A stretch of DNA of 63,699 nucleotides, counting the filler, from Chrysochromulina tobinii (taxonomy: Eukaryota), in NCBI GenBank assembly GCA_001275005.1. It is 7 parts of 7 records of this genome, joined end to end, with 100 filler letters (N's around TTAATTAATTAA, not from the genome) between each part and the next. Parts side by side here need not be neighbours in the genome. Positions count along the whole stretch, not along the records: positions 45,599 to 61,866 come from JWZX01001290.1; 6 more parts are not named here. One strand, 5' to 3'. Positions 1 to 63,699 of this stretch are shown piece after piece. Each line of letters opens with the position of its first letter. Position 1 is the first letter of the stretch. The position numbers and the translations under genes are program-made. A model generated the notes under the pieces. It saw only the letters and a program-made list of their open reading frames with translations, searched no databases and was not told the DNA's origin.

Positions 1-421
1 ACGTGTGTAGGCTTTACTAACGACCCGCACAGACTCATTTGTCGGAAAGCGACGCGCTTGGTTTCACCCTGGCATGCAACACGTCCCGAGGTCGCCCTCA
101 GGCAGGTTCTTACCGACCGGTCGTCCTCCAACGGAGGAGCCCGATCGCACTTCCTTGCTGCACGCATTCAGCATCAGCTCTCCACGATTCTGTGTCGATC
201 TATTAATGGAGTGTATCGACCACAATCATCTAACGGCCGGGAGATCATCAGGAGATCATGCACGAGGGTCCCTGCATGAGAATACGCGACAGCACGTGCC
301 CCACACCACACTCGTGAGGGCTGTCGTAACGTGCTCGCGCGCGCGTCTCCGTCGCCACCATGGCAGTGCCGTGCGCATGCCGCCGTGCATGCCTGCGCGT
401 CCTCTGTGCCAGCGCCACTCT

Positions 422-966
422 CTACATGGACACGAAGGTGATCTCCTGCGTCTCGACCTGGCTCACGCCCTTGATGGCCTTGAGCTTGGCGACGAACTCC
501 TCCTCGAGCGGGTTGTAGTTCTGGCCAGCCCACGCGCCGTGCTCCTCGAGGGGCTGCACGATCGACACCTTGAAGTCGAGGCAGCCGCCGCACACCTGGC
601 GCGTGATCTCCGCCTTCGGCAGAGCCTTGAGCTTCGGCAGGAACTCCTTCAGGAGAGCCTGGCACTCCTTGAGCGACGCCGAGTCGCCGGGGCCGCCCGA
701 TGGGCCCGCCGTGTACTTGCAGCGCCACTCGCGCGCCACTTTGTCGAAGGCGACGCCCGTGTCGCCAATCTCCGCCATGGACACTGCGGCACGAGGCGCA
801 TACGCACATGTCGGACGGCGGCGCACGCAACGGCTGGCTTCGAGGGTGGTGTGGACATGCACGCACCTGCGCTGGCGCGAAGCGACGACTTGGCAGGCAC
901 CGCGGCGATCGAGAAGGCATTCGAGAGGCCGAGGAGGGCAGAGAACACGATAGCAACGCGCATCAT
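422..966 (-). CDS. Probable plastid-targeted small conserved algal protein with CGGC motif (exons 966-867, 783-422)
   Basis: Hydrophobic leader MMRVAIVFSALLGLSNA-FS plus Ser/Ala/Arg-rich transit-like segment. GT-AG intron 866-784 joins it in frame (G|TG) to MAEIGDTGVAFDKVAREWRCKY...RQVCGGCLDFKVSI. Confidence 0.7.
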
Positions 967-1174
967 TTTGCGCTGCGTCGGAGATCCGCAAAGGTCGGTG
1001 CTGCGCTCTTCACAGACATTGCCGTGAAAGCAAAGAGATTTGTACCGCTGGGTTCGCCGTGGTTCTCATTTTCGTTAATAAATGAATACCATCCGCAAAT
1101 TCATATTCGTACTTCCATTCACACAATGCCAACCCCCAAGCGGCCCTTGCGGTCGGGCGCGTCCGCCTGTAGCG

Positions 1175-2293
1175 ATGAGCGACACCTACTTGTCTGCCAC
1201 GGCGCAACGCGCGCGTGAGCTGGCAGGCATCGCTGCGCACTCGACTGACAGCGTCGCTGCTTCGGCGGTGCCTCCATCGCAGCTTTCACACCTCGATCGG
1301 GTCAACGCGCTCCGCGAGCGCCTCGAGGAGAAGAAGAGGGCGCAGCGCGATGCTGGGATCACGACTGGCCAACTGGTGGCGCCGCGCGAGCGAGCGCCAT
1401 CCGAGCGAGCGCCCCGTGAGCGGGCAACACCCGAGCAGGCGCCGCGCGAGCGGGCGCCACGCGAGGCGCAGCCAGCGGTCGAGCTGAGTGACACCCTGCT
1501 TGGAGAGGGTGCGACAGCGCAGGTCTGGCTGGCATATTTTGGCGATACGCGCACCGAGGTGGCCGCCAAGGTGGTGTCGAAAAAGGGGCGCGACAAGGAC
1601 CAGATCGGATGGATCCGCGAGGAGATCGCCATCCACAAGCGCCTGCGCCACCCGAACATCTGCACGCTGCACGGTAGCTTCGAGAGCTTGAGCACGATTA
1701 CGATCTGCCTCTCGCTGTGCCGCGGCGGCAGCCTGGTGGATATGATGGGCGCGGCGCTGGACGCGGGCGAGCTGTTGGCGGCCGCTCACGTGCACGGCGC
1801 CTTTGTGCAGCTGCTCAGTGCCTTGCGCTACCTCGAGAGCGTCAGCATCGTCCACCGCGACATCAAGCTTGATAACCTCGTGTGGGCGGACGCTCAGCGC
1901 ACGCGGCTGCAGCTCATCGACTTTGGGTACGCGTCGACGACAGACGTGCACAGTCAGTACTCGGGCTCAGCGCACTTCGCGGCGCCCGAGGTGCACGCAG
2001 CGGACGAGGGCGGCCCTCCATTCTCATGCCGCGCAGCCGATGTGTGGTCCGCAGGCGTGGTGCTCTTTGCGATGCTCGCGACGGCGCTTCCATTCAATGG
2101 GGCGGAGGAGACGGCCGAGGAGCGCGCGACGCTGCGACGCAAGGTGCGCAAGGGCGTGCCTGATGGCAGCTTGCCTGCGGAGAGGCCGGCCGCCGCATGC
2201 GACCTCGTCACGAGAATGCTCATCGTCGAGCCCGCAGAGCGCGCCACGCTCGCGCAAGTGCTCGCGCATGAGTGGGTGGGCAGCGTGCCGTGA
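1175..2293 (+). CDS. Ser/Thr protein kinase (CAMK/Aurora-like)
   Basis: GEGATAQV Gly-loop, VAAK, HRDIKLDN, DFG, APE, DVWSAGV; intronless. Confidence 0.9.
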   Translation: MSDTYLSATAQRARELAGIAAHSTDSVAASAVPPSQLSHLDRVNALRERLEEKKRAQRDAGITTGQLVAPRERAPSERAPRERATPEQAPRERAPREAQPAVELSDTLLGEGATAQVWLAYFGDTRTEVAAKVVSKKGRDKDQIGWIREEIAIHKRLRHPNICTLHGSFESLSTITICLSLCRGGSLVDMMGAALDAGELLAAAHVHGAFVQLLSALRYLESVSIVHRDIKLDNLVWADAQRTRLQLIDFGYASTTDVHSQYSGSAHFAAPEVHAADEGGPPFSCRAADVWSAGVVLFAMLATALPFNGAEETAEERATLRRKVRKGVPDGSLPAERPAAACDLVTRMLIVEPAERATLAQVLAHEWVGSVP

Positions 2294-2416
2294 GCGAGCT
2301 CCTCCCCTGCCCGACCCGTTCTCTGGCTGTTTACCTGTTCTTGATGTTCACCTTGGTTTTCAGATAAAATTTCACTAAATAAAGCAGCCGCGGGAGCGGT
2401 CTATCAGACTACTTGC

Positions 2417-5400
2417 TCAGACGAGGTCCACCCTCGCCGAGCTGGCCGGCATGGGCGCCGGCACCGTTCTTGCTCGCGCATAGAGCCGCAGTTCAGCCTC
2501 CTTATCGATCGTCTTCCACTGGAGCTTCTCGCGCCATGCTGAGCGTTCACAGCCGGCGGTGATGAAGGCGGGTACGGCCCAGCAGCCGAGGAAGGCGAGC
2601 ACCGCAAACAGGGCGAGCGTGACTGCGTAGGGCTCCCATCCCGGATCGTATGCAAAGGCCTTCCACAGAAAGGCAGTGCGCCCTGTCACGTCGGTGAGTG
2701 TCACGTCCGCCTTTGCCATCGAGGTAGCTCCGCGCAGCCGTGGGAGCGTCGCGGTGGCAACGGTCGCGTTGTGGATCACGAGATCGAGCGCGAGATTCTC
2801 GGCGCCCTCAGCCGTCCCAAATAAGAGGCGCACCTGCATGCAATTGAGGGGACTCTCAGCATGCAACTCAGCATGCAATTGGGGAGGCACTCAGCATGCA
2901 AATTGGGGAGGCCCTCAGCATGCAATTGGGCAAGTACTCAGCATGCAATTGGGGAGGCACTCAGCATGCAACGTGGGCCGATCCAAATGAGGCCGTGCGC
3001 ACCGGCGGCCTGAGAGCATCGAAGCGCTCCCCTCGCAGTGTCACAAGCATGCCGCCCGCCGCGGGTCCGTTGGCGGGCTCAATGCCGCGGAGGGTGGGCC
3101 AGAGCTCGTTTTGGACGTTGCACAGCTCGTCGGGCGGTGGGCATTCGATGTGTCCGGTCACGTCGTCGTTGAGGGGGGAGAGGTAGATGTTGCCGCCTGT
3201 GGGCGGGCAAGAGCGCCAGCGCCCGCCCACGCGCACCTGCATGCAGTCGGGAGGCGCTCAGCATGCAAATCAGGGAGGCACTGAGCTACCAAATTAGGGA
3301 GGTGCATGCAGTCTGGAGGCGCTCAGCATGCAATCAGCGAGGGAGGCACTAGTTTCGCAATTAGGGAGGCACTCAGCATGCAAATCAGGGAGGCACTCAG
3401 CATGCAAACTAGGGAGGCACTCGGCTCCCAAATTAGGGAGGCACTCGGTATGCAAACCCGCCCCTGATAGCCCCTGACGCACCTCGAGCACCGTCGCGTT
3501 GAGACAGCGCATCCGAAAACAAGAGGGGGCGGCGCGGTACGAGTTCGTGGTCGATTCGAAGCAGCGGCAGTGTTCACAGCGCTCCTGCCCTCCCTGAGGC
3601 ATCCATGAAGAGGCAAAGCCACTCTCGTCCGTGCAGTCGCCATTCGAATACGAGCGATACACGGGGCAGTAGTCGAGCAAACTGGACGAGCCGCCGCGGT
3701 ACCTGATGAGGGGTGCAATCAGTTGCAATCAGACGCAATCAGGGAGGGTGGGAAGGTACCCACAGGCACTCCGACGCAATCAAGAGCGCTCCGAGGCAAT
3801 CACAGGCAATCACAGGCACTCGGAGACCATCACACTCAGTGGTTTCATCCGGCATGCACTGAGTGGTTTCATCGGCATGCACTCAGTGGTTTCATCGGCA
3901 TGCGTACGGGTCCTCAAAGTACTGATGTTCGGCCGGGAGAGGCCGTTGGAAGGAGGTGATGTCGCAATACGCCATGCCGCGTCGGTCATAGGAGCAGTGA
4001 GCTTCACGCTCGCGTGTGCAGGTATAGCGCGGCTGCGTCCACTCGGAGCAAGGCTGATCCAGAAAGTCGCAGCCGGCGTGATGGCCCCACGCGAGAGGCT
4101 CGATTTTGGTCTCGTTCACCTGATGAGGGAGGCAATCAACTGATGAGGGGGGCAATCAATGATGGCCCCACGTGAGAGGCTCGATTTTGGTCTCGTTCAC
4201 CTCGTACCAGCCGCTATCTGCAAAGAGGGCCGCGCTGATGGCCGAAAAGGTTCGTCGACCCGGTGACGAAGCTCCGACCTGATGAGGGAGGCAATCAACT
4301 GATGAGGGGCGCACTCCAACCTGATAAGGCAGGTGATTCGATCCGGTGACGAAACTCCCACCATGTATTCGTCGCGTAGGGTGCGCATCTCCCAGTGCGA
4401 ACGCGCCGTACCAGCGCCCCCGCCGTCCTCGAGCAGAGCTCCAGTGACGCTCTCGCACCCATAGTGCTGGCGCGCGGCGCGCACGACCCGTGGCGTGCTG
4501 ATCTGTGCGCGCAGCTTGCCGGTGGCCTTATCAGGCAAGTAAGCGATGCCCGTCCCGAAAAAGTCAGCTTCGTACGCGCCTGGGCCAGGATCCCGCCGGT
4601 CTGTGGGGAAGTAAGAGAGAAGCTCCGGTGTGAACACGAGCGCATGCGTGAGCTCGTGCATCGCGATGCGCGTGTAGTACCTGATGAGGGAGGCAATCAG
4701 TGCCCATCAGTGGTCATCAGAGATCATCAAGAGGTCATCGAAGGTCATCGGAGGTCATCAGTGCGAGAGCTTGCACGCGTAGTACTCGCTCAAATAGGGC
4801 GAAGGGCTCTCCGTGACAATGCGCGGCAATCAGCGGCACTCAGTGGCACTCAGTACTCGATCATAAAGGGCGAAGAGGTCTCCGCCAGCTGTGAAGGCGC
4901 CCAGTTGAATTGCGACGCGGTAGGCCGCCCCGTCTGGTCTTGTTCACAGTGACCGGCGAACGCAACGGTCTCGTACGAGTTGATCGGGCGCATCGTCAGA
5001 AAGACGACGAGATCGGTGTCGGGCACGCCGTGGTCGCGCATCCACTGCGGCACCGTGACGCCGTTGTCAAAGCCGCAGGTGGACGAACGAATGCGGAGCG
5101 GCCCATGGACGTGGCGAACGCTGAGCAGCTCGCTGAAGAACCGGCCCACGCCGGGAAGCAGCGTCTCCGTGAGCAGCCGCCGCTTAGACTCGGTGATCAC
5201 GTCATTCCAGCCGCATGGGGTCTTCTTGCCGGTCTCGTCTTTGAACTCTCCACCCCACGAGAAACATGAGAATCCTGGATCGTCCACGAGCCTGGACACG
5301 TCAAAGTGGATTCGCAGCGGCTTGCGCACCGCGCTCGGCGGCTCGTACTCGGGGTACTGCTGCTCGACGGCTGCGGCGGCGCTGCCACCCCTCAATGTGT

Positions 5401-5536
5401 CCGGCAAAAGCTGCAGGATTCGGCCATGCCACGGGTCGTCACCGTAGGCTTGCGGCGTCATGAGCACAGGTGCAGCCCGCCGCTCGTGCAGCTCGCCGTG
5501 CACACAACGATGCGTGTGCTCGTGCGGCGCGGACAT
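2417..5536 (-). CDS. Leishmanolysin/GP63 (peptidase M8) with C-terminal IPT-like segment and TM helix; 7 exons (5536-4857, 4680-4362, 4278-4201, 4119-3908, 3702-3483, 3236-3003, 2833-2417), about 719 aa
   Basis: HRCVH cysteine-switch propeptide, HELTHAL (HExxH), SHWE and EYM Met-turn, DSGWY, LDYCP. All six GT-AG introns keep the frame. The start codon is uncertain because no clear signal peptide is seen. Confidence 0.88.
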
Positions 5537-5827
5537 GTTGGCTGACGGCAGTCCTTCCACGAGAGCTCCTTCGGCCGTGCGGGTCGGGTCCTCGCGAGCG
5601 TGAACATGCCACCAAGGTCGTCGCGGGCCGTGCGGCCTGTGAATGTGAAGTCGAAATGTGAAGTGTACAGTACGGGTAAACTTTTCTATCATACTTTTGA
5701 ATGGGTCATCAGCCTGAGGACTTGGGTTCATCACACCAACCAACACCGTGTGCATGAAACGACACGCCACATGGTGAATACGCCGCACGTCGCGGTGGCT
5801 CGAGTGACTCCTTCCGTCGGTCGCGAC

Positions 5828-7291
5828 ATGGCACGCACATGGGACGGCAGCGACCAAAGGAAGAGATCAGACGCAAAGGATTTGCCATCTCGTCGGCGGC
5901 TAGACTTCGAACTTGACGATGATGTGGGCCCAGCTCCGACGACGCCAATTAGCAACACGGGCAGTGGCGCTGCTGCGTTCACCGGAGGCGAGTACGATGA
6001 TGCAAGCCGCCGGAGGATTGCGCGCGCACGTCGTTGTGTGGCGGTGCAAACGAGCAACGCGAGCAGTCGGCAATTCACCAACCGTGCAGATCTGCTTCGA
6101 GCGCTTGATGTCTTCGTCGAGAGTCAATTTGAAGCTCAGCAAGCGGATGTCCCTCTCGAGCGTGCCGAGGTGCTCGAGATGAAGGCTGTGGACCACAAAG
6201 ACATGCTTGATTCACGCAAGTTGAGCACTGATGGCAACAAGAAGGATCTGCAGCGTCGCTTGCTGGAGAACCTCGATGCGATGGGGCAGGAAATCGAGTG
6301 CTTGCCGTGGGTGCGTGTGCGTGAATCGGGGTGTGCTTCCGTCGGTCGCGACGCGGTTCGCACAGAGGGTGACAGCACACACGAGCATCGATGTGAGCAG
6401 TCCGGCTCAAAGGAGCTTCCGTGTCCTCGGAGGCTAGCCTTCGATCTCGACGATGTGGACCCAGCTTCCAGGCAAACGAGCACCACGTGCCGCGGCGCTG
6501 GATTCACCGATCGCGTGGATCAACTCCATGGCCGCCGCTCATTCGCGGGCACTGATCTAGTCCACTCCCCCGATTTTGTCGCCTTTCGTGTCCGAGGTCT
6601 GCTCTCCAAAGGCGAGGAAAGGCGAGGACACCGAATGATGCAACACGCTCGACAAACGCTCGCCAACCGTTTGCTCGCCAACGAAGCGCTTTCTTTATCC
6701 GCTCAGAAGTTACTTTCTTCTGAGCTTCAATCTCTTGTTCTGGACAAAGACTACGAGCGTGCAGCTCAAGTCTCTGCTGAACCCAGCGTGGCGCTGTTGG
6801 AGAGATCAATGCCGTCGGCCATCTCTGGCAAGGAGGATGAGGACGACCCCACGCCATCGCCGCTGTGCGCCACGGGAAGGACGCGTGCAGACATGCTCGC
6901 GGGGCCAGCTCTGCCACCTCCACGGCGCCTAGCGTCCGCGTTCGAGGCCACCATACGAGCTGTCGCACATCAGCGAAGCTTTGGGTTTGTACCAGACGAG
7001 CTCGCATGGACGCCTCGCTCTCTGCCCCGCACAACGCCATCGGCCTCCGTCCCGGACGATCCGTTGCTGGCTGAGGTTGATGCCTTCCTATTTCAGCATC
7101 GATCGGGCCTGTCGCCCCGCTACCTGCATGCGCATCGTTCGAGTACGAGTACACCGTCACGTGGAGAACGCCACGCGAGATCACCTGCAGTGTCGCCTGT
7201 GGAGCAGGGCGACGACGATCGCGGTATGAGTGCGAGCCGCAGACTCCACCAACCCTCGCCTAAGTGTGACTGGGAGTGTGACTGGGACTGA
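5828..7291 (+). CDS. SAP-domain protein with UVR-like motif
   Basis: MKAVDHKDMLDSRKLSTDGNKKDLQRRLLE matches the SAP pattern. ELQSLVLDKDYERAAQV resembles a UVR motif. Start is uncertain, and the gene may continue into ORF 7230-7802. Confidence 0.55.
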   Translation: MARTWDGSDQRKRSDAKDLPSRRRLDFELDDDVGPAPTTPISNTGSGAAAFTGGEYDDASRRRIARARRCVAVQTSNASSRQFTNRADLLRALDVFVESQFEAQQADVPLERAEVLEMKAVDHKDMLDSRKLSTDGNKKDLQRRLLENLDAMGQEIECLPWVRVRESGCASVGRDAVRTEGDSTHEHRCEQSGSKELPCPRRLAFDLDDVDPASRQTSTTCRGAGFTDRVDQLHGRRSFAGTDLVHSPDFVAFRVRGLLSKGEERRGHRMMQHARQTLANRLLANEALSLSAQKLLSSELQSLVLDKDYERAAQVSAEPSVALLERSMPSAISGKEDEDDPTPSPLCATGRTRADMLAGPALPPPRRLASAFEATIRAVAHQRSFGFVPDELAWTPRSLPRTTPSASVPDDPLLAEVDAFLFQHRSGLSPRYLHAHRSSTSTPSRGERHARSPAVSPVEQGDDDRGMSASRRLHQPSPKCDWECDWD

Positions 7292-7802
7292 CCGCTGCAC
7301 TAAAGCCCGCACGAAAATTTCAAGGCGCCGTCTTGAGCGTCGTCGTGAAATGGTGCGCGTCGCGAAAACGGACGACGCCGACACTCTCAGCGACGCGCAA
7401 TCGCCGACGGTCCTACGCACCGCAACCGCTGCGCAGCCCTGTCCATCGGCGGATGCTGAGCCGCGATGGCCGAGTAGCGAGCAAGGCGTTGCCGAAGCGT
7501 TCCTCACCAACTGCGCGGGCGGCGCAGCTTGCTTCGACGTGGATTTCTCCATGGTCGCGGAAGGCTCGGTAACCGAGGAGCTGACGGCAGCGTTCGTTGC
7601 CATGAAGCGCAGCATGGCGCTTGCAGATAAAGCTAGCTGGGCTGTGGCATCGACCGACAGCGGCACAGCGACCGTTGTGGCGTCGCTGACCAGTATCAGC
7701 AACGTGGACAAGCAGGAGTATGTTCTCTCCATCGATGTGACATCGCTGCGACCGATCACGGCGATTGCTGTGCGAGAGCTCAAGAGCTCGTCCCTTTCAT
7801 GA
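7230..7802 (+). CDS. Hypothetical protein, possibly the C-terminal part of the SAP gene
   Basis: 190-aa ORF with globular-looking C-terminus, followed by an AT-richer 3' region; overlaps the end of the upstream ORF in another frame. Confidence 0.35.
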   Translation: MRAADSTNPRLSVTGSVTGTDRCTKARTKISRRRLERRREMVRVAKTDDADTLSDAQSPTVLRTATAAQPCPSADAEPRWPSSEQGVAEAFLTNCAGGAACFDVDFSMVAEGSVTEELTAAFVAMKRSMALADKASWAVASTDSGTATVVASLTSISNVDKQEYVLSIDVTSLRPITAIAVRELKSSSLS

Positions 7803-8232
7803 GTTATCGTTTGAACTAAAGATTTCTCTTGAACTCTCTTTCTCTCTTTTAAGAGTTTTGGTGTTTACGCCTGCGGCTCTTACGCCCGGCCCATCGGTCG
7901 CGCGTGACTGGGAACGGTGTCGCGCCGGTGGCGGCGGCCGGTAGGGCGGGCCGCGGGCTCGCCTCTCGGCATCTATGGCCTCTGCACTGGGTCTGGCCCT
8001 GGCCGGTACTGGCCTCGACTTCCTCGGTCTGAGGCGAGGCGCGGCTGGGCTATCGCATTAAGATTGTCTCGCCGAGCGATCTGACGAACTTCAGACGATC
8101 AAGTCGGGCGCAGCCGCCGCGGGTACCGGTACGCGACGCGCCGCACCGCCGTCCTCGCGCGGTCGAAGGTCGGCAGGCTCGGCACGTAGCGCGGCATGCG
8201 TGGGCGCCGTAGCGAGCGCCCGCGACGGCGCC

Positions 8233-9359
8233 TCAGCTGGCCGTAGGTCGGAGTGCTTGGGCGTCGTCGCGAGCGGTAGCGCCGTCGCGAGCGTTAGCGT
8301 CGTCGTGAGTGGTAGCGTCGTCGTGAGCGGTAGCGTCGTCGCGAGCGGTAGCGCCGTCGCGAGCGTTAGCGTCGTCGTGAGCGGTAGCGGCGGCAACGTC
8401 CCAAGCAACTGAGGCGCCGTCGCGGGCGTCGCCTCGCCCATAGGCGCGCTGGTGCTGCTGACGCTGCTGATGGCACGGCTCATTTGCTCGCCTCCCGCCT
8501 GCGCAATCGCCCCACTGTACGCGGCGGCGGTCCGCCCGACTCGGCGCCCGACACGTGGAAGCGGCGGTGTGCTCGCCACGGCGCTCGCCGCGCCAACGGC
8601 CCACGGGGCCGCGCCCGTATTGGGCGCTCGTGCCGGCGCCGGTGCCACCGCGAAGCAGGCGGTCGGACGCGCTGGGCGAGGGAGGCGCCCAGTACGGCGC
8701 GCCCACGGCCGCCGCCGCCGCCGAGCATTGCGCCGTGCCGAGCGCGCGCTTATGAGCGCCCGGTACGGCGCCGCGCAAGCACCGGCAGCAGCTGGCGGGG
8801 CAACGTCGGCGCGCGTAGAGCAGCACGAGCGCCGTCGCGAGCAGCAGGTTCGTCAGGATCGAGATGATCGCCCAGTGCTCGATCGTCCACTGCCCCTCTG
8901 CGATGGCGAGGCCGGGCAGCCCGGGCAGCAACCGCGCTTGCCGCCGGCCCACGCGACTGCCCATCTCGGCGCCCATGCGGCTGCCGACGCCGGCGCCACC
9001 GCCGCCCGCACCGCCGCTCGCACCGCCGTCGCCACCGCCTCGGCCGACGAACGCAAACGCACTCCCCAGCAGGCTGCCCATCTCGGCGCGCCCCAGCAGG
9101 CTGCCGCTGCCTCCGCCTCCGCCTCCGCCTCCGCTGCCTCCTCGAGCGCTGCCTCGAGCGCTGCCTCCGACCTGGCGTGCCGGCTGGCGTGAATGTGAAC
9201 GTGCCGGCTTGGCCGCGTGTAGGTAGGGATGGCAGAGCTTGCATGAGCGCGGGCACTGCCGTCGCATACCATGCGGATCTCGCCAGCACTCTCCCCCAGC
9301 CGCGCGCACGGAGCAACGGACATCGAGGTCTTCACACCCAGCGGTGGCCACCACCGACC

Positions 9360-9410
<51 letters not shown>

Positions 9411-9797
9411 AGCTGCGTCGCCTTCCGACGCCACCGCCGCCGTTACGCCCGCTAACCAGCGTGGGCGCCGTCCCGGGCACTCGCCCGCGCCCTCCGTGGG
9501 CGCCGTCATGGGCACCTGTCGGCCGCCCGCCGCCGCACACGCCGCAGGCGAGGGCGCAGTTTGCACGCATCGCGAGCGGATTGCGCTCGCACTCACCGAG
9601 GCTGGCCCAGCCTTCGCAGTCAGGTTGCAGGTTGCGACACGGGCCAGGGTGGTGGACGGTGCCGCCGCCGACGCCTCCATCGGCTACCCCGGCGCCTGCG
9701 TTATGCGTGCCATGGGCATGAGGACTGTTGCTGCTGCCGCTGCTACTGCTGCTGCTGCTGCTGCCGCCGCCGCCAATGCCGCCAATGCCGCCGCCGC

Positions 9798-9842
<45 letters not shown>

Positions 9843-11489
9843 GCTGACGGGTGTGGCTGGTGCGGTCAACCATTACCGCGCCCAATACGGCGCCCTGCTC
9901 ACTTCGGAGTACATCCTTATGAGGCAAGTCCCTCTTCGCAGCCGCGGCCGCCTCCGCCTCCGCCTCCGCGAGGAACGCCTCCCCAAGCTGATCCGTATGA
10001 GGCAAGTCCTTCAAAGCGCCCAATACGGCGCCCTCAGCCTCCGCAAGGAACGCCTCCCCAAGCAGGCTCATCTCCTCTTCGGCCTCCTCCGCATGAGGCA
10101 AGGCGCCCAATACGGCGCCAGCCTCCCCAAGCAGGCTCATCTCCTCTTCGGTCTCCTCCGCCGCCTCCTCTCCCTCGGCCTGCACGCCCAGCCGAGCGAC
10201 AGCCGCATCCGCCGCCGCCAGCTCTGCACCATCGACCGCCGCGCCAGCCGTCGACGCCGCTTCGCTGTCGCCGTACGCCGCCATCGCGCCGCCGAAGCCG
10301 CCGCCGCCGCCGCCGCACCAGCCGCAGCTCCTGGGGCACGCTACCGGCACGCGTCCGTCTCTCGTGCACTCACCTGATGAGGGAGGCAATCAGCATGCCA
10401 TCAGCATGCAATCACTGGCACGCGTAGCGACCGTCTCTCGTGCACTCACCCGCAGCCGCCCAGTCCGCACATTCCCGACGCGAGTCGAGGCAGAGGAGAG
10501 CAGCCACCGCCGTCGCCTCCACGCCATCGCCCCAATGCGGGCGGTTCACCTGATGAGGGACGTAATCCGAGGCACTCAAGAGGCGTGATCATCGCCCCAA
10601 TGCGGGCGGGCCTCACCACGGCGCTCACCTCGGCGCCATCGACACAAACCCCACAGCTCAGAGGGCAGATGCGCTCCATCACCTGCGGGCTACGCGCGCA
10701 CTCGCCCACCTCGGCCCATCCGACGCAATGGGGGTTGAAGTCGATGCACGGTGCACCGACAGCGCCGACCGCGCCCGCGACAGCGCCCGCGCCAACAGCG
10801 GCTTCTGCTATAGCGGCTCCTGCTTCTGCTATAGCTGCTGCTGCTACAGCTGCTGCTGCTACAGCTGCTCCTGCTGCTGCTGCTGCGCCGTCGCACAGCC
10901 CACACGAGCGCATGCACGCGCGCCGCATCTGCGCCGCCGCCCTCGTGCACTCGCCTCGGGCCGCCCACTCCTTGCACTGCTTGTGTCGATCGACGCAGTC
11001 CGCGCCGTCGTCCTCCGAGTGCTGCTGCGGCTGCTGTTGCTGCTGCTGCTGCTGCGGCGGCTGCTGCTGCTGTGGCTGCTGCTGCGGCTGCTGCGGCTGC
11101 TGCTGCTGTGGCTTTGCGTAGGTGCCCACTCCTGCCGAGCTGGCCAGCTGCTTCGCGCGCGCTTCCTTGGCGTGCTCTGCCTCGATGCACCGGTCGCAAG
11201 CGAGGGGGCATGCCTCGAGCATCGCCTGCGGGCTGCGCTTGCAGAGTCCCAAGCGCCTCCAGTGCAGGCACTCGCTGCGCCGGTCGCGGCAGCGCCCGAC
11301 CTCGCCATTTGGACTGCAGAAACGGCAGCTGCGTGGGCACGTCTCCCGCATGACCGCTGCGTTGCTGTCGCACTCGTTGAGCTCCGCCCAGCCAGCGCAC
11401 TGCTGGCTGGAGTCCTCACACGCGGCGGCGCAGCCGCGCACGAAGGCGAGGAGGGTCGCGGCGCGCACGGTGGCTAGCTTCGTCGGCAT
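8233..11489 (-). CDS. Type I membrane protein with 7 ShK (ShKT) domains and low-complexity linkers (exons 11489-10629 or 11489-10617, 10549-10450, 10373-8233)
   Basis: Signal peptide, then seven C-x6-C..W...GEC...M...CPxSCxxC units, one of them split by intron 10449-10374. Poly-Q/A/G linkers and TM helix WAIISILTNLLLATALVLLYA. Confidence 0.85.
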
Positions 11490-11701
11490 AAGCCAAAGGC
11501 TGCAACAGCCTTCGCACGCTTCGGAAGCACATCGCCATCCGTCCGGTGCAAGTCTGTGCATGTCAAGTCAAGACGAGTCGAGTCACGTCGCTCTTGATAT
11601 CGCGTCGCTGACACCGGCGAATGCGGTGAGCGTGTGAGTCCTTCCCCTCCGGCACCTCTCTTCACACAGCCAAGTAGATTTCAGAACCCCACGACTGGTT
11701 G

Positions 11702-13618
11702 TTAATTATACCGGCCCTGGATCGAGTACGCAGGAGGCGACGCCCGGGAGGCATACACAGTCCCCTCCAGATTGTACGCCCCCGGCCCAGGCATACCATT
11801 GTCCAGGACTCCATCCTTGTACTTGCCCTGGATCGTATACTTTGGCGAGCGCACCTGTTTGACGTCGATCGTCCCCTCCAGATTATACGCCCCCGGCCCA
11901 GGCATACCATTGTCTAGGACTCCATCCTTGTACTTGCCCTGGATCGTATACCTGGGCGAGCTCACCGCATCAACATCGATCGTCCCCTCCAGATTATACG
12001 CCCCCGGCCCAGGCATACCATTGTCTAGGACTCCATCCTTGTGCTTGCCCTGGATCGTATACTTTGGCAACGTATGTTTGTGGAGCAGACCGGGATTGTA
12101 GGTGCCAGGCCCTGGTGCGCCGCCCCCCGCCAGCGCGGCCCTGGTGGCGTCCGAGTGCTTGCCTTGTATCGAGTACGCCGCCCCCCCCCACGGTACTTTG
12201 GGTGCGTACGTGCCTGGGCCCGGGCTCACCTCGGACTGCACATGCTTCCGGCCAAAGCGCCGTCGCGGCGCGGTACGCATGTCAGGCGGCCTCCCGCCCA
12301 TCGAGAAGGACGGGGAGCAGTACTTGACCCTGAGGCCTTGGGCTTGGTGCGTGTACGCGCCCGGGCCGGGCGTCGACTCACCGCTGAAGGCACCTCGAAC
12401 TCGCGCGCTCGGTGCGCCCATCGAGTATGCCGGCGCGCGCACGCTCGATTGGCCTGTGGCGCCCGGCCGGTAGTACGAGCCGGGCCCCGGCCCATGGGCC
12501 TTGACTGCTTGGGCGGACGGCCGACCTACCGCTCCACCCATCGAGAAGGCAGGCGCTCGCATCTGCTTGAAGTTCAGATGTCGCTCGTCGAGCGTGTAGG
12601 CGCCAGGGCCGGGCGCCGTGCTGCCCGGTTCGGGGCGCGTCGGGCTGCCGCCGCTGCCCCAGCGCGCGGCCATCGTGTACTTCGGACCCTTGTACGTCGC
12701 GCGTGCCGTGTCCTTGTCGGGGTTGACGGAGTAAGTCCCGGGTCCAGGCGCACCCTCTGACGAAAGGACAGGCGCCGGGCGTGCCGCAATGCTGAAGCTC
12801 GGAGCGGACGACGCGTGCGGACCATCGGCACGCTGATCGTACGTGCCCGGCCCGGGCATGCTAGCGCCCGGCTGGTCGGCGCCAAACGAGTTCGTGGCCT
12901 TGCCCTGTACACTGTAGCGCGGCGAGCTGTGCTTCGTCGCTTCGAAGCCGCGTGCGACGCTGTACTCCCCCGGACCAGGCATGTCATCGGCGGGTCTGCT
13001 GGCGTACTTGCCGGCAATCGAGTAGGAGGCAGTGGTGGAGCCAGGGATGGGCGGATTGTACGCGCCCGGCCCAGGCGTTGTACTCAAAGGCACGGCGCTG
13101 GGCTGTGACGGTGGCCCCATGGAATATGCGGGTGCGACCGCAACGCTCGCACCGATACGTGGATTGTAGGCGGCAGGCCCCGGGCTATCGGTGCCATCGA
13201 GCAGCGACGAGTCATAGGCCGCCCCCAAGGTGTAGGCGGGCGCAGACGGCTGGACGGTTGCGCACCCCCGATCCAAATTGTACGTGCCGGGCCCGGGTAC
13301 GTTGTCGGCAGGGTAGGAGACGCGCTCTCCTGCCGGGCCGCCGAGCGTGTACGCGGGCGCGCGCGACTGGACGGCGGCACACGAGCGATCGATATCGTAT
13401 TTTGGCCCGGGCACACCGCTGTCCACCAGCTGGCTGGGCGCGGCCGCGCCCATCGTGTATGATGGGCCGCTAGAACGGGAGACCTGCATCTGGCCGCCTG
13501 GCGGCACGTCGTACGTCCCCGGGCCGGGACCGTCATCGGAGCTGAGGCCCGCCGCATAGCCCAGACCCATCGAGTACTCGGGGCTCGAGGCCTCTGTTGC
13601 TCCGTCGAGGATGCCCAT
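11702..13618 (-). CDS. ODF3/SHIPPO (STPG)-repeat flagellar protein
   Basis: Many PGPGxY...PxYS/T repeats. The C-terminal units are near-identical 120-bp repeats. Confidence 0.85.
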   Translation of the reverse strand: MGILDGATEASSPEYSMGLGYAAGLSSDDGPGPGTYDVPPGGQMQVSRSSGPSYTMGAAAPSQLVDSGVPGPKYDIDRSCAAVQSRAPAYTLGGPAGERVSYPADNVPGPGTYNLDRGCATVQPSAPAYTLGAAYDSSLLDGTDSPGPAAYNPRIGASVAVAPAYSMGPPSQPSAVPLSTTPGPGAYNPPIPGSTTASYSIAGKYASRPADDMPGPGEYSVARGFEATKHSSPRYSVQGKATNSFGADQPGASMPGPGTYDQRADGPHASSAPSFSIAARPAPVLSSEGAPGPGTYSVNPDKDTARATYKGPKYTMAARWGSGGSPTRPEPGSTAPGPGAYTLDERHLNFKQMRAPAFSMGGAVGRPSAQAVKAHGPGPGSYYRPGATGQSSVRAPAYSMGAPSARVRGAFSGESTPGPGAYTHQAQGLRVKYCSPSFSMGGRPPDMRTAPRRRFGRKHVQSEVSPGPGTYAPKVPWGGAAYSIQGKHSDATRAALAGGGAPGPGTYNPGLLHKHTLPKYTIQGKHKDGVLDNGMPGPGAYNLEGTIDVDAVSSPRYTIQGKYKDGVLDNGMPGPGAYNLEGTIDVKQVRSPKYTIQGKYKDGVLDNGMPGPGAYNLEGTVYASRASPPAYSIQGRYN

Positions 13619-13791
13619 TGTCGAGGTCGCGAGCAAGCCCCGACGAGACGACTCAGAGTCGGGAAAAACCGTTTCACCTCAAGAAACGGAACTATTTTGA
13701 GCGAGGGCCAGAAACAGTGTTCCGGCGACGCGCCGTGCCGCCGCCTTGCGTTCGCGCCTTCGCGCACACGTCCGTCGTGTGAACGTCGCGG

Positions 13792-15090
13792 ATGGCTGCC
13801 GCTTTCTCGGCGCAATGCAACGCGTCGCTGCGCGTCGCGCGGCGGAGCGGCTGCCCTTCACCGCGTTGGCAGGACGAGATTGCGCCCATCCTATCCGCAC
13901 GTCTGGCCAACGGGACTTCAGGTGATCCTTTCTGCTACATCAATGTCGGAGCCAATAAGGGCTACAACGTGGCCGAGACGCTCCAGCGCTACCACTCACG
14001 AGGCGCCGGCCCTCGCACGAGTGCGGCGTGGCACAAGGAGCTGCTCAAAGGCAGCCCCAAAGGGATGCGAGTCAAGTATGGCTGCGGCTTGTGCAATCCT
14101 TGCAAGCAGCCGCCACCACCCAAGCGCTATCATGTACCGGTCGAGGTGCATGCTCTCGAGATGGTGGACGTGAACGCGCAGGCGCTGCGGCGGCTGTTCG
14201 GCGTGTTCTCGGTGCCAGGCCACGCATGGCATCTGGCCGTGTCCAATTTCACGGGAACAGCCCAGTATCGCGCCGCGCCCTTCGTGGGTCTCGAACACTA
14301 CGAGCTTGGCAAGGGAACGAACCGGCAGGTAAGCTGCTGGTCCCGACGAGAGAGCTCGATTCGATTCGGATGCTTCAGAATGGAGGCCTCCGAGTGCCTC
14401 CTCCTCTATCCACCTCAGGTTGAGTGCCACTGGGCACCTCTGAGTGCCTTTGGTTGCCTCGGATTGCCTTTGTTGACCACTGTGCACCTTTTGAGTGCCT
14501 CTGATGACCTTTGATTTGGCACTGATGACCTTTGTGTTGATACCGATGGCCTTTGATTCCACCGACGCTGATGGCCTAGCTTCCACTGGCAGGTCGCATG
14601 CACGACGCTCGACGCCTTTGCGGCCGCGCAGCTGCGGCCAGGGCAGACGGTCGACTTGCTCAGCGTGGACACGGAAGGACAGGACGCTCTCGTGCTCGAG
14701 GGCGCGCGGACACTGCTCGCGAGTCGGCGCGTCACGGTGCTCGAGTTCGAATTCATTGGGCGCGGCTATTGGCGGCTCGACCACCCGGAGCAGCGCCGTC
14801 TCAAGCACGTGCTTGAGGCGCTCGAGGGCTTTGGGTACCGATGCTTTTGGCAGGGCGAGCAGCATGCGGCGGGCGGACGGCTCGCGCATGCAAACGGCCG
14901 TTATTGGTGCGATGCCTTCCAATTTAGGGCGAGATCCAATCTCGTGTGCTCGCACTTGGCACAGGTGCTTGCCGTCTTTGAGGGGCTGGCCGTGGGGCCG
15001 AACGACAACGAGCCGGCGCCGACGGCTGAGCCGCCGACGGCTCAGCCGAATCAGAATGCACGACGGGTAAGAACGTGTCTGAGATCGTGA
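13792..15090 (+). CDS. FkbM-family methyltransferase (exons 13792-14328, 14593-15090)
   Basis: YINVGANKG SAM-binding motif, VACTTLD, LSVDTEGQDALVLEGA, LEFE; phase-0 GT-AG intron 14329-14592. Confidence 0.8.
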
Positions 15091-15259
15091 GAACCTCTGA
15101 TCACTGTCGTGGTCCGATACCTAGACCTAATACGTGGCTCGCACGCGGTAGGCTCTTTGAAGACAAATCGTATCTGTCGTGTCGTGTGCGACCGATTTGG
15201 TTTGTTACCGGTACTACCGGTTCACCGGGGGTACCTCCGGAAAACCTAAACCAAAACGG

Positions 15260-15373
15260 TACCGGTAAAAAGACACCGGGGGAGCCGGGACACACACGTT
15301 ACCGGTACAGAACCGGTCCCCGCGGTGTCTGTGTACCGGTAAAAAGACACCGGGGGGAGCCGGGACACACACG
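15260..15373 (+). repeat. Two copies of dispersed motif TACCGGTAAAAAGACACCGGGGGAGCCGGGACACACAC
   Basis: Copies at 15260-15298 and 15334-15373. Related copies at 19746-19782 (minus), 29541-29568 and 54206-54248. Confidence 0.85.
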
Positions 15374-15419
15374 GGACACACGGGACACGCGGAAGCACAA
15401 AGGCACACAGACCAATCTC

Positions 15420-15519
15420 NNNNNNNNNNNNNNNNNNNNNNNNNNNNNNNNNNNNNNNNNNNNTTAATTAATTAANNNNNNNNNNNNNNNNNNNNNNNNN
15501 NNNNNNNNNNNNNNNNNNN
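15420..15519. other. Artificial contig spacer (44 N + TTAATTAATTAA + 44 N)
   Basis: Identical spacers at 19339-19438, 29355-29454, 38783-38882, 45499-45598 and 61867-61966. Confidence 0.98.
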
Positions 15520-18500
15520 ATCTGTGTCGAAGGCGTCGTCACCCGGGAAGAGCACCGACAGGTACTTGACGTTCACCGTGCCGCCGAAGAACTCGAAGCC
15601 GTCGTCCGCATTGTACGCCACCTCGCAGTACGCCACCGTCGTGCCGGAGCCGACGCCGCCGAACGTGATGCCGTTGATCTCGTTGTTCGCGCCCACGATC
15701 GCGCCGCCGTGCCAAACGCGCACGTACCGCAGGGTGCCTGACGACTCGGTCGGGTTGCTGCCGCCGTACGTGTGGCCGGTGATGCCCTCGATCGTCGTGG
15801 TGGTCGCCACGTTGGTCGGCGCGTTGCCGAGCAGGATGAGCCCGCCCCACTTGCCGCGCTCGCCGAGCGCGATGGCATCGCTGGAGCTGTCCGTCACGGC
15901 GGTGGCCGAGCCGCTGAGAGCGCTATCAGAGAGAATGGTCGTCAGAGTGATCGGGCTGCTCGCCGTGCCCGAGGCCACGAGCGCGCCGCCCTTCAAGACC
16001 ACGAGCGCCGGAGCGGCGACGCCGTTCGGCACGGGCAGCGCAAAGATGGTGGTGCCAGCAGGGATCGTGAGGGTCGCCGACACGAGGACCTGGGCGGCAA
16101 GAATGTACGAGATGTTCGCGCCGAGGGCCGTGTTCGAAGAGTACGTGTTCGACAGCAAGGTGACATTCGAAAGCAGCGTCGCGAACGGTGGCGTCAGGGC
16201 CGCTCTCGCAGCGCTGGAAGTGCATGTGGCGTTAGCCATCTTGCCGTTGCATGCGAGCCACGAGTAGTCGGCGAGCCAGTCGTCCGTCGAGCTGCCGAAC
16301 GCGCCCTTGCAGGTCACCGTCGAGAAGAAGGTGTCACCATTGGGGGGTGGGTCAACGGTGCCCGTGCACGCCGCGCCGATGGTAGTCGGCAAAGGGTTGA
16401 AGGTGGCGGAGCCCTCCGCGAGGTCACTGGTGGCGACCGCAGCGAAGCCGGGGGCACCAATCACCGCTGACCACGTGTCCGCGGGCGTGCAGGCCGCGGT
16501 GGTGCCGGTGTGAAGAGCGAACTGCGACGCAGTCGTCGCCGTGTTGATGATGTTGTTGGCCGAGAAGAAAAAGTAGCCGGGGCTCGAAATGCTGACCGAG
16601 GCCGCCGGCAGCGTCTGCGTGTAGCTCAGCGTCGAGCCGCAGTCCTCGAAGAGAAGGCCGTTCAAGTGCGGGTGAGCGAGGATGCCGTTGCCAAACTTGC
16701 CGCCCGTGCCGTCGTTGATGTGCATCAGCTCGCCCGTCCGCGCGCCAGTCCCGGAGCCTCCGCCGATCAAGGTGAACGAGTAGAAAGCCGGGTGCGAGCG
16801 CGGGGTCACATCCTGATTCGAGCCGATGCCCGAGTCGATCTCCATCGAGTGGTCGCCACTCAGGCCCTCGATGACGAAAAGGAACTGGCCCTTGCCAATG
16901 TAGCCCTGATCCACGTCGAAGCCGTCGTCGCCCATGAAGAGCACCGACAGGTACTTGACGTTCACCGTGCCGCCGAAGAACTCGAAGCCGTCGTCCACGT
17001 TGAACGCCACCTCGCAGTGGTCGACGACGGTGCCGGAGCCGACGCCGCCGAACGTGATGCCGTTGATCTCGTTGTTCGCGCCCACGACCGCGCCGCCGTG
17101 CCACACGCGCACGTACTGCATGGAGCCCGACGAGTCGGTCGGATTGGTGCCGCCGTACGTTTTCGCAGTGATGCCCTCGATAACAGTGGTGGTCGCCACG
17201 TTGGTCGGCGCGTTGCCGAGCAGGATGAGCCCACCCCACTTGCCGCGCGTCTCGAGCACGGTATCCGCGCTGGTATCGGTCGACACCGACGACGACGACG
17301 ACTCGGTGGGGTTGAAGGCAGTGAAGGTGATCGGCGCAGTCGCAGAGCCCTCGGCGAGCAGAGAGCCGCCCTTCTCGATGACCAGGGCGGGCGCACCACC
17401 GCCACCGGCAGCCACCGGCGAGGCGTAAACCGTGACGCCCTGCTGGATACTCAGGACGATGCCCGACGGAACGAACACCTGGCACGTGAGAACGTAGACT
17501 GGGCCCGCGAAGAGGAACGCGTCTGCCGAGAGGGTGCCGCACAGCGCAACCTCGTCCGTGGCCGCGCCTGTGGGGCAGGTGAAGCTGGCGCTGACAAAGC
17601 CCGGGCGGTTGGGCAGGTTGAAGAGCGACCAGCCATCGAGCCAGTTGACGCTGCCGAACGCGCCCTTGTACGTGGTCGCGCTGAAGAAGGTGTCGCCGTT
17701 CGGCACCGGGTCGACGTTCGAGTACGCGGCCGAGCCGCACGCGGGGCGCGGGTCGATCGGAACCATGCTGGTCTCGGTGAACGTGCCTCCTGAGATGAGC
17801 GGATTGGCGTCGACGAAGGTCGGCGCCGTGCCAGTGCATGGCGACACAATGTCGAAGCCGGCGGTGGGGCTCTGGATGATGTTGTTCGACGAGAAGAACA
17901 GGTAATCGTTCAGCGACGTCGTCGACGCCGGCAGCACCGACACAATGGTGGGCGCGGCGCTGCCGCTGCTGCTGCATGTATCGATGCGGATGCCAGGGTG
18001 CGTCGCGACGTTGGCGAGGATCATGTTGCCAAACTTGCCGCCCGTGCCCTCGCGCAGGCGCATCATCGCGTTGCTCGCGCGCGTCGAGAGGGCGCCGGCG
18101 CCCACGATGGTCATGCCGTAAAAGGCCGGGTGCGAGCGTGGCAAGTCCCCGTACCTCGAGTCCATCTCCGCGCCGTGGTTGCCCACGCTGCCGGTCAGCG
18201 CGAACAGGAACTGGCCCTTGCCCACGTAGCCATCGTCCGTGTCGAAGGCGTCGTCGCCCGGGAAGAGCGCCGACAGGTACTTGACGTTCACCGTGCCGCC
18301 GAAGAACTCGAAGCCGTCGTCCGCATTGTACGCCACCTCGCAGTGGTCGACCGTCGTGCCGGAGCCGACGCCGCCGAACGTGATGCCGTTGATCTCGTTG
18401 TTTGCGCCCACGATCGCGCCGCCGTGCCACACGCGCACATACTGCAGGGTGCCCGACGACTCGGTCGCCACGGTGCCGCCGTAAGTGCGGCCGGTGCCGG

Positions 18501-19338
18501 TGATGCCCTCGATCGTCGTGGTGGTCGCCACGTTGGTCGGCGCGTTGCCGAGCAGGATGAGCCCGCCCCACTTGCCGCGCTCGCCGAGCGTGATAGCGTT
18601 CTCATTCGAGTCCGTGGAGGCCCTGGCCGAGCTCACGAGCGCCGACTCGGCAAGCACGGACGTGAACGTGATCGGCATGGTCGCCGTGCCCGGCGCCACG
18701 ATCCTGCCACCCTTCAAGACCACGATTGCAGGAGCACTCGTGGGCGAGGCGGCTGGAAGCGCGTACACCATGGCTCCAGCCTCAATGTTCAGGACCAATC
18801 CGGAGGGCACGAAGAGCTGCGACGTGAGCAGGTACGACGTGCCAGAGACAAGGGCCAACGAGCTGGAGATAGTCCCTCCGATCGCAACCACAGAGGAACC
18901 AAGCGCAGCAAACATCGTCGCCGGCACACCCGAGCACGTGGCGCCAGCCATCTTGCCGCTGCATGCGAGCCACGAGTAGTCGGCGAGCCAGTTGTCCGTC
19001 GAGCTGCCGAACGCGCCCTTACAGGTCACCGTCGAGAAGAAGGTGTCACCATTGGGGGGTGGGTCCACGGTGCCCGTGCACGCCGCGCCGATGGTAGTCG
19101 GCAAAGGGTTGAAGGTGGCGGAGCCCTCCGCGAGGTCACTGGTGGCGACCGCAGCGAAGCCGGGGGCACCAGAAACCGCCGTCCACGTGTCCGCGACCGT
19201 GCAGGCCGCGATGCCAGAGCCACCGGCGACTAGGGCGAACTGTGACGCGATCGTCGCCGTGTCGATGATGTTGTTGGCCGAGAAGTAAAAGTAGCCGGGG
19301 CTCGAAATGCTGACCGAGGCCGCCGGCAGCGTCTGCGT
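15520..19338 (-). CDS. Fragment of a giant tandem-repeat protein made of bacterial-type beta-helix (secreted/lipoprotein-like) modules
   Basis: Open frame across the whole contig. Three copies of GKWGGLILLGNAPTN...YVRVWHGG...NEINGITFGGVGSGT...DDGFEFFGGTVNVKYL, plus the tail of a fourth unit; no introns. Confidence 0.8.
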
Positions 19339-19640
19339 NNNNNNNNNNNNNNNNNNNNNNNNNNNNNNNNNNNNNNNNNNNNTTAATTAATTAANNNNNN
19401 NNNNNNNNNNNNNNNNNNNNNNNNNNNNNNNNNNNNNNTACATGCACGATACATGCGCGATACATGGGATACGTATCCTGATAACAAACCCCCCCAAACT
19501 CGATAACAAACCCCACGTCACCCCATTACATTAGGGGGATCTCGTGTTCGCAACACTTCAAGATCACACTTCAATATCCCGGCTCCCTCGTAATACTCAT
19601 GTGTGATTGCGTTGTACGTGTTGGTGTGTTGTACGTGTTG

Positions 19641-19818
19641 GTGTGAAAGTTAACACGGACAGGCGCGACAACCACATTAATGTCATACCCAACACGAACA
19701 ACGTATTCACAACACACCGACACGAGTAACATTGCCGTACCGGGAGTGTGTGTCCCGGCTCCCCCCGGTCTTTTTACCGGTAGCACCGGATGCGCGTCTG
19801 TCGTGTTAACGTTCACAC
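19641..19818. repeat. Imperfect inverted repeat (about 27 bp arms) enclosing a copy of the AAAAAGAC-CCGGGGG motif
   Basis: GTGTGAAAGTTAACACGGACAGGCGCG (about 19641-19667) versus CGCGTCTGTCGTGTTAACGTTCACAC (19793-19818). Confidence 0.7.
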
Positions 19819-19830
19819 GTGTTGAGCAAA

Positions 19831-20754
19831 ATGCGTCCAGTCCTTCAACTCGCGATCATCTCGGCAGCGCTCGATGCGAGCGATTGCCGACTTGTTTCGA
19901 CCCGTCACATCAGCATGGTCACTCGGGGTGCCAATCTCAGACCGACCTCGCTCAAACGGACGACGACCGCACGTGCGAGTGCTGCCAGCGGTGACGAAGA
20001 TGGGCGAGAGGATACCAGAGGCTTTCGCATCGCCACGTCGTCTCAGGTGCGAGACGACATATCTGAATCCATAGCTGGAATCATGGATGTCGGTCGGCGC
20101 TTGTCAGGCATACTTATACTGTTGGCCGAGATCTGCGTTGGCGGCTTGGGCAGCCCGATTGGGGTAGCAATCTTTGCGCTCTCTGCCCTACTGTACGCCA
20201 GCGGCGAGTTCGGCTCGCCGGTGCCCTTCATTTCCACGGCACCGTCTGCGTCTGAAGGCGGCTATTATTGGCCGCGAGACGCGAACGGAGAGTTGGAGGC
20301 CCGCCCGCCGCCGTCGGAGGAGGAGGACGACGACGCCACTTCGTCGTGGGCGCGGTTGCGAGGCGGCTGCCGCGTCCCGATGACGAGGCTCATCCCCGCT
20401 ACGCCCCTGTCAGCCCCGCCTGCACTCAGGCGGCACCCGCATGCCCTCGGCAGGCACCCGCAGGTGGCACTCTTTGACCGGAAGGGCAACGGTGATCCGT
20501 CCAAATGTCCCTTTTTGGGCGGTTCGAATGGTGGCGGCTTGGGCGACGCCAACATCGCGACTGGACTGCTCTTCGTGGCGACCGTGCTGCTGCTGCGATT
20601 CGTGATGCTCCGGATCTTCGCAACGGACCCGCAGACCGCGTGGGCATCAGCCGTAAAGCTCCTGCGTCCGGTGCGCCAATGGCTCGCTCATTCCCTCGTG
20701 GCTCCGACGTTGGTCGCCTTTCGCGCCGCCGCCGGACCTGTCGCTGTCGTGTAG
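19831..20754 (+). CDS. Hypothetical membrane protein with N-terminal targeting peptide
   Basis: Hydrophobic leader, transit-like basic segment and 3-4 hydrophobic helices; no family recognised. Confidence 0.5.
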   Translation: MRPVLQLAIISAALDASDCRLVSTRHISMVTRGANLRPTSLKRTTTARASAASGDEDGREDTRGFRIATSSQVRDDISESIAGIMDVGRRLSGILILLAEICVGGLGSPIGVAIFALSALLYASGEFGSPVPFISTAPSASEGGYYWPRDANGELEARPPPSEEEDDDATSSWARLRGGCRVPMTRLIPATPLSAPPALRRHPHALGRHPQVALFDRKGNGDPSKCPFLGGSNGGGLGDANIATGLLFVATVLLLRFVMLRIFATDPQTAWASAVKLLRPVRQWLAHSLVAPTLVAFRAAAGPVAVV

Positions 20755-21180
20755 AGTTCGATCGGCTCTCTTGGACACGCATGGCAGCGTGCCGCACCGT
20801 CGATCCGCCTATTCCGCTATTGACTATACGCTGCAATCTGTGTAGCCCGTGGGTGGAGTGTGTTTCGGCCATTTCGCAGCATACGAAGGTCTGAACACGT
20901 CGGAGTAACATTTCGATTTCGATCTCTCCGTCTCGACCGCTCGTTCGCAGCGGTTGTACCTGTAACAGCGGTGCGAGTGTCTCAGCATCGCGCCATCAAT
21001 CTGAACCCAAGCCCCCACCCTCCTCATTGGAAAGGCGCTCTCCGTTGACGAACCCGCGGCGGACCGCGCATGCGTAAGAAAAGAAAAAGAAAATCGAATT
21101 CCTCGCGACAGCACACTGAGAGCCACTCTCGCGTCTGTCGTGTTAACGTTCACAGCCAAAATTCGACACCGTCGGAGAAC

Positions 21181-22221
21181 ATGATCGCCCTCATGACCAC
21201 CCTTCTCCAGCCAGTGTCTAGCACGCCGCGCTCCCACCTTCAGTCGTCGCTCGCGGGCGCGCCGCGCCTCGGGCTCGGCATGGCTTCGCTCGGCCGTCCT
21301 GGCTACATAAACCTCGGCCACCACGAAGACCTGCCCAAGGAGCGGACTGTGGAGCAGATGCGAGAGCATGCATTCACCGTGCTTGACGAGGCTCTCGCGC
21401 TCGGCCTGAGGTACATTGACTGCGCGCGTTCGTACGGCCTGTCCGAAGAGTTTGTGGCCGCATGGTTGGCGAGCCGTGGAGATGCGGCAGCCGCAGTGGT
21501 GACTGTGGGCAGCAAATGGGGCTACGAGTACACTGCCAACTGGCGTGTACACGTCGACGAGGGCCAAGCCCACGAGGTGAAGAAGCACACACCCGAGCAA
21601 CTTGAGCGGCAGCTTGCAGAGACGCTCACACTGCTCCCCAATATCGCGCTTTACCAGATCCACTCCGCGACTCTGGAATCGGGTGTGCTGACCAATGATG
21701 CGGTGCTCGAGGCACTGGTGCAGTTCCGGGCGCAGGGTGTCGCCGTGGGAGCATCGGTCTCGAACCCGCAGCTGCCGGCCCTCGAGGCGGCGATTTCGGT
21801 AGAGCGCGGCAACGCGCCGCTCTTTGCAAGTGTTCAAGCAACGTTCAACCTCCTCGATCAATCGGCAGGTCCGTTGCTGCAGAAAGCAGCCGAGGTAGGT
21901 GTCTTCGTCATCATCAAGGAGGCACTTGCCAATGGCCGGCTCTCCTCGCGTGGCGTCGGTTCCAGCGCCCTTGAGATTCTTAGTGCCGAGGCGGCCAAGC
22001 TTAACACAACGGTGGACGCCTTGGCACTGGCCTGGGTGCTTACCTTCCCTTGGGTCGGCATGTGCCTATCCGGCGCGAGCACATGTGAGCAGCTGCGCTC
22101 GAATGCCGACGCACTCCGTCTGGCGCCGCTCGATGCCGCTTTGCACACACGGCTTGCAAAGGCTCTTGGGCAGCCCGTGGACGAATACTGGGACGCCAGA
22201 AAGGCCCTGAAGTGGAATTAG
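21181..22221 (+). CDS. Aldo/keto reductase (bacterial-like subfamily)
   Basis: LGLGMASLGRPGYIN, IDCARSYG, SKWG, LYQIHS, QATFNLL, LSGAST..QLRSN. Confidence 0.88.
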   Translation: MIALMTTLLQPVSSTPRSHLQSSLAGAPRLGLGMASLGRPGYINLGHHEDLPKERTVEQMREHAFTVLDEALALGLRYIDCARSYGLSEEFVAAWLASRGDAAAAVVTVGSKWGYEYTANWRVHVDEGQAHEVKKHTPEQLERQLAETLTLLPNIALYQIHSATLESGVLTNDAVLEALVQFRAQGVAVGASVSNPQLPALEAAISVERGNAPLFASVQATFNLLDQSAGPLLQKAAEVGVFVIIKEALANGRLSSRGVGSSALEILSAEAAKLNTTVDALALAWVLTFPWVGMCLSGASTCEQLRSNADALRLAPLDAALHTRLAKALGQPVDEYWDARKALKWN

Positions 22222-22478
22222 CCGTATCGCCGCTGTCGGGAAAGCGTAGCGTAGTCTTTCGGTCGTCCGAGTCCGCGGACGCAACAGGGAACAGTTATCC
22301 GATCAACAGTAAAGTTGTGTACCCTCTGCTAAGTTACTCAAGCTTGCTAGCGACTAGAATTACTACTACGTGGTTACGAAGTGCATCCATGTACATAACA
22401 TTGGAGGTCTGGGTCGGAACGCGGGCACACCATACGGAACACGGCATCGTGACATCGTCGTATGTGTGAGTCAGTGTC

Positions 22479-25400
22479 TCATATCATGGCCGACTGTCGC
22501 CTTCTCGGTGTCGCTGAGGCGCTCCTGGCTGTCAAAGCGCTCCTTTGCGTCAGCATCCCTCCGCTGCTGCTGCTGCTGGCTTCGGTTATTGAGCGAGCCG
22601 AGATCATCGCGAGCTGCTGCTGTTTGATCGCGCTGATGGTTGCATTGATCTCGTTGATCTCGGCAGCTTTAGGATTTTGATCCTCAGCAGCTCGCCAACG
22701 CGCCGTGTGGAGCCGCAGCTCTGACCGACGATCCTCCTGGCGTCGACGGGCGCTATCCAAACGAATCTGCGCGATCGACTTGGCTAGCGAGGGAACCTCC
22801 TCGGTCGGGATGGTGGGCAACAGTGGTATGACCGGTGGCACTTTGCGCGAAGGTGTTTGCGGATTGGCGCTGACGGCTGTCGGCTGGCTCGCCATGCTGC
22901 CGCCGTCGCCTGCCCTGCCGAGGGCCGGCACGGACTTGGGCCGTTGCAGCCACTTGTCTCTCACCTCGCCCCTCCCTGTAAGGCCCAGGCTGCGCAGATG
23001 AGCCTCCTTAGCGCTGAGGGGCTCAGCTTCGGCATGGTCCTCAGCTAACCATAATGACATCAGCGAGTCCATCGAGTGTGAACGCGGACGTCTTGCTTTG
23101 ACGCGGGCGGCTTCAGGCACCATCTCGTCGTCCATGTCTGGGTCCGGGCTTGCCAGTCGTCGTGTCTCAGGGCTGTCGAGCGGGCGAGTTGCTAAGCTCA
23201 TCATGAGCGCCACGTGAGCAGCGTAGTGTGTCCCATTGCAGTCGCAAGAGCCAAGCCGCGAGAAGATGAACTGCGAGTTGGCCGACGTTGCGAGGCACGG
23301 GTTGAGCTCCTGTGGAACGTGGACGCAAATCTCGATGCCGTCGTGAACGCCGAGGTTGTTGTCGTAGCCAAGGACGTCACCCGTACGCGCGGTGCTGCAC
23401 GCATACAACATGAACGGATCGTACGTCTGGCCAGCAATAGTGGTGCGGCTCTTGTAGTCGAGGCGATCTGGATCCTGCGGCAGCTTCATCGCCTCAGGCC
23501 TCACTGCAACTGCGCGGTGTACCTTCACCGAGTCCGCGAGTGGCATCTGCACGTCGACACCAAACACGGCCAGAACAAATGCAATCTCACTGGGAGGCGG
23601 CACAAGCGAGGCGTCGAGGAGCGGATCGCCTGTCATGCCGCACAAGTCGACTGCAAAGTTGATCTGCAGTCGATGCGCGTGATTGGTATCGCGCCAGCTT
23701 GCCATGGGTTGGTGAGCCGACTCAGGGCGCGGCTCATATGACCACGCCTTGAATGAGTCAATCACTTTGGGGCTCCCCGGCAGGGGATGCCACGGTGGGT
23801 TCGACGACAGGTCGTGTTTACCGAAACAGTCAGGTCGGGGCTGTTTGGGTGAAATCGTGGTGCGACTCCGCGGCGTGCGTGGCGTCTGCCGAGGAGTGCG
23901 CTCTGTTGGTGTCGGCCTAGGAGTGCGATCTGCTGACCGCGGCGTCTTGGCCGACCGAGAGCTAAGCGGAGGCTGATGCGACCGATGCGTGAACACCTGC
24001 GGCTCCTGATCTTCGCAAAGTCGCTCTGTCCGCTTGGATGGTGATGAGAGGGAAGGAATGCGCTCGTTAGCGCCCACATTGTCACACCTTGAAGCAGCAG
24101 GAGCCACCGCAGCGGGGGCCGCACAAAGAGCCACAGCAGGAGCTGCACTGGCTGCTGCGACTGTTCCTCGAATCTCACAGTCCTCCTCCGGTAGCTGAAT
24201 GTCCAACGTCCCGTCATTCCTCACCGTGTTTTCTGTGGCCGGCACTGGGCATGGAGCCGGCGCGGGCGTCAAAGCTGAAGGCGTAACAAGGGCTGCTGCT
24301 GGGGCTTGTTCTGACGATATCGCTTGCGTAGTAGCCTCCTTTGCAGGTGCCGGCAATGGGGCAGGTGCCGGCAAAGGGGCAGCAGCAATCTTCACCCTGC
24401 CCTTGGCCGCTGCGCCCTTCCCTGGAGTGGCCGCGACGGACGCCGCCAAAGTCGCTGCCCTCAAGGAAACGTGCCTCTTCCCAGGGGTTGGTGAACGAGT
24501 CGGTGCCGATGCTGATGCCGATTCCTCCAAAGGTCCACCCTCTCCACCACCATCGCCGCCGCCACCAGGCAGGATTGCCGCGCCAATTTCATGAGTGATG
24601 CTGATTAGTAGGCTAATGCTTGCTTCCACATCTGCAGGTACCTCACTCAGAGGGAAGCTGACTTGCTGCTGCTGTTGATTTGCGCCAGGGGTGAGCCTAA
24701 TGTAGAAGGTGCCGCGTCCAATCAGCTCCGAGGTGTCATCTGCGCCATTCTTGGACTCCTTATCATACACCGTGACGGATATCGTCGGGTGACTTGATTG
24801 CCACGATGAGGCACGGCCTGTGTATACTCCCGGCCAGCGCACAAAGTTGACACGTCCATTGAGTGCATTTCGCAGATTCTCCGTGCGAACGAGCTCCAAG
24901 GTCCCATGCCGAATGACCACGTAAGGATCTGCGGCACCCCTTGCGTCGGTGTTGGGTAGACCGTGAGCTGCGAGCTCCGAGACTGTCACAGTGTACGTCT
25001 CCAAGACGGGCTGCGGCTCGTAGCCGGACGCCGACTCCACGTCGTCGATGTCATTCTCCGTCAATCGCGTGTAGTCTGCACGCTTCGTGCTCTGATCCGA
25101 TGGCATACCGGAAGGTTCACGTCCTATCAAAATGGTCACGTCGTCTGCTAGCTGAGAGACCAGGTGGACCGCTGATTGCACCACTTCAAGTATTTGACGG
25201 CACATGGCGACGGCGAACAGTGCGAAAGCAGGCAGGCAAGTTGGCAGGCAGGCAGGCAGGCAGAGGAAGATGCCGATGAAAGTGAGAATGGTCACGAGCC
25301 CGGCCGACGCATCTACCAGCTCTGAGGAAGAGGTTGTATTCAACAAGCCAAGCAAGACCTTGTCACCTACGAGCATCAGGTTATCGCTTGCGATGGATGT

Positions 25401-27951
25401 GAGGTAGACAACGGTCAGCCGTGGTCCAGAAGGCGGCGGCCGCGGTGACATGGGCGGTGTGGGTGGTAGTGGTGGACACGGTGGTGATTGTGGTGGTGGA
25501 GAAGATGGCGATGGTATGCGGGGCGGAGGTGACGATGGTGATGCAGAAGGTGGCGGTAGAGGCGAGCTCGACGGCGGGGGAGGTGGCGGCGGCGGCAGTG
25601 GTGGCGCGAAGGGTGGACTGCCTGGTGGAGGATAGGGAGGCGGCCATGGTGGCAAACAGGGTGGAGGAGCGGGTGGCGGTGGAGATGGAGATGGAGGTGG
25701 AGGTGGTGGTGCATCAGGACTGGGCGGCAGATGCGGCAAGGGTATGCTGGGTGGAGATGGGGGTGGTGAAGATGGTGGCGGCGGAGATGGAGGTGGAGGT
25801 GGAGGTGGTGGTGCAACAGGGGGAAGTAGCGGTGGTGAGCACGGGGATGGCGGCGGTGGATAAGGTGGCGCGTCTGGAGGAAAGCGAGGCGGCGGCGGTG
25901 TTACCGGAGGAGGATGAAGCGGCGGTGATTGCGGTGGTGGTGTCGGGTGAGGCGGCAGCTTTGGGGGCAGCAGCGGCGGGCCTGGATGAGGAGGATCTGA
26001 TGGTGGTGGTGATGTTGGAGGTGAGCTTGGCGGCGGGGGTGACGGCCGGGGAGGAGGAGGTCTGGCGGGTGGTGGCGGTGTTGGAGGTGAGCATGGCGGC
26101 GGGGGCGACGGCGAGGGAGGAGGTGGTGGCAGCTGCGGTGGCGACATCGGAGGCGGAAGTGGCGATGGCGGTGGCGGAGGGGGCGGCCGCTCCGGAGGCA
26201 GACGCGGCGGCAGTGGAGGCAGTGGATGTGGCGATACCGGTGGCGGTGGTGTCAGGGGCGGTAACCACGGTGGTGGTGGGGATGGTGGAAGTGACGGCGA
26301 TGGAGGAGGGAGCAGGGGTGGCGGCGCTGGCGGTGCCGGAGGATACTTCGGAGGAGGAGGGGTTGGAGGTGGTGCTGGCGGTGGAGGCGATGGCGGCGGC
26401 GGCGAGGGCTCGGGAGGCAACGGCATGGGGGGCGGAGGGGGCGACGGGCTAGGTGAGGGCGGTGGCGATGGTGGAGGTGAGGGCGGCGGAGGTGAGGGCG
26501 GTGTTGGTGGAGGCTCTGGTGAAGGAGAGCATGGGCATGGTGGAGGCGGTGGCGATGGCTCCGGCGAGGGCGGAGCCAATGGCGGAAGAGGTGGTGGCGA
26601 TAGCGGTGGTGGCGGTGGCAGTGGTTGTGGTGGCAATGGTGGATGCTTCGGCGGCGGTGGGCAGCGGCGATGGTGGAGGTGGCGGCAGTAGCGGCGGTGG
26701 CGGTGGCAGCGGCGGTGGTGGCGGTGGTGACCATGGCGGAACCATCGGCGGCGGCGGTGGTGGCAGAGGCATTGGCGGAAGCGGCGACGATGGCGGTGGC
26801 AGCGGCGGCGGGTGTGGATGTGGTGGCGATGGTGGAAGCATCGGTGGGGGAACCTGCGGTGGTGGAGGTGATGGGAAAGGAGCGAATCCCACGTGGAGCA
26901 CCGCAGCAACCAGCAAGGGCGCCAGCACAGCGAGGAGGATTGCTGACAATGCCAATGCCATACATGCAACGACAGCGACGGTGATGCCGGAGCAGAGCGT
27001 GCCCACCGTCTCAGCCTTCGCAACGCAGCTATCATCGCTACGATCCAGTCCTGCTGTTAGCCTGTTACGCGGTTCTGACGTTGACTCAGCTTCGTAGGAG
27101 TGAACCCTGCTGCTCCTCACAACAGAGTCACCTGTGGCGGACCGGTGGCTGATGGCTGCTAGAGTCGCCGCTGGAAGCGCCGTGGTTCGTATAGGTGGCA
27201 GCGCCACTGTTCGCGGTGGTAGCTGAGATGCCCTTGGTGTCGCGGCCGGCGTGTGCCTGGCGGAAGATACAACCGGAACTGCTCTTGGTGTCGGCACGGG
27301 CGTCGCTGCCGGCGTGTGCCTGACGGACGATACACCCCGAGCGGCTCTTGGTGTTGGCCCGGGCGTCCCTGCCGGCGTGTTCCTGACGGATTCACTCCAT
27401 TTGTCGCTGGATGCCTCAGCAATCGAGATGGCCGCCAAGTACCGTGGAAGAAGCACTGTCTCATACTCCTTCAAGTCAGCCTCGTAGCGTGCAAGATCGA
27501 CCTCGTACGCATCTAGCCGAGCCAGCTTTTCATCTTCGTCTCCAGACGACATCCCACCCGACGAATATCCGCCGGAGTCGCTCGTGTTACCGACAGTGTT
27601 TCCGGCATCGTCGTGCTTGCGCCGAGACCAGGGCGACCGAGGTATCTTAGGACGCGTTGGCTCCTGCATAAAAGTAGCAACGTGTTCGACCATCGTACTC
27701 TGGCGTGACACGCGCACCAACACGTGCTCACCCGAATTTTCGATCAGCTGCAGCAATGCCTCCTCGCTCTGGGCCTCCTCGAGCATGATCCCGTTGAGCG
27801 AGAGCACAATATCGCCCACGCACAGCCGCTTACGGTCGTCGTCCACATCATGCGCGTCCGAGATCCTGTCGAGGCATATGGTGCCGTCACCGGGAGCATG
27901 GAAGGAGACGCCAAAGCGGCCTTCTGAGTTGCGCTTCAGCGTGACCTCCAT
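22479..27951 (-). CDS. PDZ - TM - extensin-like Pro-rich region - TM - C2 domain protein, with one apparent frameshift near 26660
   Basis: N-terminal VTLKRNSEGRFGVSF...LCVGDIVLSLNG (PDZ). SPPPP tract runs across two frames. AAHGLPNTDARGAADPYVVI...VTVYDKE (C2). Confidence 0.7.
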
Positions 27952-28252
27952 AGGAGTAGCACGACTGTCCTAAGAGCAGGCCGAGCACCTTGGCAAGCTG
28001 CGTCGGCCGACCACGGCGCGCGTCTCGTGTGCCGCAATGTGTTGCGGAGCCAAAATCGACGCTTCGTTGAACTTGGCGCTTCGGCGCTGCGCGTCCTTAC
28101 GGGCACGTTGATGGCGCGAATCATCAGCAAAAGCGTTCGAGCATGCTATGGAGGCGAGAGCCGACGAGACGCTGGCGAAACGGCGTTCGGTCAGTTCGGT
28201 CGGATCTACAACAACAGTGTACTTCCAGGACACGCTGTGCTGCCGCGTCCAC

Positions 28253-29354
28253 TTACTTACATTGGCGTTTGGGACCGGGTACATGTTCGCTACCCCAGGC
28301 CTCGTCGAGCCACGCCCACATCCTCGCTAGGGCAGGATTGAAGCCAAAGGGCCAATCTTGCGTGCGGACGCCCTCGGCGTCTACCGTGGGCGGTGGAATC
28401 GCGCCCGGCTCGAGGGCCGGGATCACGGGCTCCCGGACGGCAAGCGCTTGCTCGAGATCTGCGATGGCCGTCAAGATCTCGTCACCAGCTGCCGCTTCCC
28501 TCGCCGCCCCCACCGCTCCGGGCTCGTTGGAGGCGGCCATCACCCTCGCCGCCCTCGCCGCACTGGGCGCCGTGTCGAGCGGCCGGCGCGTTGTGAAAGA
28601 CGGCAGAGGCGGCGGGTTCGCCGTAGGCGGCCAGGAGGGGCGCGGCAGCGCGGCTGACTGCAGCGCCGGCAGCGCGGCAAACTGCCGCAGCGAGCCGCCC
28701 CCGGTAAGGACAGGAAGCATGGGCGCCGGCTCGGGCCCAGGTGCGGGCCCAGGTGCGGGCCCAGGTGCGGGCGCAGGTGCGGGGGCAGGTGCGGGGAGGG
28801 TCTGCGAAAGCCTCTCGAGGCTCGCCCGTGCGAGGGTGCAGAGGGCACTCACGAGGCCCGGCAGGTCGTCCTCGCCGACCGTGACGAACCTCGTGACGAA
28901 TCTCGTCGCAGCTGGCAGCGAGGAGCGCTCGAGATCGAGATCGAGATCGAGATCGAGCCGCGCGGGCAGCGGAGCGCCCGGCGGCACGCGCGGCACGGCT
29001 GCGGCCTCCACGAGAGAGCTGAGCGTCGTCTCGAGCGCGGCACTTGTAGGCGCCAGTCCGAGCATCTCGAGATGAGTCGCCGTTACGAGCACAACGCCGC
29101 CCCGAGCGTACGCCGTACTCGCGCTGCTGATGCAGCCGCCACCGCCGTCGTTGGCATGAGGCGCGGCGGCGCGGCTGGTGGCAAAGGTGGTCTGATGGGC
29201 CGTCGCGGCGGCATGCGCCGAGGCGATGGCGGGCACGAGAGAGGTCACGAGGGCACGGACCGACTCGCGCACCGACGGTCGAAGCGAGGTAAAAAGCGCC
29301 TCGCCGCCGCCACCGCCACCGCCACCGCCGCCGTCATCGCCGGCGCCATCGCCG
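28253..29354 (-). CDS. Partial hypothetical Ala/Pro-rich protein (5' truncated)
   Basis: Long ORF running to the contig edge; no family recognised and 3' end uncertain. Confidence 0.35.
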
Positions 29355-29454
29355 NNNNNNNNNNNNNNNNNNNNNNNNNNNNNNNNNNNNNNNNNNNNTT
29401 AATTAATTAANNNNNNNNNNNNNNNNNNNNNNNNNNNNNNNNNNNNNNNNNNNN

Positions 29455-29532
29455 CTCAACCCGGACTTAGCTCAACCCGGACTTGCTAAGTCCGGGTTGA
29501 GCATACCGTCACGAAATAAGTCCGGGTTGAGC
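29455..29532. repeat. Palindromic 14-bp repeat cluster at contig start
   Basis: CTCAACCCGGACTT twice, then its reverse complement AAGTCCGGGTTGAG twice. Confidence 0.85.
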
Positions 29533-30036
29533 AACAACCTCGGTAAAAAGACACCGGGGAGCCGGGACTCCCAAGGGCTCACAATGGGCAAGTCGCCCTT
29601 CTAAACCGCCCCCGCGCGGTACCTGCCATGGTGTGAATGTATGTGTGTTAATGTGAATGTGTGTCTGTGTGACTTCTAACACAACAGGGCGTCGTGTTAA
29701 CGTTCACAAGGGACACACGGTAGCCTCTGCTGTTGCTATTCCCTACCCGTATTAAGTCTATTAACACAGGGCGTTACTATTTTATCGGCAAAGCTTGGGG
29801 GAAGATACTAGTAAGGCGCCGGCCCGGGCTAGCTCCTGTGCCAGGCCGGTGCACCTTTTCCCCCCATTGTTTACGAAAGTCTCTTCAAGCAACGCCCGCG
29901 AAGACGCGAATTCCAAAAAAGAGCTCAAAACGACGCGAATGTAACGAAAGGATGACTTCCACAGAAAAAAAAGACCGTCCCCGACCGACACACGAGCACC
30001 GACGCCCCCGCGCCCGCCCTCCTCGGCCACCTAATC

Positions 30037-32915
30037 ATGATGTTGAAACAACAGAGTGGGCCGCTTGCGGCGAAGGCGGCGGAGGGTGCCCGATCTAAGT
30101 CGCCGTCTTTCGGCGAGTGTGGCACCTCTAGGACTACGGAGTATTCCGTTGACGTTCAGAGCAAATACGCGAAAGGAAATCCGAAGGCCCAATCGTCTCT
30201 GGCGATGTCTAGTCTATACCACCATCGACCCACGCAGCAGCACTATGCTCGCGTATTGGGATGCGGCAACAACCTGCTCGCTGATCTTCAACGCAATCGT
30301 CACGCCCGTCGAGGTGGCCTTTTTGACGCCACCTCCACAAGAGCTACGGTGGGAGAATACGTTGTTCCTCATCAACCGCGCCGTCGACTGCATCTTCATC
30401 ATCGACATGCTGATACAGTTGCGCATGGCTTATCAGGTCGATACGATACATGGCGTGCAGTGGATCCAGCATCCTATCAAGGTCGCAAGGCACTACCTCA
30501 GTTCGTATTGGTTTTGGGTGGACGTAGTGTCGATCTTGACGTCCGTCATCGACCTCGTCGGGGAGGATGAAAAAAGTGCGGATCTCAAGGTGATCCGCGT
30601 GGTCCGAGCGCTCCGCCTTGTGAAGCTGGTGAAGCTCTTCCGTGTGTCGCGCATCTTCAAGCGGTGGGAGATGCGCATGTCGATCAATTACGCGAATCTC
30701 ACACTCTTCTTCGTCATGCTCATGGTCTGCCTCGCGTGTCACTGGTGTGCATGCATCTGGGGGTTGCAGGCCACCTTTTACCCGCTTGACTCGTGGATGG
30801 GCGCCAAAGAACACTGCATCGAGTGGGGCCATCCCAACCAAACAGTGGCAATGGCGATGCTGACTGACGGGTCGTGTGCGCCCGATTGGCGCTGCGAAAT
30901 TGGTGCCTGTGCGGACGGTCAATGCTCTGGCGGCATCGCCTGCTCCTCGTGGGATCAGCTCTACCTCTACTCGTACTACTTTGTGGTGATGACGATGGTG
31001 TCGATCGGCTACGGTGACATCACTGCGGGGCCCTTCAACCAGGTGGAGCAGCTGGTTGCCGTGTTCCTCATGCTGCTGACGTGCATGATATGGGCTTACC
31101 TTGTCGGCGTCTTCTGCTCGTTAGCTATCGAGTCGCCCCAAGTCCAAGCCTTTCGAACAAGCATGACGCAGCTCAATTCGTTCATGTTGGAGCACCAGGT
31201 GACTCCGTCTAAAAGGAGTGCCTCGAGTGGCACTGATTGACTTGGACGACCCCTGATGACCCCTAATGACCTCGGATTGCCACCCTTTGCCACCCTGTCA
31301 TCAGTTGCCTCCGGCCACGCGCATCCAGCTGCGCGAGTACATGCACACGACGAACCAATCCCTACGTGCCGCCGTGGAGACCAAGGAGCTGCTGGGGAAG
31401 CTCTCGCCGGCGATGCAGGGGGAGCTGTCTCTCATAGTCAACGAGGCCACCCTCGGGTGCGTCTGGTACTTATGCCTCGTCGGACTGCTCCTTGAGCTCG
31501 CGTCACAGCTTCGGACCAGCATCTTCTCGCCCATGGAGATCTGTCCGACCGGGTTCCTGTTCATCATCCATACGGGGCGCGTGCTCTACATCTTCCGGCC
31601 ACGCGGCCGGGGCAGCATCTTGGGCGAAGATATCCTTTTGAACAATCCCAACCTCGAGTTGAGCACCCCGGCCATAGCCCTGGCCTACACGACCACTGAA
31701 TACTTTGACCGTTCCACGCTCGCTACAACCATCGCCTCCTTCCCCGCATCTTTGGTGCGGCTGAACGTGGTACGGCGGCGGTTGGCATTGCGCCGCTGCA
31801 TTCTCATAGAGGCGGAGCGGCGTACTTTTGGCGCCAAACCTCCCGTGCACTTCCGCGGCCGTTTGTATCCCATCTATGACAAGGACCTCGCAAAGAAAAT
31901 GCGTGACGAAAAGATGGCAAAACTGGCCGTGAAGGCGAAGAGGGAGGTGATCTCTTCGATTGCGCGCGGCATTGCCCTCCGCGCGCCTAGATCGCTAGCG
32001 GCGGCACGGTGGGCAGCAGTCTCTGTGGCCGAGAGAGACAAAAGTGGCGTGACAGTCACCCTAAGGCCACTTCTAAAGGAGTCGAATGGCAAGGGCGAGC
32101 CGGAGGGATTCTTGTCGCGGAAGCAGGCAGGCTTGTCGCGCAAGCAGATTGTGCGCGCAAGCCGCAGGCTGACGAAGTCAGAGGTGGTGCGCGAGAAGCT
32201 TTTGGAGAGGCATAAGCACGCGTCCACGATGGAGGCGGCCAGGTTATATGGTATGAAGATGCGCGCCAACGCGATGCTTCGGGACCTACAACATCACGAG
32301 GTCAAGGAGTCGAAGCTTGGTCGTTCTGCCTCGAGCTCTACTGGGGGCGGCCTTTCCCCTGGGTGTACGCCACCAGTGTCGGACGTTTCGCATAACACCC
32401 CCGCTCTCCCGCGTTCACGGGCACCGACCCCCTTTCACCCCGCTCCTCCGCTTTCACGGGCACCGACCCTCTCGCCCGAAATGGAGGCGAGCTTGAATGC
32501 ACTCATCGAGATGCAGGTTCAGAGCGCATTTCGATCCTTGGTCCCGGAGATCACGGCCGCATTTGTTGCCGACCTGAAGCACGAGAGCAAGTCTAAACGG
32601 CACGGACAGTTCCGCCCCGATGAGGAGCGTAAGGTCGACTATGCGCCAGAGAGCAACGGCTCGCAACCGCCTCGCGTGCTGGGCTGTGCCGCTCAAGGGC
32701 TGACCCCAGCGGCCATGCCAAATGTCCAACGACCCCAGCCGCCGAATGCTTCGCGTCCGAGAACGGCCTGGGCAAGTAGGGCGAGCCGGTACACTTACAC
32801 GCCGCCCAGCATGCAGCAGCGAGATGTGCCCCGTGTGCAGCACGGAGCGCCCGATATTTCAGGAGCGAGCTCAGGGGAAAGAGATCTTCTTGCTGCGGCC
32901 TGCCTCTCTGCGTGA
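30037..32915 (+). CDS. KCNH/CNG-type 6TM K+ channel with cNMP-binding-like domain (intron 31199-31304; 5' end uncertain)
   Basis: IDPRS..YWD, S4 RVVRALRLVKLVKLFRVSR, pore TMVSIGYGDI, C-linker LSPAMQGEL. The ATG at 30037 needs a 1-nt shift near 30219; an in-frame alternative is ATG 30245. Confidence 0.85.
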
Positions 32916-33476
32916 CGACATTGACCTGGTGCACACTTGTAACGCTTGACGAGCCGCATGGCGGCTTTATGGCGGCTCAGTTCGTCATATTACATACTTA
33001 GGTTCTTCGTTTCATAGCACATAGGTTGTAATAGACGTCAATATGCTGGCGATGTACCGGCCGGTCCTAACTTGTTACGCCTAAAGGTAGCTGGTAGGTT
33101 GGTAGGGCCAAATCCAAAAAGGAAACGTTAAAAACTACTACGTAGTGTAGTACTAGTGCTGCAATCCGACCACGTGTTATAGCTACTACAACACCCCGAA
33201 CGCGATTCGCCCAGCTCGGCCAGGTTCCACCTTCCAGGGCCAGACCGTGCGTGAACCGAACGGCCACACGTTACACACTCCCACACACAGTCACACTGGA
33301 CTCTCAGACCCGCGCCAGAATACTCAAATAATCGACACACCTGCTCGCAGCGTGGGCACGCTCCTTTGTCCGTGGCACGCTCTGACATAGGCTGACTCGG
33401 ACTTGAATTTACACCCACACACCCACAGCGCAAGCCTCTCAAGTGTAAGCAGTGTGTACGCCTCGCGCCCTCGCCT

Positions 33477-35445
33477 CTAGTAGTACAAGCCGTCGGTGGC
33501 ACCGTGCACATTCGACTCGACGAGACGTAGGAACATCTCCGCCCAGTGGTGAGGTATGCCTGGGAAGCAAAAATGGCGGCAGGGGCCGTCGGGCGTGCGT
33601 GCATCCGAGCGCATGTCCGCCGGATGCGAGATGTTGAGCACGTGTGTTTTGAGCCGTTTCGCATGATACCTGCCGCTCAGAGGCGCGCAGAGGCAGTCAG
33701 AGGCAGTCAGAGGCACTTAGAGGCACTCAGTCTCAGAGGCAATCACCAATTGCGAGGCATAAGTCGTTTCGCATGACTTACCCAAATTCGGCTGCCCATG
33801 CACGCTCGGCGGCTCGCAGCTTGCCCAGGTGGCTCTGCAGATGGGTCCCTTCGAAGAGAATGGCGGTCGGATTGGAGTCATACCAAAAGTTCGGCTGTTT
33901 ATAGTCCCGCTCGGAGGCGCTCGCGGCACTGGGGAAAGTGTTGGGTTGCATCACGGAGTTGCAACCCTTGTGCCCATCAGCGGAGGTGACTATGATCACG
34001 TTGCCCGTAAACGCGGAGATTGAGTTCACGTATGTGGCCACTTCGCGCACCATCGTGGTGAACTTGAGGCTGAAGACGTCGCAGTCGCGCCAGATCGTCT
34101 CATACACATCGTTGGTAAAGCCCATGCCTGTGCAGGGGGTACAAGGTTGTTACTAGGGTCAGGGTGAGTTCGAGAAAGCTATAAAGAAATAGCCGACAGG
34201 TGTGGTGGATGTTAGTGGATAGTGCTACGATGTGGTCAGGGAATTCCTTAGCGCGAAACGGCGACGCCCTTGCCTGTCAGAGGGAGGTAGCCATCCGCCG
34301 AGGTGCGAAGAGGTCCGTTGACGCCATCGGCGTGGCACTTTGCCAGCTCGCTTGGGTAAAGGTACTCCTTCCACCAGTTATCACCCACTGAGAGCACAAG
34401 CGTCTTGAGTGTCGCTGCGCGTGCCTGCGAGACGGAAAGGAGAGACCGTCGTGCCGTCAGTCAGCCAGTTATACCTGTGTCAGTATCGCGGTCCGCCCTC
34501 CGCGCTCACAAGCGCTCACCACACCTCCGTCCCTGCCTCCGTCTCAAAGTACAGCGTGCCATGATGAGCACCGATGGGCAGTGAGGAGGATAGGGCACTC
34601 TATCACGCACTCAGTACATGTATGCATTCAGCGGCAATCTACTTAGCAATCTACTCCTCTTCACACGCCGTGCTGAGAGATGCGGTGTCACACACCTCGA
34701 ACGCCTGTGCCCATTTGGAGTGGGAGAGCCGATGGTGCGTGCTGTCTTCCCACCAGTACAGTAGCGATCGTTGGGAAGGCGGGCACGGTACGTCGGGGGA
34801 GCCCGAGGAGCCGCCTGACGAGGTCTCACACTCACTCACTTGCGTTGCCGTCATCGGGCGCAGCGTGTACGAGTTGACGAGGACGTCGGATCGATGGAAG
34901 TCGGAATGGGTCGCGCCTGTCAGGGACTGGAAGGCGGCGAACATCTCTTGCAGGGCCGAATCGCCGACCCAGAGCATCGGCGACGCCCTCTCGTGCCCCT
35001 CGAGGGCGCTCGCCCATTCCCTCCATTGCTGGGGGCTTGCGACGGTGAGTGGCGAGAAGTAGCAGCCGTTCGATGGCACCCACGTCCACGAGAGCGTTGC
35101 GACGTTCCTTTGGAAAGTCTGGGTCGAGCGATCGCGAAAGCACGCGTCGTAGAAGCGAGTGCACACCTCGGTCGCCTTTGCTAGGCCATCGGAGCAGGTT
35201 CCGAGCGGGCACATGTCGTACTTGTCACACACCAGCGGCTGTCCACCAGTCACGGATAGCCTCCCTGAGGTCGACGGGTTCCAAGTACCAATCGTGTACG
35301 CAGGGACTGTGGGCGAGAGCCATTGGTCGCCCTTGTCGTTGCGCATGTCGCATCGCAACAAGTGAGACCATATCGCGCGTGCGTTCTCGTCCTGGTGGGC
35401 CGCGAATATTTCCACAAGGAAGAGGCTTAAGAGGAGGAACCTCAT
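33477..35445 (-). CDS. TBL/PC-esterase (Cas1p/PMR5-like SGNH) protein; exons 35445-34696, 34424-34274, 34127-33782, 33669-33477; about 479 aa
   Basis: Signal/anchor, MLWVGDS, LVLSVGDNWW, MRSDA, CRHFCFPGIPHHW. The middle intron is GC-AG and all frames are consistent. Confidence 0.75.
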
Positions 35446-35587
35446 TGTCTGCATTTTTTGCAAATGAATGGCGGTTGATCTGTGCGAGAGACAAAGGGGC
35501 ACAGGAAAGGCATGCATGCGGATGTCCTCCGCATGTTTCGGTTCGTCCAACCCCAATATTCACAGTGCGTCTCTTCCAGCGCCACGC

Positions 35588-36595
35588 ATGGCCGGGGCGG
35601 CAGCAATTCCAGCGGTGCTGGACGCGCTGCAGCTCGACGAGGAGCTCGAGGCGCTGCTGTACGCGCGCTGCGAGGCCGTCTGCAGGCATGCTGGCGGCAA
35701 GGTTGTCAATCGCTTCGAGCCAGAGCTGCGCGCAGTGCTACGCGCGGCGCTCTGGTACCTCTCCACTGTCAGCGGTGAGGCGACGCCGGCACAGCAGCTG
35801 CTCAACATGCACCGAGTGGCGGGTGCTGCGCTTCCTCGCGCGCTGCTCCAGAGAGGGCCTGCCCTCGAGCCGGCCAACTCGGAGGTCTATGGCCGAACGC
35901 TGCTTCGCGTGCCGCGCCGTAGCAGCGTGATCTACGGCGTGCTCACTGTGCTGCTGCCGTGGGCTTGGGCGCGGATTTCGCAACTGGGCATCGACCATCC
36001 CGAGCGGCTGCGATGGCTCCGATGGATGCGCTTTGCTGAGGGCTGGACGACCCTCGCGTCCGTGCTCGTCTCGGCCCATTTCGACGTCAGGGGGCGCTGG
36101 CCCACTCTACCGATGGCGCTCGTGGGCATGCAACTCGTGTACACGCTGCCCAACAGGCCGTACGTGCCAAACTTGGAGTTCGCGTTGCAGCAGCGTATCT
36201 GGCGAGAGATGGCCGACGTGGCAGTCGCAGCGCGCGCGCTCTACCATTCGCGTGGTCGCCTCGTCGGCGCTGCGGCCGTGCGGGTGGCCCATTCCGCCGC
36301 TGCGCCTCCCGGCCCTCTGACCCGCTGTGTCCGGGCGGCGGCTGGGCGGTTAGGGCTGCTGGCGCCGACCGAAGAGGACGATCCGGACGATGCCATCGAC
36401 GCCGAGCGTCAGGGCTGCGTCTTCTGCGCTGCCCATCCGGCAAATACGCCGACGCCAGCCCCCTGCGGTCACATGTGCTGCTACTTTTGCGTCAGCGTGG
36501 CCCGGATGGCGAGCGCGCGCGCCACGTGCCCGCGCTGCAAGGTGTCGCTGCATGCCAGCCCGAGCACGCAGCGGGCAGTGCGGGTGATTGAGTGA
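35588..36595 (+). CDS. PEX2: Peroxin-2 (Pex2/Pex12 N-domain plus C3HC4 RING)
   Basis: LDALQLDEEL, FEPEL, TPAQQLLN, GRWPTL, C-terminal CVFC...PCGHMCCYFC...CPRC. Confidence 0.8.
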   Translation: MAGAAAIPAVLDALQLDEELEALLYARCEAVCRHAGGKVVNRFEPELRAVLRAALWYLSTVSGEATPAQQLLNMHRVAGAALPRALLQRGPALEPANSEVYGRTLLRVPRRSSVIYGVLTVLLPWAWARISQLGIDHPERLRWLRWMRFAEGWTTLASVLVSAHFDVRGRWPTLPMALVGMQLVYTLPNRPYVPNLEFALQQRIWREMADVAVAARALYHSRGRLVGAAAVRVAHSAAAPPGPLTRCVRAAAGRLGLLAPTEEDDPDDAIDAERQGCVFCAAHPANTPTPAPCGHMCCYFCVSVARMASARATCPRCKVSLHASPSTQRAVRVIE

Positions 36596-36822
36596 TAGAT
36601 CGATTTGTTCTTTAATCTTCAGAAATTGACACAGATTGATTTTGGGGGGATGAAAATCAATGACACTCTGCACGCTCGCGCGCGCGTTAGCGGTGGTCGG
36701 CGCCGGTCGTGTGACATGGTGTGAACTTGAACTTGAACTTGTTTGCGGAATCAAATTGTCTCGGAGGTCATCGGAATCTCCTGCACACGGTCGCCGTCAT
36801 CGCGGTGCAGACCCCACCGAGA

Positions 36823-37554
36823 ATGGCGACCGCGGTGCGACCTCTCAATGGCGACCTGCCCAGCCGCCATCTAGTGGTTAGAAATGCTGACGGCTCTGCA
36901 AGAATTTGTTCGGCTGATCTACCAGGTTTAAAGGGCTACTCGAGCCAAGGCCAGCAGGATAGGCCACGCGAGGCTTGGAATCAGGTCACCGTTTCCTGCG
37001 GTGCTGGCACTCAGGCCACCGTTTCCTGCGGTGCTGGCACACAGGCACAATTCACTGCGATCACGGGCCTTATCTTCCCGAGCGAAGAAGGGACACCACT
37101 TCAGGACGCGTGGTCCTCGTCGTCAGCGGCCAGCAGCAGCTGCGCCTCCGACCTCGACCGCCTCGACAGTGCGCCGTATCAGCCGCCTCAGCCTCTGGCG
37201 AGCTCCTCGATCTTGCCGCCGCCGCAGCAGCCTGCATGCCCTTGGCCCAGCCGCGTGCCATCGCCGCCCCTGTGCGCCGCACAGCGAGCGCCGTCAGGAC
37301 CTCCCTCCACCGCCGCCGCAGCTACCGCCGCTGCGGGTTCGATTCAGGACACCGTTGGCCCCGTCGGTCTCGAAAGCACAGTCCCTGTGGGCGCGTCAGA
37401 GGCTCCCTCCGCACCGCCGGCCTGCACCGGTATCTTGAGCGAAGTTCCGAGGTTCCCCTCGTCGGCCGAGATGCTGTTCCGACGAGCCTCGGGTCCCTTT
37501 ACCGGCTACCCAGTCGTGAGGAGGGCACGCAGCTCGTGGCAAACGAACCGCTGA
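36823..37554 (+). CDS. Hypothetical Ser/Pro/Ala-rich protein
   Basis: ORF only; contains a 27-bp tandem duplication (QxTVSCGAGT twice). Confidence 0.3.
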   Translation: MATAVRPLNGDLPSRHLVVRNADGSARICSADLPGLKGYSSQGQQDRPREAWNQVTVSCGAGTQATVSCGAGTQAQFTAITGLIFPSEEGTPLQDAWSSSSAASSSCASDLDRLDSAPYQPPQPLASSSILPPPQQPACPWPSRVPSPPLCAAQRAPSGPPSTAAAATAAAGSIQDTVGPVGLESTVPVGASEAPSAPPACTGILSEVPRFPSSAEMLFRRASGPFTGYPVVRRARSSWQTNR

Positions 37555-38064
37555 GAGCGGAAGGAGACGAGTGCTGCTGAGGAGAGGAAGCTTGTGAACT
37601 CAGCAGCCGCAGCGCCGATCGCGGCGGCACATGGCGAAGTATCTTCCTCCAGCGCGCGGCGTACGCTGCGCCGTAAGGGTAAGCGGTGAAGTGTTAGTGT
37701 ATGGCTCAGTACACATCGTTAAAGTAAGAACGTCACACCATACACCTGCACGTCCAACACGTCTCTCTTCTGTTGCTGCCATGCCATGCTGACACCTTGG
37801 CCCGGTCGAATCGGCCATCGTGAACGCAACCTCGCGCCGCCGCGAGAAGCGAACGCTCCGCTCCCCTGCTATTCGTCGAATTTCCTTCAAACTGTTCATC
37901 TGCTCCGCCCGTTCAACGCCGGCGAGTCCTGGTCCAACGGCATCGCGTCGAAATCGCGGCCATGCGATGCCAGCGGAAAGCGCAAGGCGACCACCACGGC
38001 GGCGCCCACACAGCCAGGAGGAGGAGGAGGCACGGCTTTACATGTAGGAGTCTCAGACCCGATC

Positions 38065-38782
38065 TCAGAGCATCGCTGCGGGCGGGGCGCTCCGGCTGCG
38101 CTGCAGGCATGCAAAGGGCACGATGGGCACCACCAGGAGCGTGCTAAATGCGAGCGGCAGCGCCATCCAAATTAGGGTTGTCGGCACCGCGCCGAGCGCC
38201 GTGCTGAGCAGCTGCGCCAGCGCCGTGCCGAGCGGCACGAGGGCCCACAGGGCTGAGAGGACGAAGGGCAGCCCAGCCAGTCCGAAGACGCTTGAAGTCT
38301 CGCTCAGCAGCAGGGAGAACAGCCCGCCCGACAACGCACCTGCCGCCACGCCCAGCACGAGGAGCACCGCCAAAGGGGCGAAACCGTCCGCCGCGCCACC
38401 TCCCGCACTGCCGCCCGCGCCCTCGAGGAGCGGCTCCAGGGTGCATTCGCCGGCGAGGCGGCGGTCGTTCATGTTCCCGAAGTGAAGCATTATGTGTACG
38501 GTGGGCATGCATTGGTGGCATGTCTCTTTGCATGCATTGAGCAGTGCCATCTGCTCCTCGGGCGTGAAGGCCCATTGAGACGTTGCCTCGCTGCAGTTGA
38601 AGAGGGCCCAAGCGGCGCACGAGTGGCCGTACGCATCCAGAAAGTGGTGATCGTCCTCACAGACCTCGGGGGGCGAGATCACGGCCTCGGGGAGCGAGAT
38701 CACGGTGGCCGGCGCGGGCGCCAGAGGCGGCGCAGGCGCCCGCGCCCGTGCCGTCGCTGCCACCGCTGCCGCCATCCGCGTC
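38065..38782 (-). CDS. Partial membrane protein with a Cys-rich module and several TM helices (5' truncated)
   Basis: CEDDHHFLDAYGHSCAAW..C...CKETC, followed by 3-4 hydrophobic segments. Confidence 0.45.
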
Positions 38783-39256
38783 NNNNNNNNNNNNNNNNNN
38801 NNNNNNNNNNNNNNNNNNNNNNNNNNTTAATTAATTAANNNNNNNNNNNNNNNNNNNNNNNNNNNNNNNNNNNNNNNNNNNNACGCTGCGTGCGCACCGA
38901 TCTATGCTCGGGGCATAACCTCCGCCGGAGCGTGCTCCTTGTTAGGCTTGATGAGCTGCACCGATAGATATGGATACTCCCCTCAACCCTATCCGCTCCT
39001 GCCCGACGTCCGAGCAACGCCGAGCTCGCCAAATCTGCCACTCGCGCCCCAGTCCTATTTTGTCTAAAAAGCGCGGGGCCCATTGGGTGATAAAAGGCCA
39101 AACACCGTCTGATAAGAAAAGGGTGAGCGCGGTTTGTCGTGACTGTGGATAGGGACGGAGATATTAAATGACTTAGCTATCCGTACGATATAGTACTTCC
39201 TGTTTTCACACGCACCTCGTCTCCCAGTCTACATGCCGATGCGCGACGGTAGCGTG

Positions 39257-39994
39257 TCAGTGCCGCCCCGCCCCGCCACCTCCGTGCCAAGCGCCGTTGA
39301 GCGTCACCGCAGCAAACGTCTCTCCCAGAGCCTGCACCCCAGGTGCACCTCCCAGTCGCCGTTGGGTCAAACGTTGCCGTAGCCGCAGCAAAATGGACAG
39401 GCATAGGACAATGAGGCCGCACGCGGTGATCGGGTGACGGCGCACGCGCGACTGCGCCTCCTGCATCGTGCTCATGCTGCTCTCTCCGAACTCAAGCGAC
39501 TGGCGGCACAGGCGCGACGTGAGCTGGCGGGCATCGCCGTACAAGGCGCGCACGCGCTCGATGAGCCCGACCAGCGAGGTGAGGAAGTGCTGCAGGACCT
39601 CGAAGTTCATCTCGAGCATCTGCGTGATGCGCCCCACTGAGAAGAGAAGCTGCTCTAATTGCCGCAGGCCCGGCGGCATCATGTCCTTGTCCGGATCTGC
39701 CCCTAAGGCGCCAAACGGGCCGCCGATGCCGCCGCCGTAGAAGCCACCGCCCAGGCGTGACATCCCGCCATAGGCGCCCCCGTAGCCTCCGATCCCTGCG
39801 CCGTAGCCGCCATAGCCGGCGCCGTAGCCGCTGCCGTAACTGCTTCCGTAGCGATTGGCGTAGCCCCCGCCAAGGAAGTTCGAGCTGGTGGGCCCGCTCG
39901 TCGCGGCACCGCCTGAGGTCGTAGATGGCATATTCGTGTTCGCCGTGGACCCCGCTGGACCGGCAACGGCTTCCCACGGTTTGGGGCGCGACAT
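39257..39994 (-). CDS. PEX13: Peroxin-13-like protein (plant-type, no SH3)
   Basis: N-terminal PKPWE, YG-rich tract, VGRITQMLEMNFEVLQHFLTSLVGLIER helix, C-terminal hydrophobic segment. Confidence 0.75.
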   Translation of the reverse strand: MSRPKPWEAVAGPAGSTANTNMPSTTSGGAATSGPTSSNFLGGGYANRYGSSYGSGYGAGYGGYGAGIGGYGGAYGGMSRLGGGFYGGGIGGPFGALGADPDKDMMPPGLRQLEQLLFSVGRITQMLEMNFEVLQHFLTSLVGLIERVRALYGDARQLTSRLCRQSLEFGESSMSTMQEAQSRVRRHPITACGLIVLCLSILLRLRQRLTQRRLGGAPGVQALGETFAAVTLNGAWHGGGGAGRH

Positions 39995-40255
39995 GGAGGC
40001 AGGGATGCTCTTCGTGCCCTCGCGCAACCCTTGTGGGCTTCGCGGTTTCGCCACTGATGAGGTCGCAATCAAACCGTGCACGATCTTCGGAGCCTCACCG
40101 TCGACTTTCTTCTTCACACTCATCATTTTGGGAAGGTCCACTAATTGCGTGGGCACTCAGGCCTTTGCGCGTGTACCAGGACCAGAACCACACCCGAGCA
40201 CACGAGCCACTCACGAGCACACGAGAAGCGCGCGCATTCATCCGCATTCCGCCCC

Positions 40256-41715
40256 ATGCCGCAGCGCCACACGCCTCGGTCGGCCGTCGAGTCGCACTAC
40301 GACGGCCAGGCCAACCTGAGCATCCCGCGCGGCGCCTACATGCAGCAGCGCAAGAGTGGCCCGCTCATCAAGTACAAGGAGTTTGCCAACAGTGTGAAGC
40401 GGCGCATGTTCGCAGAGTACGCGCAAGGCGTGAGCTCACTCGTTGACCTTGGCTGCGGGCGCGGCGGTGACATTAGTAAATGGCGCGACGCGGGCGCCCA
40501 GAACGTAATCGCCATGGACCTGTCAGCCGCGCAGCTCGAGGACGCCCGTCATCGCGAGAAGTCGGGACACGGCGCTGGCAAGGGCGGCGGCAAGGGTGGT
40601 GGCAAGGGCGGCAGCAGAGGCGGCGCTGGCGCCGGCGGCGATGACGAATCAACCAAGATCGTCTGGATTCAGGGCTCCCTCCTCGACGCACAGCTTGGAG
40701 CCAAGCTGCGCCCTAAGCTGCCCGACCCTACGGCTGGCGCCGACGCCGTTGCGATCATGTTTGCGGTGCAGTTCGCCTTCGACTCCCGTGAGCATGCTGA
40801 CGCCCTGCTGCGTACTATCTCGCAACTGCTCCGTCCCGGCGGCGTCTTCTTTGGCACCGCCCCCGATGGCGACGCCGTCCGTGCTCAACTCGGCGCGAGC
40901 GACGAGTTCCATCTCGCGCCCCCGGAGCATCCGTTTGCATTGCTGCTCCGCATGCTCCCTAAGCCAGCGCCGCCCGATGGCAGCGGCGGCAGCGGCAGCG
41001 GCGGCGGCGACGGCGGCAGCGGCGGCGGTGAGAGCGCGGGCTCAGCCGTCGAGTTTGGGCAGCCTCTGATCTTTTCTCTCGAGGATACAGTCACAAACGG
41101 CACGGACGCGAGCGGCTGCATCGAGTTCCTCTGCCATCGCGCGGCGCTCACGCAGCTCGCCGCAGCTCACGATCTCCACCCGATCGAGATGTGCTCTCTG
41201 GCTGACGCGCGCAAGGCGCATGGGTACCATAGCGGAGCACTCACCGAGGCAGAGCGTCAGGTGGCCTCTCCGCTGATGACCACTGATGACCGCTGATGAC
41301 TGCTGACGACCTCTGATGACCGCTGATGACCTCTGATGACCGCTGATGACCGCTGATGACCGCTGATGACCGCTGATGACCTCTGATGACCACTGATGAC
41401 CACTGATGACCACTGATGACCTCTGATGACCTCTGATGACCTCTGATGACCTCTGATGACCTCTGATGACCTCTGATGACCACTGATGACCACTGATGAC
41501 CACTGATGACCGCTGATGACTGCTGACGACCTCTGATGACCGCTGATGACCTCTGATGACCGCTGATGACCGCTGATGACCGCTGATGACCGCTGATGAC
41601 CGCTGATGACCGCTGATGACCTCTGATGACCTCTGATAACTTCTCGAGCGGCAGGTGGCCTCTCTCTACTTTGCATTCGCCTTCCGGAAGGGCAGCGCCG
41701 AGGGAGGGGCGCCGA

Positions 41716-41758
<43 letters not shown>

Positions 41759-43889
41759 CTGCCGTGTGGGCGTCTACTTTGGCTCATTTGATCCCATACA
41801 CGAGAACCACGTGGCAGTCGCGCAGCACGCGCAGCACGCGCACGGCATGCGCTTTGTGTACCTCGTCAGCAACGCCGACAATCCACGGAAGCCCTTTGTG
41901 TCGGCGCTTAGCGCGCGTGCCAAGCTGATCGATGTGCGGCTCGCCCAACCCGACCTCTGATGACCTCTGATGACCTCTGATGACCTCTGATGACCTCTGA
42001 GGACCTCTGAGGACCTCTGAGGACCTCTGATGACCTCTGATTGCCTTGCTCATCAGGTGCGGCTCGCCCAAGACGACTGCCTGGGCTTGCGCCGCTTTGA
42101 GACGCGGGAGCATCAGAGGCTGGACTGGCGTGGGCGTGACGAGGTGTGCCGAGACATCCTCCAGCAGGTCAGCGAGGAGCTGCGTCGCGAAGGGGTCGAT
42201 GCGCAACGGGCGGGCGGCAGAGGTGACGGCGGCGGCGGAGGTGATGGCGGCGGCGGCGGCGGCCCCCCTCGCACCACTCCCGTGCGAATCTTTCAGCTCA
42301 TGGGTCAGGATTCCTTCGAGGACGCTGGAGGTGTGGAGGCCTTCCACAACCCAAGAACACGAGAATACATGCAAGGCCGAACGATACTCCTCTTCCCGCG
42401 CACAACCGCGCCCTCACCGATACGCGTGTCGCCGGAACTCTCGAGGTCCGGCCTGGACGTGCAGGTGGCTGCGGGCTATCGTGACCCTGTGCCCGTGCTC
42501 TCCTCGACGAGGTTACGAGCGCAGCTGACCGCCCTGTGTCGCGGCGCCCAGATCGGCGCGCCGCCCGAGGGGATTCACGAGAGCGTCTGGCGCCTTGCGG
42601 TTGCTCGCCGGCTGTACGCGCCACTCGCCCCGTCAGCTCGCCGCGTGCTCATTGGCGTCCTCGGCGCGCCCGGCAGCGGCAAGACGACGCTCTGCAGCGC
42701 GATGGCGCAACGATTTTGCGGCGTGCGCCACCTTTCGGGCGGCGACTTCCACAGAGCCGCTTGCGACGTCTTGGGCGAGCGGTACGGCGAAGGGCGCTCG
42801 TTACAGCGCGTTGCGCGCCGTGATGGGCCGATTGAGGACGAGCTCTCCCATTTCGTCTACAGCTGCCAGGTGGAGGCGCTTCGTCAACTCGCAACGGCGG
42901 GGTACGAGGTGGTGCTGATCGACGTCAAGGACGTGTCGCAGCTCTTGATCCTTGAGTCCGCTTGCTTGAGCGCGTTTGAGAGCGTGCCGCCCCCACCGCC
43001 GTCAGCGCCACCATCGCCTGACTTGACGAAATCGGCACCAAGCTCTTCGACCCCGCCCAACACGGCGCCCATCGCGCGCCCGATCGCCTTCGACGCAGTA
43101 CTCGTTCTCAATTGCGCACGAGCGACCCTCCTCGATCGCCTCAAGGGGCGCGGCGAAAGAGAGGGCGACTGGTATGGCGAGGAGAAGAGGCTGGACAAGT
43201 GGTTCGGCGGCGACATGGGCGTGCGCGCGGATCAGCTTGCGTCGTACACGAGCGCGCGCGCGCTCACGAAGGTGAGGACCTCTGAAGACCTCTGATGGCC
43301 TCTGAAGACCTCTGATGGCCTCTGATGACCTCTGATGGCCTCTGATGACCTCTGATGAGCTCTGATTGCCTCCCTCATCAAGGTGATGGCCCTCGAGGGC
43401 GAGCAGCTGCTGCCGGCGCTCCTCGCGCAAGTCGAGGCCACGCTCACAGAGTGCGCGCGTGCCAAGGGGCTGACGCTACGCCCCCACGACGACGAAGGCA
43501 CCAAAGAAAGCGGCACATCCGACAGCGGAAGCGCCGTATCGAGCGCCGTATCGAGCGCCGTTTCGAGCGCCGACCACGCCTTCCGACGCCATGTGGTGAG
43601 CGTTACGTGGGACACGGGCGGATTCGATCGCTTCAGAGAATCGAGATGGGAGCCGCCGCCGCCGCCGCCTTTGCCGCCGCCCTTGCCGCCGCCGCCGCCG
43701 TCCTTGCCGTCGCCGCAGAGCGCCAAGGGTGGGGATGGCATGGGAAAGGGAAGGAAGGGCGCCGCCTCAGGCAGCGACGCCAAAGGGAGAGGCGGTGGCA
43801 AGCGCGGCGGAGGAAGTGAGGGCGGACGCGGCTCCAGCGTCTCGTCAAGCCGTTCTGATACTGCTGGCAGCTGGCGGCGAGAGGGGTGA
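40256..43889 (+). CDS. Fusion: mRNA cap guanine-N7 methyltransferase + NadD/NMNAT-like nucleotidyltransferase + NMP kinase; exons 40256-41260, 41655-41933, 42057-43271, 43383-43889; about 1001 aa
   Basis: MTase: HYD, FANSVK, LVDLGCGRGGDISKW, MFAVQFAF, GGVFFGT, SLYFAFAFRK. NTase: YFGSFDPIHENH, LMGQDS, LSSTRLR. Kinase: VLGAPGSGKTT, HLSGGDF. Three phase-0 GT-AG introns. Confidence 0.8.
41270..41640 (+). repeat. Intronic 10-nt tandem array (CTGATGACCN), about 37 units
   Basis: Fills intron 41261-41654. Related arrays at 41953-42040, 43277-43367, 46284-46349, 47100-47250, 47778-47925 and 48533-48640 (11-nt GCATGCTGAGT). Confidence 0.95.
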
Positions 43890-44970
43890 CCACGCAACAA
43901 CAACAGCAGCGACAACTCGCTCAGTTGGCTGACCGTCGCTGGACGCGGCAGCCCGTGCACCACCGATGCTCGAAAACGTCGGAAGCGAGCAATACGCTCC
44001 TCGAGCAGCGGCGACGTGCGCGGCGAGGCACGGTTTCTCGGTGGCGGTCGTGGTCGCGGAGGCGGCGGTGGCCGCGGCAGTGGCAGCTTCGAGACGACCA
44101 CCAGCGAGTCGATGGGCGTCGATCTCGGCTTGAATCTCGGCTTGAATCTCGGCTTGAATCTCGGCTTGAATCTCGGCTTGAATCTCGGCTTGAATCTCGG
44201 CTTGAATCTCGGCTCGTTGGGCGGCGGCAAGAGCGCCAAGGGTGGGGGTGGCATGGGAAGGGGAGGGAAGGGCACCGCTTCAGGCAGCGACGCCAAAGGG
44301 GGGGGCGGTGGCAAGTGCGGCGGAGGAAGTAAGGGCGGACGCGGCTCCAGCGTCTCGTCAAGCCGTTCTGATACTGCTGGCGGCTGGCGGCGAGAGGGGT
44401 GACCACGCAACCACAACAACAACAGCGACAACTCGCTCAGTTGGTTGACCGTCCGCGGGACGCGGCAGCCCGTCGCTCGACAACGTGCGTAAACTAACTT
44501 GAGGCCGCGCTCGTACGAGGGGGGAGCGCGATCTGTCGGCGTTGCGAGTGTCCAACATACCGAAAAGGTCGTATCGCTCTAGTAACGGTACACATTACCG
44601 TCGAGCATGCCCCCGTCGACTTCCGTCGACGACCCATCGCGAGCAACTCGTTATATATAACAGTTGCCGTCTCGCCAGGCCACCCGCCCTCCTGCTCCTC
44701 GTCCGCACGTCCGCCACGACACGACCCGCACACCATGACGCCGCCAGCCACTCCGGACCTCCGCCGCGCTTGCCACCGCCTCCCCCTTTGGCGTCGCTGC
44801 CTGAGGCGGTGCCCTTCCTTCCCTTTCCCATGCCATCCCCACCCTTGGCGCTCTTGCCGCCGCCCAACGAGCCGACCGGCCACCGCCGCCGCCTCCGCGA
44901 CCACGACGCGCCACAGAGGAACCGTGCCTCGCCCGGCGCACGTCGCCGCTGCTCGAGGAGCGTATTGCTC
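43717..44970. repeat. Local segmental repeat: two direct copies plus one inverted partial copy, with a 12-nt array
   Basis: About 43719-43950 is repeated at about 44231-44470. An inverted mosaic copy lies at about 44758-44970. (ATCTCGGCTTGA) repeats 7-8 times at 44122-44213. Confidence 0.8.
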
Positions 44971-45084
44971 GCTCCCAACCGCCGATACGAGATGGTTAAT
45001 GTACCCCGTTGTCCCTCCTACGAAACCCTCACCTCAGACACCGCGCTCACAAATACAGCATAACCACTCCCCCCCTTTCTTCGC

Positions 45085-45366
45085 TCAGCGAGCCAACAGG
45101 GCAAAGTGAAGGTAGGTGGAGGTGACCGTGTCGGAGCGGATCTCGGGGTTCTCGAGATCGCAGATGCTCACTGTGAACTTGATCTGCTTGCCATCGTCGG
45201 CGAGGTAAGTGTTTGCGATCGCAATGGCCTTGACCGCAATGAGCACGGGGACGGGTCCCTTGGTGGTGCATGCGACCTGATCACCGTCGCGGATGCGCTG
45301 GGCCATGGCACCGGCCAGCTTGTACGGGTCCGTCGTGGCCTTGCACGCAAGATCAGTCTCCGAGGG
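45085..45366 (-). CDS. SpoVS-like (Alba-fold) protein, last exon only
   Basis: ATTDPYKLAGAMAQRIR...KGPVPVLIAVKAIAIANTYL resembles SpoVS (SNPNSVAGALA...GAGALNQAVKAVAIARGF). Preceded by a pyrimidine-rich CTGCAG acceptor. Confidence 0.7.
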   Translation of the reverse strand, partial: PSETDLACKATTDPYKLAGAMAQRIRDGDQVACTTKGPVPVLIAVKAIAIANTYLADDGKQIKFTVSICDLENPEIRSDTVTSTYLHFALLAR

Positions 45367-45799
45367 CTGCAGGCAGGTGGAGAGCGCCAAAGGAACGTGA
45401 GTAAGCCATTCGAGGAGAACGGAGTGCATATGGAGTGGATTGGGGTGGAGGGGGGGAGGGGGGAGGGAAGGGGGGGGGAAGGGGGGGCGGCGGAGGGCNN
45501 NNNNNNNNNNNNNNNNNNNNNNNNNNNNNNNNNNNNNNNNNNTTAATTAATTAANNNNNNNNNNNNNNNNNNNNNNNNNNNNNNNNNNNNNNNNNNNNCA
45601 GAGCGAGACGAGGAGCGCGCGACCTTTTCGCGGACCCCACCCCACCCCACCCCACCAGGGGGTCAGGACTTATGACAACCACTGTACATGATTGATGAAA
45701 TGTACTGAAGTTGATCCAAAAAAGGGAGCAAACTTTTCTCTCCGACGCCAAGCGCTCGGGTCGCCATCATCAGTAAGGAGGCCTTTGGGGGTACTCGAT

Positions 45800-48700
45800 A
45801 TGGGCTGGTGCAGCGACCGCCGAGACGACGACGACGACCAGACGCCCTCACCGTCGCGGATCGCCGCGCGTCTCGTGCATCTCGCGTCCAAAGGCGCAAC
45901 TGATCGTGTGCGGGCATTGCTCAAAGATGGGACCAGCGTCACAGAGAACAAGCGTGATGGCACGAGCGCGCTGCACGCGGCTGCGGCGGGAGGGCACGTC
46001 GAGTGCGCCGCGGTACTGCTCGAATATGGCGCCCCGGTCAACGCCGCCGACAATTACGGCCACCGCCCGTTGCTCGAGGCGGCGCGACACGGCTCGGTCG
46101 AGATGCTTCAGCTCCTGCTCGCGCACTCGGCAGACGTCGCGCTCTCTTCTTTCCAGGACGTCACTCCGCTGATGCGAGCGTGCGCCGAGGGGCACATGCC
46201 CGCGACCAGCCTGCTCCTCGCCGAGGCGCGCTCCGACCCGATGCATACGGCGGCCCGGGGAGGTGACCTCTACGCCTGCTCGCTCTGATGAGCTGTGATG
46301 AGCACTGATGATTGATGAGCACTGATGAGCGCTGATGAGCGCTGATGACGAACTTGGACAGGTGACCACGCCCTCTCGCTTGCCGCCAAGGGCGGTCATG
46401 AGGGATGCGTGCGGCTATTGCTGGAAGGCGCTGTACCGGCGGACCTGCGTACCGGTACCGGTAGCACCGCGCTGATCGCGAGCGTCACGCAGGGGCACAC
46501 GGGCTGCGTGCATGCGCTCCTCGAGTGGCACGCCGACCCTAACGCAACCGACGCCACCGGCCAGACGGCGTGCATGCATGCCTCGAGTAACGGCCATCAT
46601 TCGAGCCTGCTGGCACTGTGTGAGGCGAATGAGTACTGATGAGCACTGATGAGTATTGATGAGCACTGATGACCACTGATGGCGCTGTGTGAGGCGAAGG
46701 TGGATGGATGAGCACTGATGACCGCTGATTGAATCTTTCATCAGGTGAGGCCGGGGTGGATGTGAACCAAAAGGGGCCCGCCCACGGCACCGCGCTCCTC
46801 GTCGCCAGCATGCGCGGCCATGTGCGATGCTGCGAGCTGCTCTGCGCGTACGGTGCCCATCTCGGCGCTGACGAACCTGAGAGGGCGAGGTACGCTGATG
46901 GCCACTGATGGCCACTGATGGCCGCTGATTGCCGATGATGGCCGCAGTGTGCCGCAGTGTGCCGCAGAGTGCCGCAGAGTGCGACCGATTGCGACTGAGT
47001 GCGACTGATTGCGACTGAGTGCGACCGAGTGCGACCCTCATCAGGACGCATGGGCACGAGAAGCTCGCTCATTGGCTTGAGGGCGCACGGCAGGTGATCA
47101 CCTCTGATTACCTCTGATTACCTCTGATTACCTCTGATTACCTCTGATTACCTCGCTCATTGGCTTGAGGGCGCACGGCAGGTGATCACCTCTGATTACC
47201 TCTGATGACCTCGGATTACCTCTGATTACCTCTGATTACCTCTGATGACCTCGCTCATTGGCTTGAGGGCGCACGGCAGTGGCCTTCGGAACTCCACCAC
47301 GTGGGCGCGCTGCCGTGGGCGCGCGTGCGGCGCGCGCTTCGGGCGGGTGCAGACCTCTACCTACGCGCTACCGACACGTCGCCCTCCCCGCTCGAGCTCG
47401 CGAGCGAGATCGCGAGCGAGATTGCGCGCGAGCTCGCCCAGCACGGCGCCGACTCCTGCGCACTCGTCGGGGCTGCAGGCGGCGCTGAGGGCAGAGGTCA
47501 TCACAGGTCATCAGAGGTCATCGGAGGCAATCACAGTGGGGCCTGTGGCAGTGGGGAGCTTCGAGGAAGCTTCGAGGAAGCTTCGAGGAAGCTTCCAGGC
47601 TCAGGGGCAGCGCTAGTTCTCGCGGCAGCGCGCCCCTGGTCACGCGAGACGCACGAGCTCTGGCCCGCACCCCATCGGGAGTGGGCGGCGGCGGCGGTCC
47701 GGCTGGGGCAGGCCCTCGCATGGCATCGTGGGACGCCCGAGCGGCTGCCGTTGGCCGAGGTGAGTCTCGTCAATTGCCTCTGATTGCCCTCTGATGGCCT
47801 CTGATGGCCTCTGATGGCCTCGGATGGCCTCGGATGGCCTCGGATGGCCTCGGATGGCCTCGGATGACCTCGGATGGCCTCGGATGGCCTCCGATGACCT
47901 TTGATGACCTTTGATGGCCTTTGATCCGGTGCAGGTGTGGTTACGGATCATCATTCCAATGGCGCTGGATCGAAGTGTTCCTCCCGTGTCCCGCGCCACC
48001 TCCTCACGAGCGACGCCGCCGTCTTCGGCGCCCAGCGCGATCTCCGCGCCGAGATTGAGCGACCTCCCGACGGAGCTCATCGTGCAGATTCTCGCCGCCT
48101 TGCCCATTGAAGACCTTGGGCGCGTGTGCTGCGTCGCCTCCGACTTTTGGCGCGAGAACCAAGGCGCGCGCCAAAATTTGGAGGCTCCAAAGTTTGAGCG
48201 TCCAAAGTTGGTGAGCGCCGAGACGAGCGCCGATGCGAGCGCCGTTGTGAGCGCCGTTGTGAGCGCCGTGGTGAGCACCGTGGTGAGCGCCGTGGTGGGC
48301 GAGCCCTCGTGTGGGGTGATGCTCCACGCGCTGCGGCTACGTGCGAGCCGGCGGGGCGGTGCCGGCCAGCCGCCTCCTCCCCCGATGCCGCCTGAGGAGC
48401 AGCACAGGTGCATCGCCTGGTACATGTGGGAAGAGCGGCGGGCGCAACGCGACCTCGAAGCGGGGCTCGAGGCGTGCTGCCGCTGGGTGCTGGGCGGCGG
48501 CAGTGCAAGCCTAGGTGCCGCGTGCTGATATGGATGCTGAGTGCATGCTGAGTGCATGCTGAGTGCATGCTGAGTGCATGCTGAGTGCATGCTGAGTGCA
48601 TGCTGAGTGCATGCTGAGTGCATGCTGAGTGCATGCTGATTTGGATCCCTCATCAGGAGCCGCATGCATCGTAGGCGGGAGCGCGTATGTCGTTACGCCC

Positions 48701-50424
48701 GAGCAGGACGAGCCTCCGCCATCGCCGCCGCCGTCCTCGCCACCACCGCCGCCACTGCTCCCGCCCTCTCCGCTCTCCTCGCCTGAGCTGCATGCAAGTG
48801 CTCATCACGGCGCCCCCTCGTCCCCAGAGCTCCCGCCCGCCCTCGCAACTCCACTTCGCGCCTCCGCCCCCTCGCCACGCACGTCCGCTTGCTCGCCACG
48901 CGCCTCCGCCAATGGCGACGACGAGTACCTCGGCGTCGGCGGTGCCCTTGATGAACTCGGACAGGTGCTTGCCACTCTGATGGCCACTCTGATGGCCACT
49001 CTGATGGCCTCTGATTGCCTCTGATTGCCCTTGGCTAACTCGGATAGGTCTTGCCACGGAGTGCCTCCCTGAGTGCCTCTCTGAGTGCCTCTCTGAGTAC
49101 CTCCCTCTCTGAGTGCCTCTCTGAGCGCCTCTCTGAGCGCCTCTCTGAGCGCCTCTCTGAGCGCCTCTCTGAGCGCCTCGCGTTCGATGGGCTGGGGCAG
49201 GGCGGCACTGCCTTCGTGCTTCACCCGAGCCTGAGTGCGTGCACCATCGATCGCGTCGCCGTGGGCGCGGAGCACGTGCTCGCCTTAAGCAGCCGAGGCC
49301 AGATCTGGTCGTGGGGCTCGAACCGCTTCGGGCAGCTCGGCCATGGTACCCGAGGGGAGCCGGCCACGCAGCCGAGCGTCGTATTGGGCGCGCTCGCCGG
49401 CCGGCGCGTGCTCGACGTGTCCGCCGGAGCGTTCCACAGCCTCGCGGCCGTTGAGCGGGGCTTCCACAGCCGCGCGGCGGCCGTTCACAGCGGTCGTTCA
49501 CAGCGACCGTTCACAGCGACCGTTCACAGCGGATCGAGTGCGTCGAGCGTCTTCTCGTGGGGCTTCGGCGGCGACAGCGCCCTTGGGCATGGGCGCGAAG
49601 AAGATGAGTTCCGCCCGCGTGCCGTGCTGCACTCCTCCGAAGGCGAGCTGCTCATGGGCGTGAGGACGGTGGCGGCCGGTTGGCGCCACTCACTTGCTCT
49701 GACGCGCCAGGGCATCCTATGGGCGTGGGGACATGGCGACAGCGGCCAGCTGGGCGTGCAGGGCGTGGTGGAGGCGATGGCGCCGGTACGCATCGCGTCT
49801 TTCGATGCAGCGACTGGGACCACCGTGTGGAAGGGCAGCTGCCCAAATATGGAAGGCCAGTCGCACGTGCCAAGTATGGAAGCATCGCAGCTTCGGTTGA
49901 TCGCAGCGGGCGATCAGTACAGCGTGGCCGTGGATGCACATGGGCGCGTCTGGCAGTGGGGGTGCATCCTTGGAGCTGGGCGGGAGAGTTTCCCCACAGC
50001 TTGCCCTCGGCGCATGCACCTGCCGCTGCCCGTGGAGGATGCCCACGTGGAGGATGCCCACGACGACGCTCTCCGTCCGCCCGGCACGACGCCGCGCGTG
50101 CGCTCGATCGCTGCGGGCGCCGGACACGTCATCGCGCTCACATGGGATGGCCACGTGTACACTTGGGGGCAGGGGCGCTCGGGCAGTCTGGGGCACGGTG
50201 ACGAGCGTGATCTGCGCGCACCGGCGCTTGTGAGCATGCATGATAGGCTCCAGGGCATCACGAGCATCAGTGCGGGCGCCAACCACAGCCTCGCCATGAG
50301 GGCGAGCCTGGACGGCTCTGGTGAGCCTGTGATGTGGGCGTGGGGTCACACGGCAGCCTTGGGCGCGCCCTGGTACGAAGGTACGAACGTGCCAGAGGTG
50401 CTGTTCCAGATGAAGAAGCACTGA
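45800..50424 (+). CDS. Ankyrin repeats + F-box + RCC1 repeats; 8 exons (45800-46262, 46362-46619, 46745-46889, 47045-47093, 47280-47759, 47935-48514, 48657-48964, 49048-50424); about 1219 aa
   Basis: ANK motifs (SALHAAAAGGHVEC), F-box LSDLPTELIVQILAALPIEDLGRVCCV, RCC1 repeats (VAVGAEHVLAL...WSWGSNRFGQLGHG). All seven GT-AG introns keep the frame. Confidence 0.78.
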
Positions 50425-50664
50425 AGCAGGCGAGTTTGCGGCTCTGGAGATTTGTGGTTACCACGATGCCCGGGTCCGTCATCGGATCTCCGAAGACCTC
50501 CGGGGAGGGACCCGAAATAATTGAGGCCACACCAAAAGAACCAAATCAGGTACATCGGAAATCTCCCGCGGAGGTCAACGGCAATAATTTCAGGAATCTT
50601 TCTTGTGGAAGAGCGTTCAAAGCTGCCTGCACAAAGCTGCCCGCACATTCCAAAATCCACGAGA

Positions 50665-51642
50665 ATGGGTTGCGCCACGTCGACTCCGAAAGAAGACGCT
50701 GTCATGCAGACCATAGTTGTCATCGGTGCCACCGGCGCTCAGGGTGGGGGCGTCGTGCGTACGCTCTCTGCCAAGGGTGGCTATGCGATCAAGGCGGTCA
50801 CGCGCAAAATGGAATCGGAGAAAGCCAAAGCCCTTGCCGCGCTCCCAAATGTTTCACTCATCAGCGCCGACCTCGACGATGATGCCTCGCTCATGGCCGC
50901 CTTCTCGGGCGCGTATGGCGTGTTCCTGGTCACAAACTTTTGGGAGCACTTTTCGGCCGCCAAGGAGGTCGAGCAGTGCAAGAAAGTTGCCGCCGCTGCG
51001 AAGGCGGCTGGTGTCGCACACGTGGTCTGGTCAACGCTCGAGCACACACCCTCGTTTGGCGCGGGCGACACCATCCCGGACATTGACAACCATGGAACGA
51101 AGTACAAGGTGCCGCACTTTGACGGAAAGGGCCTCGGCGACGCGGAGTTCAAGGCGGCAGGCGTCCCGACCACGTACTTGCTCACTTCATTCTACTGGGA
51201 CAACATGATCTACTTTGGTATGGGCCCCAAGAAGGGCGAGGATGGCCAGTATGCCATCACCTTTCCGCAGGATCCTGAGACGGTGCTTCCGGGCATCGCC
51301 GCACAGGACATCGGTGCCTGCGCCGCGGGCATCTTCGCAGACCCAAGCCTCATCGGCCAGACCATCGGCATCACCGGCGAGAAGCTCACGTGCGGCGCGA
51401 TGGCCGAGAAGATGAGCAAGGCGCTCGGGGTCGAGGTCAAGTTCAACAGCGTGCCTGCCGATGTTTACCGCAGCTTTGGCTTCCCGGGCGCTGACGATCT
51501 CGGCAACATGTTCCAGTGGCAGGCGGAGAACAACGCGGACTTCTGCTCGCGCCGTGATGTGGCAGTATCGAAGAGACTGCACCCGGGGATGCTTGATTTC
51601 GATGCCTGGCTCGCGCAGCATGGCAAGTCCATCCCAATGTAG
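50665..51642 (+). CDS. NmrA-like (NMRAL1/HSCARG) NADP-binding protein
   Basis: VVIGATGAQGGGV, GAYGVFLVTNFWE, VPHFDGK, FPGADDLGNMF. MGC N-terminus suggests acylation. Confidence 0.9.
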   Translation: MGCATSTPKEDAVMQTIVVIGATGAQGGGVVRTLSAKGGYAIKAVTRKMESEKAKALAALPNVSLISADLDDDASLMAAFSGAYGVFLVTNFWEHFSAAKEVEQCKKVAAAAKAAGVAHVVWSTLEHTPSFGAGDTIPDIDNHGTKYKVPHFDGKGLGDAEFKAAGVPTTYLLTSFYWDNMIYFGMGPKKGEDGQYAITFPQDPETVLPGIAAQDIGACAAGIFADPSLIGQTIGITGEKLTCGAMAEKMSKALGVEVKFNSVPADVYRSFGFPGADDLGNMFQWQAENNADFCSRRDVAVSKRLHPGMLDFDAWLAQHGKSIPM

Positions 51643-52295
51643 TAGGCGCTCGCCAGGCTCTGGGAGCTGATGGTCCGTACCATGGCCCCTGTGAGGAGCG
51701 GCCTGGCTCGCAAGAGGCGATCATGAACTACGAGCGGGGTGTAGGCCGATTCGCATCACGCATAGATGAACACGCGCAGCCGCCAGCCGCCCTTCGACTG
51801 GGCTTTTCGAGCAGGAGCAAGCAAGTGCAAGTGCTTGCTTGAGCAGGAACGCAGTGGCGTGGGAATGACGAGCCCGCTGAGTGAGGGTCTAGGGCAGAGA
51901 GGTGGGGACGAACCGGAGGTGCAACGGACGTGCTGCTCCGGGGCAAGGGTGGGTTCCCACACACCGGGTTAGTATTGCGGTCGATAAGCGGTCGATGGCA
52001 AGATACTACGGTAGACGTGCGGTAAACTACAAGACGTAGTACTTTAAACATACAGTAATCACACTGACTTCCAGAGACTGCCGGACCGCCGTTGATTGAA
52101 TCATCGCATCATACAACCCCCGGTACACGTCCATCGCTCCGAATCTTCAAAAATGAAAAAATCTCCCTGAACCTGCGACCTGTCTCCGAGCCGGTGTGGT
52201 GACGCCACTGCCATGATTGTTGAAACCGTTCATTTCATTCATTATACGCTCGCGTTACTGACAAGTTACGATCTACCTTAATTGTGCTTGACGCG

Positions 52296-52922
52296 CTATT
52301 CAGGCTTTGCTTTCGTGGCCACAGCTGCCCTCGCCTCGTCTAGCCAGGGCAACGGCTGGGCGGGTCGCGCCGTGCGCGCGATGAGCTGCACAAAAGGGTG
52401 CGACTCTGGAAAATGAGCCGCCTCAAGCCCGATGGCAGAGGCGCGCAGCAGCCCGAATTGCTGGCCGAGATGTGAACTGCCACAACTCAACAGGGCCACG
52501 TGTGCACCGCTCTCTTGTGCCAGCACCGCCACGTGCGCGAACGTGAGTGGCGGGCCAGCGTCGGATGCGAGCACGGCCGCGCTCAGAGCCCGTCGTCGAA
52601 GCAACCTGCAGACGCTCGCACGGCCCAGGTGGATCCCTTTGGCTCTCCGCTGAGCTCCATCGGCGGACGCTACCGTGCTGATGATGTCCGCGCTCAGCCG
52701 ACTCAGCACGGCCGCAGTACTGGCTCCAGCGGCCGTCACCCAGCGCGGGTCCAGATCGGAGTGGAAGGCCTCCTTGAGTGGCGCCGCTGGAACTAGTGTC
52801 GGAACTGCCGCGCGCGCATCCGTGCGCAGAAAGGACACGCGCCGGCTGGCGTCGCCCTCGAGGTCGCCGAGCGTGGCGGCGACGACTTTGGCTGGACGCT
52901 TGCGCTTCTTGTCAGCGGGCAT
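52296..52922 (-). CDS. L7Ae-family protein, RNase P/MRP subunit RPP38/POP3-like
   Basis: LGRASVCRLL...VLASDAGPPLTFAHV...LGQQFGLLRASAIGL; basic NLS-like N-terminus. Confidence 0.6.
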   Translation of the reverse strand: MPADKKRKRPAKVVAATLGDLEGDASRRVSFLRTDARAAVPTLVPAAPLKEAFHSDLDPRWVTAAGASTAAVLSRLSADIISTVASADGAQRRAKGIHLGRASVCRLLRRRALSAAVLASDAGPPLTFAHVAVLAQESGAHVALLSCGSSHLGQQFGLLRASAIGLEAAHFPESHPFVQLIARTARPAQPLPWLDEARAAVATKAKPE

Positions 52923-52968
52923 TCTCCAAAGTCAAGTCAAGTCAAGTCAAGTCAAGTCAAGATTCAAA

Positions 52969-53733
52969 ATGGCGGTCGCCTTTCCGCCGCCTTTGGTGCC
53001 CATCGCTGGCGCGAGCGATCGGGAGGGCAGATCTCGACGCAACCTGCACCACTGGATAGCCCCGAGTCGGGGCATCATCCCCATCTTCTTGATCTTGATC
53101 ATCGCGGCGCACCGGGGCTTCAACATCGTGCCTTTTCAGGAAGTCTACAGTACGGCAATGCAACACCGCTCCAGGGCCGACGATGGGAGCGGTCGGGGGC
53201 CTGCGCGAGGGCTGCTCCGATGGTCCAAGGTGTCGGTAGGGTCTGGCGTCCGCCGGCGCCGCGCGTCGAGCGCGCGCGGCCCTTCTCCGACGAGTTTTTG
53301 GTGTTTTGGGCTTGACAAGGGCACGTCAATCGATTTTGGCCAGGCAACAAGGGCGGCTGGCGCGGCGGCGGAAAGAGTGGTCGAGGGCGTTTCCGCGGTG
53401 CGCGCCACACACCCCGTCCTCTATCTCACGCATGCGCGCGCGTTCGCGACATATAGGTGTGGCGTCGATGGCGGCGCGAGAGGCAGACGGGCGGCGGGAG
53501 CAGCAGAGAGAGAGGGTGTCCGTGAGGCAGAGGGCGACGACGAGGACGAGGCCATGGCGGGCGACGAGAACATCTCGATGCAGGAGGCTGAGGGCGGCGG
53601 GGGTGACGCTACGGGTGGCATCAAGAAGGGGAAGCGTACGCGCAGCAAGCGGCCGAACGGTGGTCAACGGCAGCGGCAGGCGATGGAGAGGGCGGACCGT
53701 CGTCTGGCGGCGGACGAGGCGAGCGGGAGCTGA
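52969..53733 (+). CDS. Hypothetical protein
   Basis: ORF from ATG 52969 with acidic then basic C-terminus; no family recognised. Confidence 0.25.
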   Translation: MAVAFPPPLVPIAGASDREGRSRRNLHHWIAPSRGIIPIFLILIIAAHRGFNIVPFQEVYSTAMQHRSRADDGSGRGPARGLLRWSKVSVGSGVRRRRASSARGPSPTSFWCFGLDKGTSIDFGQATRAAGAAAERVVEGVSAVRATHPVLYLTHARAFATYRCGVDGGARGRRAAGAAEREGVREAEGDDEDEAMAGDENISMQEAEGGGGDATGGIKKGKRTRSKRPNGGQRQRQAMERADRRLAADEASGS

Positions 53734-54279
53734 GCTGAACGGCGCGAGGGCGAGGGTTCCGAGTCTGTGTTGCTCACGCGACTGCAGTACGGGTCCTCTC
53801 CCTTGAGCTGGTAATCTCGGTGAGCGTGACGCTGCGCCGACCGGCCTCGAGCTCCTCGGTCGAGGCGCCTTTGTCCCTCCCTCTTTCTCTCCCCCAGTCC
53901 CCCATTTTATGCTTGACGCCACGGTCGATCTCGAGCCGATTTCCTCTTCGGCGTAAGAGTGGCGCTCATCGGCTCGAGATCGGCCCGTTACTTCTCACCT
54001 ACTTGTTCTCCGAGGGCACGTATGTCAGCATCTATGACGTGTCACCTCTAGATGGACCCCCTCCGTCATCTCCGCCTACTCCCGTCCTCCCCTGCTGGCT
54101 TCCGGAGCACATTCGATAGGCTTCCGTATGGTTGTCTGTTGTTTATGTATAGACTTGACTTGACTTCTCCAAAGCTCTTCGTGGTTATGAATACAACAAT
54201 ACATGTACCCGATAAAAAGACACCGGGGGGAGCTGGGACACAACACGTACATGTTCCCGGTTTCCATTTTCGGACATCC

Positions 54280-57200
54280 ATGGCGAAAGGCAGCTTCGTA
54301 GCGTCCAACGCGATGGTCGGCGCGCTCTGTCGCGGCGACGAGGCCAAGGCCGTGGGCCTCATCGACAGCGTCAAAGAAGCGGCCCACCTCGGGAAATGCC
54401 TTCTGAGTGCATGTGAGACTGGTCACCCTAAGTGCGCGAGGCTGCTGCTCGCCGCCCACGCCGCCGTCGACCAGGCAGACAGCGACGGCCGCACGCCTCT
54501 GATCGCCGCCTGCGACCAAGGTCACGGCGACTGCGTGCAGCTGCTGCTCGCCGCCCACGCCGCCGTCGACCAGGCAGACAGCCACGGCCGCACGCCTCTG
54601 ATCGCTGCCTGCTTCAAAGGAAATGGCGACTGCGTGCAGCTGCTGCTCGCTGCCCACGCCGTCGTCGACCAGGCAAACAGCGACGGCCCCACGCCTCTGC
54701 TCGCTGCCTGCGTCAAAGGCGATGGCGGCTGCGTGCAGCTGCTGCTCGCCGCCCACGCCGCCGTCGACCAGGCAGCCAGCGACGGCCGCACGCCTCTGAT
54801 CGCCGCCTGCGTCAAAGGCGATGGCGGCTGCGTGCAGCTGCTGCTCGCCGCCCACGCCGCCATCGACCAGGCAGCCAGCGACGGCCGCACGCCTCTGATC
54901 GCCGCCTGCTTCAAGGGCGATGGCGACTGCGTGCAGCTGCTGCTCGCCGCCCACGCCGCCGTCGACCAGGCAGCCAGCGACGGCACCACGCCTCTGTACG
55001 CCGCCTGCCTCAATGGCCACGGCGGCTGCGTGCAGCTGCTGCTCGCCGCCCACGCCGTCGTCGACCATATGGCCAGCGACGGCACCACGCCTCTGTACGC
55101 CGCCTGCCTCAAAGATCACGGCGACTGTGTGCAGCTGCTGCTCGCCGCCCACGCCGCCGTCGACCAGGCAGACAGCCACGGCTTCACGCCTCTGATCGCC
55201 GCCTGCTTCGAAGATCACGGCGGCTGCGTGCGGCTGCTGCTCGCTGCCCATGCCGCCATCGACCAGGCAGCCAGCGACGGCACCACGCCTCTGCACGCCG
55301 CCTGCATCAAAGGCGATGGCGGCTGCGTGCAGCTGCTGCTCGCCGCCCACGCCGCCGTCGACCAGGCAGACAGCAGCGGCAACACGCCTCTGCACGCCGC
55401 CTGCTACTATGGCGACGGCGACTGCGACTGCGTGCAGCTGCTGCTCGCCGCCCACGCCGTCGTCGACCAGGCAAACAGCCAAGGCCGCACGCCTCTGATC
55501 GCTGCCTGCCTCGAAGGCCATGGCGGCTACGTGCAGCTGCTGCTCGCTGCCCATGCCGCCATCGACCAGGCAAACAGCGACGGCACCACGCCTCTGATCG
55601 CCGCCTGCAGCAAAGGCTCGATCGACATAGTCAAGCTGCTCTTGCATGCCGGCGCACGCACCGACTTGCGATCCGCTTCCGGCACAGCCCTCGACATCGC
55701 AGAGGCCCAAGGCCACACCGTCATCGCAAGATTCCTGCGCAGCAGACGCCGCGCACCTGCGACGATCGCTGCTGCGGTCGCTCCGGTGTCGAGTGCGGAG
55801 CGTGCGGCAGCCGAGCGGGCAGCCGAGCTTGCCGCTGCGGCTCTGCTGGCTGAGGAGGAGGCGGAGGGCGCGCACAAGCAGCAGGCGCAGACGAACAAAG
55901 CGAGCAAGAAAGCCAAAGCCAAGCAGGCAAGGGCGAGCGAGGCGAGAGCGCCGGTAGAGTGTGCGTCAGCGGCCGCGAGTGGCAGCGCCGAGGCGGACAG
56001 CGAGGTGTCGGCGGCGGCTGGCGACGAGGACGGCGTGGGTTCCGCTCCTTCTGCCGCAGCCGACGAGGCGCTGCGTGTGGCCATGGCGGCCGCGCAGTAC
56101 GAGGGCCTGGTCGGTGCGATCGAGGAGCACCACGCACGCGCAAGCGAGGGTGTGTTGGCGGAGGCGAGGGCGATGCGCGAGCGCTTGCACCAGAAGTGCA
56201 AGCAGGAGAGCCAGAAGCTGCGTCGCAAGCACGCGGCGGAGATGGAGATGCAAACCAGCCTGTCGAAGCTGTCACTGCACGAGGTCACACAGTCGCCGCC
56301 TGCCGCAAGCTCAGCATCCGCACACGCGGCGCCAGCATCGGAGGCTACTGAGGCACCCTCGGCGCCGCCCGCGGCCGTCGCCCTCACGCTCGCCGAGCTT
56401 GCGGCGGCGACGGACGGCTTTGGAGAGCAGCGGCTCATCGGCAGCGGCGGCTACGGCAACGTCTACACCGCGGATGCGCTGTCGTCGCTGCGGCCCGAGG
56501 CGCTGCCGCTGCGGCTGCGCCACAAGCCCATCGCCGTCAAGTGCGCCAAGTCGGGCGTGCACGATCTCACCGACCTGCGGCGCGAGGTGAGTGTGCTGCA
56601 GCAGTGCAGCCACCCGCACGTGCTACCGCTGCTCGGCTACTGTCTGGAGCACGGGGCGCCGCCGTGCCTCGTCTTCCCGCTGATGCGCGGCGGCAGCTTC
56701 GCCGATCGGCTGTGGCCGAAAGAGGCCGACTCCGAGCACCTGCGCCGCCTCGGCCTACCTGCGTCGCTCAGCCCGTTGATGTGGCACGAGCGCCTGCGCA
56801 TTCTACGCCAGGCGACCGACGCGCTGCTCTACCTGCACACGCCAGTGCCTGGCGGCAAGGGTGCCGTCGTCCATCGCGACTTCAAGCCTGAGAACATCCT
56901 GCTCGACGATGAGCTCAACGCCTACCTCGCGGACACGGGATTCGCCAAGATGGACGCCGGGCCCGAGGCGTCGAAGATGAAGAGCGCGTCGAATGCGTTC
57001 TACCTCACCCTCGGCTATCTGGACCCGAGCGTTTCGGCAGGCGGCGCGTACTCAGCTGTGACTGATGGCTGGGCGCTGGGCATCACGCTGCTCGTGGCGC
57101 TTACCGGCCGCTCACCTTTGAAGATCATCAACAAGTGCGAAGAGGAGTTTGAGCTCGATTTCGCCGAGATCGACGCCGAGAAGCTCGCCGACGCCGGGGC

Positions 57201-57798
57201 GGACTGGCCCCCGATTGTGGCGACGACGATCAAGGACGTCGTCCAGTCTGCCGTGTCAGGTCTTTGCCACGACAAGGAGCGGAAGAGGCTCACGGTGTCC
57301 GCCGCACTCGCGACGCTCACGAGCCTGGTGGATGAAGATGGCAGCAGAGGCAGTGGCCAGGGCGCGCCCCAGGACTCGGTGCTTTCAAGCTCGGAGCAGA
57401 CCGCGAGCAAGGCGGCTGGCTACGTGCCCTCGCCGCTCTCGATGCAAGTACGCGAAACGCGCAAGGGCACCGATGCACACAAGAGCATCAAGGACAACAT
57501 GCTGCTCGCGTTCAGCAACCTGATGCCTCGACTCGACGCCATCTACGCAGCAAGGGCAGCGCAGGCGCCCGAGGGCTTTGAGGAGCGCATCAACTATTGG
57601 CATCGTGAGTGTGGCATGCGGATCGACCTGAAAGATCGGTTGCACTCGCTCCGCATTTGGGCGAATGCCGCGCGCCACCTCGACGACGATCGGTGGCGCC
57701 GCGATGGCCCACGGGACGAGGCGGAGGCGTCGCAGCTAGTGTCCGCGGTGAAGACGGCGCTCGAGGCGCTCGAGGGCGCTTCCTCACGTACACGATGA
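54280..57798 (+). CDS. Ankyrin-repeat + IRAK/Pelle-like kinase + C-terminal HEPN-like helical domain protein (intronless)
   Basis: About 13 ANK repeats, 11 of them near-identical 99-bp units. Kinase motifs IGSGGYGNVY, IAVK, HRDFKPENILL, DTG (for DFG), TLGYLDP. C-terminal LHSLRIWANAARH. Confidence 0.85.
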   Translation: MAKGSFVASNAMVGALCRGDEAKAVGLIDSVKEAAHLGKCLLSACETGHPKCARLLLAAHAAVDQADSDGRTPLIAACDQGHGDCVQLLLAAHAAVDQADSHGRTPLIAACFKGNGDCVQLLLAAHAVVDQANSDGPTPLLAACVKGDGGCVQLLLAAHAAVDQAASDGRTPLIAACVKGDGGCVQLLLAAHAAIDQAASDGRTPLIAACFKGDGDCVQLLLAAHAAVDQAASDGTTPLYAACLNGHGGCVQLLLAAHAVVDHMASDGTTPLYAACLKDHGDCVQLLLAAHAAVDQADSHGFTPLIAACFEDHGGCVRLLLAAHAAIDQAASDGTTPLHAACIKGDGGCVQLLLAAHAAVDQADSSGNTPLHAACYYGDGDCDCVQLLLAAHAVVDQANSQGRTPLIAACLEGHGGYVQLLLAAHAAIDQANSDGTTPLIAACSKGSIDIVKLLLHAGARTDLRSASGTALDIAEAQGHTVIARFLRSRRRAPATIAAAVAPVSSAERAAAERAAELAAAALLAEEEAEGAHKQQAQTNKASKKAKAKQARASEARAPVECASAAASGSAEADSEVSAAAGDEDGVGSAPSAAADEALRVAMAAAQYEGLVGAIEEHHARASEGVLAEARAMRERLHQKCKQESQKLRRKHAAEMEMQTSLSKLSLHEVTQSPPAASSASAHAAPASEATEAPSAPPAAVALTLAELAAATDGFGEQRLIGSGGYGNVYTADALSSLRPEALPLRLRHKPIAVKCAKSGVHDLTDLRREVSVLQQCSHPHVLPLLGYCLEHGAPPCLVFPLMRGGSFADRLWPKEADSEHLRRLGLPASLSPLMWHERLRILRQATDALLYLHTPVPGGKGAVVHRDFKPENILLDDELNAYLADTGFAKMDAGPEASKMKSASNAFYLTLGYLDPSVSAGGAYSAVTDGWALGITLLVALTGRSPLKIINKCEEEFELDFAEIDAEKLADAGADWPPIVATTIKDVVQSAVSGLCHDKERKRLTVSAALATLTSLVDEDGSRGSGQGAPQDSVLSSSEQTASKAAGYVPSPLSMQVRETRKGTDAHKSIKDNMLLAFSNLMPRLDAIYAARAAQAPEGFEERINYWHRECGMRIDLKDRLHSLRIWANAARHLDDDRWRRDGPRDEAEASQLVSAVKTALEALEGASSRTR

Positions 57799-58239
57799 GT
57801 ATCATCGCGACAGGACGCCATGGCGTCATCAGATACATTACACTACCACAGAGGCGTCATCAGAGGCTTCATCAGATACATTACACTATCGGGGGCACAC
57901 ACGCGCACGCTTTTTTACGTACCGAGAGGCTGTGTACGTTGTTAGGTGTACGCGGTCCCGTAGCTTTTAGCCTGAGCCCGTCAGCGTGTGCTCGAAAAAA
58001 TCCGCAGCTGAATACAGTGAAACGCGCCGGGCACGTACCGGACACCGCACGAATCACGATAGTCGACGCATAAATCGCCTCGCCAAATCCTCGCCAACTA
58101 GTCTCCAGCAAGAGCTCAGATGAAGATCAACATGCACGTGTCAAGCTAGGGCGCCTGCAAGCTGCATCGGCCATCACGATCACGCCCTTTCGGCTCTCCA
58201 AACTCCAAACGATTAAGGGGACCCCCGACGCAAACCCGC

Positions 58240-59865
58240 TCAGATGTCCACGACCTTGCCTGGGTTGAGGATGTTGAGTGGGTCGAGACTTCGCTTGAGC
58301 TCCCGCATCATCTCGACGGTGTTCTCGCCGTACTGAGGCACGAGATACTTCTTCTTGCCCACGCCTATGCCGTGCTCGCCTGTGCACGAGCCGCCCGCGG
58401 CGAGTGTGCGCGCCATCAGCCGCTCATTGATGGCGTTCAGCTTCGCCACGTACTCGGGAGGATCGTCGTGACGCACAAGGAGGATGCAGTGGAAGTTGCC
58501 GTCGCCCGCGTGCCCAAAGATGGGACCCCATACGCCCGAAGAGGCCACGTCATCCGCCGTCTGGCGCATCACCTCCGCCAGTCGCGAGATGGGCACCACC
58601 GCGTCCGTCACTATCCCGCGCGAGCCCGGGCGCAAAGCGAGCGCCGCGTAGTACGTCGAATGGCGCGCCGCCCAGAGGCGCCGGCGCTCGCTTTCGGAAG
58701 TCGCCCACTGGAAAGAGCCGCCGCCGCTGTCATCGCAGCACTCCTTGGCGACCGAGGCGATGGCGCCCACCATCTCATCAGAGACGCCTTCAAACTCGAG
58801 GAACAGAGTCGGGCCCACGGGCACATCGGGCACCTGATGAGGGAGGCCATCAGCGTGGGCTCATCAGTGGAATCATGAGCGGTCATCAGAGGAGCAGAGT
58901 CGGACCCACGGGCACCTAATTAGGGACGCAGCCATACGTGACCTAATTAGGGCATGTCGCTCACCTCGGTGGCATAGGAGTTGAAGGCGCGAATGGCGGA
59001 CGCGTCGAGCAGTTCACAGCGCGCGAGGGGCACGCCGCTCTGCAATAGGCTCGCAACGGCCGCCGCTGCCGCCTCGAGGGTCGGGAAGAGGCACGTGGCT
59101 GCACTCACGGCCGCCGGCAGCGGATACAGCTTGAGCTGCGCCTCTGTGATGATGGCCAGGGTCCCCTCACTGCCCACGAGCAGTCGCGTGAGGTCATACC
59201 CTGCGGATGACTTGCGCGCGCGCCCACCGGTACGCACCACCGCGCCGGACGCAAGGACCTAATCAGGGACGCAGCCATACGTCACCAGAGGCCATCCGAT
59301 TGCAATCAGAGGCCATCAGCTAGCATACTGCAGTCAGCCCCAAAGTATTCTCACGCATGGTACCATAACGAACGGTGCTCGTGCCGGAGGCGCCGCAGGC
59401 GACCATGCCGCCTAGCGAGGCGTCCGCGCCCGGGTCGACGGGGAAGTGCAAGCCCGTCTCGCGCAAGTGCGAGTTCAGAGACTTGCGCGTCACCCCTGCC
59501 TGTACGCGGCAGTCCATGTCCGCTGCGTTCACCTCCAGGATGCCGTTCATCTCGGAGAGATCGAGGCAAACGCCGCCGTGCACCGCCTGTATGTGGCCTT
59601 CGAGTGATGTGCCCGTGCCAAAGGAGATGAGTGGCGTCCGAGTCTCCGCGCACAGCCGGACGACCGCCGACACCTCCTCAGTGCTGTGGGCGTAGACGAC
59701 CGCTGAAGGCGGAACCGACGGGTGGTGTGATTCGTCATCGCCGTGCCGATCAAGGATTGAGGCGTTCGTGGTCACACGGTGCACCACACGCTCCAACTGC
59801 GCCAGCAGCGCGTCGCCGACCGAGACACGCGCAGCAGCGGTCGTGAAGCGTCGACGCACCAGCAT
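58240..59865 (-). CDS. LDHD: FAD-linked D-lactate dehydrogenase (exons 59865-59329, 59258-58965, 58833-58240; about 474 aa)
   Basis: FGTGTSLEGH, FPVDPGADASLGGM, KSSAGYDLT, GSEGTL, GHAGDGNFH, TGEHGIG, LNPGK. Mitochondrial-type N-terminus. Confidence 0.92.
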
Positions 59866-60037
59866 ATGATGAGCGAAATTCCACAAGCATTTCGTCATTT
59901 TTTATCGTTCTCCGAATTCAAGTCTCCGTGTACAGGGAGACACACGTGTTGAAGAGAGCGCGGCAGAGAGGTGTGGCCCGTTTGATTCTTTGCGGAATCC
60001 CGCGCCATGCGCAAAATCGCTTTGGAGTTCACCTCTC

Positions 60038-61027
60038 ATGTTCGCCCTCGCACTCCTGTCCGCCGCCGCGTTCCCGCCGGCCACGCAGTATACATGGCGC
60101 GGCCACAAGTGCTCCTACGTCAAGGCGGGCCAGGGCCCACCTGTGTTGCTGCTTCACGGCTTCGCTGGCAGCGCATTCAACTGCTGGCGGAGCACGGTGC
60201 CAGCGCTTGCTGCCACGCACACCGTCTACGGCCTTGACCTGCTTGGACTCGGCGCCAGCGCTCAGCCAGCAAACGTCGAGTACAGCATCGATCTGTGGCG
60301 CGAGCAGTGCGCCGACTTTCTGCGGGAGCACACGAGCCGCGAGCCGCCGATCATCATCGGACATTCCTTCGGTTCGCTCATCGCCCTGGAGCTGGCGCGG
60401 GAATGTGCCTCCGTGGGCTCGCCGGTGCGTGGCGTCGGCATGATGAACTGCGGCGTCGGCATGAACAACAAGAACGCGCTCAAGGTCGAGGGCTGGCGAG
60501 CGCGCCAAGCGGCCAAAGGCATCGACGTTGAGCCTGCGGCGGAAGGATGGCAATTAGCCTTCATTGGCGCCGTGCTGGCGCTGGTCGATGCCATCTTCAA
60601 CCAGCGGTGGCTGCTGACCTTCATCCTCGACAAGTTTGCCACCGCGGACAATGTGCGCAGCGCGCTCCAGCGCAGCGTCTACGTCAACCCCGAGTGCGTG
60701 ACGGACGACCTCGTCGATGATTACCTCTCACTGGCTACGGACAAAGAGGCGGCCGTGGAGGTACTTCGCCAAATCTATACCAATGACGGCGGTCCGCTTC
60801 CCTTCGACGCCGCCGACGCCCTGCCCGATGATCTGCCCATCCTCGTCGTGTGGGGTGACACCGACAACCTGGCACCGATCACGGGACCAGTCGGCCGCTA
60901 CTTCCGCCAGCGCGCACAGGCGCTGCCAGCCACACGTTTTGAGGAGATCCACGCCGGCCACGTGCCACAGGACGACAGCCCGGAACAGGCCAATGCCATA
61001 TTGAGAGAGTGGCTGGCGGGCGTGTAA
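60038..61027 (+). CDS. Alpha/beta hydrolase (Abhydrolase_6-like)
   Basis: LLLHGF, DLLGLGAS, GHSFG nucleophile, WGDTD, AGHVPQDD. Confidence 0.9.
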   Translation: MFALALLSAAAFPPATQYTWRGHKCSYVKAGQGPPVLLLHGFAGSAFNCWRSTVPALAATHTVYGLDLLGLGASAQPANVEYSIDLWREQCADFLREHTSREPPIIIGHSFGSLIALELARECASVGSPVRGVGMMNCGVGMNNKNALKVEGWRARQAAKGIDVEPAAEGWQLAFIGAVLALVDAIFNQRWLLTFILDKFATADNVRSALQRSVYVNPECVTDDLVDDYLSLATDKEAAVEVLRQIYTNDGGPLPFDAADALPDDLPILVVWGDTDNLAPITGPVGRYFRQRAQALPATRFEEIHAGHVPQDDSPEQANAILREWLAGV

Positions 61028-61149
61028 GTGGGTTGCACGCGACATTGGCGGGCGGCGTGTGAATGTTCTTCTGCTTCGTTCTACTAAACCTTACACCTTC
61101 GCTCATGCCTTCGCTATGTCAAATCACAAATGGCACATGAACTTTGTTC

Positions 61150-61629
61150 TCACAGATCGTCCGGGCGATCCAACGCACTTCGATCCACAGCTTTCCCGCG
61201 CGCCTGATTTGCTCGGCCGCCAGCGGCTGGATGATGCCGCGGCACCTTGGACTCGCCGAGCCTTCCGATGGCCCGATCCAGTAGATCCTGATGCTCATAG
61301 CAATCGCTGAACTCGACGCCACGCGAGACGAGAAGTGAGACCAACTCGGCAGAGCTCATGGCCTGAAGTCGACCGACCGAAACAGTACTCGTCGAGGCTT
61401 CCGGCGGTGGCGCAGCCGCTTTCTGCGCACTGGCGGCCCTTGCAGCGGCAGCTCGCCCAATCTCCTTTGCGTACGCAGGCTGCACGCCAGCGTCTCTTGC
61501 CTTCGCCTCTTGGATCTTGGCCATAATGTCGCGAGCACTCAAGCCGCCCGGTCCCTTAAAATTGTCCGCATTGCAGAGAGTCCGCGATGACGGCAGCTGC
61601 AAGCCCAGCAACGCCCGGCGTGCCTTCAT
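61150..61629 (-). CDS. Hypothetical protein with SAP-like motif
   Basis: LQAMSSAELVSLLVSRGVEFSDCYEHQDLLDRA; boundaries uncertain. Confidence 0.4.
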   Translation of the reverse strand: MKARRALLGLQLPSSRTLCNADNFKGPGGLSARDIMAKIQEAKARDAGVQPAYAKEIGRAAAARAASAQKAAAPPPEASTSTVSVGRLQAMSSAELVSLLVSRGVEFSDCYEHQDLLDRAIGRLGESKVPRHHPAAGGRANQARGKAVDRSALDRPDDL

Positions 61630-61966
61630 CGACCCGTGTCCAACTCCTGTGCGTGCAAAGTTGTATAAGCCCACTGATAGGGTTTCGTCGCGCCTTCGCG
61701 CCGCTATCGCGCTCTGCTGCTGTGTCACGCGTGGGGACACAGCGATCGTGGTACGGTACGTACTAGATAGGGGGGATTGGTCATTTAGATGCCCGTCGGG
61801 TTAGCACTTCCTCTCGGGAGTGCGGACCATTGGGTAGTGAGGTCCCGTGTCCGGGACCGGGAGCATNNNNNNNNNNNNNNNNNNNNNNNNNNNNNNNNNN
61901 NNNNNNNNNNTTAATTAATTAANNNNNNNNNNNNNNNNNNNNNNNNNNNNNNNNNNNNNNNNNNNN

Positions 61967-62626
61967 AGCCTTTTTTGTGGCCACAAGCCTGTGATGCAGG
62001 ACGTCATTCAGTATCATAATATATCATCAGTATCATATCAGTATCATGTCGTTGCCAGTATCATATTGTATCATATTGTATCATCAGTATCATATCAGTA
62101 TCATTGTGTCTCACCTGAATCCTCGTCCATCCTGGAACTCCCAATCCATCTTGCCTTCGCCTGGCACCCCAGCGCCGCCAACACGTCCACCCATGCGTTC
62201 GGTCATAAACTCCTTGGTGCGCTGCACGTCCTCGTACAGGGTGTTGTCCGTGATGGCCTTGCGGATGATCTCTCGGCCGAGCTTCCAGGTGGTGTAGGTG
62301 CCATGCTGCTGGATCAAGGGGTTGCTGTCGACCTTGGAGCACGGCCAGTCGATGTAGTCTTGACGCTTCTTGCGCGCCTTCGATTCCGCGTTCGCGGCGG
62401 CAATGGCAGCTGACCAGTCTGGTGCTTGTCCTGCTGCTGGAAGGACTCGAGGCGCAGACTGCGCCAACTGCTCCTGCTTGAGGGCAGCCAGCTTTTGCTC
62501 CTCAACCTTCATCATCTCGATCTTCTCATGCTTCTTGAGCATCTTCGAGGAGTCGAAGAGCTTCTGCAGTTCCCCCATCACGCGCAGCTGCTCCATCAGC
62601 CTCTCCACCACGCTTTTCTGCTCCAT
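61967..62626 (-). CDS. Partial hypothetical coiled-coil protein (intron 62114-61989), divergent from the transposase-like gene
   Basis: Charged helical ORF, CAG|GTGAG donor, ATGAT-repeat intron, CACAG acceptor; runs off the contig. Confidence 0.45.
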
Positions 62627-62935
62627 GGCCCTTGAGTGCTTTTTGCAGATGCGGTGAAATCTCTGATAAATCTGAAGTCGGCTACTGTAATACCGGTATC
62701 TACCGGTATCATATGAAAGACATCGGAAATCTTTCATATGATGGCAGCGCGCGCGCCAGCGCGCCAACCAGCGCGCCATCCCCAAGTGCAGCGTCACACT
62801 GGCGCAGATTACGAGGCAGGCCGAGTCCATCAGCGCAATGAGGTTCAGCCTTTACTTGGCCACAAGGGAGTCCTCCAGCCGCCGCAAGGAGCACCCTTAG
62901 GCCCTGGCAAGGGCCCCAGCACAGAGGTCATCCGG

Positions 62936-63699
62936 ATGGGCCGCGGAGGCTCACAGTGGAAGACCATCAAGCAGTTCCCTTCGTGGAAGGAGGCTAAAGC
63001 TGCCATGAGGAAGGGCACCATTGAGGGCAAGTGGGAATGGGCATCCAACTCATCTTCTCCCATCACTGGAAGGAGAGCCTACTACAAGTGTGCGGCGCAC
63101 GTCGACTGCGAAGTGCGCCTTTGCCTCCAGCAGCAGGAGCAGGAGGCTGATGACGCAGTTGTGGTGGCGATAGACCTGTCCAAGGAGCACGGTGAAGAGG
63201 CACGCACGAAGAAGAGGAAGAACTCGGCCCTCACCTATGAACAAGAGGAGAAGGTCAAGCGGCAGCCATCACGTACGTCACGATTATGTGATACTGATAT
63301 GATATACTGATACTGATATGATATACAATGATATTGATGAATACAATACTGTGACATGATACAACATGATACAACATGATACAACATGATACAACATGAT
63401 ACTGACATTCCGTAGGGGCTCCGCACTTGCTGCGTGCTGACTTTTGCGAGGACGAGGATGGAGGAGACCTCATTGAAGACATGGACATTGCTGGCTTCGA
63501 GGGTGTGCCTGAGCTGTCACAGGTTCAGGACTACGTCAAGTACCAAAAGAAGAAAGGTACATGATATGATATGATATGATATGATATTGATATGATACCA
63601 TATGATATGATATGATACAACATGATTGCAGGTGGTATGTATGGCATGCTCAACGACGTTCACGATCTGGTCAGCGTAGCGGAGGACATGAAGCTGCCT
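62936..63699 (+). mobile_element. Possible Mutator/MULE-type transposase N-terminus (exons 62936-63272, 63416-63556, 63632-end)
   Basis: YYKCAAHVDC...EH resembles a WRKY/FLYWCH-like Zn finger; VPELSQVQDYV helix. Two frame-preserving introns filled with ATGAT/ATGATACAAC repeats. No catalytic DDE region lies in the window. Confidence 0.4.

Follow-up and report, generated by a model that had tools for sequence, protein, structure and literature searches.

RNase L of vertebrates consists of ankyrin repeats that form a fixed 2-5A pocket, an Ire1-derived pseudokinase, and a KEN nuclease (PF06479) built as an extension of the kinase, and it is activated by dimerization. Ire1 joins a sensor and a transmembrane segment to an active kinase and a KEN RNase. 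In bacteria, RAZR (PD-T7-4) fuses a zinc finger sensor to a DUF4145 HEPN RNase (PMC13017515). The eukaryotic DZIP3/hRUL138 and CXorf38 families, which are animal or holozoan, carry expanded HEPN domains fused to ankyrin repeats and other immune modules, with no kinase fusion listed. In fungi, NLRs with conserved ankyrin repeats show near-identical repeats with a diversifying binding face, combinatorial domain swaps, and a NACHT or NB-ARC switch (PMC4986451). Here we describe a gene of the haptophyte Chrysochromulina tobinii, contained in a 63,699-nucleotide stretch of DNA (the window, to whose positions all coordinates refer), that shares with RNase L the order ankyrin repeats, kinase fold, HEPN-superfamily nuclease. 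By analogy, our best reading is that it encodes an independently assembled RNase L work-alike that would sense nonself.

The open reading frame (54280..57798, + strand, as are all features below) is a single intact exon of 1172 codons for an ankyrin-linker-kinase-HEPN protein, and there are no N letters between 54000 and 58000. An in-frame ATG upstream, at 54052, would give a protein of 1248 aa; we favor the ATG at 54280 because homology with paralogues begins at ~54254-54308. ORF, Pfam and fold evidence agree on the layout given in the initial annotation, an intronless frame with an ankyrin array, a linker, an IRAK/Pelle-type kinase and a helical C-terminal domain. Two other assemblies, L001 and L002, match the ORF except for one additional ankyrin repeat, a difference that may reflect collapse of the array. 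An RNA contig with 100% identity over 57732-57891 covers the stop codon and the locus-specific 3′ region, and the locus also turns up in spliced RNA libraries, though thinly supported, at a depth of 2.8 and by contigs only.

All named members of the family are haptophytes, including Emiliania huxleyi and C. tobinii, and we found no description of the family in the literature searched. The family has expanded in copy number and includes one frameshifted copy (L048-L050). No credible relative was found in viral contigs (one 18-aa match in one scan, none in another), in a scan of genome contigs (one 35-aa match) or in 401 prokaryotic genomes of one phylum (one weak match), and a viral fold library gave no match at E<=0.001. 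The closest loci have 13 distinct 3′ flanks, with only the coding sequence common to paralogues. A mobile-element origin was considered; in the flanks compared, the paralogues have nothing in common.

Following the array, an Ala/Glu/Lys-rich linker, predicted to be helical (A..LL.EE...KKK; 55744..55944), is kept in relatives that have other N-terminal modules and marks the point at which one sensor module is exchanged for another. In a structure model that starts at 55990, a conserved three-helix module (56041..56274; helices at model residues 18-34, 37-47 and 53-95, the last of 43 residues; pLDDT ~90) is a candidate oligomerization element. The kinase (56377..57339; Pfam kinase match over residues 717-1011) is a Pelle/RLK/IRAK-like Ser/Thr kinase with GxGxxG, K754, E769, HRD (865-867) and, replacing DFG, DTG (885); the catalytic motifs are intact in 52 of the 54 kinase-complete family members, and we predict that the window kinase is catalytically active. 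Its best PDB sequence match is SYMRK (E 2.6e-23), then RIPK, PBL2, BIK1 and IRAK1, and its best fold matches are RLK/Pelle/IRAK kinases (TM 0.73-0.82 to targets). A Tyr gatekeeper is a trait of RLK/Pelle kinases; in the alignment to SYMRK, a Phe of the window kinase lies opposite the SYMRK Tyr. Judged by its sequence and fold matches, the kinase is not of the Ire1 lineage. It is joined to the C-terminal domain by a disordered tether of ~27 aa (57340..57420; pLDDT <50 at model residues 451-477).

The C-terminal domain (57433..57780) is all helical and is conserved in 70+52 close homologues and 151 representatives of a 50%-identity library, and so is not a product of chance. It contains the motif FEERINYW...LKDRLHSLRIWANAARH, from which the initial annotation had proposed a HEPN domain, and both fold and profile evidence bear out this proposal. 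The domain was modeled at pLDDT 85. In a VIA search of 48,161 chains, 13 of its 15 best matches belong to the HEPN superfamily according to their titles or to Table 1 of PMC3710099 (rmsd ~3-4, ~100 residues aligned), with Z scores of 7.0-8.9, a range that the tool flags as possibly generic for helical bundles; they include 1wwp (Z 8.9, rmsd 3.1, 101 aligned), 2hsb (Z 8.6, rmsd 3.3, 100 aligned) and 9fcv (Z 8.3, rmsd 2.9, 95 aligned). A repeat of the fold search agreed with the HEPN assignment. Foldseek returned no match to the model at E<=0.001, and no RNase L, Ire1 or HET-S chain is among the 50 fold matches listed, an absence that we do not count as evidence. Pfam, NCBIfam and PADLOC gave no separate match for the last 133 aa, and PDB sequence searches with them gave nothing significant. 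DUF4145 (PF13643) was matched by 10 of 38 distant relatives scanned at E<=0.1 (best E 9.6e-6, one above the curated cut-off), by just one of 46 close relatives, at E 0.18, and not by the window domain itself; when aligned by hhalign with 10 bacterial DUF4145 domains, the motifs fell in register (E 0.0012), and none of 100 block shuffles scored as high. KEN (PF06479) was matched by neither the window protein nor any of the 46 close or 38 distant relatives. The HEPN fold and the DUF4145 affinity are thus well supported by modeling and sequence comparison, and the data support a bacterial-type DUF4145 HEPN rather than the KEN of RNase L and Ire1. The RNase L-like domain order suggested at first stands, and the domain sits on a disordered tether instead of extending the kinase.

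The predicted active-site motif, R1125-I-W-A1128-N1129-A-A-R1132-H1133 (57652..57678), lacks the canonical Rx4-6H Arg, which is Ala at 1128, as had been noted, and has Args at 1132 and at 1125 (Rx7H). The canonical Arg is needed in KEN and PrrC, and it had been cautioned that this copy might be nuclease-dead. Among 139 new distant relatives, 109 cover the site, and in this unfiltered set the upstream Arg is kept in 108, the Asn in 105, the His in 101 and the canonical Arg in 86, so that most relatives have RNxxxH, and the conservation of N and H on which the HEPN proposal had been staked holds. Exactly one of the two Args (position 1 or position 5) is present in 107 of these 109 and in 118 of 118 intact motifs of close homologues, a co-inheritance that within one species is partly linkage, since the two sites lie 12 nt apart. 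The ANAARH and RNxxxH types differ by just three bases over 1020 nt, all in the codons of the two residues, and SNPs flanking the swapped sites are common to both types. In the tree, the ANAARH clade (SH-aLRT 99) is nested among RNxxxH members and RNAASH re-emerges within it: RNxxxH, the form that most relatives have, is also basal, and the ANAARH clade is derived, with the swap later reversed; two independent Arg swaps, and only two, were shown. R1125 precedes H1133 by 8 residues, a spacing identical to that of the catalytic R146 and H154 of RAZR (PMC13017515). At an upstream acidic site, 55 of 60 close sequences have D1086, which a weak global alignment places opposite a Glu of DUF4145; 48 of the 109 distant relatives have D/E there and 35 of the distant ones are gapped. 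The residue-invariance table of the close set was motif-filtered; its values at the R, W, N and H of the motif are therefore circular and were not used.

An alternative is that the HEPN of the ANAARH clade is non-catalytic and binds RNA or dimerizes the protein, leaving a sensor kinase with the kinase as its sole output. Replacement of the canonical Arg by Ala and the intact kinase motifs across the family would fit such a protein; HEPN families without the canonical Arg exist (PMC3710099), and for some of those that have lost the motif a role in RNA binding has been suggested. We consider this unlikely, because R, N and H are kept almost without exception, the position-5 Arg appears exactly where position 1 lacks one, with one reversal, and a position-1 Arg is commonly missing in DUF4145 members, RAZR using the upstream Arg. 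Loss of the canonical Arg is thus confirmed, and the suspicion of a dead nuclease is weakened by what appears to be a compensating Arg one helical turn later, together with the RAZR-type upstream Arg and the basal position of RNxxxH.

The array (54388..55740), the predicted sensor, has 12 GxTPL-type repeats plus caps, and Pfam ankyrin models match 13 stretches of the window protein. With the DARPin set taken, as our assumption, to define the binding-face columns, pN/pS at the binding face was 2.65 (CI 1.6-4.0) and the codon-model omega (dN/dS) was ~5 (2dlnL 26 vs omega=1). The binding face is under diversifying selection; framework omega was ~0.7-1, so relaxed constraint may explain part of the signal, and omega in the array can also come out too high where repeats recombine. 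By contrast, the kinase (dN/dS 0.31) and HEPN (0.28) are under purifying selection, with the tether between them at 0.60. The repeats differ at binding-face positions, and their mean identity, 88% in DNA and 78% in protein, is near, not clearly above, the 85% criterion of PMC4986451, in which fungal NLR ankyrin repeats show the same selection regime. The N-terminal module itself differs among relatives, being ankyrin, Sel1 (x13), PDZ, cold-shock or ARM. Domain order, family expansion, module swaps and purifying selection on kinase and HEPN are all observed. We dropped allelic array polymorphism as a candidate: the pairs L007/L008 and L012/L013 have the kinase, HEPN and 3′ flank in common and differ in array and 5′ flank, a pattern that may be chimeric assembly, which may likewise account for the long-range mosaicism seen between paralogues.

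The same chemistry could serve other ends. An active kinase-RNase might act in stress or developmental signaling rather than defense, by regulated mRNA decay or splicing as in Ire1, where kinase-RNase pairs work in this way; the PDZ, cold-shock and ARM modules of some members could read host states, and the gene is transcribed in culture libraries. We judge this quite unlikely, since expansion, module swaps, a frameshifted copy and the elevated binding-face omega fit an arms race better, and host-like modules could be decoys. Very unlikely, in our estimation, is that the locus governs self/nonself incompatibility or acts as a selfish killer (in allorecognition, in mating or as a poison-antidote system), with a conspecific trigger. 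Allorecognition in fungi is reported to be controlled by NLRs whose repeats evolve in the same way, but the genes adjoining this ORF are housekeeping-type with no linked partner gene among them, the similarity of paralogues is confined to coding sequence, and allelic array polymorphism could not be demonstrated. A C-terminal helical bundle that disrupts membranes as HeLo/MLKL domains do, or a true kinship of the protein with RNase L or Ire1, is extremely improbable and largely refuted: the phmmer match to HET-S (E 0.82) is weak and insignificant, is judged to be chance and disappears with a profile, and the shared domain order is outweighed by distant relatives matching DUF4145 rather than KEN, by a kinase that matches RLK/Pelle/IRAK, and by the emergence of RNase L, just before the jawed vertebrates, out of a kinase-RNase protein.

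Compared with the described systems, the algal protein would work like RNase L, with activation by dimerization likewise predicted, but the two are not homologues as complete proteins. Unlike RNase L, it has a kinase with intact motifs, a nuclease on a flexible tether, and hypervariable, exchangeable repeats, which argue against a fixed small ligand such as 2-5A; OAS-related proteins have been reported in amoebozoans, choanoflagellates and metazoans only. As in Ire1, a predicted active kinase is joined to a predicted HEPN-superfamily RNase, but there is no visible membrane span, both lineages are different, and the family is multi-copy and fast-evolving. It resembles RAZR in its Arg-His spacing, in fusing a sensor to an RNase and, presumably, in activation by clustering, and differs in being eukaryotic, with a repeat sensor and an interposed kinase. 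The kinase occupies the place of the switch domain of fungal NLRs, and scans of the window protein and its relatives gave no Pfam match to the DZIP3/hRUL138 or CXorf38 families. Independent assembly, as first suggested, is supported because neither kinase nor nuclease belongs to the Ire1/RNase L lineage.

We therefore favor, as reasonably probable, a single-chain immune receptor in which ankyrin repeats are followed by a kinase of the Pelle/RLK kind and a HEPN of the DUF4145 type. Binding of a nonself ligand, perhaps a variable protein of a virus or parasite, to the ankyrin array would cluster the protein, switching on the kinase and bringing two HEPN domains together to cleave RNA, probably by way of the linker helices and kinase trans-phosphorylation. 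The RNase chemistry would use R1125, N1129, H1133 and a second Arg, at 1132 in this copy and at 1128 in most relatives. The proposed activation by dimerization or oligomerization is modeled on RAZR, on RNase L and on HEPN enzymes, which as dimers form a composite active site and cleave RNA independently of metal. The output may be translation shut-off or cell death, and an immune or cell-death role for the gene is what we infer.

Haptophytes are major primary producers, and giant viruses end their blooms. Cell-death-like responses to infection have been reported (PMC4090681), and the family described here provides concrete candidates for both sensor and effector. The reciprocal RNxxxH/xNxxRH swap predicts that HEPN domains called dead for want of the first Arg may be active. 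More tentatively, and at somewhat less than an even chance, haptophytes may have arrived independently at an RNase L of their own, in the form of a large antiviral family of single-chain receptors. In these, swappable sensors (diversifying arrays of ankyrin or Sel1 repeats, and host domains captured as decoys) would drive a Pelle-type kinase, itself active, and a HEPN RNase of bacterial type, which would kill or stall giant-virus-infected cells and whose catalytic Arg hopped one helical turn and back. If this is true, the architecture of RNase L has originated twice, each time with a kinase and a HEPN domain unrelated to those of the other.

The gene is a single open frame of 1172 aa running from an ATG at 54280 to a stop at 57798 (+), and the interval 54000-58000 is free of N. 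Pfam placed 13 ankyrin stretches and a kinase (residues 717-1011) in the product and found no match in its last 133 aa; with the kinase matches and all-helical model described below, the initial annotation of one ORF carrying ankyrins, a linker, an IRAK/Pelle-type kinase and a helical C-terminal domain stands. Two loci from other assemblies or metagenomes (L001 and L002) hold the same gene with the same flanks, their protein identical except for one extra repeat. An RNA contig identical to 57732-57891 crosses the stop into 3' sequence absent from the paralogues, and the neighbouring gene appears spliced in the libraries containing it, which hints that the gene is transcribed (depth 2.8, one of four runs mapped). 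That neighbour, an FAD-linked oxidase gene at 58240-59898 (-) that we take to be D-lactate dehydrogenase-like, is covered by RNA contigs, and its introns 58831-58961 and 59257-59326 are removed in different contigs. Upstream, RNA contigs with many loose ends cover 53900-54170, suggesting a dispersed repeat.

The C-terminal domain, claimed initially to be HEPN/DUF4145-like, was modelled with AlphaFold2 from 46 sequences as all-helical (pLDDT 85). In a comparison with 48,161 chains, 13 of the best 15 matches belonged to the HEPN superfamily, as judged by title or by Table 1 of PMC3710099. The best were 1wwp (Z 8.9, rmsd 3.1, 101 aligned), 2hsb (Z 8.6, rmsd 3.3, 100 aligned) and 9fcv (Z 8.3, rmsd 2.9, 95 aligned; read as Cas13b because its alignment covers the same residues as 6dtd), all with only middling Z values. 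Foldseek gave no match at E<=0.001, its top rows nonetheless being the same HEPN entries. Among 38 distant relatives scanned, 10 matched Pfam DUF4145 (E<=0.1; best 9.6e-6; one above the cut-off) and none matched the KEN family. When a profile of distant relatives was aligned with 10 bacterial DUF4145 domains, the motifs fell into register (E 0.0012; 0/100 block shuffles as high); a profile of close relatives only gave E 0.013 (1/100 shuffles as high). The fold and profile evidence bear out the claim, and the domain is very probably a HEPN. Whereas a KEN-type nuclease is an extension of the kinase, a linker-kinase-HEPN model (pTM 0.55) predicts this HEPN after a disordered 27-aa tether.

The canonical RNxxxH Arg is Ala in the window protein, as initially noted with the caution that this copy may be nuclease-dead. 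In an alignment of 139 new relatives made with no motif filter, 109 cover the motif (30 fragments were dropped). Among these, 108 carry the upstream Arg, 105 the Asn, 101 the His and 86 the canonical Arg, so that most distant relatives have RNxxxH and the N and H are both kept. Arg is confined to position 1 in 85 of them and to position 5 in 22; one has Arg at both positions and one at neither. The 123 close sequences include 118 whose motif is intact, 101 of them with Arg at position 5, 17 with Arg at position 1 and none with both or neither; the other five are degenerate (two), truncated (one) or frameshifted (two). In a midpoint-rooted tree of the kinase and HEPN from 31 proteins chosen to span the matches, with the two Arg sites masked, the ANAARH clade (SH-aLRT 99) is nested among RNxxxH members and RNAASH reappears within it; therefore at least two coupled swaps have occurred. 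Over 1020 nt compared across 12 paralogous loci, the motif types are separated by three bases alone (57661, 57662 and 57673), those that code the two residues, and SNPs within 120 nt are common to both types. Both sites fall on one predicted helix (H76-93 of the model) at a spacing of four residues, so that either Arg could plausibly replace the other. The R1125-H1133 spacing equals that of R146 and H154 in the DUF4145 domain of RAZR, an antiphage RNase, both required for defence (PMC13017515). Evidence to the contrary is that KEN and PrrC require the canonical Arg (PMC3710099) and that the two Arg sites are tightly linked. Across 10 paralogues, dN/dS was 0.28 (0.16-0.48) in the HEPN, 0.31 in the kinase and 0.60 in the tether. 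A non-catalytic HEPN, to which the missing canonical Arg lends support, is unlikely given the Arg swapped to position 5 and the near-universal upstream Arg; the HEPN of this clade is probably not nuclease-dead, and RNase activity is the likely prediction.

Within the ankyrin array of the window gene, the 10 in-register internal repeats share 88% identity at the DNA level and 78% at the protein level. We compared 59 internal repeats from 10 genes at six positions fixed beforehand and taken to be the DARPin binding face. At these positions pN was 0.37, against pS of 0.14 over all columns (ratio 2.65, CI 1.6-4.0); a pN as high as this came up in 40 of 20,000 random six-column sets. A codon model of 66 repeats including caps, a test weakened by recombination and few codons, gave omega near 5 at the binding face (2dlnL 26 versus omega=1) and 0.7-1 elsewhere. 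The binding-face concept, as distinct from position numbers, is supported by PMC8683736, and the pattern matches that of fungal NLR ankyrin repeats, in which the sites under selection fall on the binding face (PMC4986451). Such a pattern suggests that the ligands are variable proteins rather than a single small messenger (2-5A, for example). Beside this pattern, a kinase-RNase in non-immune signalling seems improbable. An allorecognition locus is less likely still.

The best sequence matches of the kinase were plant RLKs and IRAKs (SYMRK, E 2.6e-23), with Ire1 and RNase L absent from the best 60 of 1000; fold matches were likewise plant RLKs and IRAKs. Of 54 complete family members, 52 retain the Lys, alphaC-Glu, HRD and DTG motifs. 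RNase L has been described as a pseudokinase, and it reportedly arose when a kinase-RNase protein gained ankyrins, before jawed vertebrates (PMC10400998). Since the present kinase is RLK/IRAK-like with intact motifs, the shared domain order is convergent, and the earlier proposal of independent assembly holds, from an RLK/IRAK-type kinase and a DUF4145-type HEPN with no KEN match. A true RNase L, for all its shared order, or a HeLo-like domain is very improbable beside these matches. The C-lobe (57011-57370) diverges among paralogues in blocks, by up to 39/120 nt and far more than the N-lobe or HEPN, which suggests possible alternative substrate-binding haplotypes.

The gene belongs to a real, conserved and expanded haptophyte family. 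The C-terminal domain as query returned 70 longer and 52 short homologues, and a profile search three further; a 50%-identity library held 151 representatives with the domain, 150 among the matches listed, 139 of them new. Members with a species name are all haptophytes (Chrysochromulina tobinii, Emiliania huxleyi and Calcidiscus leptoporus), a range that is not closed, most members being unnamed metagenome proteins. A kinase matched in 20 of 26 new relatives of at least 250 aa. Within the closest group among 60 metagenome loci there are 13 different 3' flanks, with homology limited to coding sequence. Members share a core of Glu/Lys linker, three-helix module, kinase, tether and C-terminal domain, and differ in the N-terminal part: ankyrins, 13 Sel1 repeats (P0184, P0302), PDZ (P0311, P0314), armadillo (P0009) or cold-shock (P0015, P0131, on two contigs). 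In the last pair the ankyrin array gives way, precisely from N-cap to linker, to a cold-shock domain that bears a Gly-rich tail; this arrangement resembles an integrated decoy or a sensor of RNA. A frameshifted copy (L048-L050) with the degenerate motif RIGASVTRH reads as gene death within the family. P0289, of 480 aa, has an N-terminal DUF4145-like domain with RIWANKARH, its Arg displaced as in the window protein, and no kinase; it may represent a prokaryotic link to the family. No description of the family was found in the literature searched, outside which most subscription papers fell; haptophyte terms are absent from one 4,325-character supplement of PMC3710099, whose full sequence lists may bear on it.

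Elsewhere in the window, a 1300-aa frame between assembly gaps at 15472-19386 (-), with long internal repeats (GGLILLGNAP...DDGFEFFGG) and no Pfam match, presumably resembles bacterial beta-helix surface proteins and was possibly acquired horizontally. A long frame at 22479-27056 (-), also lacking a Pfam match, has, judged by eye, a proline-rich, extensin-like stretch and after it a C2-like segment. A gene for a leishmanolysin (M8) peptidase lies at 4850-5866 (-) and frames with several ShK domains at 8233-11567 (-); a weak WRKY/MuDR zinc-finger match at 62738-63307 (+) is probably a Mutator-like transposase remnant.

The architecture of the window gene and the selection on it are direct observations. 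Most likely, a ligand would bind the ankyrin array, bound proteins would cluster via the linker helices and permit kinase trans-activation, and two tethered HEPN domains would pair into a composite RNase site, the resulting RNA decay stalling or killing the cell. We somewhat favour this reading as a whole, with its role in defence. The family is a probable convergent work-alike of RNase L.
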